Below are positions 1 through 64,000 of a DNA stretch of 64,000 nucleotides, piece by piece. A model generated the notes under the pieces. The model ran no database searches, was not told the DNA's origin, and worked only from the letters and a program-made list of their open reading frames with translations. The translations under genes were made by a program, and so were the position numbers. Numbering within the stretch: the stretch's first letter is position 1; each line of letters opens with the position of its first letter. The stretch covers positions 1,624,302 to 1,688,301 of the forward strand of contig CBDEVZ010000008.1 in assembly GCA_965243735.1 (NCBI GenBank), in the 5' to 3' direction. Source of the stretch: an uncultured Candidatus Binatia bacterium. GTDB taxonomy: Bacteria > Desulfobacterota > Binatia > Bin18.

Positions 1-3000
1 GTGGAGCCTGACCGTCTACGGCCACCGCTCCACCCCCGGCGCACCGGATATCGACGAAGTGACTCCGGGGCCCGGCTCGCTCAGCGTGTCCTGGAAGGCG
101 CCGGACAACAGCGGTGTCTCCGCCGTCACCGGCTATGATGTCCGCTACATCAAGGCCAGCGAGGACGATACCAAGGACGACAGCTGGACGGTGGTGGCCA
201 CCGGCTGGACCTCCGGCGACGATCTGGAATACACCATCCCCAGCTTGGAGAGTGACGTTGCCTACGATGTCCAGGTGCGGGCGGTCAACGCCCAGGGCGA
301 CGGCGCCTGGTCGTCTACGGCCACCGAGAAACCCTCCAGCGACGCGCCCTACTTCTTGGAAGGCACCGCCACCACCCGAAGCGTCGAGGAGAATGCGTCT
401 GCCGGGACGAACGTCGGCGCCCCGGTCGCCGCTCGTGATCCCAGTATCCCCGCCGAGACCTTGACCTACACGCTTTCGGGCGCCGACGCCGGTTCGTTCG
501 ATATCGACAGCACTACCGGGCAACTGTCGGTCGCCACGGGAGCAGCGCTGGACCACGAAGCCACACCCAGCCTGACCGTCATCGTGGCGGCCACCGACCC
601 GGTGACGACCGACGATCCCACCGCCGACTCCGACTCCATCACCGTGACCATTACCGTCGTCGATGTGGATGAGCCGCCCACGCTGACGGGGGAAACCAGC
701 ATTGCGTATGCCGAGAACGGCTCGCTCCCGGTCGCCATCTACACCGCCACCGACCCGGAAGACGAGCCGATCACCTGGCTGCCGCTGACCGGGACGGACA
801 GCGGCGACTTTACCCTCAACAATGGCGTCCTGAGCTTCGCCACCGCTCCCGACTATGAGGCGCGCGGCGACAACGCCTATGCGGTGACCGTGCGTGCCTC
901 TGATGGCACTACGAGTTCCGCGACCCTGGATGTCACGGTCGCCGTCACCAACGTGGATGAAGTCCACACGCTGACGGAATTGTTCCGTATCGCGTCGTAT
1001 GCCGAGAACGGCACCGGGGCGGTGGCGGAATACAGCGTCAGTGACCCGGAGGGCGTGTCACCCACGTGGTCTCTGGCCGGAACCGACCGGGGCGACTTCA
1101 CCATTGCTGGCGGCGTCCTGCGCTTCGCAAACACCCCCGACTACGAGCGACCTGCCGACGCCGGTGGCAACAACGTCTATGCGGTGAGCGTGCAAGCCAC
1201 CGCCGGGGAGCACACCGTCGAGCAGGTTGTCACCATTCGTGTCACCAACGTGGATGAGCCGCCCACGCTGACGGGGCCGACCAGCGTGCCGCCGTATGAC
1301 GAGAACAGAACAACGCAGGTCGCCCGCTACACCGCCACCGACCCGGAGGGGGCGACCGTCCTGTGGTCGGTGGCCGGGGACGACGCTGAGGACTTCACCA
1401 TCAGCGGCGGCGTGCTGCACTTCGACCCCGCTCCCGACTACGAGGCGCGCGCCGACGCCGACGGTGACAATGACTATGAAGTGACCGTGGTCGCCTCCGA
1501 TGGCGGCCTCACCACGCGGCAGGCCCTCACCGTCACCGTCACCAACCTGAACGAAGCGGGCAGTCTGACCCTGTCATCGGAGTATCCGCAGGTCGAGACC
1601 CCCTTCACTGTGACCCTGACCGATCCCGACATCGTCTCTGCTAGCACCTGGGTCTGGGAGCGGTCTGCCAACCGGAGTGCGTGGACGGAGATTGATGGTG
1701 CAACCTCGGACCGCTACACGCCGGCGGACGAGGACATGAATCATTACCTGCGAGTCACGGTGGACTACACCGACGGGCACACGGCGTCCGGCAGCAAAAC
1801 GCTCCAGCACACGGCCCCCAACCGGGTCCGGGCGGAGCCGGGCGAGAACAACTTTCCGGTTTTCCCGGACACTGCCACGACCCGCAGCGTCCCGGAGAAC
1901 ACGCCAGCCGGGAGGAACATCGGCGACCCGGTAGTGGCCACCGACCTGGACGACGACCCGCTGACCTACTCCCTGGACGCTACGGGCGATAGCGTCTTCG
2001 CCATCGACAGCAGGTCCGGCCAGTTGCGGACCGAAGCGGCGTTGGACCATGAGGACACACCCAGCTACGCCGCTACCGTGACGGCCACCGACCCCTCCGG
2101 AGACTTCGATTCCATCGACGTGACCATCACCATTACCGACATAGACGAACCGCTCACGCTGATGGGGCCGAGCACTGTCCCATACGAAGAGAATAGCTCC
2201 GGGACCGTCGCTACCTTTAGCGCTGCCGACCCGGAAGAGGAACCCATCACGTGGACGCTGGCGGGAACTGACCGCACCGCCTTCACCCTCAGCGGCGGCG
2301 TCCTCACCTTCAACGATCCCCCCGACTACGAGGCGGACAACCGCTACAGCGTGACCGTGGAAGCCACCGCCGGCAGCCATACCGCGCGGCAGCCCGTCAC
2401 CGTCCGCATCACCAACGTGAACGAGGAGCCGGCAATCACCGGGCCGACCGCTATTGCCGATTATCTGGAGAACTCTACGGGACCCGTGGCCACCTACCGC
2501 GCCACCGACCCGGAACGCGATCCGATTCAATGGACGCTGGAGGGCACCGACTCGGACGCCTTCACCCTCAACGCCGGGGTGCTGCGCTTCCTCGCTCCGC
2601 CCGACCACGAAACCCAGGCGAGCTACTCGGTGACCGTAGTGGCCTCCGATGGGGAACTGACTGATGCACTGCCCGTGACGATTACCGTGACCAACGCGGA
2701 CGAAGCGGGCGATCTGACCCTGTCGTCGGTGCAGCCGCAGGTGGGCACCGAGCTGACTGCCATCCTGAGCGATCCCGACTGTAACCCTGACTGCGCTTCC
2801 GGTTCTAGCTGGGTCTGGGAACAGTCGCGTGACCGGCGGACATGGGAGGCCGTTAAGGGGACGCCCACCACCAAGTATACGCCGGAGACGGACGACCTGG
2901 GTACCTACCTGCGCGTTACGGCGACGTACACCGACGGGACCGGGTCGGCCAAGAGATCGCAGGTCATCTCGCCCCATGCGGTGCGGACGGAACCGCCCAC

Positions 3001-4642
3001 CAACGACCCTCCGGCCTTTCCTGCGTCCCCGCCCACTCGCACCGTTGGCGCCGATGCGAGCGCGGGCAGCCGCGTTGGGGCGCCGGTGACAGCCGCGGAC
3101 CCCGAGGACGACCCGCTTACCTACACGCTGAAGGATGAGCCGGGCGCGGCCTGTTTCGCTATCGATTGGGTCAGCGGCCAGATCGCGGTGGGCTCACAGG
3201 GACTGCTGCCCTGTGCCAGCACGGCCACGATCTCAGCCGGGCAGCGGACGATCAGCCCGCGAGTCGAGGTCCCCAATACCTACGAATTCACCGTGACCGC
3301 CACTGACCCGTCCCTGGACTCCGCCGTAATTCCCGTCTTCATCACCGTCGCGTCTTCTCCGTCGCCGCCCCCGCCAGGGCCGGGCGGTGGCGGTGGCAGC
3401 GGTGGAGGCGGTGGGGGGGGTGGCGGCGGAGGCGGCAGCCGTGAATCCACCTGCGCCGAGGACCTGCACGGCAACAGCGCGACTCAAGCCACCGGTATAG
3501 CCCTGGCCACCGAGACTGCCGGAGCCGTCTGTCCAGCTGCGGACGTGGATTATTTTACCGTGGCCGCTCCCGGCCGGGGCCTCCTGTTTGTCGATACCAC
3601 CAGTGGCGTGCCGACCCGCGGCACGCTCTGGCAGAACGGCGTGGTCTTAGCGTCCGGCTCCACGCGGGACAGTCGGCAGCCGGGGGACCGCCTCGGCGCC
3701 CGCGTGGAGGCCGGCCCAGTTGTCGTGGCGCTGCAAGGGCAGGGGGGGGCGACTGGGGCGTACACCCTCGTCATCACCTTCGCGCGGGGCTTTCTGGAGA
3801 ACCCGGGTCTCGACTCCTTCCAGAGCGGCGTTGGTGTGCTGTCGGGTTGGGTGTGTGAAGCGGACCTGGTGGAGATCGAGCTGAATGGGATGCCGCAGGA
3901 GGCGGCGTATGGCACGGATCGGCTGGACACCCAAGGCGTATGCGGGGACACGAACAACGGCTTTGGCCTCTTGTTCAACTGGAACCTGCTGGGGGATGGC
4001 GCGCATGAAGTGGTGGCCGTGGTCGATGGCGTCGAACTCAGGCGCGCCACCGTCACGGTAACGACGCTGGGGGAGGAGTTCGTGCGGGGGGTGAACGGGG
4101 AATGTACTGTCGCGGACTTTCCCAGTGTCGGCGAGAGTGTCCGGCTGGTGTGGCAGGCAGCCAGTCAGAGCTTCGTGCTGGCTGAGGGCGCCGTACCGAC
4201 CGGGGCGTCCCGCTCTGGGATAGCCGGGGTGGGGTATCTGGAGAACCCGAGCGCCAACTCGTTTCAGAGCGGCATCGGCGTCCTCTCGGGCTGGGTATGC
4301 GAGGCTGAGGAGGTGGTCATCGCGATTGGCGACCTGATCCCACAAGTGGCCGGCTACGGCACAGAGCGCCTGGACACCCAAGCAGTGTGCGGCGACACGG
4401 ATAATGGCTTCGGCTTGCTGTTCAACTGGAACCTGCTGGGGGACGGGGAGCACGAAGTGGTGGCCACCGTCGATGGCACAGAGTTAGGCCGGGCCACGGT
4501 GCGGGTGACGACCTTGGGCGAGGAGTTCGTGCGGGGGGCCGTGGGGGAATGTACGGTGGACGACTTCCCTGTGCCCGGCGAGACGGTCACGCTCACCTGG
4601 CAACACAACAGTCAGAACTTTGTCATTACCCAGGTCGAGTGA
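1..4642 (+). CDS. 5'-truncated giant secreted surface protein: FN3 + ~10 cadherin-like repeats + Gly-rich linker + PPC domain + tandem novel C-terminal domain (CTD-A 3788-4215, CTD-B 4234-4639)
   Basis: ORF 59..4642 stays open to base 1 in the same frame, so the gene starts before the window. FN3 signature (SVSWKAP...YDVQVRAVN). Cadherin-like repeats (ATDPEDEPITW...PDYE). DVDYFTV...AGPVVVALQG matches a PPC domain. The terminal tandem ~135-aa module is shared with six other genes in the window. Confidence 0.85.
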   Translation, partial: WSLTVYGHRSTPGAPDIDEVTPGPGSLSVSWKAPDNSGVSAVTGYDVRYIKASEDDTKDDSWTVVATGWTSGDDLEYTIPSLESDVAYDVQVRAVNAQGDGAWSSTATEKPSSDAPYFLEGTATTRSVEENASAGTNVGAPVAARDPSIPAETLTYTLSGADAGSFDIDSTTGQLSVATGAALDHEATPSLTVIVAATDPVTTDDPTADSDSITVTITVVDVDEPPTLTGETSIAYAENGSLPVAIYTATDPEDEPITWLPLTGTDSGDFTLNNGVLSFATAPDYEARGDNAYAVTVRASDGTTSSATLDVTVAVTNVDEVHTLTELFRIASYAENGTGAVAEYSVSDPEGVSPTWSLAGTDRGDFTIAGGVLRFANTPDYERPADAGGNNVYAVSVQATAGEHTVEQVVTIRVTNVDEPPTLTGPTSVPPYDENRTTQVARYTATDPEGATVLWSVAGDDAEDFTISGGVLHFDPAPDYEARADADGDNDYEVTVVASDGGLTTRQALTVTVTNLNEAGSLTLSSEYPQVETPFTVTLTDPDIVSASTWVWERSANRSAWTEIDGATSDRYTPADEDMNHYLRVTVDYTDGHTASGSKTLQHTAPNRVRAEPGENNFPVFPDTATTRSVPENTPAGRNIGDPVVATDLDDDPLTYSLDATGDSVFAIDSRSGQLRTEAALDHEDTPSYAATVTATDPSGDFDSIDVTITITDIDEPLTLMGPSTVPYEENSSGTVATFSAADPEEEPITWTLAGTDRTAFTLSGGVLTFNDPPDYEADNRYSVTVEATAGSHTARQPVTVRITNVNEEPAITGPTAIADYLENSTGPVATYRATDPERDPIQWTLEGTDSDAFTLNAGVLRFLAPPDHETQASYSVTVVASDGELTDALPVTITVTNADEAGDLTLSSVQPQVGTELTAILSDPDCNPDCASGSSWVWEQSRDRRTWEAVKGTPTTKYTPETDDLGTYLRVTATYTDGTGSAKRSQVISPHAVRTEPPTNDPPAFPASPPTRTVGADASAGSRVGAPVTAADPEDDPLTYTLKDEPGAACFAIDWVSGQIAVGSQGLLPCASTATISAGQRTISPRVEVPNTYEFTVTATDPSLDSAVIPVFITVASSPSPPPPGPGGGGGSGGGGGGGGGGGGSRESTCAEDLHGNSATQATGIALATETAGAVCPAADVDYFTVAAPGRGLLFVDTTSGVPTRGTLWQNGVVLASGSTRDSRQPGDRLGARVEAGPVVVALQGQGGATGAYTLVITFARGFLENPGLDSFQSGVGVLSGWVCEADLVEIELNGMPQEAAYGTDRLDTQGVCGDTNNGFGLLFNWNLLGDGAHEVVAVVDGVELRRATVTVTTLGEEFVRGVNGECTVADFPSVGESVRLVWQAASQSFVLAEGAVPTGASRSGIAGVGYLENPSANSFQSGIGVLSGWVCEAEEVVIAIGDLIPQVAGYGTERLDTQAVCGDTDNGFGLLFNWNLLGDGEHEVVATVDGTELGRATVRVTTLGEEFVRGAVGECTVDDFPVPGETVTLTWQHNSQNFVITQVE

Positions 4643-4644
4643 GC

Positions 4645-4770
4645 CAACCCCGGCGGCCCTGCTGGGGTTGGTGCTCCCCGCTCATTCCTTTTCCCCCCTT
4701 TGTCCGTTTTTTCCGTGCTTTCCTGCCCATTTGAGCAGCGCACTTTTCCGGCCAGCCGGGTATAGGCAGC
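4645..4770 (+). promoter_or_regulatory. Conserved post-stop module M1: GC hairpin (4645-4672), CT-rich tract (4681-4722), 18-bp palindrome CTGCCCATTTGAGCAGCG (4723-4740), TATAGG box (~4763)
   Basis: Same arrangement recurs after six other CTD genes at a fixed distance from the stop. CCAACCCC...GGGGTTGG inverted repeat. TGCCCA/TGGGCA half-sites. Confidence 0.45.
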
Positions 4771-4886
4771 GAGGTCTGAGCCTGCGCCCGGCCCTTGGCC
4801 GGTATTGCCGGAGTACGCGGAAGCACGAATGCGCATGAGGACGGAGCCTGACCCCGAACAGTGAAGGCTAACAGACATCACATAAT

Positions 4887-7800
4887 GTGATGGAATCCAA
4901 CTCTCAATTTTGGATATGGCCACGCTGGTGGGCGGCCGGGCTGCTCGTCCTGCTGCTCGTGGGGTGGTCTGCCAGTGCCCACGCCCAATCGGCCCCCTAT
5001 CAGGTAACCTTTGAGGGCAACTGGACCACTACCGCGACTCCCGATGGGGTGCCCGCCGGGGCACATTTCTCGCCCTTGATCGGGGCCGTCCACAATGACC
5101 AGGTCACTTTCTGGCAGAGTGGCGGTACGGCCAGCACGGGGATCGAGAGTATGGCGGAGATTGGGGGCACGAGCGCCCTCAAATCCGAGATCACCAATGC
5201 CGGCTCAGCGGCGTCCAGCACCATTGAGCGCAGTGGCAATATCGGCGTGACTGCTGAAGTCACGGTGGATATCACGCTCAGCCCCACCCATCCTCTGGTG
5301 ACCCTGGTGACGATGATTGCCCCGAGCCCGGATTGGTTTGTGGGTGTGGCCGACCTGTCCCTGCTTGATGCCCAGAACAAATGGCTGGCGTCACATACGA
5401 TCAACTTGTTTCCGTACGACGCCGGGACCGAGGACGGCACCGAATTTTCGCTAAGTAACGCCGCGACCGATCCCCAGGGCACGATTACCAGCATCGAGGG
5501 GACCGGGAAGTTCTCGAATGAGCCGATGGCGACCCTCACCTTCACGCTGCAGGATGCCGCCCCCGAGATCACCAGCGCGACGACCTTCCCGGTTGACGAG
5601 GGCACCACGACCGTGACGACGCTGACCGCCGTAGACGCGAACGACGACCCGCTGACCTGGACGATTCCGGCAGATGCGGCGGGCGGGGCGGATGCCGCGC
5701 AGTTCACGCTCAGCTCTGCGGGGGTTCTGGCCTTTGCCACGGCCCCGGACTACGAAGCCCCGGCCGACGCGGACACAGACAACCGCTACGAGGTGACGGT
5801 CCAGGTGAGCGACGGCGCCACTCCCGTCACGGCCGCCCTCGAAGTCACGGTCGCCAACGTTATCGAACTGACGGCGATCAGCGGACCGGCAACGGTCTCG
5901 TTCGACGAAAACGGTTGGGGCCGGGTGGCCACGTTCACGGCCTCGTCGGAGGAGGACCGGGCCGGCATCGAATGGGTCCTGGGCGGGGATGATGCGGCCC
6001 ACTTCACGATCGATAGTCCGCCGGGCGCGCTCCGCTTCGACATCGATCCGGTCGCGCCGCGCCTCTTCGCCCAGCCGCCGGACTTCGATGCGCCGGTGGA
6101 CGACGATACGGACAACGCGTACGCGCTGACCCTGCTGGCCCGAGCAGGGTCGGCCATCAGCGACACGGCCTTCCCGGTCACGGTCACCGTCACCGACGTG
6201 GACGAGGACGGCACGCTCTCGCTGTCCGCGACGCGTCCTGCGCTCGGTGTGGCGTTGACCGCCACGCTCGCCGACGCGGACGGGGTGGTTGACGAATCGA
6301 CGGTTTGGACGTGGGAGCGATCCGCGGGCCGCAACGTCTGGGCCGCAGTCGACGGGGCGGATGCGGCCGCGTACACGCCGGTGGCCGCCGACACGGGCGA
6401 GTTCCTGCGGGTCACGGCGACCTATACGGACGAGCACGGGAGCGGCAAGACGGTCCGCGAAGTGGCGGCGGACGTGGTGCGGGGGCCGCTGCTGACGAGC
6501 CTGACGGCCGAGACGACGGATTCCCAGGCGGACTCAACGCAGTCCCTGTTCCCGGCGTTCAATGCGCAGACGCTGCACTACGGCATTGGCTGCAATACCA
6601 CCGACACGATGACGCTCACCGTGTCGGGGCCGGCCAACGCCCGAATCTCAGTTGATGGCGTACAGGCCGCAAGTGCGACCGCGATCAGCGTTTCTGTGGG
6701 CGAAGACGACGACGTGTCGATCACCGTCACCGACACCAGCGGAGCCCGCACGACGTACACCGTCCACTGCATGGCGGACGAGTTGTTTGAGTTCGAGATG
6801 CACAGGTACCCGGGCGCCACCGACGTGACGGAGGATCTGTACATGTTCACGCTGCAAGGTGTGGAGTATCTCGTGGCCCTGGACCGGAACGGCGTACCGA
6901 GAATTGGCCGTAGCGCCGCCATTCGCCATTGGTTCGCCATCAGGTTCACCCGGGTCGGCGCCGACGGCGCGTACCGGTACGCGTACGCCCCCAAAGACGG
7001 GGATGGGTACTGGATTCTGGACGAGAACCTGGAAGTGATCGACGATACGGTGAGGACCGTGGCGCCGCTGACCACCATCAACTGGCATGACTTCCGGTTG
7101 CTGGAGGACGGGAATTACCTGCTGATGGCCTGGGAACCGGCCACCCGCGATCTCAGCGGGCTCGACCTGCCGTTTCCCGCCGGGCAGGATTTCACCGCCG
7201 TCAGTGTGCTCGACTCAGCGGCGCAGATCGTCACGCCCGACGGCGAGGCCGTCTTCAACTGGAATTCCTGGGACCAGGTGGCCCTTGAAGACTGCGTGCA
7301 GCACCGCTTCCCCGTGGTGCTCCCCGCTGCTCCCCAAGGCAGGCAAGCAGGTGGGGGCTACGCGCATATCAACGGAATGGATGTTGCGGATGGTGTGTTC
7401 GTTGGCTCCCTGCGTGGTTGTTCGCAAGTCGTGGGCGTCGATCTGGACACCGAAGAAGTGATCTGGCGGATGGGCCGCACCAACCTCAGCGACGAAGAGT
7501 GGAGGGAGCGTGGGCTCGTGCCGCCGTTGGACTTGATCAACGATCCTGAGGGGGAGTTCTGCGGACAGCACACAACGCAGTTTCTGCCCAACGGGAATGT
7601 CTTCTTCTACGACAACGGTGTGGTTTGCGTGATCGATCCGTTGACGTTCGAAGAGTTGGGGCGGGAAGGACGGGACTTCAGCCGGGCGGTGGAGTACGCG
7701 CTGGACCTTGACAACGACGAAGCGGTCTTCGTGCGCGATCACTCCCTGCATGGCGAAAGAGTGCATCTTGCCCCTGCCACGGGCAGCGTGGATCCCCTGG

Positions 7801-10800
7801 ACAACGGGGACTGGCTGGTCAGTTGGGGCCGCCCCTCGGAGGAGTATCTCCCGAACAATGAAGCCGTCACGCTGGTCGACCCGGACACCGGCCAGGAGAA
7901 ACTCGCCATTCGGTTCACAGTCGTGGACCCCAACGCGGAGCGCCTTCGCCACATCAACGCGAGCGTTGTGCCGGCGGAGGCGCTGGCGCCGCAACCGACG
8001 CCATTGACGGCCGAGATCACGGACAGCCCGTCTCCCGCCACGTTCCACACCGGCGCCGAGGGCGCGCCGCAAGTCGTGGTGGCCTTCAGCCGGCCCGTCG
8101 TCGATTTCGCCCCGACCACGCCCTCGCTCAGCGTGACCGGTGCGACGGTCGCCAGCGTCAGCGCCCACGTCGTGGCCGGCGCACCGGCCAACGCCTACCT
8201 GGTCACGCTCACGCCCGACGGCGACGGGGCCATCACCTTCGGCTTCGTGACCGACCAGCCCTGCGCCGACGGCGGCATCTGCACGGCCGACGGGACGCCG
8301 CTGTCGGAAGTACCGACCGCCCTCACCATCCCCGGCCCGGTCACCGCCAGCTTTGGTGCGGCGAGCTATAGCGTCAACGAGGGGGAGAGCGTCAGCGTCG
8401 TCGTGGAGCTGGACCGCGCCCACGGGCGGCCGGGAGACGTCACGATTCCCCTGGCCGTGGAGAGCGGCAGCACGGCAACGGCCACCGACTATACCCTGCC
8501 CCTCCAGGTGACGTTTGGCCCGAGTGAGACTCGCCAGACGGTCTCACTCGCCACCCACGCCGACACCAGCCTTGAAGAGGCCGAGACCGTTGAGGTCACC
8601 TTCGGTGCGCTGCCGTCCGGTGTCAACGCGGGGACCACCACGGTAACAAGCGTCACGATCACCGACCGGACTCCTGCGGCCCGGTTTAATCTGACCCTCA
8701 ATCCAACCACCATCGTGGAGGGCGGCACGGCCGACGTGCGCGCCAGTATCACCAACGGCGTCACGTTTACCACGGATCAGACCCTCACCCTCGGCTTCAG
8801 TGGCAGCGCGACACAGGAGACGGATTACACCATCGACTCTGCCACCCTCAGCCTGCTGGCAGGACAATCATCGGTCGCGACTATTTTGCGGGCGACGGAC
8901 GATGCCGATACGGAACCCGCCGAGACAATCAGGGTGGCGGTCCACCACGAGACGACCCAGGTCGCGACGCAGACGGCCACGGTCCCGGCCAGCGACCAGC
9001 CAGCAGTGACCCCCCAGATTGCGGTCCGCGCCGGGCGGAATCCGGCCCAGGAAGCCGAGGGCGCGCTCTTCACCGTGACGCGGACCGGCGAGACCACGAC
9101 GAATTTGACCGTGGCCGTCGAGGTGACGGCGAGTGGGAGCATGCCGCTGGCGGGCACGCCGCCCACGGCGGTGACCTTCAGCGTGGGGCAGGAGAACGTG
9201 TCCCTGGCTGTCCCCACCGTGGACGATACGATTATTGAAGGTCCCAGCGAGCGGAGCGTGGTGCGGGCCGAGGTGGTGGCCGACCCGAACACCCCACCGC
9301 TCTACCTGCGCGGCTCCCCGGCCAGTGCCGAGGTAACCGTCGAGGACGATGACGAGGCCGAGTTTGGCGTGACGGTTGCTCCGAACCCGGTGGCAGAGGG
9401 TAGCACGGCTAACGCGCAGGTCGCGATCACCAACGGCGTCACGTTTACGGACGATCAGACGGTGAGCCTCACCTTCAGCGGCGTGGCGACACGGGAGACG
9501 GATTACACCGTGGGAGCCACCACCCTGACCCTCACGGCGGGACAGTCGTCCGTTGTAGCGACCCTCAGCGTGACCGACGACGGCGACAAGGAACCGGCCG
9601 AGAGCGTGCATATTATCGCCCAGCATGCGGGCCGGGAGGTGGGGCGGGCAACGCTCACCATCGCGGCCAGCGAAGACACCAAGCCGCCGACCCTGGAGCG
9701 GGCGGAAGTGCTGCGGGATGGGCGCACCCTGCGGCTGACCTTTAGTGAACCGCTTGACGAAGCCGCGCCCTACCGCCCGGCCGCCACGGCCTTCGCCGTC
9801 ACGGTAGCGGGCGCGCCGCGTGGGGTCAGGACGGTGACGCTCACCGGGGAGACGGTCGTCCTGGGGCTGGCCCGCCCGGTCGGACCGGGCCAAGAGGTGA
9901 CGGTGAGCTACACCGCGCCTGAGAGCGGCAGTGGGCACCCCGCCTTGCAGGACCCAGCGGCCCATGTCGTGGCGAGCTTTGTCGATGCGGCGGTGGACAA
10001 TCAGGCCCAGGCCCGCAGTCAGCCGCCCGGTGGCTCCGGTGGTGGGGGGGGCGGGGGGGGCAGTGGCAGCGGGGGCAGTCCGGACGCTCACGGCAATACC
10101 GCGGCGCAGGCTACGGTCGTCTCGCTCGGCGCGCCCGCCCCGTGGCGGTCGGCCACGAGCGGGCAGCTCAGTCCGGCCAGCGATGTGGATTACTTCACCT
10201 TCACGGTCCCTCAGGCCGGAGTCCTGGTGGCCGAAACCACCGGCGCCACCGCTACGGTCGGGACGGTGTGGCAAGATGGGGTCGCATTGGGCACGGCGGC
10301 CAGTGGCGGGGCGGGCCCGAACTTTCGGCTGACTGTCCCTGTACACGCCGGGCCGGTGGTGGTGGCCGTGCGGGGCCAGGGGGAGCAGACCGGGGCGTAT
10401 CGGTTGGTAACGCGCCTGGTCGTCGGCTTTCTGGAGAATCCCGGTCCCGATTCCTTTCAAAGCGGTATTGGCGTGGTGTCGGGCTGGGTGTGTGGGGCGG
10501 CCAGGGTCGAGATTGCACTCAACGGCGTACTCCACGAGGCGGCGTACGGGACGGAGCGGCTGGACACGGAGCCGGTGTGCGGGGCCAGCGCCACCGGCTT
10601 TGGGGTGTTGTTCAACTGGAATCTGCTGGGCGATGGCGCGCATGAAGTGGTGGCGTTCGTGGACGGCATCGAACTGACCCGGGCTACGGTCACGGTAACG
10701 ACGCTGGGGGAGGAGTTCGTACGGGGTGTGAGCGGGGAGTGTACTGTCGCGGACTTTCCGAGCGGAGGTGAGACGGCCACCCTGGCGTGGCAAGAGGCGC

Positions 10801-11279
10801 AGCAGAGCTTCGTGCTGGCCGAGGGCAGCGCACCGACCGGGGCTTCCCGCTCCGGGATAGCCGGGGTGGGCTTGCTGGAAAACCCGAGTGCCACCTCGTT
10901 TCAGAGCGGCGTCGGGGTGCTGTCGGGCTGGGTGTGTGCGGCGGAGGCAGTCACGATTACGCTCGGCGACCTGGCTCCGCAGGTGGCCGGCTACGGCACC
11001 GAACGGCTGGACACGCTGGATGTCTGCGGGGACACGGCCAACGGCTTTGGGCTGTTGTTCAACTGGAACCTGCTGGGCGATGGCGAGCATGAGGTCATTG
11101 CCACGGTGGATGGGACCGAGCTGGCCCGCACGACGGTGCGGGTGACGACCTTGGGCGAGGAGTTCGTGCGGGGGGCCACAGGGGAGTGCATCGTGGCGGA
11201 CTTCCCGCATCCGGGCGAGACCGTCACGCTCACGTGGCAACAGACCAGCCAGAACTTTGTCCTCACCGACGTGGAGTGA
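4887..11279 (+). CDS. Giant secreted protein: signal peptide, spondin_N-like domain (SPDWFVGV), cadherin-like repeats, arylsulfotransferase-like beta-propeller (tentative), multiple Calx-beta and Ig-like domains, Gly-rich linker, PPC, tandem novel CTD (A 10425-10850, B 10868-11276)
   Basis: 2130-aa ORF with GTG/ATG start at 4887/4890. N-terminal hydrophobic signal (WWAAGLLVLLLVGWSASAHA). Calx-beta-like blocks (ASFGAASYSVNEGESVSV...). DVDYFTF PPC motif. The CTD tandem is the same as in the other giants. Confidence 0.85.
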   Translation: MMESNSQFWIWPRWWAAGLLVLLLVGWSASAHAQSAPYQVTFEGNWTTTATPDGVPAGAHFSPLIGAVHNDQVTFWQSGGTASTGIESMAEIGGTSALKSEITNAGSAASSTIERSGNIGVTAEVTVDITLSPTHPLVTLVTMIAPSPDWFVGVADLSLLDAQNKWLASHTINLFPYDAGTEDGTEFSLSNAATDPQGTITSIEGTGKFSNEPMATLTFTLQDAAPEITSATTFPVDEGTTTVTTLTAVDANDDPLTWTIPADAAGGADAAQFTLSSAGVLAFATAPDYEAPADADTDNRYEVTVQVSDGATPVTAALEVTVANVIELTAISGPATVSFDENGWGRVATFTASSEEDRAGIEWVLGGDDAAHFTIDSPPGALRFDIDPVAPRLFAQPPDFDAPVDDDTDNAYALTLLARAGSAISDTAFPVTVTVTDVDEDGTLSLSATRPALGVALTATLADADGVVDESTVWTWERSAGRNVWAAVDGADAAAYTPVAADTGEFLRVTATYTDEHGSGKTVREVAADVVRGPLLTSLTAETTDSQADSTQSLFPAFNAQTLHYGIGCNTTDTMTLTVSGPANARISVDGVQAASATAISVSVGEDDDVSITVTDTSGARTTYTVHCMADELFEFEMHRYPGATDVTEDLYMFTLQGVEYLVALDRNGVPRIGRSAAIRHWFAIRFTRVGADGAYRYAYAPKDGDGYWILDENLEVIDDTVRTVAPLTTINWHDFRLLEDGNYLLMAWEPATRDLSGLDLPFPAGQDFTAVSVLDSAAQIVTPDGEAVFNWNSWDQVALEDCVQHRFPVVLPAAPQGRQAGGGYAHINGMDVADGVFVGSLRGCSQVVGVDLDTEEVIWRMGRTNLSDEEWRERGLVPPLDLINDPEGEFCGQHTTQFLPNGNVFFYDNGVVCVIDPLTFEELGREGRDFSRAVEYALDLDNDEAVFVRDHSLHGERVHLAPATGSVDPLDNGDWLVSWGRPSEEYLPNNEAVTLVDPDTGQEKLAIRFTVVDPNAERLRHINASVVPAEALAPQPTPLTAEITDSPSPATFHTGAEGAPQVVVAFSRPVVDFAPTTPSLSVTGATVASVSAHVVAGAPANAYLVTLTPDGDGAITFGFVTDQPCADGGICTADGTPLSEVPTALTIPGPVTASFGAASYSVNEGESVSVVVELDRAHGRPGDVTIPLAVESGSTATATDYTLPLQVTFGPSETRQTVSLATHADTSLEEAETVEVTFGALPSGVNAGTTTVTSVTITDRTPAARFNLTLNPTTIVEGGTADVRASITNGVTFTTDQTLTLGFSGSATQETDYTIDSATLSLLAGQSSVATILRATDDADTEPAETIRVAVHHETTQVATQTATVPASDQPAVTPQIAVRAGRNPAQEAEGALFTVTRTGETTTNLTVAVEVTASGSMPLAGTPPTAVTFSVGQENVSLAVPTVDDTIIEGPSERSVVRAEVVADPNTPPLYLRGSPASAEVTVEDDDEAEFGVTVAPNPVAEGSTANAQVAITNGVTFTDDQTVSLTFSGVATRETDYTVGATTLTLTAGQSSVVATLSVTDDGDKEPAESVHIIAQHAGREVGRATLTIAASEDTKPPTLERAEVLRDGRTLRLTFSEPLDEAAPYRPAATAFAVTVAGAPRGVRTVTLTGETVVLGLARPVGPGQEVTVSYTAPESGSGHPALQDPAAHVVASFVDAAVDNQAQARSQPPGGSGGGGGGGGSGSGGSPDAHGNTAAQATVVSLGAPAPWRSATSGQLSPASDVDYFTFTVPQAGVLVAETTGATATVGTVWQDGVALGTAASGGAGPNFRLTVPVHAGPVVVAVRGQGEQTGAYRLVTRLVVGFLENPGPDSFQSGIGVVSGWVCGAARVEIALNGVLHEAAYGTERLDTEPVCGASATGFGVLFNWNLLGDGAHEVVAFVDGIELTRATVTVTTLGEEFVRGVSGECTVADFPSGGETATLAWQEAQQSFVLAEGSAPTGASRSGIAGVGLLENPSATSFQSGVGVLSGWVCAAEAVTITLGDLAPQVAGYGTERLDTLDVCGDTANGFGLLFNWNLLGDGEHEVIATVDGTELARTTVRVTTLGEEFVRGATGECIVADFPHPGETVTLTWQQTSQNFVLTDVE

Positions 11280-11285
11280 GCCCCG

Positions 11286-11508
11286 CCAGAGCTAGGGCGT
11301 TTCACGTTAGGCTGTAGTCATGCCGTTCCGCTCTCGTTCTGCTGGCCGCGATCCGATATCCCTGCTTCGACTTCGCTCCGCTACGCTCAGCACGAACGGG
11401 AGACCGTTAGTCCTGAGCCTGTCCTGAGCCGTGTAGGTCAGGTTAGCCGGAGGCGTAACCTGACATCCCGTACGTGTCGGATTACGCTCCGCTCATCCGA
11501 CCTACTAC
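11286..11508 (+). repeat. MITE-like palindromic repeat (halves A+B) inserted at the 3' end of the preceding gene
   Basis: Half A (11286-11400) matches the reverse complement of 44700-44800. Half B (11428-11508) is near-identical to 54456-54537 and to the reverse complement of 49715-49796. B contains two 9-bp-stem hairpins: GTCAGGTTA-N10-TAACCTGAC and GTCGGATTA-N8-TAATCCGAC. Confidence 0.6.
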
Positions 11509-11586
11509 TTCCCGCATCCGGGCGAGACCGTCACGCTCACCTGGCAGGAGTCCAGCCAGAACTTTGTCCTCACCGACGTGGAGTGA
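11509..11586 (+). repeat. Imperfect ~78-bp duplicate of the last ~25 codons + stop of the CTD gene (cf. 11202-11279)
   Basis: CTTCCCGCATCCGGGCGAGACCGTCACGCTCAC...GTGGAGTGA is repeated with 5 mismatches. The two copies encode WQQTSQNFVLTDVE* and WQESSQNFVLTDVE*. Confidence 0.6.
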
Positions 11587-11706
11587 GCCCCGCCGGGGGC
11601 AGTCACCACCTACTCGGGCCTCTTTTTTCCCATTTTTCGTTTTTTCTTGTCCTTTCTACCCATCTGGGCAGCGATATTTTCATACCGATGTGGTGTGGGC
11701 AGCAGA
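11587..11706 (+). promoter_or_regulatory. Post-stop module M2: hairpin GCCCCGCCGGGGGC (11587-11600), CT tract, palindrome CTACCCATCTGGGCAGCG (11656-11673), GTGTGGGCAG box (~11694)
   Basis: Member of the conserved module family described for M1. Confidence 0.4.
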
Positions 11707-11748
11707 ACTCTTCGCTTGGTGTCCGCTTGGGCTTCGGAGTTGGCTGAT

Positions 11749-12054
11749 ATGCATATTGAACACATGGGTTTGCCTGCCGCCTCCCCAGACAGGGGAAGTC
11801 GGGAGTGGGAGGCGGGACGACAGGAACGGGCCAGGTCGCTGATAAACGGGCGGTTCCTCGCCGCGCTGCCCGTCCTCGTCCTGATGACCCTGGTGGTCAA
11901 CGGGGCGACCGTGGCGGGCACGGTACGGACATTGGACGGAACCTATCATATCCGCTCGGTGGGTGACGGCTTATACGCCATCAGCGAGGTAGAGGAGCCT
12001 TCGCTCAACTGCGGGGTCGAGGAGCCCCATGCTGAGACGGATCACCAGCATTGA
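11749..12054 (+). CDS. Small (~101 aa) protein with hydrophobic segment and C-terminal ...LVVNG.TV.GTVR...IRSVG.GLY.ISEV.E.PLNCGVE.PH.ETDHQH; propeptide-like partner of the downstream metzincin
   Basis: ORF 11647..12054, trimmed to ATG 11749 because the listed 11647 start overlaps palindrome M2. Paralog of ORF 22959..23579. Its TGA stop overlaps the TTG start of the next gene (ATTGA). The NCGVEEP motif resembles a metzincin cysteine switch. Confidence 0.5.
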   Translation: MHIEHMGLPAASPDRGSREWEAGRQERARSLINGRFLAALPVLVLMTLVVNGATVAGTVRTLDGTYHIRSVGDGLYAISEVEEPSLNCGVEEPHAETDHQH

Positions 12055-15000
12055 CGACATCGCCGGCCTCCTGGACTCTCTCCCGACACCTCATACGCCT
12101 GCTGCTCGTGGTGCTCGTGCTCCTGCCCTGCTTGCCAGGGGGGCTCGTCCACGCGCAGTCGGTGATTGATGTCGCCGTCTTCTATACGACCGCCGCCAAA
12201 GACGATGAGGGCGGGACCGATCAGATCAAGACCAAGATCGACGAGATGGTTGCAGCGACCAACCTCGCCTACGCAGACAGTGGCGCGAACCAGACCATCA
12301 AATTGGTGCATGTAGGAGAAGTAGCATACACCGCGTCGGACAGGCTGAGTACAGATCGCAGTCGTCTCGAGAATCCGTCGGACGGCCATATGGACGAAGT
12401 CCACGCCACTCGTGACCGAGTCTGGGCGGACATCGTCATACTGCTCCGCCGTCCGGGCGACGTAGGGGGGGTGGCGTCCCTGATGCACACGCTATCGACG
12501 GACCATGCCGCCGAAGCCTTTGCCGTTTCTACCGTCCACGCCGGCAATTTCATGCATGAACTGGGCCACATCATGGGGCTTGCCCATGACCGGTATGAAG
12601 CCTGCTCGCACGATACAAGCAATCCGCAGTGTCCCACGCTGGTGACACCCTACGCGTATGGCTATGTGAACCAGGAGGCGTTTGAGTCGGGAGCGTCATC
12701 ATCAAAACGGTGGCGCACGATCATGTCATACTCTAATCAGTGTGACGATGCCGGGGTTTCCTGTTCCCCGAGCTTGCTCCGCTTCTCCAATCCAAATAAG
12801 ACCTACCGGGGCGATCCCATGGGCGCGGCCGGTACCCAGTTCACGAACGATCTGGACGGGCCGGTCGATGCGGCGCGCACCCTTAACGACACCCGCCGGA
12901 CCGTGGCGAACTTTCGGCAGGGGCGAGCCGTGCAGGTGAGCTTTGGGTCCGCGACCTACGCGGCGACCGAAGGGGGGCGGGCGCTCGTGGCGGTGAAGCT
13001 GAACACTGCGCCGGGCCGGGAGTTGGTCATTCCGCTCACGGCGCGGAGCACGGACGGGGCGTGGTCCGGCGACTATAGCCTGCCGACGAGCGTGACCTTC
13101 AGCTCCACCGCTGTCAGAAAGACCTTCATCTTCGAGGTCACCGACGACGCCATCGACGAGCGCGCCGAGACCGTCGAGCTGGGCTTCGGGCTGCCGCTGC
13201 CCGGCGGCGTCACCGTGGGCAGTCAGGACAGTGCGACAGTGACCCTGCGGGACAACGATCCCGCGACAACCGCCGCCCCGCACATCAGCACGGTCGCCAT
13301 CACCTCGGACCCTGGGCCGGGCGGCGTCTACTCCGTCGGCGATCAGATCGAGGTGACGGTCGTCTTCACCAAGCCTGTGACCGTGATCGGGACACCCGTG
13401 CTCGCGCTGACGGTCGGCACGGATACGCGCCAGGTGCTGTGTCGGGACGCGGCGAGCGAGACCCTGACGTGTGCCGACAGCGTTCCGCTGGGCGCCAGTG
13501 ACGCCGACGGGGTGAGCGTCGCGGCAAACAGCCTGAGACGGGCCGGGGCGACGATCCGGGACGCCGACAACCAGAACGCCACCCTGACCCATGCCGCCGT
13601 AGCCGCTGACAGCGGCCACGCCGTGGACGCGGTGAAGCCGGTGTTGCAAACCGCGACCGTGGATGGCGGGACAGTAAAATTGACGTATAACGAAGCGCTG
13701 GACGAGACCTCAGTTCCCACAGCGGACGCTTTTACGGTGAGCGTCGATGGGACGACCCGGCCGATTGACAGCATACAGATATCCGGGCAGGTCGTCACGC
13801 TGAGACTGGTCTCCTGGATACGTGCCGGCCGACTCGTGCGGCTGAGATACCGTCTCCACGGCCGCGACTTCATTCAGGACGTGCCCGGTAACCTCGCCCT
13901 GGCTTTTTCCAACCAGACGGTCCAGAACCTGACCCCGGAGCCGGTGTACGACGCGGACGCGGACGGGCTGATTGAAATCACGACCCTGGCCCAGTTGGAT
14001 GCGATCCGGCACGATCTGGACGGTGATGGCACGCCGACGGACACCGGGGCAGCAGCCTATGCCACAGCGTTTCCCGATGAGATACGGGTCGTCTGCGACA
14101 CCAGTAGCGAGGTCTGCGAGGGGTATGAGCTGACGGCCGACCTGGACTTCGACACCGACGAGGACGGGCAGGTCGATGCGGAAGACACCGCCTACTGGAA
14201 CGACGGGAAGGGCTGGCAACCCATCGGCACGAGTGCTGACGCGTTCCATGCGATGTTTGAGGGCAACGGCCACACCATCCGCCATCTCTTTGTTGATCGG
14301 GACACTTCCTACACGGGACTGTTCGGTCAGACAGGCTATCACTGCGATATCCGTGGTGTCGGGCTGATCGATGTCGAAGTGACGGGGAACAACTACGTCG
14401 GAGGACTGGTCGGAGACAATGGTGGCCTGATTCACGCCAGCTACGCGACCGGGCGGGTGACGGGGAACAGCGACATCGGGGGGCTGGTCGGGAGAAATGC
14501 TGGCGGCGGGATCACGACCAGTTATGCGACTGGGCGGGTGACGGGCGTGTCGCGGGTGGGGGGGCTGGTCGGAGACAATGGCAGTAGCTTTGGCTTTGGC
14601 GCGATCACGGCCAGCTACGCGACCGGACGGGTGCCGGGCCAGGACCGGGTGGGGGGGCTGGTCGGGAGCAACGGTGGCACGATCACGGCCAGCTACGCGA
14701 CCGGGCGAGTGACAGGCCGCCGGGTGCGGGTGGGGGGGCTGGTTGGATACAATGTTGGTGGCACGATCACCACCAGCTACTGGGACACGGCCACCTCGGG
14801 CCGGTCGAGCGGGTCTCTTGGGACGGGCCAGACCACCGCCCAGTTGCAGACGCCTACCGGCTATAGCGGGATTTATGCGGACTGGAACGTGGACCTGGAC
14901 GGCGATGGTACGGACGACGACCCGTGGCACTTCGGCTCAGGGAGCCAGTATCCGGCGCTGCGGGTAGACTTTGACGGGGATGAGACGGCGAGCTGGCAGG

Positions 15001-18000
15001 AGTTCGGCTATCAGCTCCGCGCCGGTTCGACCCTGACGACGATGGCCGAGACGGGGCCCATGGAGCTGAGCTGGACGGCGGCGGACGTGAGTGATTGGAC
15101 CCCCGCGCCGGACGTGACCTACGCCGTCTACCGCAACACCGGCTCGACACCCGTCGCGCAAGACCTCACCGCGCGCGAGTATGCCGACCCCGCTGTGATC
15201 CGTGGCACCACCTACGCCTACCAGGTGGCTGCGGTGGTGGATGGGGGGGAAGCCGCCCGCAGTGGGCTCGTAGAGGCGACCGCGCCCAACCAGCCGCCGA
15301 TGTTCGATGACGTGACCGGCACGGCCCGCACCATCGCCGAGAACACGCCGGCGAACCGGCCCATCGGGGAGCGGGTGACGGCGACGGACCCGGACGGCGA
15401 CCAACTGACCTACTACCTGGAAGGCACGGACGCGGACTTCTTTTCCATCACTGGAAGGACCGGCCAGCTACGGACCAAGGCCGCGCTGGACTACGAGACC
15501 CAGGACACCTACGCAGTCACCGTGGCGGTCCGGGACAGCAAGGACATCAACGACACGGCCGACATGGCGATGGATGATGAGATCGATGTGACCATCACCG
15601 TTGCCGATGTGAACGAGGCGCCGGTGTTCGATGCGAGTCTCCCCACCACCTACCGTGTGGCCGAGAATACGCCACGGGGCCAGCGTATCGGGGTCTTCTC
15701 CGCTATGGACCCGGACACCTTGACCCCGGACTATGCCGACCTGACCTACAGTCTGAGCGGCACCGACGCCGCAGTGTTCTTCCTTGACCCCATCACCGGG
15801 GAGTTACAGACCCGCGAACCCCTGGACTACGAGAGCCGGCACACCTATCAGGTCGCCGTGGCGGTTCGCGACGGCAAGGATGCCGACGGCGTTGAAGCGC
15901 TGACGGAGACGGATGCCGAACTTGCGGTGACGATCACTGTCCTGAACGTGGATGAAGCGGGCATGGTCGCGCTGTCGTCAAGCCTGCTGCAGGAGAAACG
16001 GGCGCTGACGGCCACACTGAGCGACGTGGACGGGACGCTGAGCGCCATCACGTGGCAGTGGGCGCGGTCTCCCGACCAGACCACCTGGACCGACATCCCC
16101 GGGGCGATGTCCAGCGGGGCGCTGACGGCGACCTACACGCCGGACGCGACCGACGTGGGGCAATACCTGCGGGCGAGGGCGATGTACACCGACGGCCACA
16201 GCATGGGGAAGACCGCCCAGGCGGTGACGGGCACCACAGTGCAGGCCGCCCCGCAGGTACGGTTGGTGCTGTCGCCGGATGCGTCGATCACGGAGAGCGG
16301 CACGGGGAACACCGTCACCGTGACCGCCGAACTGACGCCGGCGGCTGAGGACGAGACGGCGGTGAAGCTGAGCGAGATGCCGGAGCACTACACCTTGAGC
16401 GGCACCACCCTGACCATCCCGCTGGGCGCCACGCACAGCAACGCCGTGACACTGACGGCTACGGACGACGCCGTGGACGGGCCGGAGGAGACCAAGGCAA
16501 TCCCTGTCACGGGGATACTCACCAAGAACCTCCTGGTGACCGCTCCGGATGCGGTCACGCTTCGCATCACGGATGACGATACCCGCGGAGTGATGGTCAC
16601 CCCGACCGAGCTGACCGTAGAAGAAGGTTCGTCCGAGGACTACGAGGTGATCCTGACTTCCGAGCCGACGGAACCGGTGACCGTGACGGTGACCGCGCCG
16701 ACGAACCCGGACGTGACCGTGAACCGGACCGAGCTGGTCTTTCAGCCGGGGCGCTGGAATACGGCGCAGCCAGTAACAGTGGCGGCGGCGCAGGACCCCA
16801 CCGCCGATGACGAGCCGGCGACGATCAGCCACACGGTGAGCGGCGGGGACTACACCGGAGAAAGCGTGGAACCGGTGGCCGTGACGATCGAAGACGACGA
16901 GGGGCCATCCACGGCGGTCGTGCTGAGCGTGCAGCCACCGACGGTGGGAGAAGGAAGCAGCCGGACGGTGACGGTGAGGGGCAGCCTCAATCGGGCGCTG
17001 CGCCAGCAGGCGACCCCGGTGAGTGTGGAGGTCGAGGCGGGCACGGCCACACAGGGCACGGACTTCACCGCCATATCGCCCTTCACCCTGACAATTCCGG
17101 CGAACACGAAGAGCGGGACGGCAACCTTCACCCTGACGCCGGTAGACGACAGCCTGGATGAGCCGGATGAGACCGTGACGGTGAGCGGCAGTACCACAGT
17201 TGGGCTGGATGTGACCGATGCGTCGCTGACCATCACCGACACCGACGCGCCGCCCACGGTGACACTGATCCTGACCCCGGACGCAATCGGCGAAGACGGT
17301 GGGCAGAGCACGGTCACGGCGACGCTCAGCCATCCGTCGAGTGCGGCGACGGAGGTCGCAGTGGCGGTCACGGCAGACGCGGACGTCGTGCGACAAAGCG
17401 GCACCACCCTGACGATTGCAGCCGGAGAGACAGCCAGCACCGGGACCGTGACGCTGACGGCGGTGGACAACTCCGTCGACGCGCAGGACACGCTGGTGAC
17501 GGTGAGCGGGCAGGCAGACAACGCGCTGGCTGTGAACGGGCCGGCTGCGGCCACGTTGACCATCACCGATGACGATCCGCCGGAGGTGGAGGGCGAGAGC
17601 GCTCCACAGTACGTGGAGCACGACACCGCGCCGGTGGCCACGTACACGGCCACGAACCCGGCCGGCGGCAGGTTGACGTGGTCTCGGTCCGGGCCGGATG
17701 CGAGCGAGTTCCGTGTCGACCAGAACGGCGTGCTGCGCTTCGTTGCGCCACCCGACTTTGAGGCGAGGCGGAGCAATGTCTACCACGTGACGGTCGCCGC
17801 CTCCGACGGAACCCGCACCGGCTCCCTCGCTGTCACCGTCACTGTGCAGGATGCCCCCGGTACGGTCCGCCTGTCTCCGGCGCAGCCCCGGATCGTCTCG
17901 CCGCTGCGCGCGACGCTGCGCGACCCGGACGGGGTGGAGACGGTCGCCGAGTGGTGCTGGGAGCGGTCCCGCTACCACGACTTTCAGACCGATAGCAGCC

Positions 18001-19100
18001 TCCTTGCCTGCACCGTCACCGACAGCGCCGCCGCCACCTATCAACCGGAGGACGCCGACCTCGGCTACTATCTGCGGGCCACCGCGACCTATACCGACGG
18101 CCACGGCGCGACCAACAAAACGGCGGCGGCGGCCACGACCACGACCGTCTCGGTTCGGCCGCCCCCGTCTCAGGGCGGTGGCGGGAGCAGCGGCGGCAGC
18201 GGCAGTAGCAGCGGCGGTGGCGGTCAGCCGCAGGAAGCCCCCATCGGATATTTGGAGAACCCGGGGACTCATTCCTTTCAGAGTGGGATCGGCATCATTT
18301 CGGGTTGGGTGTGTGCGGCGGAGACCGTGGAGATAGAGCTTGCCGGCGTGCGGCAGCCGGCGGCGTACGGCACGGCGCGGCTGGACACCCACGGCGTGTG
18401 CGGAGATGCGGACAACGGGTTTGGGTTGCTGCTCAACTGGAACCTGCTGGGCGACGGCGCACATGAGGTCGCGGCCTACGTGGATGGTATTGAGTTGGGC
18501 CGGGCGACGGTGACGGTGACGACGCTGGGGGAGGAGTTCGCGCGGGGGGTGAGCGGGGAGTGCACCGTCGAAGACTTTCCGAGTGCGGGCGAGGGGGTGC
18601 GGTTGGTGTGGCAGGAGGCGCAGCAGAACTTCGTGCTGGCCGAGGGCAGGGCGCCTACGGGCGTGCACCGGTCGGGAACCGCCAACGTAGGCTATCTGGA
18701 GAACCCGAGTCCGCACTCGTTTCAGAGTGGCATTGGGGTCATCTCGGGTTGGGTGTGCGAGGCCGAGGAAGTCGTCATCACGCTCGGAGACCTGGCCCCA
18801 CAGGCAGCGGGCTATGGCACGGAGCGGCTGGACACGCGAGATGTCTGCGGAGACACGGACAACGGCTTCGGGTTGTTGTTCAACTGGAATTTGCTCGGTG
18901 ATGGGGAACATGTGGTCGTGGCGGTCGTGGACGACGTGGAACTGGGCCGGACCACCGTGCGGGTGACGACCCTGGGCGAGGAGTTCGTACGGGGAGCCGA
19001 GGGGGAATGTACCGTCCCGGACTTCCCCAGTCCGGGGGAGCGTGTGACGCTCACCTGGCAGCAGAACAGTCAGAATTTTGTCGTCACGGGAGTGGAGTGA
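12051..19100 (+). CDS. Giant secreted metzincin: signal peptide, reprolysin-like Zn-metalloprotease domain (HELGHIMGLAHD), Calx-beta, Ig-like (SwmB-like), GLUG-like Gly-rich repeats (GGLVG...SYATGRV), FN3, cadherin repeats, Calx-beta array, Gly/Ser linker, tandem novel CTD (A ~18247-18650, B ~18690-19097); no PPC
   Basis: 2349-aa ORF. HExxHxxGxxHD zinc site. Repeated GGLVG motifs. Cadherin-like DPDGD...LDYE. The CTD tandem is the same as in the other giants. Start listed as TTG 12051; GTG ~12108 is an alternative. Confidence 0.85.
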   Translation: MTTSPASWTLSRHLIRLLLVVLVLLPCLPGGLVHAQSVIDVAVFYTTAAKDDEGGTDQIKTKIDEMVAATNLAYADSGANQTIKLVHVGEVAYTASDRLSTDRSRLENPSDGHMDEVHATRDRVWADIVILLRRPGDVGGVASLMHTLSTDHAAEAFAVSTVHAGNFMHELGHIMGLAHDRYEACSHDTSNPQCPTLVTPYAYGYVNQEAFESGASSSKRWRTIMSYSNQCDDAGVSCSPSLLRFSNPNKTYRGDPMGAAGTQFTNDLDGPVDAARTLNDTRRTVANFRQGRAVQVSFGSATYAATEGGRALVAVKLNTAPGRELVIPLTARSTDGAWSGDYSLPTSVTFSSTAVRKTFIFEVTDDAIDERAETVELGFGLPLPGGVTVGSQDSATVTLRDNDPATTAAPHISTVAITSDPGPGGVYSVGDQIEVTVVFTKPVTVIGTPVLALTVGTDTRQVLCRDAASETLTCADSVPLGASDADGVSVAANSLRRAGATIRDADNQNATLTHAAVAADSGHAVDAVKPVLQTATVDGGTVKLTYNEALDETSVPTADAFTVSVDGTTRPIDSIQISGQVVTLRLVSWIRAGRLVRLRYRLHGRDFIQDVPGNLALAFSNQTVQNLTPEPVYDADADGLIEITTLAQLDAIRHDLDGDGTPTDTGAAAYATAFPDEIRVVCDTSSEVCEGYELTADLDFDTDEDGQVDAEDTAYWNDGKGWQPIGTSADAFHAMFEGNGHTIRHLFVDRDTSYTGLFGQTGYHCDIRGVGLIDVEVTGNNYVGGLVGDNGGLIHASYATGRVTGNSDIGGLVGRNAGGGITTSYATGRVTGVSRVGGLVGDNGSSFGFGAITASYATGRVPGQDRVGGLVGSNGGTITASYATGRVTGRRVRVGGLVGYNVGGTITTSYWDTATSGRSSGSLGTGQTTAQLQTPTGYSGIYADWNVDLDGDGTDDDPWHFGSGSQYPALRVDFDGDETASWQEFGYQLRAGSTLTTMAETGPMELSWTAADVSDWTPAPDVTYAVYRNTGSTPVAQDLTAREYADPAVIRGTTYAYQVAAVVDGGEAARSGLVEATAPNQPPMFDDVTGTARTIAENTPANRPIGERVTATDPDGDQLTYYLEGTDADFFSITGRTGQLRTKAALDYETQDTYAVTVAVRDSKDINDTADMAMDDEIDVTITVADVNEAPVFDASLPTTYRVAENTPRGQRIGVFSAMDPDTLTPDYADLTYSLSGTDAAVFFLDPITGELQTREPLDYESRHTYQVAVAVRDGKDADGVEALTETDAELAVTITVLNVDEAGMVALSSSLLQEKRALTATLSDVDGTLSAITWQWARSPDQTTWTDIPGAMSSGALTATYTPDATDVGQYLRARAMYTDGHSMGKTAQAVTGTTVQAAPQVRLVLSPDASITESGTGNTVTVTAELTPAAEDETAVKLSEMPEHYTLSGTTLTIPLGATHSNAVTLTATDDAVDGPEETKAIPVTGILTKNLLVTAPDAVTLRITDDDTRGVMVTPTELTVEEGSSEDYEVILTSEPTEPVTVTVTAPTNPDVTVNRTELVFQPGRWNTAQPVTVAAAQDPTADDEPATISHTVSGGDYTGESVEPVAVTIEDDEGPSTAVVLSVQPPTVGEGSSRTVTVRGSLNRALRQQATPVSVEVEAGTATQGTDFTAISPFTLTIPANTKSGTATFTLTPVDDSLDEPDETVTVSGSTTVGLDVTDASLTITDTDAPPTVTLILTPDAIGEDGGQSTVTATLSHPSSAATEVAVAVTADADVVRQSGTTLTIAAGETASTGTVTLTAVDNSVDAQDTLVTVSGQADNALAVNGPAAATLTITDDDPPEVEGESAPQYVEHDTAPVATYTATNPAGGRLTWSRSGPDASEFRVDQNGVLRFVAPPDFEARRSNVYHVTVAASDGTRTGSLAVTVTVQDAPGTVRLSPAQPRIVSPLRATLRDPDGVETVAEWCWERSRYHDFQTDSSLLACTVTDSAAATYQPEDADLGYYLRATATYTDGHGATNKTAAAATTTTVSVRPPPSQGGGGSSGGSGSSSGGGGQPQEAPIGYLENPGTHSFQSGIGIISGWVCAAETVEIELAGVRQPAAYGTARLDTHGVCGDADNGFGLLLNWNLLGDGAHEVAAYVDGIELGRATVTVTTLGEEFARGVSGECTVEDFPSAGEGVRLVWQEAQQNFVLAEGRAPTGVHRSGTANVGYLENPSPHSFQSGIGVISGWVCEAEEVVITLGDLAPQAAGYGTERLDTRDVCGDTDNGFGLLFNWNLLGDGEHVVVAVVDDVELGRTTVRVTTLGEEFVRGAEGECTVPDFPSPGERVTLTWQQNSQNFVVTGVE

Positions 19101-19230
19101 CGCCGGTCTCGCACTCTTCCGGGGCGGGTGCGGCCTGTTCGGCCTTCTTTTTTCTCGTGGTCCTGTTTTTTTGGTCTTTGCTGCCCATTTAGGCAGCGCA
19201 TTTCTCCTCCCAATCGAGTACAGGCAGGGA
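19101..19230 (+). promoter_or_regulatory. Post-stop module M3: weak hairpin + T-tract (19141-19180), palindrome CTGCCCATTTAGGCAGCG (19181-19198), GAGTACAGGCAG box (~19216)
   Basis: Conserved module family. GCGTATGCGGACGGAGCCTGACC (~19290) also recurs after gene 1 (~4835). Confidence 0.4.
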
Positions 19231-19329
19231 AGCGGATGCCGGGGGCCGGCCCGTCGGCTGCCCCCGCCGCGCACGCGACAGGACAGATGCGTATGCGGAC
19301 GGAGCCTGACCACCCCCTAACCCCCCCCG

Positions 19330-19545
19330 TTGGTCCGCGTGGCCGCCTTGGTCCTGCTCCCTCTGGCGCTTCTGGCAGCCGGAGGCGGTCCGGTGTTTGG
19401 TCAAGGCGGGACGTCGTGTCCGGGCGGCACCGACCCGACTCCGACGGCCGTGCCGGTCACGACGGTCCCCATTGAGGTCACCTCAACGACCGCCGCCGAC
19501 TTCGTGCTCTACGTGCCATTCGACGTGGCCGGCACGGAGCTGTAG
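19330..19545 (+). CDS. Small (71 aa) putative secreted protein (signal peptide VRVAALVLLPLALLAAGGGPVFGQ)
   Basis: ORF with TTG/GTG start lying between module M3 and the next giant gene. Classic n-h-c signal region. No recognisable RBS and no homolog recognised. Confidence 0.25.
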   Translation: MVRVAALVLLPLALLAAGGGPVFGQGGTSCPGGTDPTPTAVPVTTVPIEVTSTTAADFVLYVPFDVAGTEL

Positions 19546-19559
19546 GTCGATTCAGCCAT

Positions 19560-22456
19560 ATGCAGGAAATTCATATGCGTAGAAGCAGATGCCACCACAT
19601 TCTGTGTGGGGTGGTGGTGGCCATATGCGTGGCAGTTGCTGGCAGTCCTGATGCAGCCCATGGCCAATCCATCCCATCCAGTTCGTTTGTCACCACTTGG
19701 CGCACGACAGCGAACAACCAGTCCATCACCATTCCGGCGAGCGGCACGTATACCATCGACTGGGGCGACGGGACCGTGGAAGAGGACGTGCGGGGCAGGC
19801 AGTCCCACAGGTATGATTCCGCTGGTACCTACACGGTGCGCATATCCGACGGTATCACCAGATTCCACCTCAACGGTCAGGCTGGCGCGAACAGGCTGGT
19901 ATCCATCGAGCAGTGGGGGACTGCCCAGTGGACATCGATGCATGAGGCGTTCCAGGGCGCATCCAACATGGAATACAACGCCACTGATGCGCCTGACCTC
20001 TCGCAGGTCACGGACGCCGCCCTCATGTTCTACGGTGCCTCGTCCTTCAACGGTGACATATCCGACTGGGACGTATCGTCTTTGACCAACATGAAATCCA
20101 TGTTCCACAAAGCCGATGCCTTCAACCAGCCCCTGTCCTCCTGGGATGTCTCGTCGGTGGCCAGCATGGCGCTGATGTTCTCCAGCGCCCGCTCCTTCAA
20201 CCAACCCCTGGACTCCTGGGACGTGTCGTCGGTGACCGAAATGAAGCCATGTTCCAGAACACCGATGCTTTCAACCAATCCCTGGACTCCTGGGACGTGT
20301 CGTCGGTGACCAACATGCGCTCCATGTTCTGGAATGCCCGCTCCTTCAACCAACCCCTGTCCTCCTGGGACGTGTCGTCTGTGACCAACATGTTGTGGAT
20401 GTTCCGCGACACCGGCGCCTTCAACCAGCCCCTCTCCTCCTGGGACGTGTCATCTGTGACCAACATGAACGAAATGTTCCGCGACACCGGCGCCTTCAAT
20501 CAGCCCCTGTCCTCCTGGGACGTGTCGTCTATAACCAACATGCTCGGCATGTTCCGCGGCGCCACCGCCTTCAACGGCGACATCTCCGACTGGGACGTGT
20601 CGTCTGTGACCAGCATGGTGTGGATGTTTTACGGTGCCACGTCCTTCAACCAGCCCCTGGACTCCTGGAACGTGTCGTCTGTGACCAACATGCTCGGCAT
20701 GTTCTTCAACGCCACATCCTTCAACCAGCCCCTGAACTCCTGGAACGTGTCGTCTGTGACCAGCATGACTGACATGTTCTATGGCGCTGTCGCCTTCAAC
20801 CAGCCCCTCTCCTCCTGGGACGTGTCGTCTGCGACCAACATGAGCTACATGTTCGATGGCGCCTCCGCCTTTGAGCAAAACCTCGGAAGCTGGCACATCG
20901 TGCTGGATGACACGTCAATCGACTACGGCGATACACCGGGAACCGTCGGAGGCATATCCGCGCAGAACGCCTTCCTTGACCAGCAGAACCCCGTCTACGG
21001 GATAAGCCCCGGCGGCGACTCCGGCTCCTTCGAGCTGAACGGCACCGACCTCGTGATGAAGGAGGTTCCCACCAAGGACTCGTACACGGTGACCCTCACG
21101 GCGACCGCCACGGGAGACTTTGGCACCGGCAACTCCCGGATCTTCACCATAGCGGTGTCGGGCCTGCCCACCTCTCCGCCGCCACCCCCGCCGCCACCCC
21201 CGAGCAACACCGGGGGTGGGGGAAGCAGTGGCAGCAGCGGGGGCGGGGGCAGCCGTTCCCCGGATCAGCACGGAGACACGCCGGGGCAGGCGACGGCAGT
21301 CACCCCGCACGCCCGCGCGCCGTGGGCGGCGTCCACACCGGGCCACCTCAACAGTCCGAGCGATGTAGATTATTTCACGTTGGAGGTGCCGTATGACGGG
21401 GTGTTGGTGGTCGAGACCGCCGGCTCGACCGACACCGTGGGCACGGTGTGGCAGGCCGGGGTCGAACTGGCCACCGCGACCGGCGGAGGTGCGGGCCAGA
21501 ACTTCCACCTCAGCGTCCCCGTGCAGGCCGGAGCGGTGATGATTGCCGTGGCGAGTGCTGGGCGGACGGGGAGCTATCACTTGGAGACACGCCTGGTGGT
21601 CGGCTTTCTGGAGAACCCCGGCCCCGCCTCCTTCCAGAGCGGCATTGGCGTGGTGTCGGGTTGGGTGTGCACGGCCGAGGTGGTGGAGATCGCGTTGAAT
21701 GGGGCCGTGCAGGAAGCGGGATATGGCACGGCACGGAGCGATACGGCCGGCGTGTGTGGGGACACGGACAATGGGTTTGGGTTGCTGTTCAACTGGAACC
21801 TGCTGGGGGACGGCGAACATGAGGTCGTGGCGTATGTAGACGGCGTTGAACTGGCGCGCACGACCGTGACGGTGACGACGCTGGGCGCAGAATTTCTGCG
21901 GGACGTGACCGGCGAATGCACCGTGGCCGACTTTCCGAGTGCGGGCGAGGGTGTGCGGCTTGTGTGGCAGCAAGCGCAGCAGAACTTTGTCCTGGCCGAA
22001 GGCGCTGTCCCGCGCGGCCCGACCCAGGCCGGGACGGCCGGGGTCGGGTATCTGGAGAACCCGAGCCCCAACTCGTTTCAGAGTGGGATTGGGGTGGTGT
22101 CGGGCTGGGTGTGCGCGGCCGGCTTGGTCGAGATCGAGATTGGGCATCTCACGCCGCAAGTCGCCGCGTACGGGACCGAACGACGCGATACCCAAGCCAT
22201 GTGCGGGGACAGCGGCAACGGATTTGGGTTGCTCTTCAACTGGAATTTGCTCGGTGATGGGGAACATGACGTCATTGCCTACGTAAATAACATCGAGTTA
22301 GGCCGGGTCACGGTGCGGGTGACGACGCTGGGCGAAGAGTTCGTGCGGGGCGCTGTGGGCGAATGCACCGTGGCGGACTTCCCCAGTCCGGGGGAGCGTG
22401 TGACGCTCACCTGGCAACAGAGCAGCCAGAATTTTGTGATCAGCGGAGTGGAGTAG
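19560..22456 (+). pseudogene. Secreted DUF285-type (F..A.AFNQPL.SWDVSSVTNM..MF) repeat protein + poly-Pro/Gly linker + PPC + tandem novel CTD (A 21602-22020, B 22047-22453); split into ORFs 19560..20309 and 20249..22456 by a 1-nt frameshift at ~20244-20248
   Basis: Signal peptide on ORF 19560. At least 12 near-identical 78-bp repeat units. Only 5 nt (aagcc) separate the two Met codons where every other unit has 6. Downstream frame carries DVDYFTL PPC and the CTD tandem. Confidence 0.7.
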
Positions 22457-22629
22457 CGCCTTGTATGATAAGTGATCGCTGTGTCAGCCCGCTCGCGTCA
22501 TATCGGACGCGAGCCGGCATCCAGAAGCCGGGAGGCTGGGGGCGGAATGACGGGCGGCCACACAGAATCATAATTTGTTCTATTGGCAGACCCACTCCGG
22601 CCCTTTAGTCACCTCTCCCTGACGTGTGA

Positions 22630-22769
22630 CGCAAAAAGAAACCCACCCCGGCCATCTCCATCCCCTCCTCGGAGGGGTGCCGCGTGAGCGGCGGGGTGGG
22701 TTCTCTCCGGCCAGCGGCTTCTGCACGGTTGGGAAGAGTAGATGCCGGGTAAGGTGCATCACACGTCCC
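22630..22769 (+). repeat. ~140-nt structured repeat, copy 1 (second copy 46593-46731); possible small RNA or REP-like element
   Basis: GCAAAAAGAAACCCACCCCGGCC...CCCCTCC.GAGGAGGGGTGCCGCG.TAGCGGCGGGGTGGGTTCTCT...GGGTAA.GTGCATCACACGTCC is conserved between copies. Long stem CCCACCCCG/CGGGGTGGG enclosing two inner hairpins. Confidence 0.5.
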
Positions 22770-22847
22770 GAGAGGGGGATTGCTCTGTCCCCTGTCCTGA
22801 GTCCAGTCGAAGGGTGGGTTTCTTATGCGCGCCTGCACGGCCCTCTT

Positions 22848-22927
22848 TTTCCGTCCTTTTTTGCATTTTTCTTATGATTGCTGCCCAACTGGGCAGCGAC
22901 ATTTGCGTATCGACGGGGTATGGATTG
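22848..22927 (+). promoter_or_regulatory. Post-stop module M4 (displaced by repeat insertions): CT tract, palindrome CTGCCCAACTGGGCAGCG (22881-22898), GGGTATGGA box (~22915)
   Basis: Conserved module family. Confidence 0.4.
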
Positions 22928-22958
22928 CGGAATTTTTGTCTGAAGAAGAGGCTGCCCT

Positions 22959-23579
22959 ATGGTACGAGTCTGGTGGTTCGTTTCATGTGTTGCTACCCTG
23001 ATCCGGCCTGTCCGGCGCATGTGTCTGGCCGTCACGGTGGCGGTGCTGACTACGTTGGTCCCGCCCCCGTCCGAGGCCCAGTCCCCGGTTCTCTTTACCT
23101 CGGTCAATGAAACGCCGCCGCCCGGCCCGCTCGGCACCGAGACATTGCGCAGCCGGCTGGTGACCATGGACCTCGGGCAAGTCCAGCACGCCCGGGCTGC
23201 CGCCGCCACGGCGTCCGGCCAGCCTCCGCAGACCAGAGACACGTCCGGGCGTACAGACAAATCCAGCGCGGCGCCCGCCCCAGGTACGCTCCTGACCCTT
23301 AATCTGTTTGACGACGTGGTGGTCACGGGCGTGGTGGAGCGAACCGCGCCGACGTTTTCGGGGGGCTATTCCGTGGCGGGCCACCTGGTCGAAGAGCCGC
23401 TCGGCACCCTGACCCTGGTGGTCAACGGGGAGACGGTGGTGGGCACGGTACGGATGTTGGGGGAGACCTATCAGATCCGCTCGGTGGGAGGCGGATTGTA
23501 TACCATCAGCGAGGTGAAGGAGCACCCGCTCAACTGTGGGGTTGAGGGGCCCCATTCTGAGACGGACCATCAGCATTGA
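22959..23579 (+). CDS. Small secreted propeptide-like protein (paralog of 11749..12054) with C-terminal ...PLNCGVEGPHSETDHQH; translationally coupled to the downstream metzincin
   Basis: Signal peptide (MCLAVTVAVLTTLVPPPSEA). ~55-aa C-terminal block conserved with the first small ORF. Its stop TGA 23577-79 overlaps the TTG start 23576 of the next gene. Confidence 0.55.
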   Translation: MVRVWWFVSCVATLIRPVRRMCLAVTVAVLTTLVPPPSEAQSPVLFTSVNETPPPGPLGTETLRSRLVTMDLGQVQHARAAAATASGQPPQTRDTSGRTDKSSAAPAPGTLLTLNLFDDVVVTGVVERTAPTFSGGYSVAGHLVEEPLGTLTLVVNGETVVGTVRMLGETYQIRSVGGGLYTISEVKEHPLNCGVEGPHSETDHQH

Positions 23580-26500
23580 TACCCCTGCCGTCCTGGAGTG
23601 CTGCTCCACACCTGAAGCGTCTGCTGCTGGCGGCGTTGCTGCTCCTGCCCCTGCTGTCTGGGGGGATGGTGCATGCGCAGTCGGTGATTGATGTCGCCGT
23701 CTTCTACACGACTGCGGCCAAGGACGCCCAGGGTGGGACCGAGCAGATTGAGACCAAGATCGATGAACTCGTCGTAGCGGCCAACATGGCCTACACAGAC
23801 AGCGACGTGAACCAGACCATTAAGCTGGTCGCGGCGGAGGAGGTGGCATACCCGGAGACAGGGAGCATACGGATAGATGTTGAGCGCCTCCGGGACCCGT
23901 CCGACGGCTATCTGGACGAAGTCCACACCATCCGTGACCGGGTCCATGCGGACATCGTCATACTGCTTCGTGCGCAGTGGGACGGAGAGATAAGTGGAGT
24001 CGCATACACAATGGGCACCGAGTCGACGACTCATGCCCCCAATGCCTTCGGCGTCTCCATTGTCGACGCGTCCACATTCGCCCATGAATTGGGCCACATC
24101 ATGGGGCTTCTCCACGACCGGTATGAAGCCTGCCAGCACAACACGGCCACTCCGCAGTGTCGCAGTTCGGTGGTGGCGCCCTATGCGTATGGCTATGTGA
24201 ACCAGGCGGCGTTCGAGTCGGGCGCAGCGACATCGAAACGCTGGCGTACGATCATGGCGACCAACAAGCAGTGCGCTGACAATAGTCCCAGCTTCAATTG
24301 TGACAGAGTGCTCTACTTCTCCAATCCGGACAATTCCTATCCCGATGCTGATGGCGATCCCATGGGCGTGTCCGGCACCCAAGACACCACCGATATAGAC
24401 GGGCCGGCCGACGCGGCGCAGGCGCTCGACGACACCCGCGACACGGTGGCGGACTTCCGGGAGGGTCGGGCCGTGCAGGTGTCGTTTGCGGCGGGGGCCT
24501 ACGCCGTGACCGAAGGCGGGTCGGTGACCGTCACCGTGCAACTGGACGTCGCGCCGGGCCGCACGCTCGATATGCCCATTGCGCTCACGGCGACGAGCCC
24601 GGACGGCGCTTGGCCCGGCGACTATAGCCTCCCGGCGAGCGTGACGTTTAGCGCGAGCCAGACCACGCAGACCTTCACCTTCCGGGCCACCCAGGACACC
24701 CGTCAGGAGGACGAAGAGACGGTCATCCTGGGCTTTGGCACCCCGCTGCCCGCCGGGGTGTCGGTCGGCAGTCAGGCCACGGCCACGGTCACGTTGACTG
24801 ATAACGACACGGTGGCCGCCGCGCCGAGCGTCAGCACGGTGGAGATCGTCTCGGACCCAGGAGCGGCCTACGCCGCCGGCGAAGAGATTGTGGTGGCGGT
24901 GGTCTTCACCAAACCCATCAGCGTGACCGGCGTCCCCAGCATCGAGTTGACGGTCGGGACGAATACGCGGACGGCATTATGTCAAGACGTTGCGAGCGAG
25001 GTGCTGACGTGCACCTACACCGTGGTGGCCGACGAAAGTGACACCGACGGGGTGAGCGTCGTTGCGAACAGCCTGGCGCTCAACGGCGGGACGATCCAGG
25101 ACGAGGAAACCACGCCCCAGGACGCCGCACTCACCCATGATGCCGTTGCGGCGGACAGCGCCCACACCGTAGATGGCGACACGCCGGACCTGGAGAGCGC
25201 GACGGTGGACGAAGACACCGTGACGCTGACGTATGATGAAGCGCTGGACGAGACCTCGGTCCCGAGGGCGAACGCTTTCACGGTGACGGCCGGTAGTACG
25301 ACCGTGTTGACTACCTCCGTTGAGGTGTCCGGGGAGGTGGTGACGTTGGACCTGGTTTCCAGGGTCGCCCATGATGACAGTGTGACGCTGACCTACTCCC
25401 CCTCGACCGGAACCCCCTCGCTGCGGGATGCAGCGGGCAACGCAGCGGCCACCCTCTCCAGCTACGCTCTGACGAACAACACCCCGCAGCCGGTCTATGA
25501 CACGGACGACGACAGGCTGATTGAAATTGCGACCCTGGCCCAGCTCAATGCCGTACGGCACGACCTGGACGGCGATGGCACCCCGACGACCACCGGGGCG
25601 GCGGACTATGCTGCGGCGTTTCCCGACGCGACGCGGGTGGTGTGCGGGGTCACCAGCGGGGGGTGTGCGGGGTATGAGCTGACGGTGGATCTGGATTTTG
25701 ACACCAGCGGCGACGGCCAGATTGACGCGGACGACGAGTACTGGAACAGCGGGGCCGGCTGGGTGCCCATTGGGACGGCATCCGACCGGTTCCGCACAAC
25801 CTTTGAGGGGAATGGCCGCGCCATCAGGCATCTGTTTATCAAGCGGAGCAGTTCCGACAACGTCGGGTTGTTTGGCTACACCGGCTTGTCCAGTGTCATC
25901 CGCCATGCTCGGCTGCGTGATGTCGCGGTGCAGGGGAAACGTGGCGTCGGTGGGCTGGCTGGGACGAACCAGGGAAGTGTTACCGAGAACTCTGCAACCG
26001 GACGGGTGGAAGGAGGAAGCGGCAGTGTCGGGGGCCTGGTTGGCATAAACTTCGGTGAGATTCATGCCAGCTACGCCACGGTCCGGGTCGTTGGCGGCTT
26101 CCATGCCGGCGGGCTCGTCGGCCAGGTCTCCGGCGACATATTCGCCAGCTATGCCACCGGGCGCGTATCGGGAACGAGTGGGGTCGGGGGGTTGGGCGGT
26201 CGCATGGCGACAGACGGTCAGGGCAACATCCAGGCCAGCTACGCCACGGGGTCGGTGTCAGGCAATAACCACGTCGGGGGGCTGATCGGATCTTTCGCCG
26301 CCGGCACGATACACGCCAGCTACGCCACGGGGCGCGTGGCAGGTAATGGCAGTGCTGTCGGGGGCTTGGTCGGAGAGAGCCCCGACGATCCGACAATCAC
26401 AGCCAGCTACTGGGACACACGCACCTCGGGCCGGACGAACAGCGCCGGGGGTGACGGCCAGACCACCACGGCCTTGCAGACGCCCACCGGCTATACCACC

Positions 26501-29500
26501 GGCAGCATCTATGCCGACTGGAACGTGGACCTGGACGGCGATACTACGACCGACGACCCCTGGGACTTCGGCACGGCCAGTCAGTACCCGGCGCTCCGCG
26601 TGGACTTTGACGGTGATGATACGGCAACCTGGGAGGAGTTCGGCCAGCAACTCCGCGAAATCCCGACCCTGACCCCCGACACCTCGACGGTGGGTCAGGT
26701 AGACTTGAGCTGGACGGCGGTCACGAACTCTGCGGGCTCGGCGGCTGTGACCTACACCGTCATGCGCGGCGACACTCCCATCGCCGAGGACCTCAGCACG
26801 ACGACCTACACCGATACCGATGTGACATCGGGGAGCGAATACACCTACCAGGTGATCGCCCTGGTCGACGGCGGGGAGGCTACGCGCAGCGCCCGGCTGG
26901 CGGTGACCGCGACCGCGAACCAGAAACCGGCGTTCGATGAAGGCGACAGCGCCATGCGCAGCGCGGACGAGAACACGGCCTCGGGTGTCAATATCGGGGA
27001 CCCGGTGGCAGCCACCGACATCGACGACACCAGTCTGATCTACACGCTGGGCGGGACGGACGCGACCTCTTTCGACATCGTCTCGACCACCGGACAGTTG
27101 CAGACCAAGACGGCCCTGAACTACGAGGCCAAGCGTCGCTACACGGTCAGCATCTCGGTCCGGGACGGCAAGAACAACGACGGCGAGGCCGACATGACCA
27201 CGGACGACACCATCACCGTGACCATCGATGTCGGCAACCTGGACGAAGCGGGCACGGTGACGCTCTCGGGGACTCCGGCACAGGCAGGGCGGCAACTGAC
27301 CGCGACGCTGAGCGACCTCGACGGCGGTCTGAGTGGCATCTCCTGGCAGTGGGAGCGGTCCAGCGACCAGAGCAACTGGACCGACATCACTGGGGAGACA
27401 TCCACTCAATACACGCCAGTAGCGGGCGACATGGGGGATTATCTCCGGGCCACGGCACGCTATACCGATGGCCAGGGGTCCGGGAAGAGCGCGGCGGCGG
27501 TGACGGCCCAGGTTCAGGCCGCGCCGGTGGTGGAACTGAGACTGTCGCCGCCTCGGATTGATGAGGACGGGGGGACGAGCACAGGGGTGAGCAGGGTCAC
27601 GGCGCATCTGCTGAACAATCGGACCTCACTCGCAAAGACGACCGTGCGCGTAACAGCCACGGCCCTCGCGCCGGCTCAGGCGGGGGATTTTACCCTCAGC
27701 GGCAATCAGCTGACGATCGCGGCAGGGGCATTGGCGAGCACTGAAACGGTAACGATTACCGCTAGAAACAACAATGTGGACGCCCCGGACAAGACGGTCA
27801 CGGTGAGTGGGCTGGCGACCAACTCTGATGGCGTCACCGGCCCGGCCTCGGTGGACCTGACGATCACGGACGACGACCCAGCCCCGAGCGTAGAACTGGT
27901 GCTGTCGCCCGCCCAGATCAGCGAGAACAACCAAGTGAGCACGGTGTCGGCGCGGCTGAGCCATCCGTCGAGCGCGGATACGACCGTGACCGTCTCGTCG
28001 CAGGCCGTGAGCCCGGCAGTGGCGGGCGACTTCATGCTGAGCACAAACACCACGTTGACCATCACGGCAGGGGCAACGGCAAGCAGCGGCACCGCTGTCA
28101 CGCTGACCTCGGTGGATAATTCCACCGACGCCCCGAACAAGCAGGTGACGGTAAGCGGGACGGCGACGAATACGCACGGTATCGCCGGAAACCCGGATAA
28201 TGCCACGCTCTTGATCACCGACGACGAGGGGGCGCCGAGGGTGACACTGACGTTGTCGGAGACGCAGATCGATGAGAGCGGTGCGGATAATAGCGCCACG
28301 CTGGCGGTGACCCTGAGCCATGCGTCGAGTGCGGCGACGACGGTGACGGTCTCGACAGACCCGGCGGAGGCCGTCACACTCAGCCCAAACCCATTGACGA
28401 TCTCGGCAGGGAACACCGAGGGCACAGTGACGCTGACGGCAGTGGACAACGAGATTGATGGGCCGGAGACCAAGCGGGTAACTATCTCGGCGGAGGCGGA
28501 GAACGACCAGGGGGTCACGGACCCGGCCAATAAGACGCTGACGATTGCAGACGATGACAATCCGCCGGTGGTGACGCTGGAGCTGTCGGCTACTCCGATT
28601 GATGAAAACGGTGGGCAGAGCACGCTGACGGCGAGCTTGGACCGGGCATCGAGCCAGCAGATCGTGGTGACGGTGGCGACAGCGACGGAATATGCCTTGA
28701 GTACGCCCCGCACCCTGACCATCCCGGCGGGGAAGACAGCGAGCGAGGGAAACACGGTCACGCTGACGGCCAAGGACAACAACATCGACGCGGCGGACGC
28801 GGAGATCACGGTGGAGGGGACGGCCAACCTGAGTGGGCTGACAGTGACGGGGGTGGAGCTGACCATCACGGATGACGATACGCGCGGGGTGACGGTCAGC
28901 GAGAGCACGCTGTCGATCAAGGAAGGGCAGACCGACACCTATACGGTGGTGTTGGACTCCCAGCCGACGGCGACAGTAACGGTGACGCTGGCCGTCACGC
29001 AGACTGATGACGCCGTGGGCACCAATCAGGCGAGTCTGACGTTCGCGCCGGGGAACTGGAACACGGCCCAGACGGTCACGGTGCGGGCGGCCGACGATAC
29101 GGTGGAGAACATCCCTCCCAAGACAGCGACGATCACGCACACGGTGACGGGCGGCGACTACGGAGAGAACAACGTCCGGGCGGCCTCTGTATCGGTGACC
29201 GTGACCGACGACGAGAGTGCGTCCACGGCGGTAACCCTGCGGGTGAACCCAGAGGCGGTGACCGAGGGGAGCAGCAACCGGACAGTGACCGTGACCGGCG
29301 AGTTGGATGGGGCACCGCGCGGTACTGACACCACGGTGACTATCTCGGTCACATCCGGGAGCGGGGACGAGGCAGCCGTGGAGGGCACCGATTTTGACGA
29401 GGTGGCGGACTTCACGCTGACGATCAAGGCGGGTCAGCCGAGCGGGATGGCAACCTTCACCCTGACGACGGAGAACGACACTATCGATGAGCCGGACGAA

Positions 29501-31786
29501 ACGGTGACGGTAGAGGGGACGGTGACGGGGCTGACCGTGAACCCGACGACGCTGACCATCACGGACGATGACCCGCCACCGACAGTGACGCTGGAGGTGG
29601 CGGACAATTCGATCACCGAGAGTGGCGCGGATAACAACACGACAGTGAGGGCGACGCTCAGTCATCCGTCAAGCGAGGTGACGACGGTGGAGGTGACGGC
29701 TACGGCCGTGCCGCCGGCGGTGGACGGTGACTTCACCCTGAGCGGAGCGAGTTTGACCATCCCGGCCAGGCAGACAGAGAGCAGCGGGAGCGCGACGCTG
29801 ACGGCGCAGGATAACGCGGAGGATGAGGTGGACAAGCGGGTGCGCGTGACCGCGCGGGCGACCAACACCCAAGGGGTCAGGTCGACGACTGTGGCAGCGG
29901 TCACCGTGACGATCACCGATGACGACCCACCTAAGGTGGAGGGCGAGATCGCTCCAACGTACGTGGAGGGCGGGACGGGGCCGGTAGCGACGTACACGGC
30001 GAGTAACCCGGCCAATGTCAGGCTGACGTGGTCGCTGGATGGCACTGACAAAGACACCTTTACCATCCCGAACGGGGTGCTGCGCTTCAAGCAGTCCCCG
30101 GACTATGAGGATCCGAACAACTCGGACAAAGAATATGCGGTCACCGTGCAGGCCTCCGACGGGACGGTCACCGGCGAATTGCCGGTCCTCGTCACCGTTG
30201 AGGATGCATTGGGCACAGTCCGTTTGTCCGCGTCACAGCCCAGGGTTGGGTCCTCGCTGACGGCGACAGTGAGTGACCCGGACGGCGTGGATACGGCCAC
30301 CACCGAGTGGTGCTGGGAGCGCTCCCTCCTCCCGAGCCCCCAGGCGGATACCACTGAGGCCGACTGCACCCCGACCACGGCGGCGACTTATACGCCGGTA
30401 GACGACGACCTCGGCCACTATCTGCGGGCCACGGTGACCTATACCGACAACCAGGAGACACCCAAAAGAGAGGCCGTAGAGGCGGTGACGACGAACACGG
30501 TCTTGGCGCGAGGCGGCGGCGGTAGGGATGGTGGAGGCGGGGGCGGCGGAGGTGGAGGTGGGGGCGGCGGAGGTGGGGGCGGTAGAGGCGGCGGCAGTGC
30601 CCCTGCCTGTACGCAGGACGATGTGCACGGCAACAGTCCGACCCAGGCCACTGACATTGCGCTGTCTGCTGTGACTGCCGGAGCGATCTGTCCCGCTGGC
30701 GACGTGGATTATTTTGCCGTGACCGCTCCCGGCCGGGGCCTCCTCTTTGTGGAGACCTTCGGTGGGGCGAGTCCTCGCGGCACGCTCTGGCAGGACGGCG
30801 CGGTCTTGGCGTCCGGTCCCCGCCCGGATACTCGGCTGGGCGCCCGCGTGGAGGCCGGCCCAGTCGTCGTAGCGCTGCAAGGGCAGGGGGGAGCGACTGG
30901 GGCATATGAGGTGATCATCACCTTCGTGCAGGGCTTTCTGGAGAACCCTGGCTCCGCCTCGTTCCAAAGTGGGGTGGGGGTGCTGTCGGGCTGGGTGTGT
31001 GAAGCGGACATGGCGGAGATCGAGTTGAACGGGGTGCCGCAGGAGGCGGCGTATGGAACGGATCGGCTGGACACAGCCGGCGTCTGTGGCGACGTGGACA
31101 ATGGGTTTGGCCTCTTGTTCAACTGGAACCTGTTAGGCGACGGCGTGCATGCCATCGTTGCTCTGGTCGATGGGGTGGAGTTAGGCCGGGTGACGGTGAC
31201 GGTGACCACGCTGGGCGCGGAGTTTCTGCGGGGCGTGGCAGGGGAGTGTGTGGTGGCCGACTTCCCGAGTGCGGGCGAAAGTGTGCGACTGGTATGGCAG
31301 GAGGCACAGCAGAATTTCGTGCTGGCCGAGGGCGCTGCGCCGACAGGGGCTTCCCGCTCCGGGACGCCCGGCGTCGGGGTTCTGGAGAACCCGAGTCCAC
31401 GCTCGTTTCAGAGTGGGATCGGCGTGCTGTCGGGCTGGGTATGCGAGGCGGAGGAAGTCGTTATTACGATTGGCGACCTGGCCCCACAAGTAGCCGGCTA
31501 CGGCACCGAGCGCCTGGACACCCAAGGCGTGTGTGGGGACACGGCCAACGGCTTCGGCTTGCTGTTCAACTGGAACCTGCTGGGCGACGGAGCGCACGAA
31601 GTGGTAGCCAGCGTAGATGGGGTCGAGTTGGGCCGGACCACGGTACGGGTGACGACCTTGGGCGAGGAGTTCGTGCGGGGCGCTGTGGGGGAGTGTGTGG
31701 TGGCGGACTTCCCGCATCCGGGCGCGACGGTAACGCTCACCTGGCAGGAGTCCAGCCAGAACTTTGTGATTACCCAAGTGGAGTGA
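23576..31786 (+). CDS. Giant secreted metzincin paralog (2736 aa): reprolysin-like protease (HELGHIMGLLHD), Calx-beta, Ig-like, GLUG-like repeats, FN3, cadherin, ~10 Calx-beta/Ig-like modules, long poly-Gly linker, PPC, tandem novel CTD (A 30931-31350, B ~31375-31783)
   Basis: Same domain order as 12051..19100. DVDYFAV PPC motif. CTD-B is ~95% identical in nucleotide sequence to the CTD-B of gene 38292..41519. Confidence 0.85.
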   Translation: MIPLPSWSAAPHLKRLLLAALLLLPLLSGGMVHAQSVIDVAVFYTTAAKDAQGGTEQIETKIDELVVAANMAYTDSDVNQTIKLVAAEEVAYPETGSIRIDVERLRDPSDGYLDEVHTIRDRVHADIVILLRAQWDGEISGVAYTMGTESTTHAPNAFGVSIVDASTFAHELGHIMGLLHDRYEACQHNTATPQCRSSVVAPYAYGYVNQAAFESGAATSKRWRTIMATNKQCADNSPSFNCDRVLYFSNPDNSYPDADGDPMGVSGTQDTTDIDGPADAAQALDDTRDTVADFREGRAVQVSFAAGAYAVTEGGSVTVTVQLDVAPGRTLDMPIALTATSPDGAWPGDYSLPASVTFSASQTTQTFTFRATQDTRQEDEETVILGFGTPLPAGVSVGSQATATVTLTDNDTVAAAPSVSTVEIVSDPGAAYAAGEEIVVAVVFTKPISVTGVPSIELTVGTNTRTALCQDVASEVLTCTYTVVADESDTDGVSVVANSLALNGGTIQDEETTPQDAALTHDAVAADSAHTVDGDTPDLESATVDEDTVTLTYDEALDETSVPRANAFTVTAGSTTVLTTSVEVSGEVVTLDLVSRVAHDDSVTLTYSPSTGTPSLRDAAGNAAATLSSYALTNNTPQPVYDTDDDRLIEIATLAQLNAVRHDLDGDGTPTTTGAADYAAAFPDATRVVCGVTSGGCAGYELTVDLDFDTSGDGQIDADDEYWNSGAGWVPIGTASDRFRTTFEGNGRAIRHLFIKRSSSDNVGLFGYTGLSSVIRHARLRDVAVQGKRGVGGLAGTNQGSVTENSATGRVEGGSGSVGGLVGINFGEIHASYATVRVVGGFHAGGLVGQVSGDIFASYATGRVSGTSGVGGLGGRMATDGQGNIQASYATGSVSGNNHVGGLIGSFAAGTIHASYATGRVAGNGSAVGGLVGESPDDPTITASYWDTRTSGRTNSAGGDGQTTTALQTPTGYTTGSIYADWNVDLDGDTTTDDPWDFGTASQYPALRVDFDGDDTATWEEFGQQLREIPTLTPDTSTVGQVDLSWTAVTNSAGSAAVTYTVMRGDTPIAEDLSTTTYTDTDVTSGSEYTYQVIALVDGGEATRSARLAVTATANQKPAFDEGDSAMRSADENTASGVNIGDPVAATDIDDTSLIYTLGGTDATSFDIVSTTGQLQTKTALNYEAKRRYTVSISVRDGKNNDGEADMTTDDTITVTIDVGNLDEAGTVTLSGTPAQAGRQLTATLSDLDGGLSGISWQWERSSDQSNWTDITGETSTQYTPVAGDMGDYLRATARYTDGQGSGKSAAAVTAQVQAAPVVELRLSPPRIDEDGGTSTGVSRVTAHLLNNRTSLAKTTVRVTATALAPAQAGDFTLSGNQLTIAAGALASTETVTITARNNNVDAPDKTVTVSGLATNSDGVTGPASVDLTITDDDPAPSVELVLSPAQISENNQVSTVSARLSHPSSADTTVTVSSQAVSPAVAGDFMLSTNTTLTITAGATASSGTAVTLTSVDNSTDAPNKQVTVSGTATNTHGIAGNPDNATLLITDDEGAPRVTLTLSETQIDESGADNSATLAVTLSHASSAATTVTVSTDPAEAVTLSPNPLTISAGNTEGTVTLTAVDNEIDGPETKRVTISAEAENDQGVTDPANKTLTIADDDNPPVVTLELSATPIDENGGQSTLTASLDRASSQQIVVTVATATEYALSTPRTLTIPAGKTASEGNTVTLTAKDNNIDAADAEITVEGTANLSGLTVTGVELTITDDDTRGVTVSESTLSIKEGQTDTYTVVLDSQPTATVTVTLAVTQTDDAVGTNQASLTFAPGNWNTAQTVTVRAADDTVENIPPKTATITHTVTGGDYGENNVRAASVSVTVTDDESASTAVTLRVNPEAVTEGSSNRTVTVTGELDGAPRGTDTTVTISVTSGSGDEAAVEGTDFDEVADFTLTIKAGQPSGMATFTLTTENDTIDEPDETVTVEGTVTGLTVNPTTLTITDDDPPPTVTLEVADNSITESGADNNTTVRATLSHPSSEVTTVEVTATAVPPAVDGDFTLSGASLTIPARQTESSGSATLTAQDNAEDEVDKRVRVTARATNTQGVRSTTVAAVTVTITDDDPPKVEGEIAPTYVEGGTGPVATYTASNPANVRLTWSLDGTDKDTFTIPNGVLRFKQSPDYEDPNNSDKEYAVTVQASDGTVTGELPVLVTVEDALGTVRLSASQPRVGSSLTATVSDPDGVDTATTEWCWERSLLPSPQADTTEADCTPTTAATYTPVDDDLGHYLRATVTYTDNQETPKREAVEAVTTNTVLARGGGGRDGGGGGGGGGGGGGGGGGGRGGGSAPACTQDDVHGNSPTQATDIALSAVTAGAICPAGDVDYFAVTAPGRGLLFVETFGGASPRGTLWQDGAVLASGPRPDTRLGARVEAGPVVVALQGQGGATGAYEVIITFVQGFLENPGSASFQSGVGVLSGWVCEADMAEIELNGVPQEAAYGTDRLDTAGVCGDVDNGFGLLFNWNLLGDGVHAIVALVDGVELGRVTVTVTTLGAEFLRGVAGECVVADFPSAGESVRLVWQEAQQNFVLAEGAAPTGASRSGTPGVGVLENPSPRSFQSGIGVLSGWVCEAEEVVITIGDLAPQVAGYGTERLDTQGVCGDTANGFGLLFNWNLLGDGAHEVVASVDGVELGRTTVRVTTLGEEFVRGAVGECVVADFPHPGATVTLTWQESSQNFVITQVE

Positions 31787-31897
31787 GCCCCACCGGGGTG
31801 AATCCGCGCGGCTTGTTCGCATTTTCTTTCATTTTCTCGGTCCTCTCTGCCCATCTGGGCAGCGTATTTTTCCTGACGATCATGTACAGGCAGTGAA
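31787..31897 (+). promoter_or_regulatory. Post-stop module M5: hairpin, CT tract (31811-31846), palindrome CTGCCCATCTGGGCAGCG (31847-31864), TGTACAGGCAG box (~31884)
   Basis: Conserved module family. Confidence 0.45.
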
Positions 31898-34800
31898 CCT
31901 CTTGCCTGGTGCAGGCAACTCGCTTGTGAGGGGCAGGAGAACTGAACCCGGCCGCAGGGCAGGGAAGAGTGACCATGCGGATGGCCCGGCAATTTTTTCT
32001 ATGCGAACAGGCCATTATGGCAGACAGGGCGCGGAGAAGCGCTTGTTTCTCCTGGTCAGAATTTTTCAAACCGAGACACTCTCTCCATTCCTCCGGCGTT
32101 CCGGTAAGAGACTGCCGCTGCGGCTCGCTTCCCGCAGCGTTCTGGCGCTCCTTGCCGGCATCCTGACCCTGCTGCCTCCGGTCGTTCTGGCCCAGGCGGA
32201 CGACCCGGCGCTGAGCGTGGACATCTGCGACCGCACCGAACAGGTGAGGTCGAGGATACTGCTGAAGGTCTCCGCCACCGACTGCACCGATGTTTCGACG
32301 AGTGAGCTGGCAGCGATCACCACGCTGAGTGCGACCTCGAACGGCGTCCTCTCCTTGCGAGCTGGTGATTTCGCCGGGCTGACCGGTCTGAAGAAGCTGT
32401 ACTTGGCAAGAAATCATCTGATCGGTCTGCCGGCGGATATCTTCGCCGAACTGTCCAGTCTGACGGAGTTGGACTTGGCAAGCAATCGACTGATCAGTCT
32501 GCCGGCGGGCCTCTTCGATGCCCTGTCCAGTCTGGGGAAACTGAACCTGTCAAACAACCCCGACCTGTCCTACTCGCCCTATCTGCTGAGCCCATTGACC
32601 AGCCTGACACAGCTCAACGGTACAGCGTACACCTCCCCGGCGCCTCCCGGCGCCCCGACTGGCCTGACGGCAGCGTTCACCGACGAACACATCGCCCTCA
32701 GTTGGACCTCCCCGGCAACCGGCACCCCTACCAGCTACCGGATTCTGCGCCAAGCGGGCACCGATCCACAGGCAGTCTATGTCGCGGACACCTACGCTGC
32801 CCACCGGGACGCCGTCACGTATACCGACACCGGCGTGACCGCTGGTGAGACCTATACCTACCAGATTCAGGCCCTGAACGCGGGAGGCGCCAGTGCCGGG
32901 TCCAACCTGGCGGTCGCAGTCGTGGACATCTGTGGCCGCACCGAGTCCGTGCGCACCACAATACTCGCGGTGGTCACCGCTACCGACTGCGCGCTCGTGT
33001 CCATTAGCGAACTGGCAGCCATCACCAGCCTGGACCTGAGCGGCGCGTCCATCACCACGTTGCAAGCGGGTGATTTTGCCGGAATGACCGGCGTGACCAC
33101 GCTGGACCAGCCTGACGATCTCGACGCGTCGGCCTACTCGCCCTATCTGCTGAGCCGGCTGACCAGCCTGACGCAGCTCAATGGGGCGTCGTACACCCGT
33201 CCGGCGCCCCCCGGCGCCCCGACTGGCCTGACGGCAACGTTCACCGACGGACACATCGCCCTCCGCTGGACGGCCCCGGCGACCGGCGCCCCCACCAGCT
33301 ACCGGATTCTGCGCCAAGAGGGGGTCGGTTCGCAGGTAGTGTATGTGGCGGACACCTACGCTGCCGGCGGGACGGCGGTGACCTACACCGACACCGGCGT
33401 GACCGCTGGTGAGACCTACTGGTATCAGGTTCAGGCGCTGAACGCGGGGGGCGCCAGCGCCGGGTCCAACATGGCGGCAGCGAGAGCGTTCGTGCCGGTG
33501 AACATCTGTGGTCGCACCAGCCGGATGCAGAGGGCGATACTGGCCAAGCCGGTGGTGATCGCCACCGACTGCGCCCTGGTCTCACCGAACAAGTTGGCCG
33601 CCATCACCAACCTGGAACTGGGAAATGGCTACCTGCACTCGTTGCGCTCGCGTGATTTCGCTGGCATGACGGGCCTGATGAGGTTGGACTTGCACGGCAA
33701 TCGTATAACTCGGTTGCCGGCAGGCGTCTTCGACGAGCTGCCCAACCTCACGTATCTGAATCTCGACGCTACTAACCTGATGGCGTTGCCGGCGGGGGTG
33801 TTTGACAAGCTGACGAAGCTGACCACGCTGGACCTCTGCGCTAATGAACTGAGGACGTTGCCGGCGGGGATATTTGACAAGCTGACGGAGCTGACCACCC
33901 TGGAACTATACCTCAATGATCTGAGGACATTGCCGGCGGGTATCTTCGACCGCCTGCCCAACCTGACCAAGCTGTATCTCTACAGAAATGAGCTAACGTC
34001 GTTACGGGCGGGGGTGTTTGACAAGCTGATGAATCTGAGCAGCTTGCTGCTACACGAAAATGATCTGACCAGTCTGCCGGAGGGCATCTTCGACGAACTG
34101 TCCAGTCTGAGAGAGCTGAACTTGGCAGAAAATGACCTGACCAGTCTGCCGGCAGGCATCTTCGATGAACTGTCCAACCTGACGGAGCTGAACCTCGTAG
34201 ACAACTCCAACCTGTCCTACTCGCCCTATCTGCTGAGCCCGCTGACCAGCCTGACGCGGCTCAGCTATGCCCATTACACCCGTCCGGCGCCCCCCGGCGC
34301 CCCGACTGACCTGACGGCAACGGTCCGAGCCGCTGGTATCCACCTCAGTTGGACCGCTCCGGCGACCGGCACCCCCACCAGCTACCGGATTCTACGCCAA
34401 GCGGGCACCGATCCGCAGGAAGTCTACGTCGCGGACACCTACGACACCGGCGGGACGGCGGTGACCTACACCGACACCGCTGTGGCCGCCGGCGAGACCT
34501 ATACCTACCAGGTCCAGGCGCTGAACGCGGGGGGCGCCAGCGCCGGCTCCAACGAGGCTGAAGCGACCATGTCTTCCGTGGCAAACATTTGCGACCGTAC
34601 CGGGCCAGTCCTGACTGCCATACTGGCGCAGGTCTCCGGCACCGCCTGTGGTCGCGTGCTAACGAGCCAACTGGCAGCGATCACCAGCCTGGACCTGAGC
34701 GGAGCGTCCATCGCCGCGTTGCAAGCGAGTGATTTCGCCGGGCTGTCCGGCCTGACCAGCCTGGGTCTGAGCGACAATACTCTCGGTGCGTTGCCGCCGG

Positions 34801-36032
34801 GCGTGTTTGACCCCCTGTCCAGTTTGACAACGCTGGACTTGAGCGACAATGCCTTGACCGCGTTACCGGCGGGCGTCTTCGATGCCCTGTCCAGCCTGAC
34901 GACGCTGAACCTGGCCAACAACTCCGCTCTGTCCTACTCGCCCGAAGCGTTGAGCCCATTGACCAGCCTGACGCGCCTCAACGGGGAATCGTACACCCCT
35001 CCGGCCCCCTCAAACGCCCCGACTGACCTGGCGGCGACTATCACCACCGGTGGGATCGCCCTCCATTGGACGGCCCCCACGACCGGGGTGGTCACCAGCT
35101 ACCGGATTCTGCGTCAGGAGGGGGCCGGTCCACAGGAAGTCCATGTCGCGGACACCTACGCGAGCGGCGGGGCGGCGGTGACCTATACCGACGCCGACAT
35201 CACGGTCGGCGAGACCTACCGGTATCAGGTTCAGGCGCTGAACGCGGGCGGGGCCAGTCCCAAATCCAACGAGGCGGTTGTGGCGCTGACTGCGGTGGTG
35301 GACCTCTGCGACCGCACAGAGCCCGTGCAGACCGCCGTCGTGGAGGCGGTCCACACCATCACCTGCGCCCCCTTTTCAGCTGTCAAGCTGGCGGCGATCT
35401 CCATCCTGGACCTGAGCGGGCAACACATACGCGCGTTGCGAGCGAATGATTTCGCCGGCATGTCCGGCCTGACGGTGCTGAATCTGCGCGAGACCGATGT
35501 AGAGTCGTTGGAGGCGGGGGTGTTCGACCCCCTGCCCGACCTGATCACGCTGGATCTGCACGGGAATCAGCTCGAGTCGTTACCGGGCGGAGTGTTCGAC
35601 GCACTGTCCCAACTGGCCACGCTGGACTTGAGCAACAATCTCCTGCGCGGGTTACCGGCAGGCGTGTTTGACTACCTGTCCGCGCTCACGACGCTGGACC
35701 TGAGCAACAATAACCTCAGTGCGCTGCCGCCGGGCGTGTTTGACCACCTGTCCAGTCTGACCACGCTGGACTTGAGCAACAATGCGCTGGCCGCACTGCC
35801 GGCGGATCTCTTCGATGCTCTGTCCAATCTGGCCACACTGGACCTGAGCAACAATACGCTAACCGCGCTACCCGCGGGCATCTTCGATGTCCTGTCCAAT
35901 CTGACCACGCTGCGTCTCAACAATAACCCCGACCTGTCCTACTCGCCCGAAGTGTTGAGTCGGCTGACCCGCCTGACGCGCCTCAACGGCGCCCCGTATA
36001 CCCCCCCCAGCGCTCCCGAGCACCCCGACTAG
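31893..36032 (+). CDS. Secreted LRR + FN3 modular protein (six LRR-block/FN3 units); N-terminal portion of a frameshifted gene that continues in ORF 36076..38169
   Basis: Signal peptide (LASRSVLALLAGILTLLPPVVLAQA); probable start ATG 32001. LRR consensus L..L.L..N.L..LP.G.F. FN3 (APPGAPTGL...YRILRQ...YQVQALNAGGAS). The ORF ends just after a C8 tract (36001-36008). The +1 frame continues the same FN3 repeat into the next ORF. Confidence 0.75.
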   Translation: MNLLPGAGNSLVRGRRTEPGRRAGKSDHADGPAIFSMRTGHYGRQGAEKRLFLLVRIFQTETLSPFLRRSGKRLPLRLASRSVLALLAGILTLLPPVVLAQADDPALSVDICDRTEQVRSRILLKVSATDCTDVSTSELAAITTLSATSNGVLSLRAGDFAGLTGLKKLYLARNHLIGLPADIFAELSSLTELDLASNRLISLPAGLFDALSSLGKLNLSNNPDLSYSPYLLSPLTSLTQLNGTAYTSPAPPGAPTGLTAAFTDEHIALSWTSPATGTPTSYRILRQAGTDPQAVYVADTYAAHRDAVTYTDTGVTAGETYTYQIQALNAGGASAGSNLAVAVVDICGRTESVRTTILAVVTATDCALVSISELAAITSLDLSGASITTLQAGDFAGMTGVTTLDQPDDLDASAYSPYLLSRLTSLTQLNGASYTRPAPPGAPTGLTATFTDGHIALRWTAPATGAPTSYRILRQEGVGSQVVYVADTYAAGGTAVTYTDTGVTAGETYWYQVQALNAGGASAGSNMAAARAFVPVNICGRTSRMQRAILAKPVVIATDCALVSPNKLAAITNLELGNGYLHSLRSRDFAGMTGLMRLDLHGNRITRLPAGVFDELPNLTYLNLDATNLMALPAGVFDKLTKLTTLDLCANELRTLPAGIFDKLTELTTLELYLNDLRTLPAGIFDRLPNLTKLYLYRNELTSLRAGVFDKLMNLSSLLLHENDLTSLPEGIFDELSSLRELNLAENDLTSLPAGIFDELSNLTELNLVDNSNLSYSPYLLSPLTSLTRLSYAHYTRPAPPGAPTDLTATVRAAGIHLSWTAPATGTPTSYRILRQAGTDPQEVYVADTYDTGGTAVTYTDTAVAAGETYTYQVQALNAGGASAGSNEAEATMSSVANICDRTGPVLTAILAQVSGTACGRVLTSQLAAITSLDLSGASIAALQASDFAGLSGLTSLGLSDNTLGALPPGVFDPLSSLTTLDLSDNALTALPAGVFDALSSLTTLNLANNSALSYSPEALSPLTSLTRLNGESYTPPAPSNAPTDLAATITTGGIALHWTAPTTGVVTSYRILRQEGAGPQEVHVADTYASGGAAVTYTDADITVGETYRYQVQALNAGGASPKSNEAVVALTAVVDLCDRTEPVQTAVVEAVHTITCAPFSAVKLAAISILDLSGQHIRALRANDFAGMSGLTVLNLRETDVESLEAGVFDPLPDLITLDLHGNQLESLPGGVFDALSQLATLDLSNNLLRGLPAGVFDYLSALTTLDLSNNNLSALPPGVFDHLSSLTTLDLSNNALAALPADLFDALSNLATLDLSNNTLTALPAGIFDVLSNLTTLRLNNNPDLSYSPEVLSRLTRLTRLNGAPYTPPSAPEHPD

Positions 36033-36075
36033 CCTGACGGCGACCATCACTAGCGGCGGGATCGCCCTGCACTGG

Positions 36076-38169
36076 ATGGCCCCGGCGACCGGGGTGGTCA
36101 CCAGCTACCGGATTCTGCGCCAAGCGGGCGCCGGTCCACAGGAAGTCTATGTTGCGGACACCTACGCTGCTGGCGGGGCGGCGGTGACCTACACCGACGC
36201 CGACATCACGGTCGGCGAGACCTACCGGTATCAGGTTCAGGCGCTGAACGCGGGCGGAACCAGTCCCCCGTCCAACGAAGCAGTCCTGACTGCCACGAAT
36301 GCCATTTTCAGGGTGACCAGTGCCGGGCCGTTCACGGTCCAAGAAGGAACGACCGCCGTCGCCACGCTCACGGCCTCAGTCTCCAGCACGTCGAGCAACT
36401 CGCTGACCTGGTCTATTCCGTCCGGTCCAGCCGGCGGGGCGGACGGGCACGCGTTCTCGCTCAGTTCCTCCGGCAGCTTGACTTTCAGAGCCGCGAAGGA
36501 TTTCGAGGCGCCGGACGACGCCGACACGGACGGGATCTACGAAGTCACTGTGCAGGTAGACGGTGACGCGGAGGCAGCCCTCGCAGAGGCAACCCTCCGG
36601 GTGACTTTAGACAACGTTGATGAGCCGGCGGTGATCACCTTGTCAACGACGCAGCCGCAGGTTGGGCGTGCCCTGACCGCTACTCTGACCGATCCCGACG
36701 GCACCGTTTCCGGCATTACATGGACGTGGACGTCTTCCGCAGACCACACAAGCTGGACCCCGATCCCAGGAGCTGATTCGGCCGTCTACACACCGCAGGT
36801 CACCGACTTGGGGCACTACCTGCGGGTCACGGCCTCGTACATTGATGATGTCTTTGGGGCCGGCAGGAGCGCCCCGGCGGTGCTGACCGACATCGTGCAG
36901 GTCGCCCCGGTGCGGCGTCCCCCAGAGGGAGGGGGTGGCGGAGGGGGTAGAGGCAACGGCGGCGGCGGTCCTGCCTGCACCCAGGACGACGTGCACGGCA
37001 ACACCGCCGCCCAGGCGACTGTCATTGCCCTGGACACGCTGACGGCGGGGGCCATCTGTCCGGCCGCTGACGTGGATTATTTTACGGTCACCATCCCCGA
37101 GCGAGGGCTCGTCTTTGTCGAGACCACCGGCACGGGGCCGCTCCGGGGGACGATCTTGCAAGATGGCGTGGTCTGGGCATCCGGCCCGATAGGCGGAAGG
37201 CAGGCGCGCGGCCGGCTGGGGGTGCTCGTCCAGGCTGGCCCCGTGGTCGTGGCTGTCCAAGGCCAGGGGAGCGCGACCGGGGCGTACACCCTCGTCGTCA
37301 CCTTCGTGCGGGGCACTCTGGAGAACCCGAGGCCAGCGTCGTTCCAAAGTGGCGTCGGAGTGCTGTCAGGCTGGGTGTGTGAGGCCGAAGAGGTCGAGAT
37401 AGAGATTGTAGGGACTGGGCGGCAAGGGGCGGCGTACGGCACTGAGCGGCTGGACACGGCCGGCGTGTGTGGCGACACGAATAATGGCTTTGGCTTGTTA
37501 TTCAACTGGAACCTGCTGGGCGGCGGCGAGTATGAAGTGGTGGTCTTCGTCGATGGCCTCGTATTGGGCTGGGCAACAGTGCGGGTGACAACCCTGGGGG
37601 AGGAGTTTCTGCGAGACGTGGCAGGGGAGTGTATGGTGGCCGACTTTCCGAGCGCGGGCGAGAGCGTGCGGGTGGTGTGGCAAGAAGCGCAGCAGAGCTT
37701 CGTGCTGGCCGAGGGCAGCGCGCCGACCGGGGCTTCCCGCTCCGGGATAGCTGGGGTGGGCTTTCTGGAGAACCCGAGTGCCAACTCGTTTCAGAGCGGC
37801 ATCGGGGTGATTTCGGGCTGGGTGTGTGCGGCGGATGAGGTGATGATCACGATCGGGGACTTGGCCCCGCAGATGGCCGGCTACGGTACGGAGCGCCTGG
37901 ACACGTTGGCTGTGTGTGGGGACACGGACAACGGCTTCGGCTTGCTGTTCAACTGGAACCTACTGGGGGACGGGGAGCATGAAGTGATCGCCACGGTGGA
38001 TGGGACCGAGTTGGCCCGCACCACGGTGCGGGTGACGACGCTGGGGGAGGAGTTCGTACGGGACGCCGTGGGGGAATGCACGGTGGCGGACTTCCCGCAT
38101 CCGGGCGCGACGGTCACGCTCACCTGGCAGGAGTCCAGACAGAACTTTGTGATTAGCGAGATTGAGTGA
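36076..38169 (+). CDS. C-terminal portion of the LRR-FN3 gene: FN3, cadherin-like, Gly linker, PPC, tandem novel CTD (A 37311-37730, B 37759-38166)
   Basis: Its frame is open from ~36025 and encodes PTSLTATITSGGIALHWMAPATGVVTSYRILRQ, which continues the FN3 repeat of the upstream ORF. DVDYFTV PPC motif. The CTD tandem is the same as in the other giants. Confidence 0.75.
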   Translation: MAPATGVVTSYRILRQAGAGPQEVYVADTYAAGGAAVTYTDADITVGETYRYQVQALNAGGTSPPSNEAVLTATNAIFRVTSAGPFTVQEGTTAVATLTASVSSTSSNSLTWSIPSGPAGGADGHAFSLSSSGSLTFRAAKDFEAPDDADTDGIYEVTVQVDGDAEAALAEATLRVTLDNVDEPAVITLSTTQPQVGRALTATLTDPDGTVSGITWTWTSSADHTSWTPIPGADSAVYTPQVTDLGHYLRVTASYIDDVFGAGRSAPAVLTDIVQVAPVRRPPEGGGGGGGRGNGGGGPACTQDDVHGNTAAQATVIALDTLTAGAICPAADVDYFTVTIPERGLVFVETTGTGPLRGTILQDGVVWASGPIGGRQARGRLGVLVQAGPVVVAVQGQGSATGAYTLVVTFVRGTLENPRPASFQSGVGVLSGWVCEAEEVEIEIVGTGRQGAAYGTERLDTAGVCGDTNNGFGLLFNWNLLGGGEYEVVVFVDGLVLGWATVRVTTLGEEFLRDVAGECMVADFPSAGESVRVVWQEAQQSFVLAEGSAPTGASRSGIAGVGFLENPSANSFQSGIGVISGWVCAADEVMITIGDLAPQMAGYGTERLDTLAVCGDTDNGFGLLFNWNLLGDGEHEVIATVDGTELARTTVRVTTLGEEFVRDAVGECTVADFPHPGATVTLTWQESRQNFVISEIE

Positions 38170-38300
38170 GCCCCACCCCGCGCTTCTGTCGGGGCGGAGC
38201 TTGCCTGCCCGGTTCTCGTTTGTTCCTCCTTTGTCCGTTTTTTTGCCTTTCCTGCCCATTTGGTCAGCGATAGACGCCGTGGCGCTCTTCTATGCTCGTG
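38170..38300 (+). promoter_or_regulatory. Post-stop module M6: CT tract (38210-38251), palindrome CTGCCCATTTGGTCAGCG (38252-38269), TTCTATGCT box (~38286)
   Basis: Conserved module family. Lies immediately upstream of the next giant gene, whose likely true start is ATG 38340. Confidence 0.4.
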
Positions 38301-41300
38301 GTCGGAGCGGAGCACATGCACGCACGAGGAACAAGAAGAATGCTGCTGCTGCTGGTTCTCCCGGCGGTGCTGTCATTGTGTACAGGTGGTCACGTCCAGG
38401 CTCAGGAGCCCGCCAGCGTCCCGGGGGTCGAGAAGGTCGCTTTCACGGACGGGATAGCTCGTTACAAACTGAACGACATCATCGAAGTGACGGTGACGTT
38501 CAGCGAGGTCGTAGCCGTTACCGGCACACCGCAAATCGACCTGACCATCGGCTCCATGACCCGCCAAGCCGACTATCAAAGCGGCCCGCCCTCGACAGCC
38601 CTGGTCTTCCGCTACACCGTGATGGACACCGATGAAGACACCGACGACGACGGGGCCACGGTTGACGCCAACGGTCTGAAGTTGAACGGCGGCAGCATCA
38701 AAAAACACAATACCGACATTGATGCCGACCTGACGCACGAGGCGCATGTGGAGCCGAAGTATATTAACACGGTCGACGGCATCACGCCGGTCCTGTCGAC
38801 CGCAGCGGCGTACGGCGACCAACTCGTGCTGACCTACGACGACACACTCTGGCCATATTCGCGGACGCCCGCCAGCGCCTACGTCGTGAAGGTGAACAAT
38901 GCGGTGCGCGGTGCCAGCACCCCCTTGATAAGCCACCGTTTCGTCACGCTCACCCTCGCTTCGGCGGTGCTGCCAAGCGATCAGGTGACGGTGAGTTACA
39001 TCGTTGGAGAGCATCCCGTCCGGGACGAGGCGGGCAACCAGGTAGCGGCGCTGGTCAACCAGGCAGTGACGACCTCCGCTCCGTATGTCAGCAGTCTGGA
39101 GATCAGCTCGTCGCCGGCGGCCCGCCGAACCTACGCCGGGGGGGAAGTGATCGAACTCAGGGTGACGTTCAGCGAGAGCGTCACGGTCACGGGCGCCCCT
39201 CGGCTCTTACTCACGTTCGAAAGTACTGGCCCCTATGAACGAGCCGCGCCCTACGTGAGTGGGTCGGGGACGACCGTCCTGGTGTTCAAGTACACTGTTG
39301 CTGAGGGGCTCGACCGCTTCTTTGTGTGGGCTCTGCGCCTGCTTGGGCGTTGGCGGGAGGAGCTGACGGTCGGAGACGAAGACCCCGACGGGTTGAGCAT
39401 CGCCGTCGACGCGCTGGACCTGAACGACGGGACCATCCGCGACAGCGACAACCAGGACGCGCTGCTGGTCCTCGACGAACTGACGGATGTCGGGGGACAC
39501 AAGGTGGATGGTCTCTGGCCACAGTCGGACGTGCTGAATGATCCGTATGTCGTCAATGGGGCGACGCTGATGTTGCACTATGAGGAAATGCTGGACGAGA
39601 ACTCGGTCCCAGCCGGCGATGCGTTCGCGGTGACCGCCGGGGGAACGATGCACGCAGTCACCGACGTTTCGATAGACGACAGGACGGTCACACTGACACT
39701 CGACACTCCGGTTGGAGCAAACGACGCGGTACGGTTGAGTTATACGGCGCCGACTGGAACGGAGGCAATGCCCGTCCAGGACTTGGTCGGAAACGATGCG
39801 CAAGATTTTACCGACCGGCTGGTGAGGCCGCCATTGGGTATTAGCGTGTCTTTTGGTGCTGACCGGTACACCGTGGACGAAGGGCAGGCCGTAGAGGTCA
39901 CGGTCCGGCTGAGTGCAGACCCGGAGCGCCGGGTGGAGATTCCGTTGGCGCTCACACCTGGGGACAATGTAGAGGCGTCTGATTATACGGGCGTCCCGCA
40001 CACGGTTGTGTTCAAGAGCGATGAGCGTGAACAGTCCTTTTCCTTCAGTGCCCTCGCCGATCAGGAGAATGAGCAATCCGAGACCGTCACCATCGGCTTC
40101 GATGCGTCGCTACCGACCGGGATGGAGGCGGGGAGTCCCGCCACCACGGTCGTGACAATCGTGCAGCCGCCTCAGCAAGAGGGGAACGGCCGCGACGAGG
40201 GCAGCAGCAATACGGCGCCGAGCGGGCAGCCGACCATTGCCGGCACGGAGCAGGTGGGCGAGACACTGACGGTGGACGTGAGTGGGATTACGGATCCGAA
40301 CGGACTCACGCAGGCCAGCTTCAGATACGAGTGGGTGCGGGTGGCCGGCGGCAGCGAGACGACTATAGCGGGCGCGACGGGTAGCGCCTACACGGTAACG
40401 GCCGCAGATGTGGGCAGCCGGCTCAAGGTGCGGGTGGGCTTCACGGACGATAACGGGACAGACGAGGCAGTGGAGAGTGCGCTGACGGGAGTAGTGGCGG
40501 CGGCGCCGGCGCCAGAGAACGGGGGCAGCGGGGGCGGCGGGGGCGGCGGCAGGGGCAGTGGAGGCGGCGGTAGTAGCGGCGGGGGCAGTGGAGGAAGTGG
40601 GGACGGCGGCAGTGGCGGTAGCGGCAGCAGTGGGGGCGGCGGGGGGTCGTCAGCGGAGCCGGTCGGGTACTTGGAGAACCCAGGGGACAATTCCTTTCAG
40701 AGCGGGCTTGGGGTGATTTCGGGCTGGGTGTGTGCGGCCGATACCGTCGAGATTGAACTCAACGGGGTGCCGCGCGTGGCGGCGTACGGGACCGAGCGGT
40801 TGGACACCCAAGGCGAGTGCGGGGACACGGACAACGGCTTTGGGTTGCTGTTCAACTGGAACCTGCTCGGGGATGGCGAGCATGAGGTCGTGGCCTACGC
40901 GGATGGCATTGAGTTGGGCCGTGTCACGGTGACGGTGATCACGCTGGGCGCGGAGTTTCTGCGGGGCGTGGCAGGGGAGTGTGTGGTGGCCGACTTCCCG
41001 AGTGCGGGCGAAAGTGTGCGACTGGTATGGCAGGAGGCGCAGCAGAATTTCGTGCTGGCCGAGGGCGCTGCGCCCACGGGCGTGACCCAATCCGGGACGC
41101 CCGGCGTCGGGGTTCTGGAGAACCCGAGCCCACACTCCTTTCAGAGTGGGATTGGCGTGCTGTCGGGCTGGGTCTGCGAGGCGGAGGAAGTCGTTATTAC
41201 GATTGGCGACCTGGCCCCACAAGTAGCCGGCTACGGCACCGAGCGGCTGGACACGTTGGATGTCTGCGGGGACACCGACAATGGCTTCGGCTTGCTGTTC

Positions 41301-41519
41301 AACTGGAACCTGCTGGGCGACGGGGCGCACGAAGTGGTGGCCAGCGCAGATGGGGTCGAGTTGGGCCGGACCACAGTGCGGGTGACGACCTTGGGCGAGG
41401 AGTTTGTGCGGGGCGCTGTGGGGGAGTGTGTGGTGGCGGACTTCCCGCATCCGGGCGAGACGGTGACGCTCACCTGGCAGGAGTCCAGCCAGAACTTTGT
41501 GATTACCGATCTGGAGTGA
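38292..41519 (+). CDS. Giant secreted protein: signal peptide, multiple Ig-like (SwmB/SbsA-like, GTP.L.L..G...Y.SG motif) domains, Calx-beta, long Gly/Ser linker, tandem novel CTD (A 40663-41090, B 41108-41516); no PPC
   Basis: 1075-aa ORF. Signal peptide MLLLLVLPAVLSLCTGGHVQA begins at the third in-frame ATG (38340). Over 170 nt of its CTD-A are identical to gene 23576..31786. Confidence 0.85.
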   Translation: MLVVGAEHMHARGTRRMLLLLVLPAVLSLCTGGHVQAQEPASVPGVEKVAFTDGIARYKLNDIIEVTVTFSEVVAVTGTPQIDLTIGSMTRQADYQSGPPSTALVFRYTVMDTDEDTDDDGATVDANGLKLNGGSIKKHNTDIDADLTHEAHVEPKYINTVDGITPVLSTAAAYGDQLVLTYDDTLWPYSRTPASAYVVKVNNAVRGASTPLISHRFVTLTLASAVLPSDQVTVSYIVGEHPVRDEAGNQVAALVNQAVTTSAPYVSSLEISSSPAARRTYAGGEVIELRVTFSESVTVTGAPRLLLTFESTGPYERAAPYVSGSGTTVLVFKYTVAEGLDRFFVWALRLLGRWREELTVGDEDPDGLSIAVDALDLNDGTIRDSDNQDALLVLDELTDVGGHKVDGLWPQSDVLNDPYVVNGATLMLHYEEMLDENSVPAGDAFAVTAGGTMHAVTDVSIDDRTVTLTLDTPVGANDAVRLSYTAPTGTEAMPVQDLVGNDAQDFTDRLVRPPLGISVSFGADRYTVDEGQAVEVTVRLSADPERRVEIPLALTPGDNVEASDYTGVPHTVVFKSDEREQSFSFSALADQENEQSETVTIGFDASLPTGMEAGSPATTVVTIVQPPQQEGNGRDEGSSNTAPSGQPTIAGTEQVGETLTVDVSGITDPNGLTQASFRYEWVRVAGGSETTIAGATGSAYTVTAADVGSRLKVRVGFTDDNGTDEAVESALTGVVAAAPAPENGGSGGGGGGGRGSGGGGSSGGGSGGSGDGGSGGSGSSGGGGGSSAEPVGYLENPGDNSFQSGLGVISGWVCAADTVEIELNGVPRVAAYGTERLDTQGECGDTDNGFGLLFNWNLLGDGEHEVVAYADGIELGRVTVTVITLGAEFLRGVAGECVVADFPSAGESVRLVWQEAQQNFVLAEGAAPTGVTQSGTPGVGVLENPSPHSFQSGIGVLSGWVCEAEEVVITIGDLAPQVAGYGTERLDTLDVCGDTDNGFGLLFNWNLLGDGAHEVVASADGVELGRTTVRVTTLGEEFVRGAVGECVVADFPHPGETVTLTWQESSQNFVITDLE

Positions 41520-41640
41520 GCCGCCCCGTCGTCCCACCGGGGCAGTGGCTGACCGGTCAGTCCTCTTTTCCCGTCTTTTTCGCCGCTTCTGCTTATATGG
41601 GTAGTGCATTCCTCGTGCCAGTCGTGTATAGGAAGTGGCC
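41520..41640 (+). promoter_or_regulatory. Post-stop module M7 (degenerate): hairpins, CT tract, CTGCTTATATGGGTAGTG (41589-41606), TGTATAGGAAG box (~41624)
   Basis: Same layout as M1-M6 but the palindrome half-sites have mutated. Confidence 0.35.
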
Positions 41641-41689
41641 TTTTTGTCTGGCATCGGTACGCAGTCTGGACCAGAGGCATGACTGGGCT

Positions 41690-41815
41690 GGGCTGCACCC
41701 ATCGCCTGGGAGCCGCCTACGGCACCGCGCGGGCCGATACCGCTGAGACGGCAGAGGGCGAGGAGTTTCTGCGGGGTGTCACGGGCGAGACGGTTGTTCC
41801 TGACTTTCAGTATGC
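41690..41815 (+). pseudogene. Relic fragment of the novel CTD (...AAYGTARADTAETAEGEEFLRGVTGETVVPDF...) with no intact ORF
   Basis: One-frame translation of 41604..42020 contains a degenerate YGTERLDT...TTLGEEFLRGV.GECVV.DF block. Overlaps the 5' end of the ankyrin gene. Confidence 0.5.
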
Positions 41816-42576
41816 GTCGATTCTTGCATCCTTGCCTCTTCGTCCTGTGTCTGCTGGCGGGCGGGGCGTGGCCGGCGTGGGGCCAGTCGTTGTTAGACGC
41901 GACGTGGCTCGCAGCAGCGACGCCGGCCGAGGTGCACACGCTCCTGGAACGGGGGGCGGATCTGGCGGCGCGCACCCCGGATGGTCTCACGCCTTTACAC
42001 GTAGCGGCAGCGGGGAATAGTCAGCTGGCGGTGATCGACCTACTCCTGGAGCGGGGGGCGGATGTGGCGGCGCGTGACATGATCGGTGGGACGCCCCTGC
42101 ACTGGGCGGCGCGGCGCGGCCAGCCGGCGGTGGTCGGCCTGCTGCTGGAACGAGGGGCGGATGTGGCGGCGCAGACCACAGGCGGCGGGACGCCCCTGCA
42201 CTGGGCGGCGGCACAGAACCCGACGCCAGCGGTGGTGGAGTTGCTCCTGGAGCGAGGAGCGGATGTGGCGGCGCGCACCGAGACGGGTCGGACGCCCCTG
42301 CACTGGGCGGCGGCGCAGAACCCGACGCCGGCGGTGGTGGAGTTGCTCCTGGAGCGAGGGGCGGATGTGGCGGCGCGCACCGAGACGGGCCGGACGCCTT
42401 TGCACTGGGCGGCGGCACAGAACCCGACGCCGGCGGTGGTGGAGTTGCTCCTGGACCGGGGAGCGGATGCCACCGCTCAGGACGAGGATGGCAAGACGCC
42501 TGTGGATCTCGCGGCCGAGAACGTGGCGCTCACCGGCACGGCCGCGTACCGGCGGCTCCAGGCCGCGCGGTTTTGA
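41776..42576 (+). CDS. Secreted ankyrin-repeat protein (signal peptide + ~6 ANK repeats); start probably ATG 41812
   Basis: MRRFLHPCLFVLCLLAGGAWPAWGQ signal. Repeats G.TPLHWAA...VVELLLERGADVAA. Four near-identical 99-bp DNA units span 42180-42480. Confidence 0.8.
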   Translation: MSRARRLFLTFSMRRFLHPCLFVLCLLAGGAWPAWGQSLLDATWLAAATPAEVHTLLERGADLAARTPDGLTPLHVAAAGNSQLAVIDLLLERGADVAARDMIGGTPLHWAARRGQPAVVGLLLERGADVAAQTTGGGTPLHWAAAQNPTPAVVELLLERGADVAARTETGRTPLHWAAAQNPTPAVVELLLERGADVAARTETGRTPLHWAAAQNPTPAVVELLLDRGADATAQDEDGKTPVDLAAENVALTGTAAYRRLQAARF

Positions 42577-42667
42577 GCCTCGCTGCCCTGGCAAAAAGGG
42601 CGGGTATTCGATTCCCGCCGCCTCCATTCCTGTTTGATTTATCCTGTTCCCGCCCATTTCTTGACAG

Positions 42668-42700
42668 CCCCTGTAATGGGTACAGGGGCTTTTCTGTGAT
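42668..42700 (+). terminator. Rho-independent terminator (CCCCTGTA-ATGGG-TACAGGGG + CTTTTCTGTG)
   Basis: Perfect 8-bp stem followed by a T-rich run, downstream of the ankyrin gene. Confidence 0.5.
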
Positions 42701-42801
42701 TGTCGCTGGGCTGAAAGAGAGTGACGGGTACGCGCATTGACTTCGGTCGGCCCCGCGCGCTAGGGTCGGTGCCTGTTTGCCGCCACTACCAAGGAGGACG
42801 C

Positions 42802-43347
42802 ATGGCTCGTATTCCCTATCCCAATCCTGAAGACCTGCCGGAAGAGGTCCGCGCAGCAGCCGAAAAACTCCCGCCGCTCAATATCATGAAGATGTTTCTG
42901 AACGCGCCGACGAACGCCATCCCGCTGCTCGTTTTCGGTCAGTCCATTCTGACCCAACAAGAGTTGGACGCCCATCTGCGCGAGCTGGCCATCCTGCGGG
43001 TGGCGCATCTGACCGGAGCCACCTACGAGTGGACTCAGCATGTGCCCCTGGCCAAAGAGACGGGCGTGACAGACGCCCAGGTCGCGGCCCTGCCTCAGGG
43101 AGCTGACGCGGACGCTTTTGACGAGGTGGAAAAGGGCGTGCTGCGTTTTACCGACGAGTTTACCCAGGATGCCAAAGTGTCGGCCGAGACCTTCGCCGCC
43201 CTGGAGAAACATTTGGGGCCACGGCAGATGGTCGAGCTGGCCCTGGCCGCCGGATTCTATGGCATGGTGGCGCGGGTGATGGAGTCGTTTGAGGTCGAGT
43301 TGGAGTCCACGGCCGGGACGTATTCGATGGATCAGCTTCGCCGCTGA
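42802..43347 (+). CDS. Carboxymuconolactone decarboxylase (CMD/AhpD-like) family protein
   Basis: ORF 42721.. trimmed to ATG 42802, which is preceded by AAGGAGG. Family-like sequence pattern. Confidence 0.7.
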   Translation: MARIPYPNPEDLPEEVRAAAEKLPPLNIMKMFLNAPTNAIPLLVFGQSILTQQELDAHLRELAILRVAHLTGATYEWTQHVPLAKETGVTDAQVAALPQGADADAFDEVEKGVLRFTDEFTQDAKVSAETFAALEKHLGPRQMVELALAAGFYGMVARVMESFEVELESTAGTYSMDQLRR

Positions 43348-43426
43348 ATTCAGGCCGCGAGGGAAATCCGGGGAACTTTCGGGCGCCCGAAGAAACCGGT
43401 TCGTCCCCTGTCTTGAGGGCTGCGAC

Positions 43427-44644
43427 ATGGAAGACACCCAATCAATCCGCGCTCAGATCAGCTACGAAACCGACCGCAAGGGACCGCCCGAGGGCTTTCC
43501 GCAATTCCCCGACCTGCCGGGAAAACGGTACACCGATCCCCGTTTTTACGATCTGGAAAAGCAGCAGCTGTGGCGTAAAGCGTGGCTGTTTGCCGGGCAT
43601 ATGGATGAGATTCCAGAGCCGGGCTGTTTTAAGCTGTGGGAAACGGCCGGACAACCGGTTGTCATTGTCCATGCGCGTAGCGGCGAGGTCCGGGCGTACT
43701 ACAATACCTGCCGCCACCGCGGCGCACCGCTCGTCCGCGAGGCCAGCGGGAAAGCCGACCGCTTCACCTGTGGCTATCACGGCTGGACCTATAACCATGC
43801 CGGTGAGCTGATCGGTCTGCGCGATGAGCGCGATTTTGTCGATCTCGATTTTTCGTGTCGGTCGCTGTATCCAGTCCGTATTGAGCGGCTTGGCAAGTTT
43901 CTGTTCGCCAACTTTGACCCCGACGCCCGTCCGCTGACCCAAGAGCTGGCGCCCCTGCTTCCGCAGTGGGAGCAGTTTCAGTTCGAACGCCTGCGCTTTG
44001 TTCACAAAGACTCCTTCAACCTGAACTGCAACTGGAAGATCGCCATGGAATCCAACATGGAGGTCTATCATGTCCGGTCGATTCATCCGCAGACCGTTTC
44101 ACCCATGCTGGATCATCGCGGCAATGTGAATACCCTCTACCCGGGTGGACACGGGCGCATGATTGCGCCACTCAAAGCGCACAACCATACCGAGACTGCC
44201 GCAATCGTCGATGACCGGCCGGATATTGAAACCGTGGGTGAGATCCCGCGAACCTGTATCGTGTCTTTTAATATCGTGCCCAATCTTGTCTCGCCCATGA
44301 GTGAGAAGGGGCTGCCGATTTTTGCCTTCTGGCCAACCGGCATCAACACCACACGGCTTGAGCTGTGGTGGTTTGGAGAGGATTGGGGAACTGCGCCCAA
44401 ACCGAAGAGTTGGGACACGTATATCGACTATTTCAACGGAATTGTTGCCGAAGATACGCAGTTTGGTAACGGCATTCAGCGCGGAGTCGAGTCCTACGCC
44501 TTTGGCGGGGTGCCGCTAAGCTACCAGGAAGCCCGCCTGTATCACTGGCATCAAGCTGTCGATGAGATCATCGGGATCGAGCATATTCCGCCCGAACTTC
44601 GCGTCGCGCCGGTCATTGAGCCGGGCTGGATTTCGCACGCCTAG
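43427..44644 (+). CDS. Rieske [2Fe-2S] aromatic ring-hydroxylating oxygenase alpha subunit
   Basis: Rieske motif CRHRG...CGYHGWTY (CxH-x17-CxxH) and a downstream mononuclear-iron His region. ORF 43289.. trimmed to ATG 43427. Confidence 0.8.
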   Translation: MEDTQSIRAQISYETDRKGPPEGFPQFPDLPGKRYTDPRFYDLEKQQLWRKAWLFAGHMDEIPEPGCFKLWETAGQPVVIVHARSGEVRAYYNTCRHRGAPLVREASGKADRFTCGYHGWTYNHAGELIGLRDERDFVDLDFSCRSLYPVRIERLGKFLFANFDPDARPLTQELAPLLPQWEQFQFERLRFVHKDSFNLNCNWKIAMESNMEVYHVRSIHPQTVSPMLDHRGNVNTLYPGGHGRMIAPLKAHNHTETAAIVDDRPDIETVGEIPRTCIVSFNIVPNLVSPMSEKGLPIFAFWPTGINTTRLELWWFGEDWGTAPKPKSWDTYIDYFNGIVAEDTQFGNGIQRGVESYAFGGVPLSYQEARLYHWHQAVDEIIGIEHIPPELRVAPVIEPGWISHA

Positions 44645-44654
44645 CGCAAATAAC

Positions 44655-44800
44655 GATGCCGTGTAGCCCTTCGACTTCAGGCGCGCTGCGCCTTACGCTC
44701 AGGACCAACGGCTTCCCGTTCGTGCTGAGCGTAGCGGAGCGAAGTCGAAGCACGGATGCCGGATCGCGCTCGGCAGGGCTACAGCCTAACGTGAAACGCT
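44655..44800 (-). repeat. MITE-like repeat (half A type), reverse orientation
   Basis: Reverse complement of 44700-44800 aligns with 11286-11400, sharing GCGTTTCACGTTAGGCTGTAG and TGCTTCGACTTCGCTCCGCTACGCTCAGCACGAACGGGA. Long internal hairpin CTTCGACTTC...GAAGTCGAAG. Confidence 0.5.
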
Positions 44801-44828
44801 CTAAATGACCCCAGCGCGGTGTGCCGCG

Positions 44829-45701
44829 TCACACCTCGGCCAGCATCATCGCCGCGCAATTGGGGTAGCTCAGCCCATCGGTCCGTTTCGCACAGTAGCG
44901 AGCGTTTGCCTCTTGTGCTTCGACGCTTCGCGCTGTTGCAAAGCCACACGCCAATAACTGTTGCTCGAGTTGGGCCGGAGCCGAATAACTTTTGAAGGGT
45001 TCCAGCTCGCGCTGCGGCGAGTCCTGTAGCAGTTTCCCGGCGCGCCTGCCGATTCCACTCCAGCTCGTATCGGGCGTCATGAAGTCGGACACGAGTTGCG
45101 TCCCGGACGGACAGCTGGCCACGACGCGGGCCGTCTCAAGAACGTGTTCGATGGCAAGGTATGGCTGAACGCCGAGCCAGACAAAAAAGGCCGGTTTTTC
45201 GGGCTGAAACCCATGCTCCGCAAGCGTTGGTAGAAGCAAATCGGGTCCCTCGGTAAAGTCCATCTCAACGAAGTGCAGGGTGTTGTGAACGGGCAGACCA
45301 GCCTCGGCAAAAAGGCTGCGGGTCCATCTCGACGTGTCGGGATGATCCACGGCAAAGACCGGCACATCTGTCTCGGAGGCGAGCGACAGGTCCAAACCGG
45401 CTCCGAGCAGCACGATCTGCTCAAGGCCGCTGTCGAAAAACGTATCTCTCGTGAAACGCGAGCGGACAACGGTGAACATGCGCAGGCTTGCGGCGACCCG
45501 CAGCGCGTAGTGCGGGTCGCCATGCTGTGCCGCTGCGGCCTGCTGCTCCTGAAGTGCCGTCTCCAGCAGCTGCCGGTCAAGTTGCAACAGCGGCTGGGCA
45601 ACACGGTCGACGAAGATACTGGGCTGCGGATCCAGCACCATGTGGATGGCACGTAGTACAGCGGACAGTTCTGCCGTGAGGCTTCTGTGCCCGCGCCGCA
45701 T
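44829..45701 (-). CDS. Class I SAM-dependent methyltransferase (leucine carboxyl / TcmP-like O-methyltransferase family)
   Basis: VLLGAGLD...AVDHPD pattern typical of the LCM family. Confidence 0.65.
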   Translation of the reverse strand: MRRGHRSLTAELSAVLRAIHMVLDPQPSIFVDRVAQPLLQLDRQLLETALQEQQAAAAQHGDPHYALRVAASLRMFTVVRSRFTRDTFFDSGLEQIVLLGAGLDLSLASETDVPVFAVDHPDTSRWTRSLFAEAGLPVHNTLHFVEMDFTEGPDLLLPTLAEHGFQPEKPAFFVWLGVQPYLAIEHVLETARVVASCPSGTQLVSDFMTPDTSWSGIGRRAGKLLQDSPQRELEPFKSYSAPAQLEQQLLACGFATARSVEAQEANARYCAKRTDGLSYPNCAAMMLAEV

Positions 45702-45733
45702 ACCGGTCCTCCCCAGGACCCGAGCTGGGCGGC

Positions 45734-46567
45734 TTACTCCGGTTTGTTGAGGTGCATGCCGAGCAACTCATGCGCGACATGAAAGCCCAGATCCTGCACC
45801 AGCCGCTGCTTCCACTGTCGCCGCAGCACCGCACTCGTCATGCGTCGGATGGCGCGCGGCTTCTGCATGACCTTTTCGGCAATCTCCCAGGCCCGGTCCA
45901 GCAGACCGTCGAGCGGCAGCACCTCGTTGACCAGGCCCAGCTCCTTGGCCATCTGGGCGTCGATGGTGTCACTGGTGTACAGAAAGTAGGCGGCGCGTTT
46001 GAGCCCCATCAACTCCTGGAACGTCAAGCCCTGGCCGTCCCCGGGCACCAGGTTGAACTTGAAGTGCGGATCGAACAGCTCGGCGTGCTCCGCGCACAGC
46101 GTAATGTCGCACAGCAGGGCGAATTCGGTGTGTAAGCCCGAGCCGTTGATGCAGGCAATCGTGGGAATATCGATATTGAAGATGAAGGCTTCCAGCAGCT
46201 TGGTCGCGTCCGCGTAGATCTGATCGTAGAACACATCTGCGGTCATCTCGTGGAAGGGCAGCTTGGCCATTTCCGGGTCAAAGCCGGCGATCCACTTATC
46301 CCCCGTGCCGCTGAAGATCAGCACCTCGTTGTCGGGGTCGTTGCCGATGTCGATCCACAGCTGGGACCAGGCGTTGTGAATCGGCAGGCCGTAGATGACG
46401 GGCCCGCCGTCGGTGTGCATGTGCACCTGGAGGATGCCGTTGCGGCGCTCCATGTTGAAGTAGGTGGCGTATTTGTCGCGATAGTCCTCGAAGCGCGGTC
46501 GGCTCACAAAGCCCAGGCGTTGTTCCCGTTCGCGCGCATTCGGCCGTTCGTCAGTCTTCGTACTCAT
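45734..46567 (-). CDS. Enoyl-CoA hydratase/isomerase (crotonase) family protein
   Basis: Crotonase-fold pattern. Start trimmed to ATG 46567 (RBS GGAGGAG) because the listed start overlaps structured repeat copy 2. Confidence 0.8.
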   Translation of the reverse strand: MSTKTDERPNAREREQRLGFVSRPRFEDYRDKYATYFNMERRNGILQVHMHTDGGPVIYGLPIHNAWSQLWIDIGNDPDNEVLIFSGTGDKWIAGFDPEMAKLPFHEMTADVFYDQIYADATKLLEAFIFNIDIPTIACINGSGLHTEFALLCDITLCAEHAELFDPHFKFNLVPGDGQGLTFQELMGLKRAAYFLYTSDTIDAQMAKELGLVNEVLPLDGLLDRAWEIAEKVMQKPRAIRRMTSAVLRRQWKQRLVQDLGFHVAHELLGMHLNKPE

Positions 46568-46592
46568 GCGTCTCTCCTCCTTTACGTATGAT

Positions 46593-46731
46593 GCAAAAAG
46601 AAACCCACCCCGGCCTTCGGCCACCCCTCCGAGGAGGGGTGCCGCGCTAGCGGCGGGGTGGGTTCTCTGCGGCCCAGCGGCGTCTGCATAGCTGGTAGGA
46701 GCAGACTCTGGGTAACGTGCATCACACGTCC
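46593..46731 (+). repeat. ~140-nt structured repeat, copy 2
   Basis: Near-identical to 22630-22769; same nested-hairpin architecture. Confidence 0.5.
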
Positions 46732-46797
46732 TTTTTTCAGGTTCGGGCCGGTGTGGGTGCCCTGTCCCTCAGGGCGCCCTTGCGTAGCGATGCGACG

Positions 46798-47652
46798 TCA
46801 GCTGGCCGGCTTATCGAAGTCGCTGGAGCTGTGGCGCTCGATGAGTTGTTCTTCCTCTGGACCCCAGGACTTGTTCACGCGGCGGCCGCGCTGGACGGCG
46901 GGCCGGGCTTCAATGTCTTTTGTCCAGCGGATGACATGCGTGTACGACTGAACGTCCAGAAACTCAGCGGCTTCATAGATGTTCTGCCCGACTAAGGCGC
47001 CGTACCAGGCGTAGTTGGCGATGTCGGCGATGGTGTACTCGTCACCACACAGATACGGCCGGTCGCTGAGCTGACGATTCAACACATCGAGGAGGCGTTT
47101 TGTCTCCATGGCGAAGCGATTGATGGGGTACTCTAACCTTTCCGGCGCGTAGGCATAAAAATGCCCAAACCCGCCGCCTATGTAAGGAGCGCTGCCCATC
47201 TGAAAGAACAGCCACGACAGACATTCCGCGCGGGCGGACGGCTCGGTCGGTAGAAAGGCGCCGAACTTTTCCGCCAGATAGACGAGCATGGCGCCCGACT
47301 CAAAGACGCGCGTCGGGGGGCTGGTGCTGCGGTCAAGCAGCGCCGGAATTTTGGAATTGGGGTTGATGGCGACAAAGCCACTGCCGAATTGCTCACCCTC
47401 ACCAATGTTGATGAGGTAGGCATCGTACTCGGCCTCCTTGATGCCGAGTTCGAGGAATTCTTCCAGCAGGACGGTGACCTTGACGCCATTCGGCGTGGCC
47501 AGCGAATAGAGTTGCAGGTCGTGTTCGCCGACCGGCAGTTCTTTGTCGTGCGTCGCGCCGGAGATCGGTCTATTGATCTTTGCAAAACGACCACCACTTT
47601 CTTTGTCCCACTGCCAGACTTTCGGCGGTGTGTAGGTACTGTTTTCTGCCAT
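46798..47652 (-). CDS. Glutathione S-transferase, Nu-class (YghU/YfcG-like)
   Basis: Thioredoxin-like N-terminal domain plus helical C-terminal domain with an N-terminal extension, length 284 aa. Confidence 0.75.
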   Translation of the reverse strand: MAENSTYTPPKVWQWDKESGGRFAKINRPISGATHDKELPVGEHDLQLYSLATPNGVKVTVLLEEFLELGIKEAEYDAYLINIGEGEQFGSGFVAINPNSKIPALLDRSTSPPTRVFESGAMLVYLAEKFGAFLPTEPSARAECLSWLFFQMGSAPYIGGGFGHFYAYAPERLEYPINRFAMETKRLLDVLNRQLSDRPYLCGDEYTIADIANYAWYGALVGQNIYEAAEFLDVQSYTHVIRWTKDIEARPAVQRGRRVNKSWGPEEEQLIERHSSSDFDKPAS

Positions 47653-47708
47653 AGTTTCTCCTTTCAGCTGTGTGGAATGGTTTTCTGGAGTCTGCGTAAT
47701 GGGGCGGA

Positions 47709-48608
47709 TCAGCGCGTGGGCGACCAGTTGTAGATGCGGGCCAGGCTGCCGCCCATGAGTGCGACGCGCTCGGCGTCGGACAGCTGGTCGGTGACCCGAA
47801 AGGCCTCAACCCCCTGCTCGTAGCTCAGCAGGCCGACCGCCCGGGTCCAGTCCGTGCCCCACAGGCAGCGCGCAAAGCCGTAGGCTTCGAAGATTCGTCC
47901 CAGGGGCTCCCAGATGTCGGCGTAGGGGAATGGCTGGTGCGACAGGGTGCACGCCCCGGAAATCTTGATGGCCACATTGTCATGCGCGGCCAGGGCGATG
48001 ACCTGACCGAGATCGGCAAAGGGCTCGGGCGGCGCGGGTGGCTCGAAAGGTTGGTGCAGGCCGACATGGTCCACAACGATCTGGGTGTTGGGGTTTCGGC
48101 GCGCCAGCTCGGCTAACAGCGGCAGTTTTCCCCAGCACAGCACGTTCACCGGCAGGCCGTGTCGCGCGCCGGCCGCCAGTATCCGATGCAGCCCGGGATC
48201 GTCGGCCGGCGGGTCACCCATCAGCATGATACGCGCCCCGACCACGCCCGGCCGTGCCGCCCATTCGGCAATCTCGTCGCCAACGGCTGCGACCCGGGGG
48301 TCGAACGGCTTGATCAGACCGAACCGGCCGGGATGCGTGGCCTGCACTTCGAGCACATAGCTGGCGTCGAAGCGGTACATGGTCCACGGCGAGACCAACA
48401 GGGCGCCGTCAACGCCAACGGCGTCCATCGCCGCCACCATGTCGTCGCCGGTGACCTCGGCCGGGCCGGGCAAGGGCCTGGCCCACGGCCGCCCCGGGTG
48501 GTCCCGTTCATAGGCGTGGACCTGCGAGTCGATAGTTGGGGTCGGGTCAGTTTGCGAAGCCATGCGCCCATGATGCATGCCAGCGGCTCGCCTGGCAAGC
48601 CGATACAC
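47709..48608 (-). CDS. Amidohydrolase-2 family metal-dependent hydrolase
   Basis: IDSQVHAY... TIM-barrel hydrolase pattern. Confidence 0.65.
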   Translation of the reverse strand: MYRLARRAAGMHHGRMASQTDPTPTIDSQVHAYERDHPGRPWARPLPGPAEVTGDDMVAAMDAVGVDGALLVSPWTMYRFDASYVLEVQATHPGRFGLIKPFDPRVAAVGDEIAEWAARPGVVGARIMLMGDPPADDPGLHRILAAGARHGLPVNVLCWGKLPLLAELARRNPNTQIVVDHVGLHQPFEPPAPPEPFADLGQVIALAAHDNVAIKISGACTLSHQPFPYADIWEPLGRIFEAYGFARCLWGTDWTRAVGLLSYEQGVEAFRVTDQLSDAERVALMGGSLARIYNWSPTR

Positions 48609-48640
48609 ACGCCGGAACCACGCGAGAAGGTCGATTGCGC

Positions 48641-49621
48641 CTAAGCCGGCTCTACACGTTTTGTGACTGGCTGGCTGGCTTTTGCGGCTTGATACTCGTG
48701 CCGCAGCCGGCCAACCAGCTCCCGCACGACCGGCACGTCGTGGATGCAGCCGGCCGTGTGTCCGGCGCTCCAGATGTCGCGGTAGCGCCTTTTGCTGCCG
48801 GGGTCGAGGTCTTTTGCCACATCGATCATGCCCCGCTCGGGAAGGGTGTCGGGGTCGAGTCCGGCGGCCTCAATCGACTGCCGAATCATATTGGTCTCCA
48901 GGCCGCTGAAGGCTTTGGTCAGCGTGATGCCGTCCATGTTGGTGCCGACGATCATGCGCTTATAGGCTTCTGGGGCCATGCTCTCCTGGGTGGCGATAAA
49001 ACGCGTGCCCATATACGCCAGGTTACAGCCCAGCGCTTCGGCGGCGTGCAGCGCCGTGCCGTCGGCCACCCCGCCGGCCAGGACAAGCGGGCCGTCAAAG
49101 ACTTCCCGGACCTGGCGGACAAAGGCGAAGGGGTTGGCCCAGCCGGTCTGACCGCCGGCCCCTGCGGTCAGGAGGATCAGGCCGTCCGAGCCGGCGGCCA
49201 GGGCTTTTTCCACATGCCGCATGCTGGCCACGTCGGCATACACCACGCCGCCGTAGTCGTGGATGGGCTCGATGATGGCGTGCGGGCTGCCGACGCTGGC
49301 GATGACCAGCTCAATCCGGTGCTTTCTGACCAACTCCAGATCGTCCTCCAAACGTGGGTTCGAGCGGTGCACAATCAGATTCGCGCACGGTGGCGCAACC
49401 GGCTGTTCGGGGTGGGCCGCCCGAAAATCGCTCAGCCGCCGGGTAATCTGACTCAGCCAGTCGTCCAACTGCTCAACGGTTCGACAGTTGGCGGTCGGGA
49501 AGGCACCGATAACGCCGGCCTGGCAGGCCTCAATGACCAGTTCCGGGCCGGATACCAGGAACATCGGAGCGGCGATCAGGGGCAGACACAAACGGTCGTC
49601 AAACTGGGCGGGAATGGGCAC
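48641..49621 (-). CDS. Nitronate monooxygenase (NMO / 2-nitropropane dioxygenase family)
   Basis: FMN-binding TIM-barrel pattern (LIAAPMFLVSGPELVIEACQAGVIGAFP). Confidence 0.8.
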   Translation of the reverse strand: MPIPAQFDDRLCLPLIAAPMFLVSGPELVIEACQAGVIGAFPTANCRTVEQLDDWLSQITRRLSDFRAAHPEQPVAPPCANLIVHRSNPRLEDDLELVRKHRIELVIASVGSPHAIIEPIHDYGGVVYADVASMRHVEKALAAGSDGLILLTAGAGGQTGWANPFAFVRQVREVFDGPLVLAGGVADGTALHAAEALGCNLAYMGTRFIATQESMAPEAYKRMIVGTNMDGITLTKAFSGLETNMIRQSIEAAGLDPDTLPERGMIDVAKDLDPGSKRRYRDIWSAGHTAGCIHDVPVVRELVGRLRHEYQAAKASQPVTKRVEPA

Positions 49622-49693
49622 GCAGACTTCTCCTTTGGGCGTCGTCGCCCCAGGTTCAGGCTGAACGGAAGCAGTCTTTGCGGACTGTCAGCA

Positions 49694-49796
49694 CGGTTCA
49701 CGATAGGCTGTCGTAGGTCGGATTAGCGGAGCGTAATCCGACACGTACGGGATGTCGGCTTACGCCTACGGCTCACCCGACCTACACGGCTACACA
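49694..49796 (-). repeat. MITE-like repeat (half B type with terminal inverted-repeat end), reverse orientation
   Basis: Reverse complement matches 54456-54558, including the terminal GCCCTATCGTGAA(G/C)CG. Confidence 0.5.
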
Positions 49797-49811
49797 TAAT
49801 GGTGAATTGCT

Positions 49812-50993
49812 CTAGCGCCGCAGAATGGCCAGACTACCGTCGCCAAAGTCGCCCCAGCCGGTCACCAGTCCGACCTGCGCGTTCGGCACCTGGCGCTGAC
49901 CGCAGTCGTGGCGCAGCTGACGGGTGGCCTCGACCACGTGGTTGAGGCCGGCCACATGGGCTTCCGAGTGCAGGCCGCCGTGGGTGTTCATCGGCAGCTC
50001 GCCGCCAAGCTCCAGACGCTGGTCTTTGACAAAGTCGGCGCCTTCACCCGGCTGACACAGGCCCAGGGCTTCGAGTTGCAGCAGTACGACATAGGTAAAG
50101 CAGTCGTAGACCTCAATGAAGTCGAGGTCCTGGCGGTCGATCTCGGCCATGTGCAGCGCCTTGGGGGTGGCGAAGCTGAGCCCGATCTTGAACGGGTCGG
50201 GTCGGGCCGGAATATCGTCGGCCGGGTAGGGGTGGCCTTCGGCCAGACCCGCGATATACACCGGCGTGTGTGGGCAGTCGGCGGCTCGCTCGGCGGCCGA
50301 GATCACCACCGCACAGGCGCCGTCCGTCTCCAGGCAGCAGTCGAACAGGCGAAACGGTTTGGCCACCCAGCGCGCGTTCAGATAATCCTCCATGGTCAGC
50401 GGACGGCCGCACATATAGGCTTTGTCGTTGAGCTGGGCGTGCTTGCGTGAGGCAAGGGCAATAGCTCCGGTGGCTTCGTCCGGGACCCCGTACAATGCCT
50501 TGTGGCGGGTGGCCATCCAGGCGTACCACTGGACCGGAACCGAGGCGCCAAAGGGCAGGTAGTACTCGTTGATGGTGGTCATCAGCGCGCCCAGGGCGCC
50601 GCTCATGCTGCCGCCCTTGTCGCTGCCCAGGCTGCGCACCCGCGCGCCCGAATAGCCCTTCCAGCCAAACGGCACCAGCACGTGGCGGGCTACACCGCAG
50701 GCTACGGCCAGGGCCGCGCTCTGCAGCGCGGTCACCGAGCTGGCGCCGCCCATATGCACCGTGGCGGCGTAGCGCAGGTCTTCGACGCCGAGGTTGGCCG
50801 CAAAATGCTCGGCCGTGGCAAACGGCGTCGGGGGCGGGATGATGCCGTCGATATCGTGGGGGCTGAGACCGGCGTCGGCAATCGCGTGCATCGACGCTTC
50901 CAGCATGAGGCTGAACTCTTTTTTATCGGTGCCGCGGGTGTAGGCGGTCTCTCCAACTCCCGTGATACACGCCTGATCTTTGAGTGACTGCAT
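49812..50993 (-). CDS. Thiolase-like (SCP-x / lipid-transfer-protein type acetyl-CoA acyltransferase)
   Basis: Thiolase-fold sequence with catalytic Cys region. Confidence 0.75.
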
Positions 50994-51132
50994 GGCTTCC
51001 TCCTGCTCCGCAGGCCTGAATGCTGTCTACATAGCCGGGCGTCCGGCACAACTCAAGGATCGGGCGGGCGGGGACAGCACCGGCCGTGTTTGCTATGCTC
51101 GGACGACCCACGCACACGAGAGGACTCCAGCT

Positions 51133-51981
51133 ATGGCACAGCACATGTTTGGCATGAAGAAATCGTTCATTTCCGAGGTCACTCTTCCGTCGGGCATATC
51201 TGGGCCGGCGTGGTGGTTTGGCTTTCACCGCAACCGTCTGCTGGTGCAGGTCACCGACCGCGGGCTGGCGGTCCCATACACCGAGCGGTTTACCGAGCTG
51301 GGCCTGACCGCCAAGCAGCAGTACTATCTCGGCCGTTACGAGGGACGGCCGTGCTACGCGGTAGACGTGGCGGAAGACACGCCTCCCGGCGGTATGGACT
51401 TCAAGGACTTGCGTCAGGTGTACGGCTCGCTGGAGGAAGACCTGTTCGTCTTGGGCGGCCGGGCGGTCCAGATTGTGGAGTGGGACCGTAACCACCAGTA
51501 CTGCGGCCGGTGCGGCAGCAAGACCTACACCAAGGACAACGAGCGGGCCAAGGCCTGTCACGAGTGCAAGCTGATGAATTTCCCGCGTCTGTCACCCGCA
51601 GTCATCATGGCGGTTGAGAGGGGCGACAAACTGTTGCTGGCCCGCTCGGCGCATTTTCCTACCGGCCTGTACAGCGTCCTGGCCGGTTTTGTCGAACCGG
51701 GCGAGACGATTGAGGAGTGTGTGGTGCGAGAGGTCCGGGAAGAGGTCGGTATTACGGTCGGCAAGGTGCGCTATGTGGCCAGTCAGCCGTGGCCGTTTCC
51801 AAACTCGCTGATGCTGGGCTTTAACGCCGAGTACCTCGACGGAGAGATCAGGCCCGACCCGGTCGAAATTGCCGAGGCCGGCTGGTTCACTGCCGACGCG
51901 CTGCCGTCCATCCCGGGCCGGATAAGCATTGCCCGGCGGCTGATCGACCGCTTTGTGGAAAAGCAGGCGGGCAGAGCCTAG
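51133..51981 (+). CDS. nudC: NAD(+) diphosphatase NudC (Nudix hydrolase with zinc ribbon)
   Basis: CGRCGSK...CHEC zinc ribbon plus Nudix box GFVEPGETIEECVVREVREEVG. ORF 50980.. trimmed to ATG 51133. Confidence 0.8.
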   Translation: MAQHMFGMKKSFISEVTLPSGISGPAWWFGFHRNRLLVQVTDRGLAVPYTERFTELGLTAKQQYYLGRYEGRPCYAVDVAEDTPPGGMDFKDLRQVYGSLEEDLFVLGGRAVQIVEWDRNHQYCGRCGSKTYTKDNERAKACHECKLMNFPRLSPAVIMAVERGDKLLLARSAHFPTGLYSVLAGFVEPGETIEECVVREVREEVGITVGKVRYVASQPWPFPNSLMLGFNAEYLDGEIRPDPVEIAEAGWFTADALPSIPGRISIARRLIDRFVEKQAGRA

Positions 51982-52163
51982 AAAAAGCAGTGCCACCCCA
52001 CGCGAGGTGGCCAGCTTGCCGCAGATCTCGGATCCTTCGGAGATCTTCCAGCACTGATCGGCCTTGACCGAAGATGCGTCCCGGCTACAATCCAATCATG
52101 CGCCCGTCCGGGTGATCGTGAATATACCTTTCCCGAGCAAGAGCAATTAAGGACAGCGATTTC

Positions 52164-53300
52164 ATGTCCACAGAACTCTCTGGCAAAGACCTCCATCTTT
52201 CGAGTCTGGCGATCATGGGGTTTCGGGGGATCGAAGACCTTTCGATCCCCCGTTTAGGCCGCGTGACGCTCTTCGTGGGGAAGAACGGAGTTGGCAAGAC
52301 GACTCTGCTTGAGGCCGTCCGTCTCTATGCTGCGCGCGGGCGTGACTCTCTTTTCGCGGATATATTGCGGAATCGTGAAGAGATGGCTGACACTGTCGAT
52401 GAGGACGGCGACAAAAAGCTCGTACTCAATTGGGAGGCTCTCTTCCATGGTCGGCACGCCTCATCAGATGCTTGTATCTCAATAGGTCCGATTATTGAGA
52501 CAGAACAGCTCTGCATTCGGACCATTCCATTAAGTGAAAAGATCGCTAAGGCATTAGGAAAGCTCACCAGCGGGCATTCCTCAGGCGAGGAGGTGAAGGT
52601 GCTCAGGGTCGAGTTTCACGGTGCGACTCAAGAATATCCGATGTCTGAATCTCCGACCGAGCAAGCATTATTACGTGAGCTGACGAAATTTTTTGATGAT
52701 GAACCCCAGCTGCTATCTGAAATCCTATGCGAGTCTCTGGGACCGAGTTTGCTGACTGATATGGACATGGCGCGGTTCTGGGATGAGATAGCGCTCACAG
52801 ATGATGAACCCCGGGTCGTGCAGGCTCTGAATCTGATCTTTGGCGATATAGTGGACCGTGTCGCGGTAGTTGGAGATGACAGGAAAAATAGTACTCCTCA
52901 TGGCCGCCGGGCGGTCGTGAAGATCAAAGGGCAAGATCGTCCGGTCCCCCTGAAAAGTCTCGGCGATGGAGCTGTGCGCCTGTTTGGTGTCGCTTTGGCT
53001 CTTGCTAACAGCCGAAATGGTCTCCTGGTTATCGACGAGGCGGAAAACGGACTCCACTATGCGGCGCAGCGCAATTTCTGGAAGATGGTTCTGAGAGCGG
53101 CGCACGAGAACAACGCGCAGGTTTTCGCAACGACACATAGCTGGGACTGTGTGGCAGGCTTTGCTCAAGCGGCAACGGATGTAGATGAGGTGGAAGGCGT
53201 TCTTGTTCGCCTTGAGAGGGACGGCAGCCGCATCCGTGCAGTAGAATACTCCGAGGACGATCTCAAAATCGCAGCCGAGCAAGGCATTGAGGTCAGATAG
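52164..53300 (+). CDS. AAA/ABC-like ATPase (AAA_21/OLD-like; RloA/AbiLi-like) of a two-gene putative defence module
   Basis: Walker A (GKNGVGKTT) at the N-terminus. C-terminal LLVIDEAENGLH (Walker B/D-loop) and FATTHS (H-loop). Lower GC than flanks. Confidence 0.7.
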   Translation: MSTELSGKDLHLSSLAIMGFRGIEDLSIPRLGRVTLFVGKNGVGKTTLLEAVRLYAARGRDSLFADILRNREEMADTVDEDGDKKLVLNWEALFHGRHASSDACISIGPIIETEQLCIRTIPLSEKIAKALGKLTSGHSSGEEVKVLRVEFHGATQEYPMSESPTEQALLRELTKFFDDEPQLLSEILCESLGPSLLTDMDMARFWDEIALTDDEPRVVQALNLIFGDIVDRVAVVGDDRKNSTPHGRRAVVKIKGQDRPVPLKSLGDGAVRLFGVALALANSRNGLLVIDEAENGLHYAAQRNFWKMVLRAAHENNAQVFATTHSWDCVAGFAQAATDVDEVEGVLVRLERDGSRIRAVEYSEDDLKIAAEQGIEVR

Positions 53301-53303
53301 TCT

Positions 53304-53921
53304 GTGGCTCAGCCTACTTCGTCACCCTCTCGTATCCTTTTAGTCGAAGGACAGAATGACAAGCACGTCGTTCTGCATCTCCGTGCCAGGCGTCCATTGA
53401 CATTGGACTTTGACGTTCGGGACACGGGAGGTATTGACCAACTGCTCCCGTCTATCGGTCCTGAAATCAAGGTTTCAGGGCGACAGGTCGTCGGTATTCT
53501 CGTGGATGCAGACGACAATATGACAGCGCGTTGGGACGCCGTCACAGATCGACTCTCGAAGGCCGGTATCTCGCCACCGCCGTCTCCCGATTCAGCCGGG
53601 ACGATCATAGACGGAACACCTCGCATTGGTATCTGGCTAATGCCGAATAATGAAGCGTCCGGCGAGCTTGAGGATTTTGTCGTGCGAATGATCCCTGGCG
53701 GGGATCAGGTTTGGCCGTTATCCCGGCGCTACATAGAAGAGATTCCAGAAACGGAGAGAAAGTTTTCAGAGAAGAAAAAGCTGAGGGCGCAGCTCTACGC
53801 CTGGCTGGCGGCTAGGGAGGACCCCAGGCAGATGGGGTTAGCCATTCGCGCGGGCGATTTGGAAGTCGATAGCGAACTCAGCCAGAAATTTATTGCCTGG
53901 CTTACGAAACTGTTCGGATAA
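53304..53921 (+). CDS. TOPRIM-like DUF4435/RloB-family protein, partner of the upstream ATPase
   Basis: LLVEGQND (conserved Glu) and ILVDADDN (DxD) TOPRIM motifs. Starts 4 nt after the ATPase stop. Confidence 0.55.
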   Translation: MAQPTSSPSRILLVEGQNDKHVVLHLRARRPLTLDFDVRDTGGIDQLLPSIGPEIKVSGRQVVGILVDADDNMTARWDAVTDRLSKAGISPPPSPDSAGTIIDGTPRIGIWLMPNNEASGELEDFVVRMIPGGDQVWPLSRRYIEEIPETERKFSEKKKLRAQLYAWLAAREDPRQMGLAIRAGDLEVDSELSQKFIAWLTKLFG

Positions 53922-54213
53922 CTTCGGAGAGAATGCACTCACGCGGCTGGTGTCCGGAAATCTTGTCCTGCCGGCTCCGGCAATCAGCGGATACGCAGGC
54001 GGGTAGAAAGACACAGCATGGTTGTCTCGTCGGGTGACTTCTCTGGAGCCATGAACTTGCCATTCGCCAGAATCCTCCTCTAACACAGGCCGGCCCGTCA
54101 CATCGCAAACCCAGAGCCAAGCCGGCGTCTGAGATCGTTTGCGCTGCGGTTTGAGACAGCCGCTCTGGATCCAGGGTCCAGAAGATGAGGGCTGACGTAT
54201 CCAGCACGATCAT
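53902..54213 (-). pseudogene. Degraded PIN-domain (VapC-like) toxin
   Basis: N-terminus MIVLDTSALIF... is PIN-like and its ATG overlaps the antitoxin stop (TAATG). The rest of the ORF has no PIN features, and its 3' end overlaps the + strand TOPRIM gene. Confidence 0.3.
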
Positions 54214-54443
54214 TACAGCTCGCCCCATTCGTCGGTGGTCGGTGCATTGACATCTTCACGGTAGATGACTTTGCCCTGCATGGTGCCGAACACCTCTTTC
54301 ACTGTCTTTTTTTGGGCAATAGGCTGAATGCGTAAAACGGGGCGATTATGATCTGTGACGATTAATTCTTCGCCGGTTTCTTCAATATCGCGAAAGATTC
54401 GCAGCATGTTGGCTTTCAATTTACTCTTGGAGATGGACGGCAT
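54213..54443 (-). CDS. Type II antitoxin, Phd/YefM (VapB-like) family
   Basis: 76 aa. ISKSKLKANMLRIFRDIEETGEELIVTDHNRPVLRIQP matches the Phd/YefM fold pattern. Coupled to the downstream PIN remnant. Confidence 0.6.
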   Translation of the reverse strand: MPSISKSKLKANMLRIFRDIEETGEELIVTDHNRPVLRIQPIAQKKTVKEVFGTMQGKVIYREDVNAPTTDEWGEL

Positions 54444-54455
54444 TATCTTCTCCTA

Positions 54456-54558
54456 GCCGTGTAGGTCAGGTTAGCCGGAGGCGTAACCTGACATCCCGTA
54501 CGTGTCGGATTACGCTCCGCTAATCCGACCTACTACGCCCTATCGTGAAGCGCACTAG
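54456..54558 (+). repeat. MITE-like repeat (half B + terminal inverted repeat)
   Basis: 54456-54537 matches 11428-11508 with 1 mismatch. Terminal GCCCTATCGTGAAGCGC is the inverted counterpart of GCGTTTCACGTTAGGC at 11288. Confidence 0.55.
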
Positions 54559-56000
54559 GCGGCCACATGCACCGGCGGGCGCTTGTCGGCCCACGGCTTT
54601 GCCTCTTCCAGCTGAGCGGCCAGGCGCAGCAAGCCTGCCTCGTCCCCGAAACGACCGACAAACTGCACCCCAACCGGCAGGCCATCGGCGCTCCAGTGCA
54701 GGGGCAGCGAGATGGCCGGCTGACCGGTCGTATTGAACAGCGGCGTAAAGGGCACGTAGGAGAAGACCTGGCGGGTCCACTCCATCGCCGTCATACCGGC
54801 CCGGTTCTGGTTGACTTCTCCGTGCGGCGCGGGCGGTTTGGCAATGGTCGGCGTCACAAAGACATCGATGTCTTCAAAGAAGCGACCGACGATGCGGGAC
54901 AGGCGACCACCGTGGTCCATGGATTTCAGCAGATCAACCGCGCTGTATTTCTTGCCGTCTTCCCAGACGGCCAGCGTCACGGCTTCCAGTGTATCCGGGC
55001 TCGGCGAACGCCCCATTTCCGTAGCCAGACCTTCAATCGCCATGGTATTATACGCGGCCCAGATCACGTGAACGTTCTCAAGGAACTCCTCCCAGTCATA
55101 CTCCGGCCGGCCTTCATGCACCGTATGGCCGAGTTCCTCCAGTAGCCGCACGGTGTCATGGACCGCTCGCTCGCATTCCGGGTCAACCTTCTCGCCCGAA
55201 GCGGGTGCTGTGGTCCAGGCGATGCGCAGTGTCCCCGGCGCCGCACCTGGTTCCTCACGGTAGGGACGGGCTGGCGGGACCGGCAGGCCGGGCGCACCGG
55301 CATCGGCGCCGGCCACGATGTCGAGCAGCGTCGCGGAGTCGCGGACACTGCGCGAGACAACAAACTCACACGCCAGGCCGCACAGCGGATCAGAAAAGTC
55401 GGGTCCGGTCGGCACCCGGTCGCGCGAGGGCTTGAGGCCGACCAGACCGTTGCACGAGGCCGGAATACGGATAGAGCCGCCGCCGTCGTTGGCATGGGCA
55501 ACCGGCACGATACCGGCGGCGACCGACGCGGCGGACCCGCCGCTCGAACCGCCGGCGCTATGACCGGCCTTCCACGGGTTGTGGACCGGCCCGAACAGAA
55601 CGGTCTCGGTCGTCGGGTTATAGCCCAGCTCTGGGGTTTGGGTCGTGCCGGTCAGCACAAACCCGGCACGCCGAAAGCGCGCCATGAGTTCGGAATCCTC
55701 AGGGGCGACATAGCCCTGGGCCAGCCGTGAGCCCATGTCGAGGCGGACGCCCTTGGCGTGCAGAACCAGTTCTTTGATCAGAAACGGCACGCCGCTGAAG
55801 GGACCGTGCGGCAAGCCTGCCTGAATCTCGGCCCGTGCCTGGTCTGCCAGCACCTGGAGTACGGCGTTCAGTTGCGGGTTGAGCTTTTCGATGGCCTGGA
55901 CTGCGGTGGCCACCAGTTCTTCGGCGCTGACTTCGTTGCGCGCTACCAGCTCAGCCAGTCCGAGTCCGTCATACTTTGCATATTCACTCAGAGACAGCAT
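54555..56000 (-). CDS. Amidase (amidase-signature family)
   Basis: [14 protein letters not shown] amidase signature; 481 aa. Confidence 0.85.
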
Positions 56001-56104
56001 CGTTGCACCCTCCTTTGTTGGGGAGCCCCCAGCCTAGCATGTCGTACTCGAAAGCGTCCACGCATCGGCTGAGGGATCGCACCGTGAGAGAGTTTCTGCA
56101 CTTG

Positions 56105-57313
56105 CTACCGCAGCCCGGACCGCAGGGCCGCAAACCAGAACCCGACCGCGCCGAGGAGGGCCACGCCGAGGAGGACGCCGAGCATCCAGGCCGGGTCGCC
56201 GGTGGCGGTCCAGATGGCGGCCGTGCCGAGCGGGGCCAGGGCCGAGGCGACCATCATCGGCGCGCCCATCACCCCGATGGTCTTGGCGTAGTGCTCCCGG
56301 CCCAGCCACTCGGCCGGCGCCACCCCGCGCAGAATGCTGGTGATGCCGTTGGTGATGCCAAAGGCGGTCGCAAAGAGAATCAGCCAGCCGAGTCGGGGTG
56401 GCGAAACGAGCAGGATTGTGACCGCGCCGAGGCTGAGTGTCGTTGTCAGCGCACCGACCAGACTGATGCGCGCCCGCTCGCCAAAGGCCATCATCGTCAG
56501 GCGTCCGACGAACTGCATCGGACCGATCAAAGCGGCCGCAATCACGATGGTAGCCGTCTCGACCCCGATTGACTTGAGATACGGCACGAGCTGAAACACG
56601 AGGCCGGACAGGCTGGCCCACCAGGCCGTGAACCACACGCACAGTCCCCAGAACAGCGGGTCGCGCAGGCGCAGGCGCATGACTGCCCGAGCCTCGTCCG
56701 AGGACGAGGGCGCGGCATCCTCGGCAGTGCTGCGAGCGAGGGATCGCGACGGCATCAGCCACCAGTGGATGGGAATGCAGATACAGACGTGGAGACCGGC
56801 CAGCACCAGCAGCACCTCGCGCCAGGTGAGCACGGTCAGGAGGCTTTCAATCAGGGGGATGAACACCGTGCTGGCAAAGCCGGCGACGAGGGTCAGGGCG
56901 GTAATCGCCCGCCGGGCGTCGGTCCCAAAGTGCTGGGTGAGGACGGCAAAAGCGGGATCATACAGGATGGCCGCCATGCACGCGCCGAGTCCCAGCCAGA
57001 CGGCGTACAAGGCCACGGGCTGTTCGACCTGCGACCAGACTGCCAGGAGCAGACTCGCGCCCAGCGAGCCGCCGGTCATGATGACCCGCCCGCCGTAGCG
57101 GTCGATAATTGCCCCGACCGGATAGGCGCACAGCCCGGCCGTCAGCAGGCCGACGGTGGCGGCGCCGTTGAGCAGCGGCAGGGACCAGCCGAACGCGTCG
57201 GCCATGGGCAGGACGAACAACGGGAAGCCGTAGAAGATCGATCCCCAGGACACGATCTGAGCGCTGCCGAGCGCCGTAATAATCACGGCCGGATGCCGCC
57301 TCAGCGATTGCAT
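56105..57313 (-). CDS. MFS transporter
   Basis: 12 predicted TM helices with MFS-like loop motifs. Confidence 0.8.
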   Translation of the reverse strand: MQSLRRHPAVIITALGSAQIVSWGSIFYGFPLFVLPMADAFGWSLPLLNGAATVGLLTAGLCAYPVGAIIDRYGGRVIMTGGSLGASLLLAVWSQVEQPVALYAVWLGLGACMAAILYDPAFAVLTQHFGTDARRAITALTLVAGFASTVFIPLIESLLTVLTWREVLLVLAGLHVCICIPIHWWLMPSRSLARSTAEDAAPSSSDEARAVMRLRLRDPLFWGLCVWFTAWWASLSGLVFQLVPYLKSIGVETATIVIAAALIGPMQFVGRLTMMAFGERARISLVGALTTTLSLGAVTILLVSPPRLGWLILFATAFGITNGITSILRGVAPAEWLGREHYAKTIGVMGAPMMVASALAPLGTAAIWTATGDPAWMLGVLLGVALLGAVGFWFAALRSGLR

Positions 57314-57490
57314 GGATCGAATACCGGGTTCGGCCTCGCGGGGCCAACACAGGGATCACGGATGCGTGCCTGCCGACCCTAGCAGGACGCAGCCTGGAAC
57401 AAAACCGTCCGTACCGGGCGGGTGGTGTCTCACTTTGCAATTCTCTTTTCTCGGTAGGGGCGACGCATGCGTCGCCCCTACTCCTGACGC

Positions 57491-57570
57491 AGAAATCCCC
57501 CTGCGCTTCGCGCTTCCCCCTTTGACAAAGGGAACAACATACTTGAAACACACCAACTGATCCGCTAGAC
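57491..57570 (+). repeat. Inverted copy of the IS1595-element terminal repeat (partner of 60205-60283)
   Basis: CCCCCTTTGACAAAGGGAACAACATACTTGAAACACAC matches the reverse complement of 60238-60275 (CCCCCTTTGTCAAGGGAACAATATACTTGACGCACAG) with a few mismatches. Similarity extends to ...TAGACTCTCCC versus ...TAGACTGTCCC. Confidence 0.5.
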
Positions 57571-57764
57571 TCTCCCCCGTCTCACTCTCAAGCGTATGGC
57601 TCGATAGGTCGGGCCTGCGGTTGAATACCACAGTGGCGTGAGACGGAGGAGTAGCTACCCCCGTCGCCGCGAATAGACCGCACAATCTCAGCCATACGCT
57701 GTGAGTGGGACACGGCCCGGCAACTCTCACCCGTCGCGGCCGTGTCCTGCCACAGGAGGCCGCT

Positions 57765-58847
57765 ATGAAGGTGGTTGCGTTCGTGCTCGTGTTCCTTTGT
57801 CCGTCCTTGTCGTTTTGCTCCTCCGCTCATGCCTGGGTCCAGCTTGGCAACTGGGTGGTTCCCGCGAAGGAACTGACCGTGGTCATCAGCCGGTTTTGCC
57901 TGGACTGGCCGACGGGCTGGCAGCTCTCCACCGGCGACCCATGTCTTCGGTATACGGACGATGAGTGGAGGTCGGCCATCAGCAGCGCGGGCCACGAATG
58001 GAATGACGTCGGGAGTAGTTTCACCTTCCATTTCAGAATGGCGCGCGGCGAGGATCATCCCTGTCAACGCTCGGGCGAGGTGTTCGTGATTTTAGCGTTG
58101 CCTCACCAAGCGTGTCCGGGGGATTCGCCGATGGGGAGCGCGGCTGGGAAGGCCGTGTTTACGGGGTCCGCAAGTCCCTCCCCGCGCATTTATATCAACG
58201 CGCACTACCTCAACGCGTACTACACGATTGGTACGTCCTGGATGAGTCTGCGACGGGTCATCCTGCATGAACTCGGGCATGTGCTGGGGCTCGGGCATCC
58301 CCCCGCTCATGTCCAAGCCGTCATGGTGCCGGGTTCCGAATGGCTCCGCTTACAGCCCGACGACATAGCCGGCATTCTGGCGCTCTATCCGCCCGAGCCC
58401 GCCCATACGATTGTGGTGATAGAAAATCCGCTCTTCGAGTCGGCCCAGAGCGGGATCAGTGTGATTTCTGGGTGGGTGTGTGACGCGGAATCCCTCCGCC
58501 TCTTCATCACGCCTGCGGGGAATTGGTACGAGCATCTGGTTGTCACCGGCATTCCCTACGGCGGAGATCGGGCCGACACCGAGAGTCACTGCGGGGACCG
58601 CGACAACGGCTTCGGGCTGCTCTTCAACTGGAACACGCTCGGGGACGGCGAGTACTATGTGATGGTGGAAACCGATGACGGCCGCTTCAGTTGGGCTGCC
58701 GTGACCGTCACCACACTCGGGGAGGAATTCCGACGCGGACTGGAGGGGACATGGGAGGTAGACGGCTTTCCCGACCCGAACAGCTCCGTCACGATTGAGT
58801 GGTCCGAGGCGCTACAAAACTTCGTGATTGTGGAGCATAATCCTTAG
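57765..58847 (+). CDS. Secreted matrixin-like (M10) zinc metalloprotease with a single C-terminal copy of the novel CTD (58419-58844)
   Basis: RBS AGGAGG then ATG 57765. Signal peptide MKVVAFVLVFLCPSLSFCSSAHA. HELGHVLGLGHP followed by Met-turn AVMVP. C-terminus ...SGISVISGWVC...CGDRDNGFGLLFNWNTLGDGE...VTTLGEEFRRG...ALQNFVIVE. Confidence 0.8.
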   Translation: MKVVAFVLVFLCPSLSFCSSAHAWVQLGNWVVPAKELTVVISRFCLDWPTGWQLSTGDPCLRYTDDEWRSAISSAGHEWNDVGSSFTFHFRMARGEDHPCQRSGEVFVILALPHQACPGDSPMGSAAGKAVFTGSASPSPRIYINAHYLNAYYTIGTSWMSLRRVILHELGHVLGLGHPPAHVQAVMVPGSEWLRLQPDDIAGILALYPPEPAHTIVVIENPLFESAQSGISVISGWVCDAESLRLFITPAGNWYEHLVVTGIPYGGDRADTESHCGDRDNGFGLLFNWNTLGDGEYYVMVETDDGRFSWAAVTVTTLGEEFRRGLEGTWEVDGFPDPNSSVTIEWSEALQNFVIVEHNP

Positions 58848-58860
58848 CCCGAAACGCGCC

Positions 58861-58886
58861 GGGCCAGGGCGGCCACCCTGGCCCGG
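58861..58886 (+). terminator. GC hairpin GGGCCAGGG-CGGCCAC-CCTGGCCC
   Basis: 9-bp perfect stem 14 nt after the stop. No T-tract follows, so weak as an intrinsic terminator. Confidence 0.3.
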
Positions 58887-58914
58887 ACCAACACACACCT
58901 AGAAGGAGGTTGTG

Positions 58915-59136
58915 ATGGCAAACTCACCAGAAGAGCTAGAAGGACAGATCGTTGCCCTACGTGCCTTTATGGCGCACCTTGCGTTGCGTGTTGCCCCGAT
59001 CCCGCAAGTCTACGATGATTTTTTGAAGGCGGTGCAAAATGCCCCCATTCCTCCCATTCTCTCTCCCGCTCAGAGCCGGGGCTGGGATGAATTGTGCAAG
59101 GGGCTGGCTGCTGACTTGAAAATCATTCGTCCTTGA
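58915..59136 (+). CDS. Small (73 aa) hypothetical protein
   Basis: Strong RBS (GAAGGAGG) 7 nt before the ATG. No recognisable domain. Confidence 0.4.
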   Translation: MANSPEELEGQIVALRAFMAHLALRVAPIPQVYDDFLKAVQNAPIPPILSPAQSRGWDELCKGLAADLKIIRP

Positions 59137-59139
59137 CAT

Positions 59140-60283
59140 GCCCCGACTTTACCCTTTTGCGCTTGGCTTTACCAGTCAAGCGTTTCTTCGGAGGAGGGGC
59201 AGGCTGTGGCGGGGTGTTGAGCCCCGCTTTCAGCAGCTCCTCAAAGGTCAGATTGATCTTCGTTGGCATTAGCGCGTCAACTCCTCGTAAGTCAGCCGTT
59301 CCCCGATCCCGGCTTTCAGGATCGCATTGACGCGCTGGGCGCTGCTGAGCGGCAGCATGTTCCAGCGGTGCGAGAACTCAGCCAGGTAGCGGGGCAAGTG
59401 CTTCTGCGAGAAGTCGTGGAAGACGCCATGATAGCCGCGCTTGAGCAAGGCCCAGAACGACTCCACGCCGTTCGTATGGGCTTTGCCCCGGACGTACTCC
59501 CCGGCGCTGTGATTGACTGTCTCATGGGTCAGGCGGTTGAACAGGCTCGGCAGGCCGGTATAGCCGCTGTGTTCGTCCGTGTAGACGGTCGCACCCGGGT
59601 CGGTGGCACCTTCCACGAACGGAATGAGCGTGGCCCGGTCGGGCTGGTCGATCTGCCGGGCAACGGCCTGGCCGCTGGTCCGCGACACCACCCCGGCCAC
59701 GGCCATCTTGTTTGCCGTGCCCCGGCCCGGCAGCTTCTGGCTGTCATGGCGGTTCTTTTGCCGACCGCCGAAGTAGCTCTCGTCGGCTTCGACTGGCCCC
59801 GGCAACGTCCCGGCTGCGCTGCCAGCGTGCTCGGCCGCCTTGCGTAGCCGGCCCAGGACGAACCAGGCCGTCTTTTGCGTCGTGCCGATCTCCCGAGCGA
59901 GCTGGTAGCTGCTGATCCCTTTGCGGCTCGTCGTCACCAGGAAGGCCGCCAAGTACCACTTCCGCAGCGGCAAGCGGCTCTCCTCGTACACCGTGCCCTT
60001 GCGGACGCTGAACTGCTTTTTGCAGTCCCCGCACCAGTAACGCCCAGGCCGGGGCAGCCGGTTAAAGTGGCGCGTGCTCGCGCAGAGCGGGCAAATCATG
60101 CCGTTCGGCCAGCGCAAGGCGGCCAGGTGTTCGGCGCAGGCGGCTTCGTCAGGAAAGGCGTCAAGGAGGCCCAGGACATTGTTGTACCCATGATTGTTGC
60201 TCATAGGGACAGTCTACTTGATTTCTTACTGTGCGTCAAGTATATTGTTCCCTTGACAAAGGGGGATTGAGGGGAATTTACCC
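59140..60283 (-). mobile_element. IS1595-family insertion sequence
   Basis: Carries the transposase 59269..60204. Right-end inverted repeat is 60205-60283. Left end is not clearly defined, apart from a strong inverted copy at 57491-57570. Confidence 0.7.
59269..60204 (-). CDS. IS1595-family (ISXO2-like) DDE transposase with N-terminal zinc ribbon
   Basis: CPLC...CGDC zinc ribbon. ESYFGG..., DEHSGY and NGVESFWALLKR motifs typical of DDE_Tnp_IS1595. Confidence 0.9.
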   Translation of the reverse strand: MSNNHGYNNVLGLLDAFPDEAACAEHLAALRWPNGMICPLCASTRHFNRLPRPGRYWCGDCKKQFSVRKGTVYEESRLPLRKWYLAAFLVTTSRKGISSYQLAREIGTTQKTAWFVLGRLRKAAEHAGSAAGTLPGPVEADESYFGGRQKNRHDSQKLPGRGTANKMAVAGVVSRTSGQAVARQIDQPDRATLIPFVEGATDPGATVYTDEHSGYTGLPSLFNRLTHETVNHSAGEYVRGKAHTNGVESFWALLKRGYHGVFHDFSQKHLPRYLAEFSHRWNMLPLSSAQRVNAILKAGIGERLTYEELTR

Positions 60284-60436
60284 GTCGTGGCGACCACCTT
60301 CAGAGCAGGCCGCTGGGGATGAGACAGGCAATCATTGGCAATTGGAGAATTCTGTGCTTGACTCGGCACACACGCAGGTGCCGCGGTTTGGGCGCGGGTC
60401 CTGCGATTCCATTCGATTGGACAGGCCAGTTCTGCC

Positions 60437-61375
60437 ATGAAAGTCGCCACCGGACGTGGATTCTATGAGCGCTATGGCGCGCCGGCCCGACACATTGCGC
60501 CGGATATCGGCTGGGCCCTGCTGGAAGCGGACGGCTCGTGGTCAGAGCCGCCCGACGCGTGCGAGCTGATCGTCCTGGCCGGCGATGCCTACACCCGGGC
60601 GTTTGTTGACACGGTCTCGGCCCTGCCCGAACCGCGCTGGGCGCACACCGAGGACGCCGGCGTGGACGGGCCTTTTTATGACGCCATGCGCGCCAAGGGC
60701 GTGATGCTGACCCACAGCCCGGGGGCCAACGCGCCCGAGGTGGCCGAGTTTGCGCTGAGTTTCATCCTGTGGACGGCCAAGCGGCTGGGTGACTTGCAGG
60801 CTCAGCAGCGGGCTCGCGAATGGCGGCTGCTTGAGCTGCAAAGCCTGAGCGACAAGACGCTGCTGGTTATCGGTCTGGGCGCGATCGGCAGCCGCGTTGC
60901 GCGCTACGCCAAGGGCTTTGGCATGCGGGTGCTGGGGCTGAGACAGTCTGCGGCTGCGGTCGAGCAGGTTGATCAACAGGGCACGCTGGCCGAGCTGGAG
61001 ACGTTTTTAGCCGAGGCCGATTTTGTGGTGGTGGCGCTGCCGCTCACGCCCCAGACCCGGGGACTGATCGGCCGGACACAGCTGGCCCGGATGAAACCGG
61101 GCGCGACCCTGGTCAATATTGCCCGTGGGGCGATTGTGGATACCGGGGCGGTCCGGGACGCCCTGGTGGCGGGTCGGCTTGGGCAAGCCTGTCTGGACGT
61201 GCTGCCGACCGAGCCGTGGCCAAAAGACGACCCCCTGTGGGAGACGCCGAATCTGTTCCTGACCCCGCATAACGCCTGGTCCTCGCCCCTGTATGTGCCC
61301 CGCGTGGCAGACATCTGGCTGGATAACCTGGGGCGCTATGTGCGGGGTGAGGCGCTGTTGCATCGGGCCTTCTGA
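60437..61375 (+). CDS. D-isomer-specific 2-hydroxyacid dehydrogenase (NAD-binding)
   Basis: GLGAIGSRVA Rossmann motif; catalytic-domain pattern. Confidence 0.8.
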   Translation: MKVATGRGFYERYGAPARHIAPDIGWALLEADGSWSEPPDACELIVLAGDAYTRAFVDTVSALPEPRWAHTEDAGVDGPFYDAMRAKGVMLTHSPGANAPEVAEFALSFILWTAKRLGDLQAQQRAREWRLLELQSLSDKTLLVIGLGAIGSRVARYAKGFGMRVLGLRQSAAAVEQVDQQGTLAELETFLAEADFVVVALPLTPQTRGLIGRTQLARMKPGATLVNIARGAIVDTGAVRDALVAGRLGQACLDVLPTEPWPKDDPLWETPNLFLTPHNAWSSPLYVPRVADIWLDNLGRYVRGEALLHRAF

Positions 61376-61383
61376 GCCCGTTC

Positions 61384-62451
61384 TCACAGCTTGTCCATCA
61401 CCTGACGGGCGAAATCCTCGATGACCTGGTACTGGGTCTCAAACGACGGCAGCAGCATGAGCTGCTTGAGCCCGGCCTGCTCCAGCCCGCGAACCTGATC
61501 AATGATCTCCTCCGGGCTGCCGGCCAGACACGTCGATTTGATCAGCTCAGGCGTGACGAATTTGGCCTCTTCGGGCAGCAGATAGGTGCAGTGCCCGGCG
61601 TGGATGCGCATATGCCGGTGGGTCTCGGGGGTGGCCTCGACCTGGGCGCTGTACTCGTCCCATATCTGGCGCAGGTGGCCCGGTGGGTCGCCGCCGAACT
61701 GGCGAATCTTGTCGTACAGGTAATGGATGGAGGCGATCACAAACGCGCCGCACTCGCGCAGCACGCGCTCGGAGTTGAGGGATTCGCCCGGCCGCAAAAT
61801 CACCGCCGTGGTCAGCGAGGCCGTATAAAAGTCGTCGGCCAGGCTCCGCCCGGCGCGCTGAGCCCCGGCCTCGGCGTTCTGCAAGGCGCGGTGCATGAAG
61901 CCGGGGTTGGGCGGCACCGACATGACCAGGCCCTCGCCGTACTCCCCGGCCAGGGCCTGGGCCTTGGGGCCGAAACCGGACACGTACAGCGGGATGGGTT
62001 CCTCGACATTGATGAACTTGTGGTCCTGCATCAGGAACTGGACCGGATGGGTCTGACCCTGCCAGCTGAAGTCGACCTCCTGGCCGCGCAACAGGCCGCG
62101 CAGCACCCGCAGGTAGTCGGCGAACTCCTTGAGTTTCATCGGCTTGTGGCCCATCAGCCGGGTGGCCGTGTTGCCGGTGCCGATGCCCAGGAAGGTCCGG
62201 CCCGGAGCCAGCTGGTTAATGGTGGCGATGCTGTTGGCCGTGACCGGTGCCAGGCGGGTGCCGGCCACCGACACCCCGGTCCCGATCTTCATGCGACGGG
62301 TCTGCTGGGCGGCCAGGGCCAGAACCGCGTAACAGTCCGACCAGATCATCTGGCTGTCGGCTATCCAGGCGTGCGAATAGCCGAGGTTCTCGGCGTGGGT
62401 GATATAGCCGATCTCGTCGATCTTCGAGGCGGTACAAATCCCAAAATCCAT
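61384..62451 (-). CDS. LLM-class (luciferase-like) flavin-dependent oxidoreductase
   Basis: TIM-barrel LLM pattern (MDFGI...LGYSHAWIADSQ). Confidence 0.8.
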   Translation of the reverse strand: MDFGICTASKIDEIGYITHAENLGYSHAWIADSQMIWSDCYAVLALAAQQTRRMKIGTGVSVAGTRLAPVTANSIATINQLAPGRTFLGIGTGNTATRLMGHKPMKLKEFADYLRVLRGLLRGQEVDFSWQGQTHPVQFLMQDHKFINVEEPIPLYVSGFGPKAQALAGEYGEGLVMSVPPNPGFMHRALQNAEAGAQRAGRSLADDFYTASLTTAVILRPGESLNSERVLRECGAFVIASIHYLYDKIRQFGGDPPGHLRQIWDEYSAQVEATPETHRHMRIHAGHCTYLLPEEAKFVTPELIKSTCLAGSPEEIIDQVRGLEQAGLKQLMLLPSFETQYQVIEDFARQVMDKL

Positions 62452-62462
62452 CCTGTCGCTCC

Positions 62463-62864
62463 TCAGTCACACAGGGCGTCGCTGACGAGTTCGGTGTCGA
62501 GGTACTCGGTCAGGGAGTGAATTTTCCCGTCCACAATCCGCCACACCCGGCAGTAGGTATTGTTGTAGTCCTTGCCGGTGTGGGTGCGGGATACGCCGGT
62601 GGCCTGCTCGGCAACGTACTCGCCGTCGGCAATCAGGTTCTCAATCGTCATGACGATTGCCCCGCCTTCGAGGCGCTCGCCCAGGATGGTGGTCAGCCCC
62701 TGCTCAATTGTGTTTTTGCCCCGAATCGTTCCCGACAGCGGGGTGGAGCCGATCAGGGTAAAAGACACGTCGTCGGCGGCATCGGCCAGAAAGCCGGCCA
62801 TGTCGCCGCGGCTGAGGGCATCGATGGCTTTTCGGACAACGGCTTTGTTGTGTTCGCTTGACAT
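62463..62864 (-). CDS. SnoaL-like / NTF2-fold protein (ester cyclase-like)
   Basis: MSSEHNKAVVRKAIDALSRGDMAGF pattern. ORF trimmed to the internal ATG to avoid overlap with the next gene's RBS. Confidence 0.6.
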   Translation of the reverse strand: MSSEHNKAVVRKAIDALSRGDMAGFLADAADDVSFTLIGSTPLSGTIRGKNTIEQGLTTILGERLEGGAIVMTIENLIADGEYVAEQATGVSRTHTGKDYNNTYCRVWRIVDGKIHSLTEYLDTELVSDALCD

Positions 62865-62916
62865 ACGGCCTCCTGTATTTTCAGCTATGCAGGCATAGTG
62901 CGAGGAGGAGGGGGTC

Positions 62917-63567
62917 TTGTCAAGAAACATCGCTGGCTCCCAGCTGGCCATTTTTGCAGGCTGCGGTCTGGCCAGCCTGGTGCTGGGTCTGCTCGACGCC
63001 GGGGCGTGGCTCAGTATGCGGGAGTACGGCCTGTTCCAGAACGTCCAGGCCGGGGTGTTGGGTCTGGCGCTGGGCCTCGGCCTGCTGAGCCTGTGGCGGG
63101 CCGAGGGCCAGGCGCGCGTGTTCTGGGTTTTTGTCCTGGGCTTTGCCTTTTTCTTTGTGTGGCGAGAGCTGGACCTGGATCAGGAATTTTTCGCGGATCG
63201 GATGTTTTCGTGGGCGTATCTGTTTCGGGACAGCGTGCCGCTCAGCACCAAGCTCATCCTCGGCCTGCCCTCAATCGGGCTGAGCCTGGCCTGGGGGGGG
63301 TATGTGGTACGGCGAGCACCGCTGCTGGTGGCCGGGCTGCGGCATTACGGTCGGGGAGCGAGCCTGGTGTGGGCCGGGCTGACCCTGGCGTGTTTCGGGC
63401 TGGGCCAGATCTGGGATAAGGCAACCGCCTTCCAGCGCGATTGGGGGATACGGATCTATGATCGGGCGACCAAAGATCCGTATGTTGAGGAAGCGTTCGA
63501 GCTGCTGGGCGCGGTGGCCTTCGTGTTGCTCATCGTGGAGCTGCGGCGGACTGAATCTGAACGTTGA
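62917..63567 (+). CDS. Hypothetical integral membrane protein (5-6 TM)
   Basis: TTG start right after GAGGAGGAGGGGG. Hydrophobic segments; no recognised family. Confidence 0.45.
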   Translation: MSRNIAGSQLAIFAGCGLASLVLGLLDAGAWLSMREYGLFQNVQAGVLGLALGLGLLSLWRAEGQARVFWVFVLGFAFFFVWRELDLDQEFFADRMFSWAYLFRDSVPLSTKLILGLPSIGLSLAWGGYVVRRAPLLVAGLRHYGRGASLVWAGLTLACFGLGQIWDKATAFQRDWGIRIYDRATKDPYVEEAFELLGAVAFVLLIVELRRTESER

Positions 63568-64000
63568 CCAGCCCGATCCCGATCAGGATGAGGGCGCCGC
63601 CGCTGCCCTGTAGCCACGACACCGACTCGCCGAGCCACAGCCAGGCCAGCAGGGAGGCGCCTACCGGCTCGGCCAGCAGGATGACGGCGACGATGGTTGG
63701 CGAGAGATAGGCCAGCGCCCAGTTCACAACCGTATGGCCGATGAGCTGGGGACCGAGGCCCAGCAGCAGCAGGATCAGATAGGCCGAGCCGGCATAGCCG
63801 AGGATGGGCACCGGGCTGAGCAGACACACCGCCCACAGGCACAAGGCCGCACAGGCGTACACCAGGCCGGCGTACAGCGGCAGCGGAACGCTCGGTCGGA
63901 CCAGGCGTCCACACACCAGATAGGCGGCCATCATGACTGCCCCGCCCAGGGCCAGCAGGTCGCCGTACAGGGCCTGGGGCGGGCTGAGCTGAAAATCGTT
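63530..64000 (-). CDS. DMT-superfamily (EamA-like) transporter, 3' portion (gene start lies beyond the window)
   Basis: EamA-like TM repeats; the ORF is open to the window edge. Confidence 0.65.
   Translation of the reverse strand, partial: NDFQLSPPQALYGDLLALGGAVMMAAYLVCGRLVRPSVPLPLYAGLVYACAALCLWAVCLLSPVPILGYAGSAYLILLLLGLGPQLIGHTVVNWALAYLSPTIVAVILLAEPVGASLLAWLWLGESVSWLQGSGGALILIGIGLVNVQIQSAAAPR

What the first reader, a model, noticed from the sequence alone, without database searches (positions are those of the whole stretch)
52164..54443. Low-GC islet: AAA ATPase + TOPRIM (RloA/RloB- or DUF4435-like) pair abutting a VapB antitoxin and a degraded VapC
Two tightly linked genes (4-nt gap) encode an ABC/RecF-like ATPase (Walker A GKNGVGKTT; LLVIDEAENGLH; FATTHS) and a small TOPRIM-like protein (EGQND and DADDN motifs). 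This pairing is found in abortive-infection/OLD-like anti-phage modules (AbiL, RloAB class). The composition is visibly more AT-rich than the flanks, consistent with horizontal acquisition. Immediately downstream on the opposite strand is a Phd/YefM-type antitoxin whose partner PIN toxin retains only ~30 PIN-like residues. Its 3' end overlaps the TOPRIM gene, so the defence pair appears to have inserted into and truncated vapC. That leaves an orphan antitoxin, a mini defence island inside a metabolic neighbourhood.
Basis: partly seen in the sequence, partly recalled or inferred. Interest (0 to 1): 0.55.

Follow-up and report, generated by a model that had tools for sequence, protein, structure and literature searches.

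The report
ATPase plus Toprim-nuclease candidate defence pair
This is a horizontally acquired two-gene module (an ABC-type ATPase plus a small OLD-like Toprim nuclease of family DUF3226) that is already catalogued as the untested anti-phage candidate PDC-M38, and the broken toxin gene beside it was lost by its own deletion, not by insertion of the module.

Summary
The sequence observation is correct. The four ORFs, the quoted motifs and the AT-rich composition are all there: islet GC is 0.540 against 0.643 for the window, and none of 1135 equal-sized windows is as low.

The family assignment needs correcting. Protein 2 is neither RloB nor DUF4435. It is Pfam DUF3226 (E 1.4e-49) and PADLOC PDC-M38B, and the ATPase is PDC-M38A (E 1.1e-84, full length). 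PDC-M38 is an untested "guilt-by-embedding" defence candidate.

The "defence pair inserted into vapC" story is refuted. Two syntenic relatives carry an intact 126-aa VapC in the same arrangement, and one carries the pair with no vapBC at all. The window has a clean deletion of vapC codons 31-126 plus part of the spacer.

In related genomes the pair sits at the same site, but its synonymous divergence is 5-14 times that of the flanking genes and its sequence is mosaic. This indicates allele exchange by recombination.

The most likely function is an ATPase-controlled Toprim nuclease that acts against phages or other mobile DNA, as in PARIS, AbiL and OLD. This has not been shown experimentally.

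The parts
52064..52091 (+). Sigma-70-like promoter candidate (TTGACC-16-TACAAT) about 70 nt upstream of the ATPase start codon.
   Evidence: Consensus scan: 10 of 12 matches. Only 2 sites were found in the region against 1.4 expected by chance, so this is weak evidence on its own.
52164..53300 (+). ABC/SMC-Rad50-type ATPase (PDC-M38A; AAA_15/AAA_21). It has Walker A K45, signature S265-G267, Walker B D291-E292 and H-loop H325. Its hypervariable insert spans about aa 100-180.
53304..53921 (+). DUF3226 protein (PDC-M38B), an OLD-like Toprim domain plus helical domain and the putative metal-dependent nuclease effector. Candidate active-site residues are E15, D19, D68, D70 and E123.
53922..54123 (.). 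Ancestral non-coding spacer between the DUF3226 stop codon and the former vapC stop codon. It is shortened by the deletion. The minus-strand ORFs crossing it are read-through artefacts.
   Evidence: The spacer aligns at 93-98% identity to the spacer of L003, and at about 90% to that of L085, both of which have an intact vapC. No Rfam match.
54124..54213 (-). vapC (PIN toxin) remnant. Only codons 1-30 of 126 remain (MIVLDTSALIFWTLDPERLSQTAAQTISDA).
   Evidence: tblastn of the intact toxin P0123 gives 29/30 identities and nothing further in any frame. The deletion junction is seen in the alignment and mapped.
54213..54443 (-). Phd/YefM-family antitoxin (vapB-like), intact and now without a partner toxin.
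   Evidence: Pfam PhdYeFM_antitox at 9.9e-6, 25.7 bits, below the cutoff of 29.8. It is 96% identical to antitoxins encoded next to the intact PIN toxin in L085. dN/dS against relatives is 0.04-0.13.
54454..54552 (.). 99-nt REP-like intergenic repeat at the right edge of the islet. It is not part of the module; it only marks the boundary.
   Evidence: It forms an inverted repeat with 49694-49792 at 91% complementarity. A third copy lies at 11427-11508.

Best explanation
The two genes form one operon encoding a split OLD-like system. The first gene encodes an SMC/Rad50-type ABC ATPase, which would act as sensor and regulator. The second encodes a small DUF3226 protein whose Toprim-plus-helical fold and invariant acidic residues point to a two-metal nuclease, which would act as effector.

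It most likely works as an anti-phage or anti-mobile-element module in the manner of PARIS, AbiL and OLD. The ATPase, through its hypervariable insert (about aa 100-180), would detect an infection cue. It would then use ATP binding or hydrolysis to release or activate the nuclease, which would cut nucleic acid (tRNA or DNA) and stop the infection, possibly at the cost of the cell.

What is shown here:
- The domain identities, the fold and the conserved residues.
- The strict gene pairing.
- The foreign composition.
- Purifying selection on both genes.
- Allele turnover by recombination at a fixed chromosomal site.

What is inferred: the defence role, the sensing step, nuclease activity and the target.

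The neighbouring vapBC is a separate, older neighbour of the pair. It lost its toxin through its own deletion.
For: 1. Family. PDC-M38A at 1.1e-84 and PDC-M38B at 2.5e-39, adjacent on the same strand with a 3-nt gap. PDC systems are candidates predicted from embedding inside BREX, DISARM or type I RM systems.

2. Effector.
- DUF3226 at 1.4e-49.
- 19 of 69 relatives hit Pfam OLD-like_TOPRIM.
- E15, D68 and E123 are invariant, position 19 is always D or E, and position 70 is always D or N.
- The spacings E15 to D19, to D68, to E123 (+4, +53, +55) mirror BpOLD E400, E404, D455 and E508 (+4, +55, +53), which are the metal A and metal B ligands.
- The best profile hit in the PDB, though not significant, aligns E15 with AriB E26, the catalytic Glu.

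3. ATPase. All ABC motifs are invariant. Its nearest structures are defence ATPases and SMC/Rad50 heads. AbiLi scores 2.3e-50 over the full length.

4. Pairing. 80 of 80 genome loci from many phyla, 5 syntenic loci and the 2 plasmid copies whose annotation was inspected all have the ATPase directly upstream.

5. Accessory, arms-race-like behaviour.
- GC is 0.540 against 0.643.
- dS is 0.67-0.77 for the pair against 0.05-0.13 for flanking genes in the same genome pair.
- dN/dS of 0.22-0.30 shows both genes are functional.
- Identity blocks are mosaic, and variability concentrates in the ATPase insert.

6. Neighbours in other genomes include Hma, MADS, type IIG RM, HEPN, TIR and NYN genes.

7. 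The pair is the only cargo of a 3.8-kb mobilizable plasmid.
Against: - No member of PDC-M38 has been tested.
- The most similar tested architecture, HEC-01 (ABC ATPase plus separate TOPRIM), gave no protection against the phages tried in E. coli.
- In this window the pair lies between metabolic genes, not in a defence island. Many neighbours in other genomes are also housekeeping genes.
- The second Asp of the canonical DxD is Asn in 40 of 69 relatives, so the chemistry may differ from OLD.
- The correspondence of active-site residues rests on spacing and on fold hits, not on a residue-level superposition.
- No homologue was found in 50,697 phage genomes, unlike PARIS and OLD, which are often carried by phages or satellites.
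- The ATPase model has modest confidence (pLDDT 67.6).
Confidence: 0.6

Rival explanations
1. The defence pair inserted into a resident vapBC operon and truncated vapC, leaving an orphan antitoxin.
For: In the window, only 30 PIN codons remain next to the pair. The read-through ORF reaches the 3' end of the DUF3226 gene.
Against: - L003 and L085 have the same gene order with an intact 126-aa VapC and a 300-415-nt spacer between the convergent stop codons.
- The window keeps about 200 nt of that spacer at 90-98% identity (L003 and L085).
- The window lacks exactly vapC codons 31-126 plus the adjoining spacer, as one deletion shared with L001.
- L002 has the pair without any vapBC, and L086 lost vapC through different breakpoints.
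- The pair is present in all six syntenic genomes.
Confidence: 0.03
2. The pair is a selfish stability or addiction module, or a plasmid-exclusion module. A toxic nuclease is held in check by the ATPase, with no dedicated antiviral role.
For: - Distant homologues sit on very small mobilizable plasmids, once as the sole cargo.
- The pair often lies beside TA pairs.
- PARIS itself behaves formally like a toxin-antitoxin pair.
Against: - It is stably retained at one chromosomal site in all six related genomes while the true TA next to it decays repeatedly.
- The hypervariable ATPase insert and the allele shuffling fit selection by a changing external trigger better than simple addiction.
- The family was recovered because members are embedded in BREX, DISARM or RM systems.
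Confidence: 0.15
3. The pair has a housekeeping DNA-repair or recombination role, analogous to RecF (an ABC ATPase) with RecR (a Toprim protein) or to Rad50-type complexes.
For: - The ATPase N-terminus hits RecF and SMC_N models.
- Its structural neighbours include SMC and Rad50 heads.
- Toprim domains occur in repair proteins.
Against: - The composition is foreign.
- Synonymous divergence is 5-14 times that of the flanking genes, and the alleles are mosaic.
- The family has a patchy, cross-phylum distribution at 50-68% identity.
- It occurs on small plasmids.
- The RecF hit is far below the curated cutoff (36 bits against 172).
Confidence: 0.05
4. It is a defence module that acts as a split OLD or Gabija-type DNA nickase/exonuclease directly on phage DNA, rather than as a PARIS-type released tRNA nuclease.
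Against: - The architecture with separate genes, and the motif match to AriB E26, resemble PARIS.
- No lysine equivalent to BpOLD K562 could be assigned. Position 161 is K or R in 67 of 69 relatives, but this was not checked structurally.
- The substrate cannot be read from the sequence.
Confidence: 0.25

Closest known systems
PADLOC candidate system PDC-M38 (Payne et al. 2024 preprint, 10.1101/2024.01.29.577857)
   Same: Both genes match its HMMs strongly and over their full length (A at 1.1e-84, B at 2.5e-39), and they are adjacent and co-oriented. All 69 diverse DUF3226 relatives also match PDC-M38B.
   Different: Nothing differs at the level tested. The candidate itself is untested, and no paper in the library mentions PDC-M38 or DUF3226 by name.
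PARIS (AriA ABC ATPase plus AriB DUF4435 Toprim nuclease; OLD 'class 4')
   Same: - It is a two-gene ATPase plus separate Toprim effector.
- The N-terminal LLVEGxxD motif aligns with the AriB catalytic E26.
- The ATPase insert is variable, as are the trigger-binding pores of AriA.
   Different: - The effector is DUF3226, not DUF4435. The window protein gives no DUF4435 or AriB hit.
- The effector is about 100 aa shorter than AriB.
- The ATPase (378 aa) is smaller than the 55-kDa AriA.
- No phage- or satellite-borne copies were found.
AbiL (AbiLi/AbiLii) and RloAB
   Same: The ATPase matches the PADLOC AbiLi model over its full length at 2.3e-50. AbiLii is also predicted to be an OLD-like Toprim protein.
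   Different: The effector does not match AbiLii or RloB. The window protein gives no hit, and only 1 of 69 relatives hits at 1.4e-3.
OLD-family nucleases, class 1 (P2 Old, TsOLD) and class 2 (GajA, BpOLD)
   Different: - The ATPase and the nuclease are separate polypeptides.
- There is no UvrD-like GajB partner.
- The second residue of the DxD motif is often Asn in the family.
HEC-01 (Hma-embedded ABC ATPase plus TOPRIM pair)
   Same: The architecture is the same. 21 of 69 DUF3226 relatives hit HEC-01B, and the ATPase hits HEC-01A at 5e-17. Some relatives lie next to Hma genes.
   Different: The window's effector does not hit HEC-01B. HEC-01 showed no protection in the published test.
PH0156 of Pyrococcus horikoshii (PDB 2p62), a solved structure of unknown function
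   Different: Only 12% identity. It is not detectable by sequence profile search of the PDB. It has no known function.

Membership tests
PADLOC PDC-M38 | Gene A matches a PDC-M38A HMM. | tested here: met
   PDLC04611 at E 1.1e-84. Residues 12-378 align to model positions 2-383 of 383.
PADLOC PDC-M38 | Gene B matches a PDC-M38B HMM and is adjacent to gene A on the same strand. | tested here: met
   PDLC04624 at E 2.5e-39. The genes are 3 nt apart on the + strand.
PADLOC PDC-M38 | Demonstrated anti-phage activity. | not testable with these tools
   PDCs are described as untested candidates.
Pfam DUF3226 (PF11536) | Score above the gathering threshold over the whole domain. | tested here: met
   169.1 bits against a cutoff of 27. 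Residues 10-204 align to model positions 2-207 of 208.
Toprim / OLD-like nuclease superfamily | Toprim fold with an adjoining helical domain. | tested here: met
Toprim / OLD-like nuclease superfamily | Invariant glutamate after beta-1. | tested here: met
   E15 is present in 69 of 69 diverse relatives.
Toprim / OLD-like nuclease superfamily | Conserved DxD motif. | tested here: inconclusive
   D68 is present in 69 of 69. The window protein has D68-A-D70, but position 70 is N in 40 and D in 29 of the 69 relatives.
Toprim / OLD-like nuclease superfamily | Metal-dependent nuclease activity. | not testable with these tools
   Only inferred, from conserved acidic residues whose spacing resembles BpOLD E400, E404, D455 and E508.
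OLD classes 1-3 | ATPase and Toprim fused in a single polypeptide. | tested here: not met
   There are two separate ORFs with a stop codon between them, here and in all 80 related loci.
PARIS (AriA/AriB) | The effector is a DUF4435-type Toprim protein (AriB). | tested here: not met
   The window protein has no DUF4435 or AriB hit. Among relatives, only 2 of 69 hit DUF4435 (E 0.064) and 4 of 69 hit AriB (E 0.002).
PARIS (AriA/AriB) | AriA-type ABC ATPase. | tested here: inconclusive
AbiL / RloAB | AbiLi/RloA-type ATPase. | tested here: met
   PADLOC AbiLi PDLC02336 at E 2.3e-50. Residues 13-378 align to model positions 3-340 of 340.
AbiL / RloAB | AbiLii/RloB-type effector. | tested here: not met
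   No RloB or AbiLii hit for the window protein. One of 69 relatives hits at E 1.4e-3.
VapBC-type type II toxin-antitoxin | Phd/YefM antitoxin gene overlapping the start of a PIN toxin gene. | tested here: met
   - PF02604 scores 9.9e-6, below the gathering score.
- There is a TAATG overlap with the PIN start codon.
- The antitoxin is 96% identical to the antitoxin next to the intact PIN toxin in L085.
VapBC-type type II toxin-antitoxin | Intact PIN toxin. | tested here: not met
   Only codons 1-30 of 126 remain. No further similarity is found in any frame. There is no Pfam PIN hit.

The most novel reading that the evidence does not exclude
DUF3226-type pairs are a functional, distinct class of split OLD-like immunity whose nuclease uses a D-x-N/D variant of the Toprim site. 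In this lineage the locus would be a long-lived polymorphism. Sensor segments (the ATPase insert) and effector segments are reshuffled by intragenic recombination at one fixed chromosomal site. The natural alleles would then map the specificity determinants directly.
Probability: 0.3. Interest if true: 0.55.

Novelty: new member of a known kind. Interest (0 to 1): 0.35.

Why it matters
ABC-ATPase plus Toprim modules (OLD, Gabija, PARIS, AbiL) are a major theme in bacterial immunity. The DUF3226 branch has no experimental data and no literature under its name.

This locus gives a clear, compact test case. The effector is 205 aa with three invariant acidic residues to mutate. There is also a set of natural mosaic alleles at one syntenic site, which point to the parts of the ATPase and the nuclease that are under diversification.

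It also documents repeated loss of a PIN toxin with retention of its antitoxin next to a retained candidate defence pair.

On its own, however, it is an instance of an already catalogued candidate.

Tried and rejected
- **Exact-sequence look-ups.** Look-ups of the two window proteins found no record, so context came from relatives.
- **Literature.** Full-text searches for 'DUF3226' and 'PDC-M38' returned nothing. A search for 'AbiLi' was swamped by unrelated words but yielded one useful review.
- **PDB sequence search.** With the DUF3226 protein it gave only a spurious titin hit. The profile search gave no significant hit, only AriB at E 0.24.
- **C-terminal PIN remains.** I first suspected that another frame of 53922-54123 held decayed C-terminal PIN residues ('PPAYPLIAGAGR' resembling DPADRLIAATA). 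I rejected this. tblastn with the intact toxin finds nothing there, and the stretch aligns to the non-coding spacer of loci with an intact vapC.
- **Cross-phylum transfer.** I considered that the 90%-identical ATPase in a MAG labelled Desulfurellaceae showed cross-phylum transfer. I rejected this because that contig has the same NudC-to-amidase synteny, so it is the same lineage.
- **Rfam.** The scan of 51800-54800 found nothing credible.
- **Flanking repeats.** No direct repeats or integrase flank the islet. There are only REP-like elements.
- **Phage genomes.** No homologue was found.
Full report
**What is in the sequence**

The region holds two co-oriented ORFs on the + strand: 52164-53300 (378 aa, ATG start) and 53304-53921 (205 aa, GTG start). 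They are separated by 3 nt. On the minus strand there is a 76-aa ORF (54213-54443) and, overlapping its stop codon, an ORF (53902-54228) whose first residues after MGRAV read MIVLDTSALIFWTLDPERLSQTAAQTISDA.

The composition claim holds and is strong. The stretch 52034-54453 has GC 0.540 against 0.643 for the window. None of 1135 other windows of the same length is as low (minimum 0.592). Third-position GC is 0.57-0.58 in the islet genes against 0.75-0.82 in the flanking NudC, amidase and thiolase genes.

**Family identity**

- The ATPase is an AAA_15/AAA_21 ABC-type ATPase.
- Against PADLOC, its best hit is PDC-M38A (E 1.1e-84, full length). Next come AbiLi (2.3e-50, full length), with weaker partial hits to AriA, MAD3, HEC-01A and GajA.
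- The second protein hits only Pfam DUF3226 (E 1.4e-49, 169 bits against a cutoff of 27) and PADLOC PDC-M38B (2.5e-39). It gives no RloB, AbiLii, DUF4435 or AriB hit.
- NCBIfam has no model for it.
- PDC systems are untested "phage defence candidates". They were predicted because members are embedded inside BREX, DISARM or type I RM systems.
- No paper in the library mentions DUF3226 or PDC-M38.

**Is DUF3226 a Toprim nuclease?**

An AlphaFold model built on 63 homologues (pLDDT 80, pTM 0.68) was searched against solved structures.

- The only Foldseek hit with high probability was the X. campestris OLD C-terminal region (6njv, probability 0.99, TM 0.47).

At the sequence level, 19 of 69 diverse relatives also hit Pfam OLD-like_TOPRIM, and a few hit DUF4435, AriB, mad4, AbiLii or GajA.

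In those 69 relatives (34-55% identical to the query):
- E15, D68, E123, G109, W111 and W199 are invariant.
- Position 19 is always D or E.
- Position 70 is D in 29 and N in 40.

The spacing E15, D19, D68, E123 (+4, +53, +55) parallels BpOLD E400, E404, D455, E508 (+4, +55, +53). Those BpOLD residues bind metals A and B. The best profile hit in the PDB, although not significant (E 0.24), aligns LLVEGxxD with the AriB segment containing E26, its catalytic glutamate.

I therefore regard "OLD-like Toprim nuclease" as well supported at the level of fold and motif. Nuclease activity is inferred.

**The ATPase**

Walker A (K45), the signature motif (S265, G267), Walker B (D291, E292) and the H-loop (H325) are invariant in 65 homologues.

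Column entropy is 0.2-0.7 bits in the catalytic motifs. It is 1.9-2.8 bits in residues 101-180, the insert between Walker A and the signature motif. In PARIS and in the HEC systems, such inserts are proposed to determine trigger specificity.

**Gene pairing and distribution**

The family has 2505 cluster representatives at E<=1e-3 in the 1.84-billion-protein library.

A scan of species-representative genomes returned 80 loci from many phyla: Chloroflexota, Latescibacterota, Binatia, Nitrospirales, Acidobacteriota, Spirochaetia, Gammaproteobacteria and others. Nearly all are MAGs, at 49-68% identity. In all 80, a homologue of the ATPase ends just upstream on the same strand.

The immediate neighbours of 70 of these loci are a mix. 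Some are housekeeping enzymes. Others are defence genes: HmaB/HmaC, MAD3/MAD8, type IIG RM/DrmMI, HEPN_Swt1, a Pycsar-type TIR, NYN and Fic.

No homologue occurs in 50,697 phage genomes. Nine plasmids carry distant copies. In the two I inspected, an ATPase gene is again annotated upstream. One is a 3.8-kb ColE1-like Salmonella plasmid on which the pair is the only cargo. The other is an Acinetobacter plasmid on which the pair lies next to BrnT/BrnA.

**The vapC story**

The intact relatives of the remnant are 126-aa PIN toxins. Five related contigs share the window's synteny (thiolase, NudC, ATPase, DUF3226..., amidase, MFS):

| Locus | State of vapBC |
|---|---|
| L003 | intact VapC; vapB cut by the contig end |
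| L085 | intact VapC plus VapB |
| L001 | same state as the window |
| L086 | VapB but almost no vapC, plus an IS630-family insertion |
| L002 | the pair and no vapBC at all |

Alignment shows the following:
- The window and L001 share one deletion. It removes vapC codons 31-126 together with the adjoining part of the spacer.
- About 200 nt of the ancestral spacer next to the DUF3226 stop codon are retained, at 93-98% identity to L003 and about 90% to L085.
- L086 and L002 have different breakpoints.

So the toxin was lost at least three times independently, and twice the antitoxin was left intact. The pair was retained every time. tblastn with an intact toxin finds nothing beyond codon 30 in any frame.

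The pair did not truncate vapC.

**Allele turnover**

Between the window and L002, the flanks are 95-98% identical in DNA. The pair is only 77% identical.

| Comparison | Gene(s) | dS | Note |
|---|---|---|---|
| window vs L002 | thiolase, NudC, amidase | 0.05-0.13 | flanking genes |
| window vs L002 | ATPase | 0.77 | |
| window vs L002 | DUF3226 | 0.67 | |
| window vs L085 | ATPase | 0.175 | flank-like |
| window vs L085 | DUF3226 | 0.60 | |

dN/dS for the pair is 0.22-0.30.

Sliding identity shows blocks with conflicting affinities:
- 53371-53460 is 51-58% identical to L085 and L086 but 76% to L002.
- 53551-53634 is 92% identical to L085 but 55% to L002.
- The junction of the two genes (about 53100-53300) is the most conserved part, at 88-98%.

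From this I infer that the module has occupied this site since before these genomes diverged. Its alleles are exchanged in pieces by homologous recombination. Both genes remain under purifying selection, so they are functional.

**Mechanism**

The best-supported reading has two parts. The ABC ATPase senses an infection-associated cue through its variable insert. It then controls a partner Toprim nuclease that cuts nucleic acid, as in PARIS (AriA releases AriB, which cleaves tRNA-Lys), AbiL or OLD/Gabija.

Whether the target is DNA or tRNA cannot be decided from sequence. The fold match favours OLD. The split architecture and the N-terminal motif resemble AriB.

Main caveats:
- The whole family is untested.
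- The similar HEC-01 pair gave no protection in E. coli.
- The second DxD position is often Asn.
- In this genome the pair is not in a defence island.

**Verdict**

The class-level interpretation is right. The named families and the insertion narrative are wrong.

The locus is a member of an already catalogued but uncharacterised candidate family (PDC-M38, DUF3226). It is of moderate interest, mainly as a compact experimental target and for the mosaic allele series at a fixed site.

Noticed in passing
window 11427-11508, 49694-49792, 54454-54552: A REP-like intergenic element of about 99 nt occurs three times in the window, at 91-99% identity. Two copies form an inverted pair that brackets the thiolase-NudC-islet segment. 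Copies are also seen in L001 and L003.
   Followed up: partly
L086:8305-9256: In one syntenic relative, an IS630-family transposase (HTH plus DDE_3 ORFs) is inserted between the orphan antitoxin and the amidase gene. This intergenic site therefore accumulates rearrangements.
   Followed up: no
L088 (NZ_AP026957.1, 3793 bp) and L087 (NZ_CP038011.1): Distant DUF3226 homologues (20-29% identity) sit on small mobilizable plasmids. The pair is the only cargo of a ColE1-like Salmonella plasmid. In an Acinetobacter plasmid it lies convergent to a BrnT/BrnA toxin-antitoxin pair, and there the ATPase is annotated as two fragments.
   Followed up: partly
L017, L027, L038, L055 (about 250-1600 nt downstream of the DUF3226 gene): Four Chloroflexota loci have a distantly related Phd-type antitoxin plus PIN toxin pair (about 30-35% identity) just downstream of the ATPase-DUF3226 pair. 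This repeats the association of a TA pair with this module in unrelated genomes.
   Followed up: no
loci L005-L084 (record titles): The closest relatives outside the syntenic lineage are almost all MAGs, from many different phyla, at only 49-68% identity. Examples are Latescibacterota, Ca. Poriferihabitaceae, Ca. Entotheonella, Caldilineaceae and Binatia. This suggests wide horizontal spread within a shared habitat, which was not identified here.
   Followed up: no
window 54213-54443 and L086:7985-8215: The orphan antitoxin gene stays intact after toxin loss in two independent deletion lineages (96% aa identity, dN/dS 0.04-0.13). It is unclear whether it is still selected, for example as an anti-addiction or regulatory protein, or whether it has simply not yet decayed.
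   Followed up: partly
window 51992-52011: A GC-rich hairpin lies just after the NudC stop codon. Its T-run is on the minus strand only, so it would terminate antisense transcripts running through the pair rather than the NudC transcript.
   Followed up: no
window 57705-58847 (+): A 380-aa ORF contains HELGHVLGLGH, which looks like a metzincin-type zinc-protease motif (HExxHxxGxxH). It was seen only in the ORF listing and was not examined further.
   Followed up: no

What the first reader, a model, noticed from the sequence alone, without database searches (positions are those of the whole stretch)
57491..60283. Matrixin-CTD gene sits between inverted repeats of an IS1595-family element: possible cargo-carrying transposon
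The 60-80 bp adjoining the transposase start (60205-60283) has a clear inverted copy at 57491-57570 (CCCCCTTTG[A/T]CAA[A]GGGAACAA[C/T]ATACTTGA..., continuing to ...TAGACT[C/G]TCCC). No comparably good repeat lies at the expected other end just beyond the transposase stop (~59140-59200). The IR-bounded unit 57491-60283 (2.8 kb) therefore contains the secreted matrixin-CTD gene, a 73-aa ORF and the transposase. Either the IS has captured and can mobilise a CTD-family protease gene, or 57491-57570 is a solo remnant of a second IS copy and the two could form a composite.
Basis: seen in the sequence. Interest (0 to 1): 0.6.

Follow-up and report, generated by a model that had tools for sequence, protein, structure and literature searches.

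The report
Cargo-carrying IS1595 element with RNA leader
The inverted repeats are real and bound a single 2.7-kb mobile element of a known type (an IS1595-family "transporter IS") that carries a secreted metalloprotease gene behind a conserved, apparently undescribed structured RNA leader.

Summary
The mobile unit is 57530-60252 (2,723 bp). Its inverted repeats (57530-57576 and 60206-60252) begin GGGAAC, and a perfect 8-bp target duplication, TTGACAAA, flanks it. That target is a 19-nt palindrome, CCCCCTTTGACAAAGGGGG, inside a roughly 215-bp MITE-like repeat. No alternative end lies near 59140. Sister elements with 75-93% identical transposases sit at other sites. All of those with both ends defined are 2.2-3.9 kb and carry cargo, and several have clean duplications. 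This makes it a transporter IS, a kind already described for the IS1595 family.

Three things seem new.
- The backbone includes a ~190-nt leader just inside the left repeat. It is 84-87% identical between sister elements whose cargo proteins are only 38% identical or differ in domain content. A covariance model finds 12 distinct copies, all beside IS1595 transposase genes; 22 of 31 base pairs show compensatory changes, and Rfam has no match.
- Eight of twelve related elements sit in the same palindrome.
- Here the nested pair replaces an ABC-transporter operon found in relatives.

The parts
57530..60252 (-). Whole transporter IS (tIS), 2,723 bp; the strand given is that of the transposase gene
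   Evidence: Inverted repeats plus an 8-bp target duplication. Sister elements with the same ends: L080 231-2483, L083 4421-7515, L084 2879-6109, L212 5953-9861, L214 5953-8824, L215 5955-8519.
57522..57529 (.). Left copy of the target-site duplication, TTGACAAA
   Evidence: Identical 8-mer abutting both repeats. Removing one copy rebuilds the 19-nt palindrome CCCCCTTTGACAAAGGGGG, which is found intact in at least 120 metagenome contigs.
60253..60260 (.). Right copy of the target-site duplication, TTGACAAA
57530..57576 (+). Left inverted repeat (IRL), GGGAACAACATACTTGA...
   Evidence: 35 of 47 positions match the reverse complement of 60206-60252, and 16 of the first 17.
60206..60252 (-). Right inverted repeat (IRR), next to the transposase start codon
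57543..57571 (+). Inward-facing promoter-like site in IRL (TTGAAA, 17 nt, TAGACT)
   Evidence: Consensus scan: 4 sites found against 0.7 expected; this one mirrors the site in IRR. Function is inferred.
60211..60239 (-). Inward-facing promoter-like site in IRR (TTGACG, 17 nt, TAGACT), 6 nt before the transposase ATG
   Evidence: The spacing suggests a leaderless or nearly leaderless mRNA (inference).
57577..57764 (+). Conserved structured leader; the covariance-model core is 57583-57707
   Evidence: Fold z-score -3.6. The IRL-plus-leader stretch 57530-57770 is 83.5% and 87.3% identical to L212 and L214. Model R1 scores 137.8 bits here. Across 12 copies, 22 of 31 pairs show double changes. No Rfam match at E<=10.
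57765..58847 (+). Cargo gene: secreted M10 (matrixin-like) metalloprotease with a ~140-aa C-terminal domain, 360 aa
   Evidence: PF00413, 35.6 bits against a cut-off of 24, covering only the C-terminal part of the profile. HELGHVLGLGH at 168-178 and a signal-peptide-like N-terminus ending AHA|W at residue 23. The C-terminal domain has 14 more copies in the window.
58915..59136 (+). 73-aa ORF, doubtful as a gene
   Evidence: No Pfam hit. No similarity to the ORF at the same position in L214.
59123..59269 (-). Small basic ORF, 48 aa (MPTKINLTFEELLKAGL...KKRLTGKAKRKR); its ATG overlaps the transposase stop codon (TAATG)
   Evidence: Translation. Homologues in L084, L212, L214 and L215 at 50-78% identity, and in L080 and L002 by eye. 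No Pfam hit.
59269..60204 (-). IS1595-family transposase, 311 aa
   Evidence: PF12762 3e-38 and PF12760 1e-11. NF033547, 190 bits against a cut-off of 75. D141, D210, E248, K255 and two CxxC pairs.
57421..57529 (+). A arm of the outer MITE-like shell, ending in the left half of the palindrome
   Evidence: 77% identical to L015 4770-4862 and 74% to L027 6059-6158. Arm alignment.
60253..60350 (+). B arm of the outer shell; its outer terminus has decayed in this window
   Evidence: 90% identical to L015 8814-8890, 81% to L027 and 82% to L002. Alignment.

Best explanation
Positions 57530-60252 are one IS1595-family transporter IS (tIS): a single pair of inverted repeats enclosing the transposase gene and passenger genes. 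Its DDE transposase, with an N-terminal zinc ribbon, would bind the GGGAAC termini, cut and paste the whole 2.7-kb unit, and leave an 8-bp duplication. Here it landed in the centre of a 19-nt palindrome inside a small MITE-like repeat. Each inverted repeat carries an inward-facing promoter-like site. The right one sits 6 nt before the transposase ATG, and a small basic ORF is translationally coupled to the transposase. The left one would transcribe a ~190-nt structured leader followed by the cargo gene, a secreted M10 metalloprotease whose C-terminal domain is common among this genome's proteins. Across sister elements the transposase, small ORF, leader and repeats are kept while the coding sequence behind the leader differs. 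The element therefore looks like a mobile expression platform whose payload is exchangeable. Shown directly: the ends, the duplication, the protein families, the repeated layout at other sites, and the conservation and covariation of the leader. Inferred: promoter activity, transcription of the leader, current mobility, and how cargo is exchanged.
For: Ends and duplication:
- The repeats match at 16/17, 20/25 and 35/47 positions.
- TTGACAAA is duplicated 8 of 8.
- No other match to the repeat tip exists in the window.

Transposase family.

Independent insertions with the same kind of GGGAA termini and clean duplications:
- L083/L084, CTTCTGTC, on a plasmid-like contig.
- L215/L216, TT(T)CGGAAA.
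- L027, TTTGTCAA.
- L212, TTGTCAA.
- L004, ATAATAAA, and L005, AAAAAAAT.

Layout at other loci: L212 and L214 have the window's layout. The transposase part is 81% identical, and the IRL-plus-leader part 83.5% and 87.3% identical. An M10 gene lies inside the element in L083/L084 and L212, and downstream of the transposase in L001.

Size: every element with both ends defined is 2.2-3.9 kb.

Synteny: relatives carry an ABC operon, not a protease gene, between the MFS and dehydrogenase genes, so the protease is not resident at this locus.

Leader.

Literature:
- tIS are described as IS-like elements with passenger genes, restricted so far to the IS1595 and IS66 families (bioRxiv 10.1101/2021.05.26.445724; PMC3129680).
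- IS1595 members usually have 8-bp duplications and a zinc finger plus a DDE domain (PMC8101967).
Against: - Only one copy is visible in the window, and the identical transposase is recorded on a single contig, so recent movement in this genome is not shown.
- The repeats are imperfect beyond the first 17 nt.
- The target is itself palindromic, so in this window alone the flanks could be read as a longer repeat with one indel. The call rests partly on sister elements.
- Three sister elements (L080-82, L214, L015) lack clean duplications.
- The M10 proteins of elements with 81-88% identical transposases are only 38-40% identical, so the cargo was not simply inherited with the element.
- No precise empty site was found in relatives; an ABC operon occupies that position.
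Confidence: 0.85

Rival explanations
1. The transposing unit is the larger structure, about 57421 to 60350. In this reading the A and B arms are long terminal repeats starting GGTRGTGTCTCASTTTGAAA, and the inner GGGAAC repeats and their 'duplication' are only internal symmetry of those ends.
For: - The outer arms are conserved at 74-90% in L002, L015, L027 and L080-82.
- The outer unit has its own 8-bp duplication in L015 (GGGGCAGG, 8 of 8) and L027 (CACCGGC, 7 of 8).
- No free palindrome was seen in about 1.0 Mb of the loci sampled here.
Against: - The inner element moves by itself: L083/84, L215/216, L004 and L005 have GGGAA termini with clean duplications and no A or B arms.
- Three different IS types, with 43-45% identical transposases, occupy the same position in the same shell, which requires insertion into the shell.
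- The intact palindrome is abundant without any IS: at least 120 contigs, none encoding a related transposase.
- L202 is an unoccupied A-like shell.
- The two readings are not exclusive, because the shell with its guest may also have moved as one unit.
Confidence: 0.07
2. The left repeat is a solo remnant of a second IS copy, and the protease gene is a resident chromosomal gene trapped between it and an ordinary ~1.1-kb IS. This would make a potential composite, not a unit.
For: The repeats diverge after about 17 nt. Only one copy is in the window. The small ORF directly follows the transposase gene, so a compact transposase-plus-small-ORF core exists.
Against: - The 8-bp duplication brackets the whole 2.7 kb.
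- There is no repeat-like sequence between 58850 and 59270.
- There is no transposase fragment beside the left repeat.
- The 240 nt at the left end are 84-87% identical in L212 and L214, which lie between different host genes.
- Relatives have no protease gene at this locus.
Confidence: 0.04
3. The similarity is incidental: both flanks simply contain halves of a host palindromic repeat, and nothing here is a defined mobile unit.
Against: The similarity continues 47 nt inside the duplication, with matching promoter-like hexamers. The same termini bound elements at sites that are not palindromic.
Confidence: 0.02

Closest known systems
Transporter IS (tIS) of the IS1595 family (Siguier, Gagnevin and Chandler 2009, cited in PMC3129680 and PMC8101967; definition in the TnCentral preprint 10.1101/2021.05.26.445724)
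   Same: One pair of inverted repeats, one zinc-ribbon plus DDE transposase, an 8-bp duplication, and passenger genes unrelated to transposition inside the repeats. Size 2.2-3.9 kb against about 1 kb for plain members.
   Different: The cargo here is a secreted M10 protease. These elements also share a conserved structured leader in front of the cargo and a small basic ORF. I found neither in Rfam nor in the papers I could read. The original 2009 paper was not available to me.
ISNwi1 subgroup of IS1595 (from memory of ISfinder: ends ggnnatTAT, DDEK motif, variants with passenger genes of 1.75-4.75 kb)
   Same: Termini GGGAATTAT (L027, L004), GGGAACTAT (L080, L083, L005) and GGGAACAAT (window). 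A D, D, E, K(+7) arrangement. Sizes fall in that range.
   Different: Subgroup assignment was not tested: no ISfinder access, and the consensus is recalled, not checked.
IS elements that insert into repeated extragenic palindromes (IS1397 and ISKpn1 in enterobacterial REP/BIME; from memory)
   Same: Insertion into the central part of a dispersed palindromic repeat. Eight of twelve related elements here sit at one position in one palindrome.
   Different: Those are IS3-family elements with 3-4-bp duplications and a different repeat. The palindrome here (AAATCCCCC..CCCCCTTTGWCAAAGGGGG..GGGGGATTT) was not found in any paper searched nor in Rfam.
Composite transposons (two IS copies flanking cargo)
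   Same: Cargo lies between IS-type inverted repeats.
   Different: There is no second transposase gene or fragment, and one duplication flanks the whole unit.
IS-encoded structured RNAs (IS110 bridge RNA, IS200/IS605 omega RNA; from memory)
   Same: A conserved structured RNA encoded next to an IS end.
   Different: Those RNAs serve other enzyme types: the IS110 serine recombinase and the TnpB nuclease of IS200/IS605. Here the enzyme is a DDE transposase, and the RNA always lies upstream of a cargo gene on the same strand, which points to a leader. No complementarity to the target or the ends was noticed.

Membership tests
IS1595 family | Transposase with a DDE_Tnp_IS1595 catalytic domain | tested here: met
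   PF12762 E=3e-38 over positions 2-153 of 153. NF033547, 190.1 bits against a cut-off of 75. D141, D210, E248, K255.
IS1595 family | N-terminal zinc-ribbon domain (all groups except IS1016; PMC8101967) | tested here: met
   PF12760 E=1e-11 at residues 18-64. CxxC at 38-41 and 58-61.
IS1595 family | Terminal inverted repeats | tested here: met
   57530-57576 against 60206-60252: 16/17, 20/25, 35/47. The termini start GG.
IS1595 family | 8-bp target-site duplication | tested here: met
   TTGACAAA, 8 of 8. Also 8 of 8 in L083/84, L027, L004 and L005; 7 bp in L212.
Transporter IS (tIS) | Passenger genes unrelated to transposition inside a single pair of repeats | tested here: met
   The M10 protease gene and its leader lie between the repeats. 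There is no internal repeat.
Transporter IS (tIS) | The whole unit, cargo included, occurs at different sites | tested here: met
   L212 and L214 have the same layout between different host genes. L083/84 lie on a plasmid-like contig. The cargo coding sequences are diverged, so identical-cargo copies were not seen.
Composite transposon | Two IS copies, or a copy plus a recognisable remnant, flanking the cargo | tested here: not met
   No second transposase sequence beside the left repeat.
ISNwi1 subgroup | End consensus and motif pattern as listed in ISfinder | not testable with these tools
   The consensus is recalled from memory only. The termini look compatible.
Peptidase M10 (matrixin) | HExxHxxGxxH zinc site and a Pfam score above the gathering threshold | tested here: met
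   HELGHVLGLGH at 168-178. PF00413, 35.6 bits against 24, but only profile positions 96-158 are matched. AVMVP follows the zinc site, Met-turn-like, read from the sequence.
Any Rfam RNA family (for the leader) | Covariance-model match | tested here: not met
   No match at E<=1 over 56000-61500 or at E<=10 over 57540-57790. In L004 only a 12.8-bit chance hit.
MITE (for the outer A-B shell) | Short, non-coding, with terminal inverted repeats and a target duplication | tested here: inconclusive
   About 215 bp once the guest IS is removed. Outer termini GGTRGTGTCTCASTTTGAAA. Duplications in L015 (8 of 8) and L027 (7 of 8). In the window the B terminus has decayed and no duplication can be read. 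One free A-like copy, cut off at the contig end (L202).

The most novel reading that the evidence does not exclude
The ~125-nt structured RNA behind the left repeat would be a new RNA class that belongs to IS1595-family transporter ISs and does more than act as a passive 5' UTR. It could be a regulatory platform read by the element's own small arginine/lysine-rich protein. Or it could be the fixed landmark at which cargo genes are swapped, which would explain why elements with 81% identical transposase genes carry unrelated payloads directly after an 84-87% identical leader.
Probability: 0.15. Interest if true: 0.75.

Novelty: new variant of a known kind. Interest (0 to 1): 0.55.

Why it matters
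Transporter ISs blur the line between insertion sequences and transposons, and few have been described in detail. This group shows a modular design: a conserved mobility core (repeats, transposase, small ORF) and a conserved promoter-plus-leader, with payloads that differ between close relatives. The payloads seen are a secreted protease, other secreted or membrane proteins and, in L015 (which lacks the leader motif), a methyltransferase-like protein. If the leader is functional, it is a candidate new RNA class with 12 distinct examples and strong covariation. That is enough to design in-line probing, reporter and protein-binding experiments. The repeated use of one palindrome as a landing site also gives a defined target for studying how IS1595 transposases choose sites. 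For annotating this genome, the practical point is that the protease gene at 57765-58847 is mobile DNA and not part of the conserved locus.

Tried and rejected
- Exact-protein look-ups of the transposase, the protease and P0001 found nothing on record. The source genome is not among the species representatives scanned.
- I first thought the A and B arms might be long IS ends. I dropped this once L083/84 showed a duplication directly at GGGAAC, and once the palindrome turned up intact in unrelated contigs.
- No clean empty site exists in relatives. They carry an ABC operon at that position.
- The 14-mer GGGAGTAGCTACCC gave only chance hits in viral contigs, and the covariance model found no motif there.
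- Four IS1595 loci on plasmids of cultured bacteria have no motif.
- The small ORFs and the C-terminal domain gave no Pfam assignment.
- The 73-aa ORF is not conserved.
- The palindrome sequence is in no paper of the searchable library.
- The two reviews that list IS1595 subgroups were not held.
- A PtaRNA1 hit at 58854-58921 (22 bits against a threshold of 47, E=0.44) was dismissed as chance.
Full report
**1. The observation**

The repeat is real. The repeat finder gives arms 57517-57576 and 60206-60265 (60 nt, 72% complementary). A pairwise alignment carries weaker similarity out to about 57491 and 60283. The 30-nt core pattern is not expected by chance: 0 matches in 100 shuffles. The genes inside are as described:
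- a 360-aa protein with a Peptidase_M10 match (57765-58847);
- a 73-aa ORF (58915-59136);
- a 311-aa transposase (59269-60204, minus strand) with PF12762 and PF12760 matches and the NCBIfam IS1595 model at 190 bits against a cut-off of 75.

**2. Where the element really ends**

Reading the two junctions side by side shows an 8-bp direct repeat. The left junction is ...CCCCCT TTGACAAA | GGGAACAACATACTTGA.... The right junction is ...TCAAGTATATTGTTCCC | TTGACAAA GGGGGATTGAGG.... The element is therefore 57530-60252 (2,723 bp).

Its inverted repeats agree at 16/17, 20/25 and 35/47 positions. No other place in the window matches the 25-nt tip at 17/25 or better, so there is no hidden end near 59140-59270.

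Removing the element and one copy of TTGACAAA rebuilds ...AAATCCCCCTGCGCTTCGCGCTTCCCCCTTTGACAAAGGGGGATTGAGGGGAATTT.... This is a palindrome with a 19-nt core.

**3. Is the duplication an artefact of a palindromic target?**

Sister elements settle this. The closest transposases (75-93% identical) were fetched with their surroundings.
- L083/L084 lie on a plasmid-like contig with replicase and ParA genes. Their transposase is 88% identical. The element GGGAACTATGTACTTGACGCAAC...GTTGCGTCAAGTACATAGTTCCC is flanked by a perfect, non-palindromic CTTCTGTC. It contains the transposase gene, a 72-aa ORF, a 406-aa Peptidase_M10 gene and a small ORF.
- L215/L216 are flanked by TT(T)CGGAAA.
- L004 is flanked by ATAATAAA and L005 by AAAAAAAT, both 8 of 8.
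- L027 (TTTGTCAA) and L212 (TTGTCAA) sit in the same palindrome as the window element.
- L080-82, L214 and L015 lack clean duplications.

Every element with both ends defined is 2.2-3.9 kb. No ~1.1-kb version was seen.

**4. The same layout elsewhere**

L212 (transposase 81% identical; between a DEAD helicase gene and a TetR gene) and L214 (81%; beside a TauD gene) have the window's order. From the right repeat it runs transposase, then small ORF; on the other strand lie the cargo, the leader and the left repeat.

Against the window, the transposase part is 81% identical. The 240 nt of left repeat plus leader are 83.5% and 87.3% identical. The cargo protein is only 38% identical in L212, and in L214 it shares only the C-terminal domain.

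L083/84 hold the cargo block in the other arrangement. L001 (93% identical transposase) has an M10 gene with the same leader 1.1 kb downstream.

So the mobility core and the leader are the stable parts, and the coding payload changes.

**5. Locus history**

In relatives with 84-86% nucleotide identity across the flanks, the MFS gene and the 2-hydroxyacid dehydrogenase gene are separated by an ABC-transporter operon (an ABC_tran gene and an 861-aa MacB/FtsX gene). Homology to the window stops at 57406 and resumes at 60436. The protease gene is therefore not a resident of this locus, and the mobile DNA occupies the operon's place. How the operon was lost is unknown.

**6. The landing site**

The palindrome halves are embedded in two ~100-nt arms: A at 57421-57529 and B at 60253 to about 60350. 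These arms are 74-90% identical to arms flanking other IS1595 elements in Binatia assemblies (L002, L015, L027, L080-82, L212).

The arms end in GGTRGTGTCTCASTTTGAAA. In L015 and L027 they are bracketed by their own duplications, GGGGCAGG (8 of 8) and CACCGGC (7 of 8). The shell is thus probably a MITE-like element of about 215 bp, with the IS nested at its centre. In the window the outer B terminus has decayed, so this cannot be checked here.

The core palindrome is far more widespread.
- 114 of 125 sites with enough flanking sequence have AAATCCCC or GGGGATTT beside them.
- None of these contigs encodes a related transposase.
- L202 is an unoccupied A-like shell.
- Neither Rfam nor the paper library knows the sequence.

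Eight of twelve related elements, belonging to three different IS types, sit at the same position of this palindrome. No free copy was present in about 1.0 Mb of the loci held here. This argues for strong target preference. The shell may also sometimes move together with its guest.

**7. The leader**

Between the left-repeat promoter-like site (TTGAAA, 17 nt, TAGACT) and the protease ATG lie 190 nt that fold well (z-score -3.6).

In the window/L212/L214 alignment, a 10-bp closing helix changes at three pairs in a fully compensatory way: GCGUAUGGCU with AGCCAUACGC becomes GCACAAGGCU with AGCCUUGUGC.

A covariance model built from five sequences finds 12 distinct copies. They are in the window, L001, L080-82, L212 and L214, and also in loci whose transposases are only 41-47% identical: L004, L005, L010, L014, L027, L035 and L038. 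These come from Binatia, Alphaproteobacteria and Chloroflexi assemblies.

The model finds nothing in several controls:
- the rest of the window, and the syntenic loci without an IS;
- 604 kb of other loci, best E=0.85;
- 687 kb of viral contigs;
- four IS1595 loci on plasmids of cultured bacteria, best E=0.85.

On the 12-sequence alignment:
- 89.8% of cells form standard pairs, against 35-43% when the partners are slid;
- 22 of 31 pairs show changes on both sides;
- no shuffle out of 500 reaches the observed values.

This alignment was fitted to the model, which favours the structure. An independent five-sequence MAFFT and RNAalifold run gave the same helices, with 15 of 51 pairs compensatory.

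Conserved unpaired stretches are UGAAUACCA.AG and GCGAAUAG. The hairpin loop AGUAGCUA contains a 6-nt palindrome, and in L212 it is replaced by another one, UCAUGA.

Where the ends are defined (window, L212, L214, L080, L004, L005, L027), the motif lies inside the element. It is always upstream of, and on the same strand as, the next ORF. Those ORFs encode varied products: M10 with the C-terminal domain, the C-terminal domain alone, small secreted proteins, membrane proteins and others.

Rfam has no match, even at E<=10.

My reading is that this is a cis-acting leader belonging to the element's cargo-expression module. Its ligand or partner is unknown.

**8. Other conserved parts**

A 48-aa basic ORF (59123-59269, minus strand) starts at the transposase stop codon (TAATG). 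It has homologues in L002, L080, L083/84, L212, L214 and L215. It has no Pfam match. It is a candidate accessory or regulatory protein.

The 73-aa ORF is not conserved and is doubtful as a gene.

**9. Comparison with what is known**

Transporter ISs are defined as IS-like elements with passenger genes and are reported only for the IS1595 and IS66 families. IS1595 members typically have 8-bp duplications, a zinc finger and a DDE domain. All of these features were tested here and met.

The element is therefore a member of a known kind. Its termini resemble the ISNwi1-group consensus as I recall it, but this was not tested.

What I could not find described:
- the conserved structured leader;
- the small ORF;
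- the preference for this palindrome.

**10. Verdict**

Confidence that this is a single cargo-carrying IS1595 tIS is 0.85. Interest is moderate (0.55). The class of element is known, but the RNA motif is a well-supported candidate for something new.

Noticed in passing
window 57583-57707 (leader 57577-57764); also L212 9681-9808(-), L214 8646-8773(-), L001 1832-1954, L080 1753-1874, L004 6457-6579, L014 6981-7108(-), L035 6290-6415, L027 4347-4467(-), L005 7045-7160(-), L038 7883-8011(-), L010 4215-4338: A structured RNA motif with strong covariation, found only beside IS1595 transposase genes in the sequence I held and absent from Rfam 15. It always lies upstream of the first cargo gene.
   Followed up: yes
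window 57493-57529 plus 60253-60279 (split by the IS); intact in L085-L204: A widespread dispersed palindrome, AAATCCCCC(N3-12)CCCCCTTTGWCAAAGGGGG(N3-4)GGGGGATTT. It occurs in at least 120 metagenome contigs of 29-73% GC, sometimes several copies per contig. No Rfam or literature match. It serves as the landing site for several IS1595 elements.
   Followed up: partly
window 57421-57529 and 60253-~60350; L015 4768-4862/8814-8905; L027 1250-1347/6069-6158: A MITE-like shell of about 215 bp with termini GGTRGTGTCTCASTTTGAAA and its own 8-bp duplications in L015 and L027. Three different IS types are nested at its centre.
   Followed up: partly
window 57407-60435 against L205 2616-5999: The shell plus IS occupies exactly the place where relatives have a 3.4-kb ABC-transporter operon (ABC_tran and MacB/FtsX genes). 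The mechanism of loss is unknown.
   Followed up: partly
window 3758-4633, 10431-11270, 18243-19088, 21557-22441, 30938-31777, 37282-38160, 40653-41510: Fourteen more copies of the protease's ~140-aa C-terminal domain (44-50% identical), arranged as seven tandem pairs. The same domain sits on a CAP-family protein next to the IS in L083. No Pfam match.
   Followed up: no
window 59123-59269 (-): A conserved 48-aa ORF with a lysine/arginine-rich tail, translationally coupled to the transposase gene. In L080 and L083/84 it sits at the other end of the element, behind the other repeat's promoter-like site.
   Followed up: partly
window alignment column for P5 loop, 57650-57657; L212 equivalent: The hairpin loop holds a 6-nt palindrome, UAGCUA. 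In L212 it is replaced by a different 6-nt palindrome, UCAUGA. This hints at loop-loop dimerisation or a symmetric binding site.
   Followed up: no
window 57454-57481: A perfect 28-nt palindrome (GTAGGGGCGACGCA|TGCGTCGCCCCTAC) in the A arm. It replaces a shorter hairpin present in the A arms of L015 and L027.
   Followed up: no
L002 1258-2064: An ~800-bp insert with two ORFs lies between the transposase gene and the small ORF. It is bracketed by the direct repeat GGAGTTGACG and may mark a cargo-entry point.
   Followed up: no
L083 7150-7226 against L083 4320-4395 and L084 5618-5810: L083 carries a second copy of the neighbouring CAP gene's 5' end inside the element, in place of most of the 89-aa ORF seen in L084. 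This is either a rearrangement or an assembly chimera.
   Followed up: no
L015 4947-8573: A sister tIS whose cargo is an 892-aa protein with an NPPY motif, which looks like an N6-adenine methyltransferase. Its flanks rejoin to the palindrome with no duplication.
   Followed up: no
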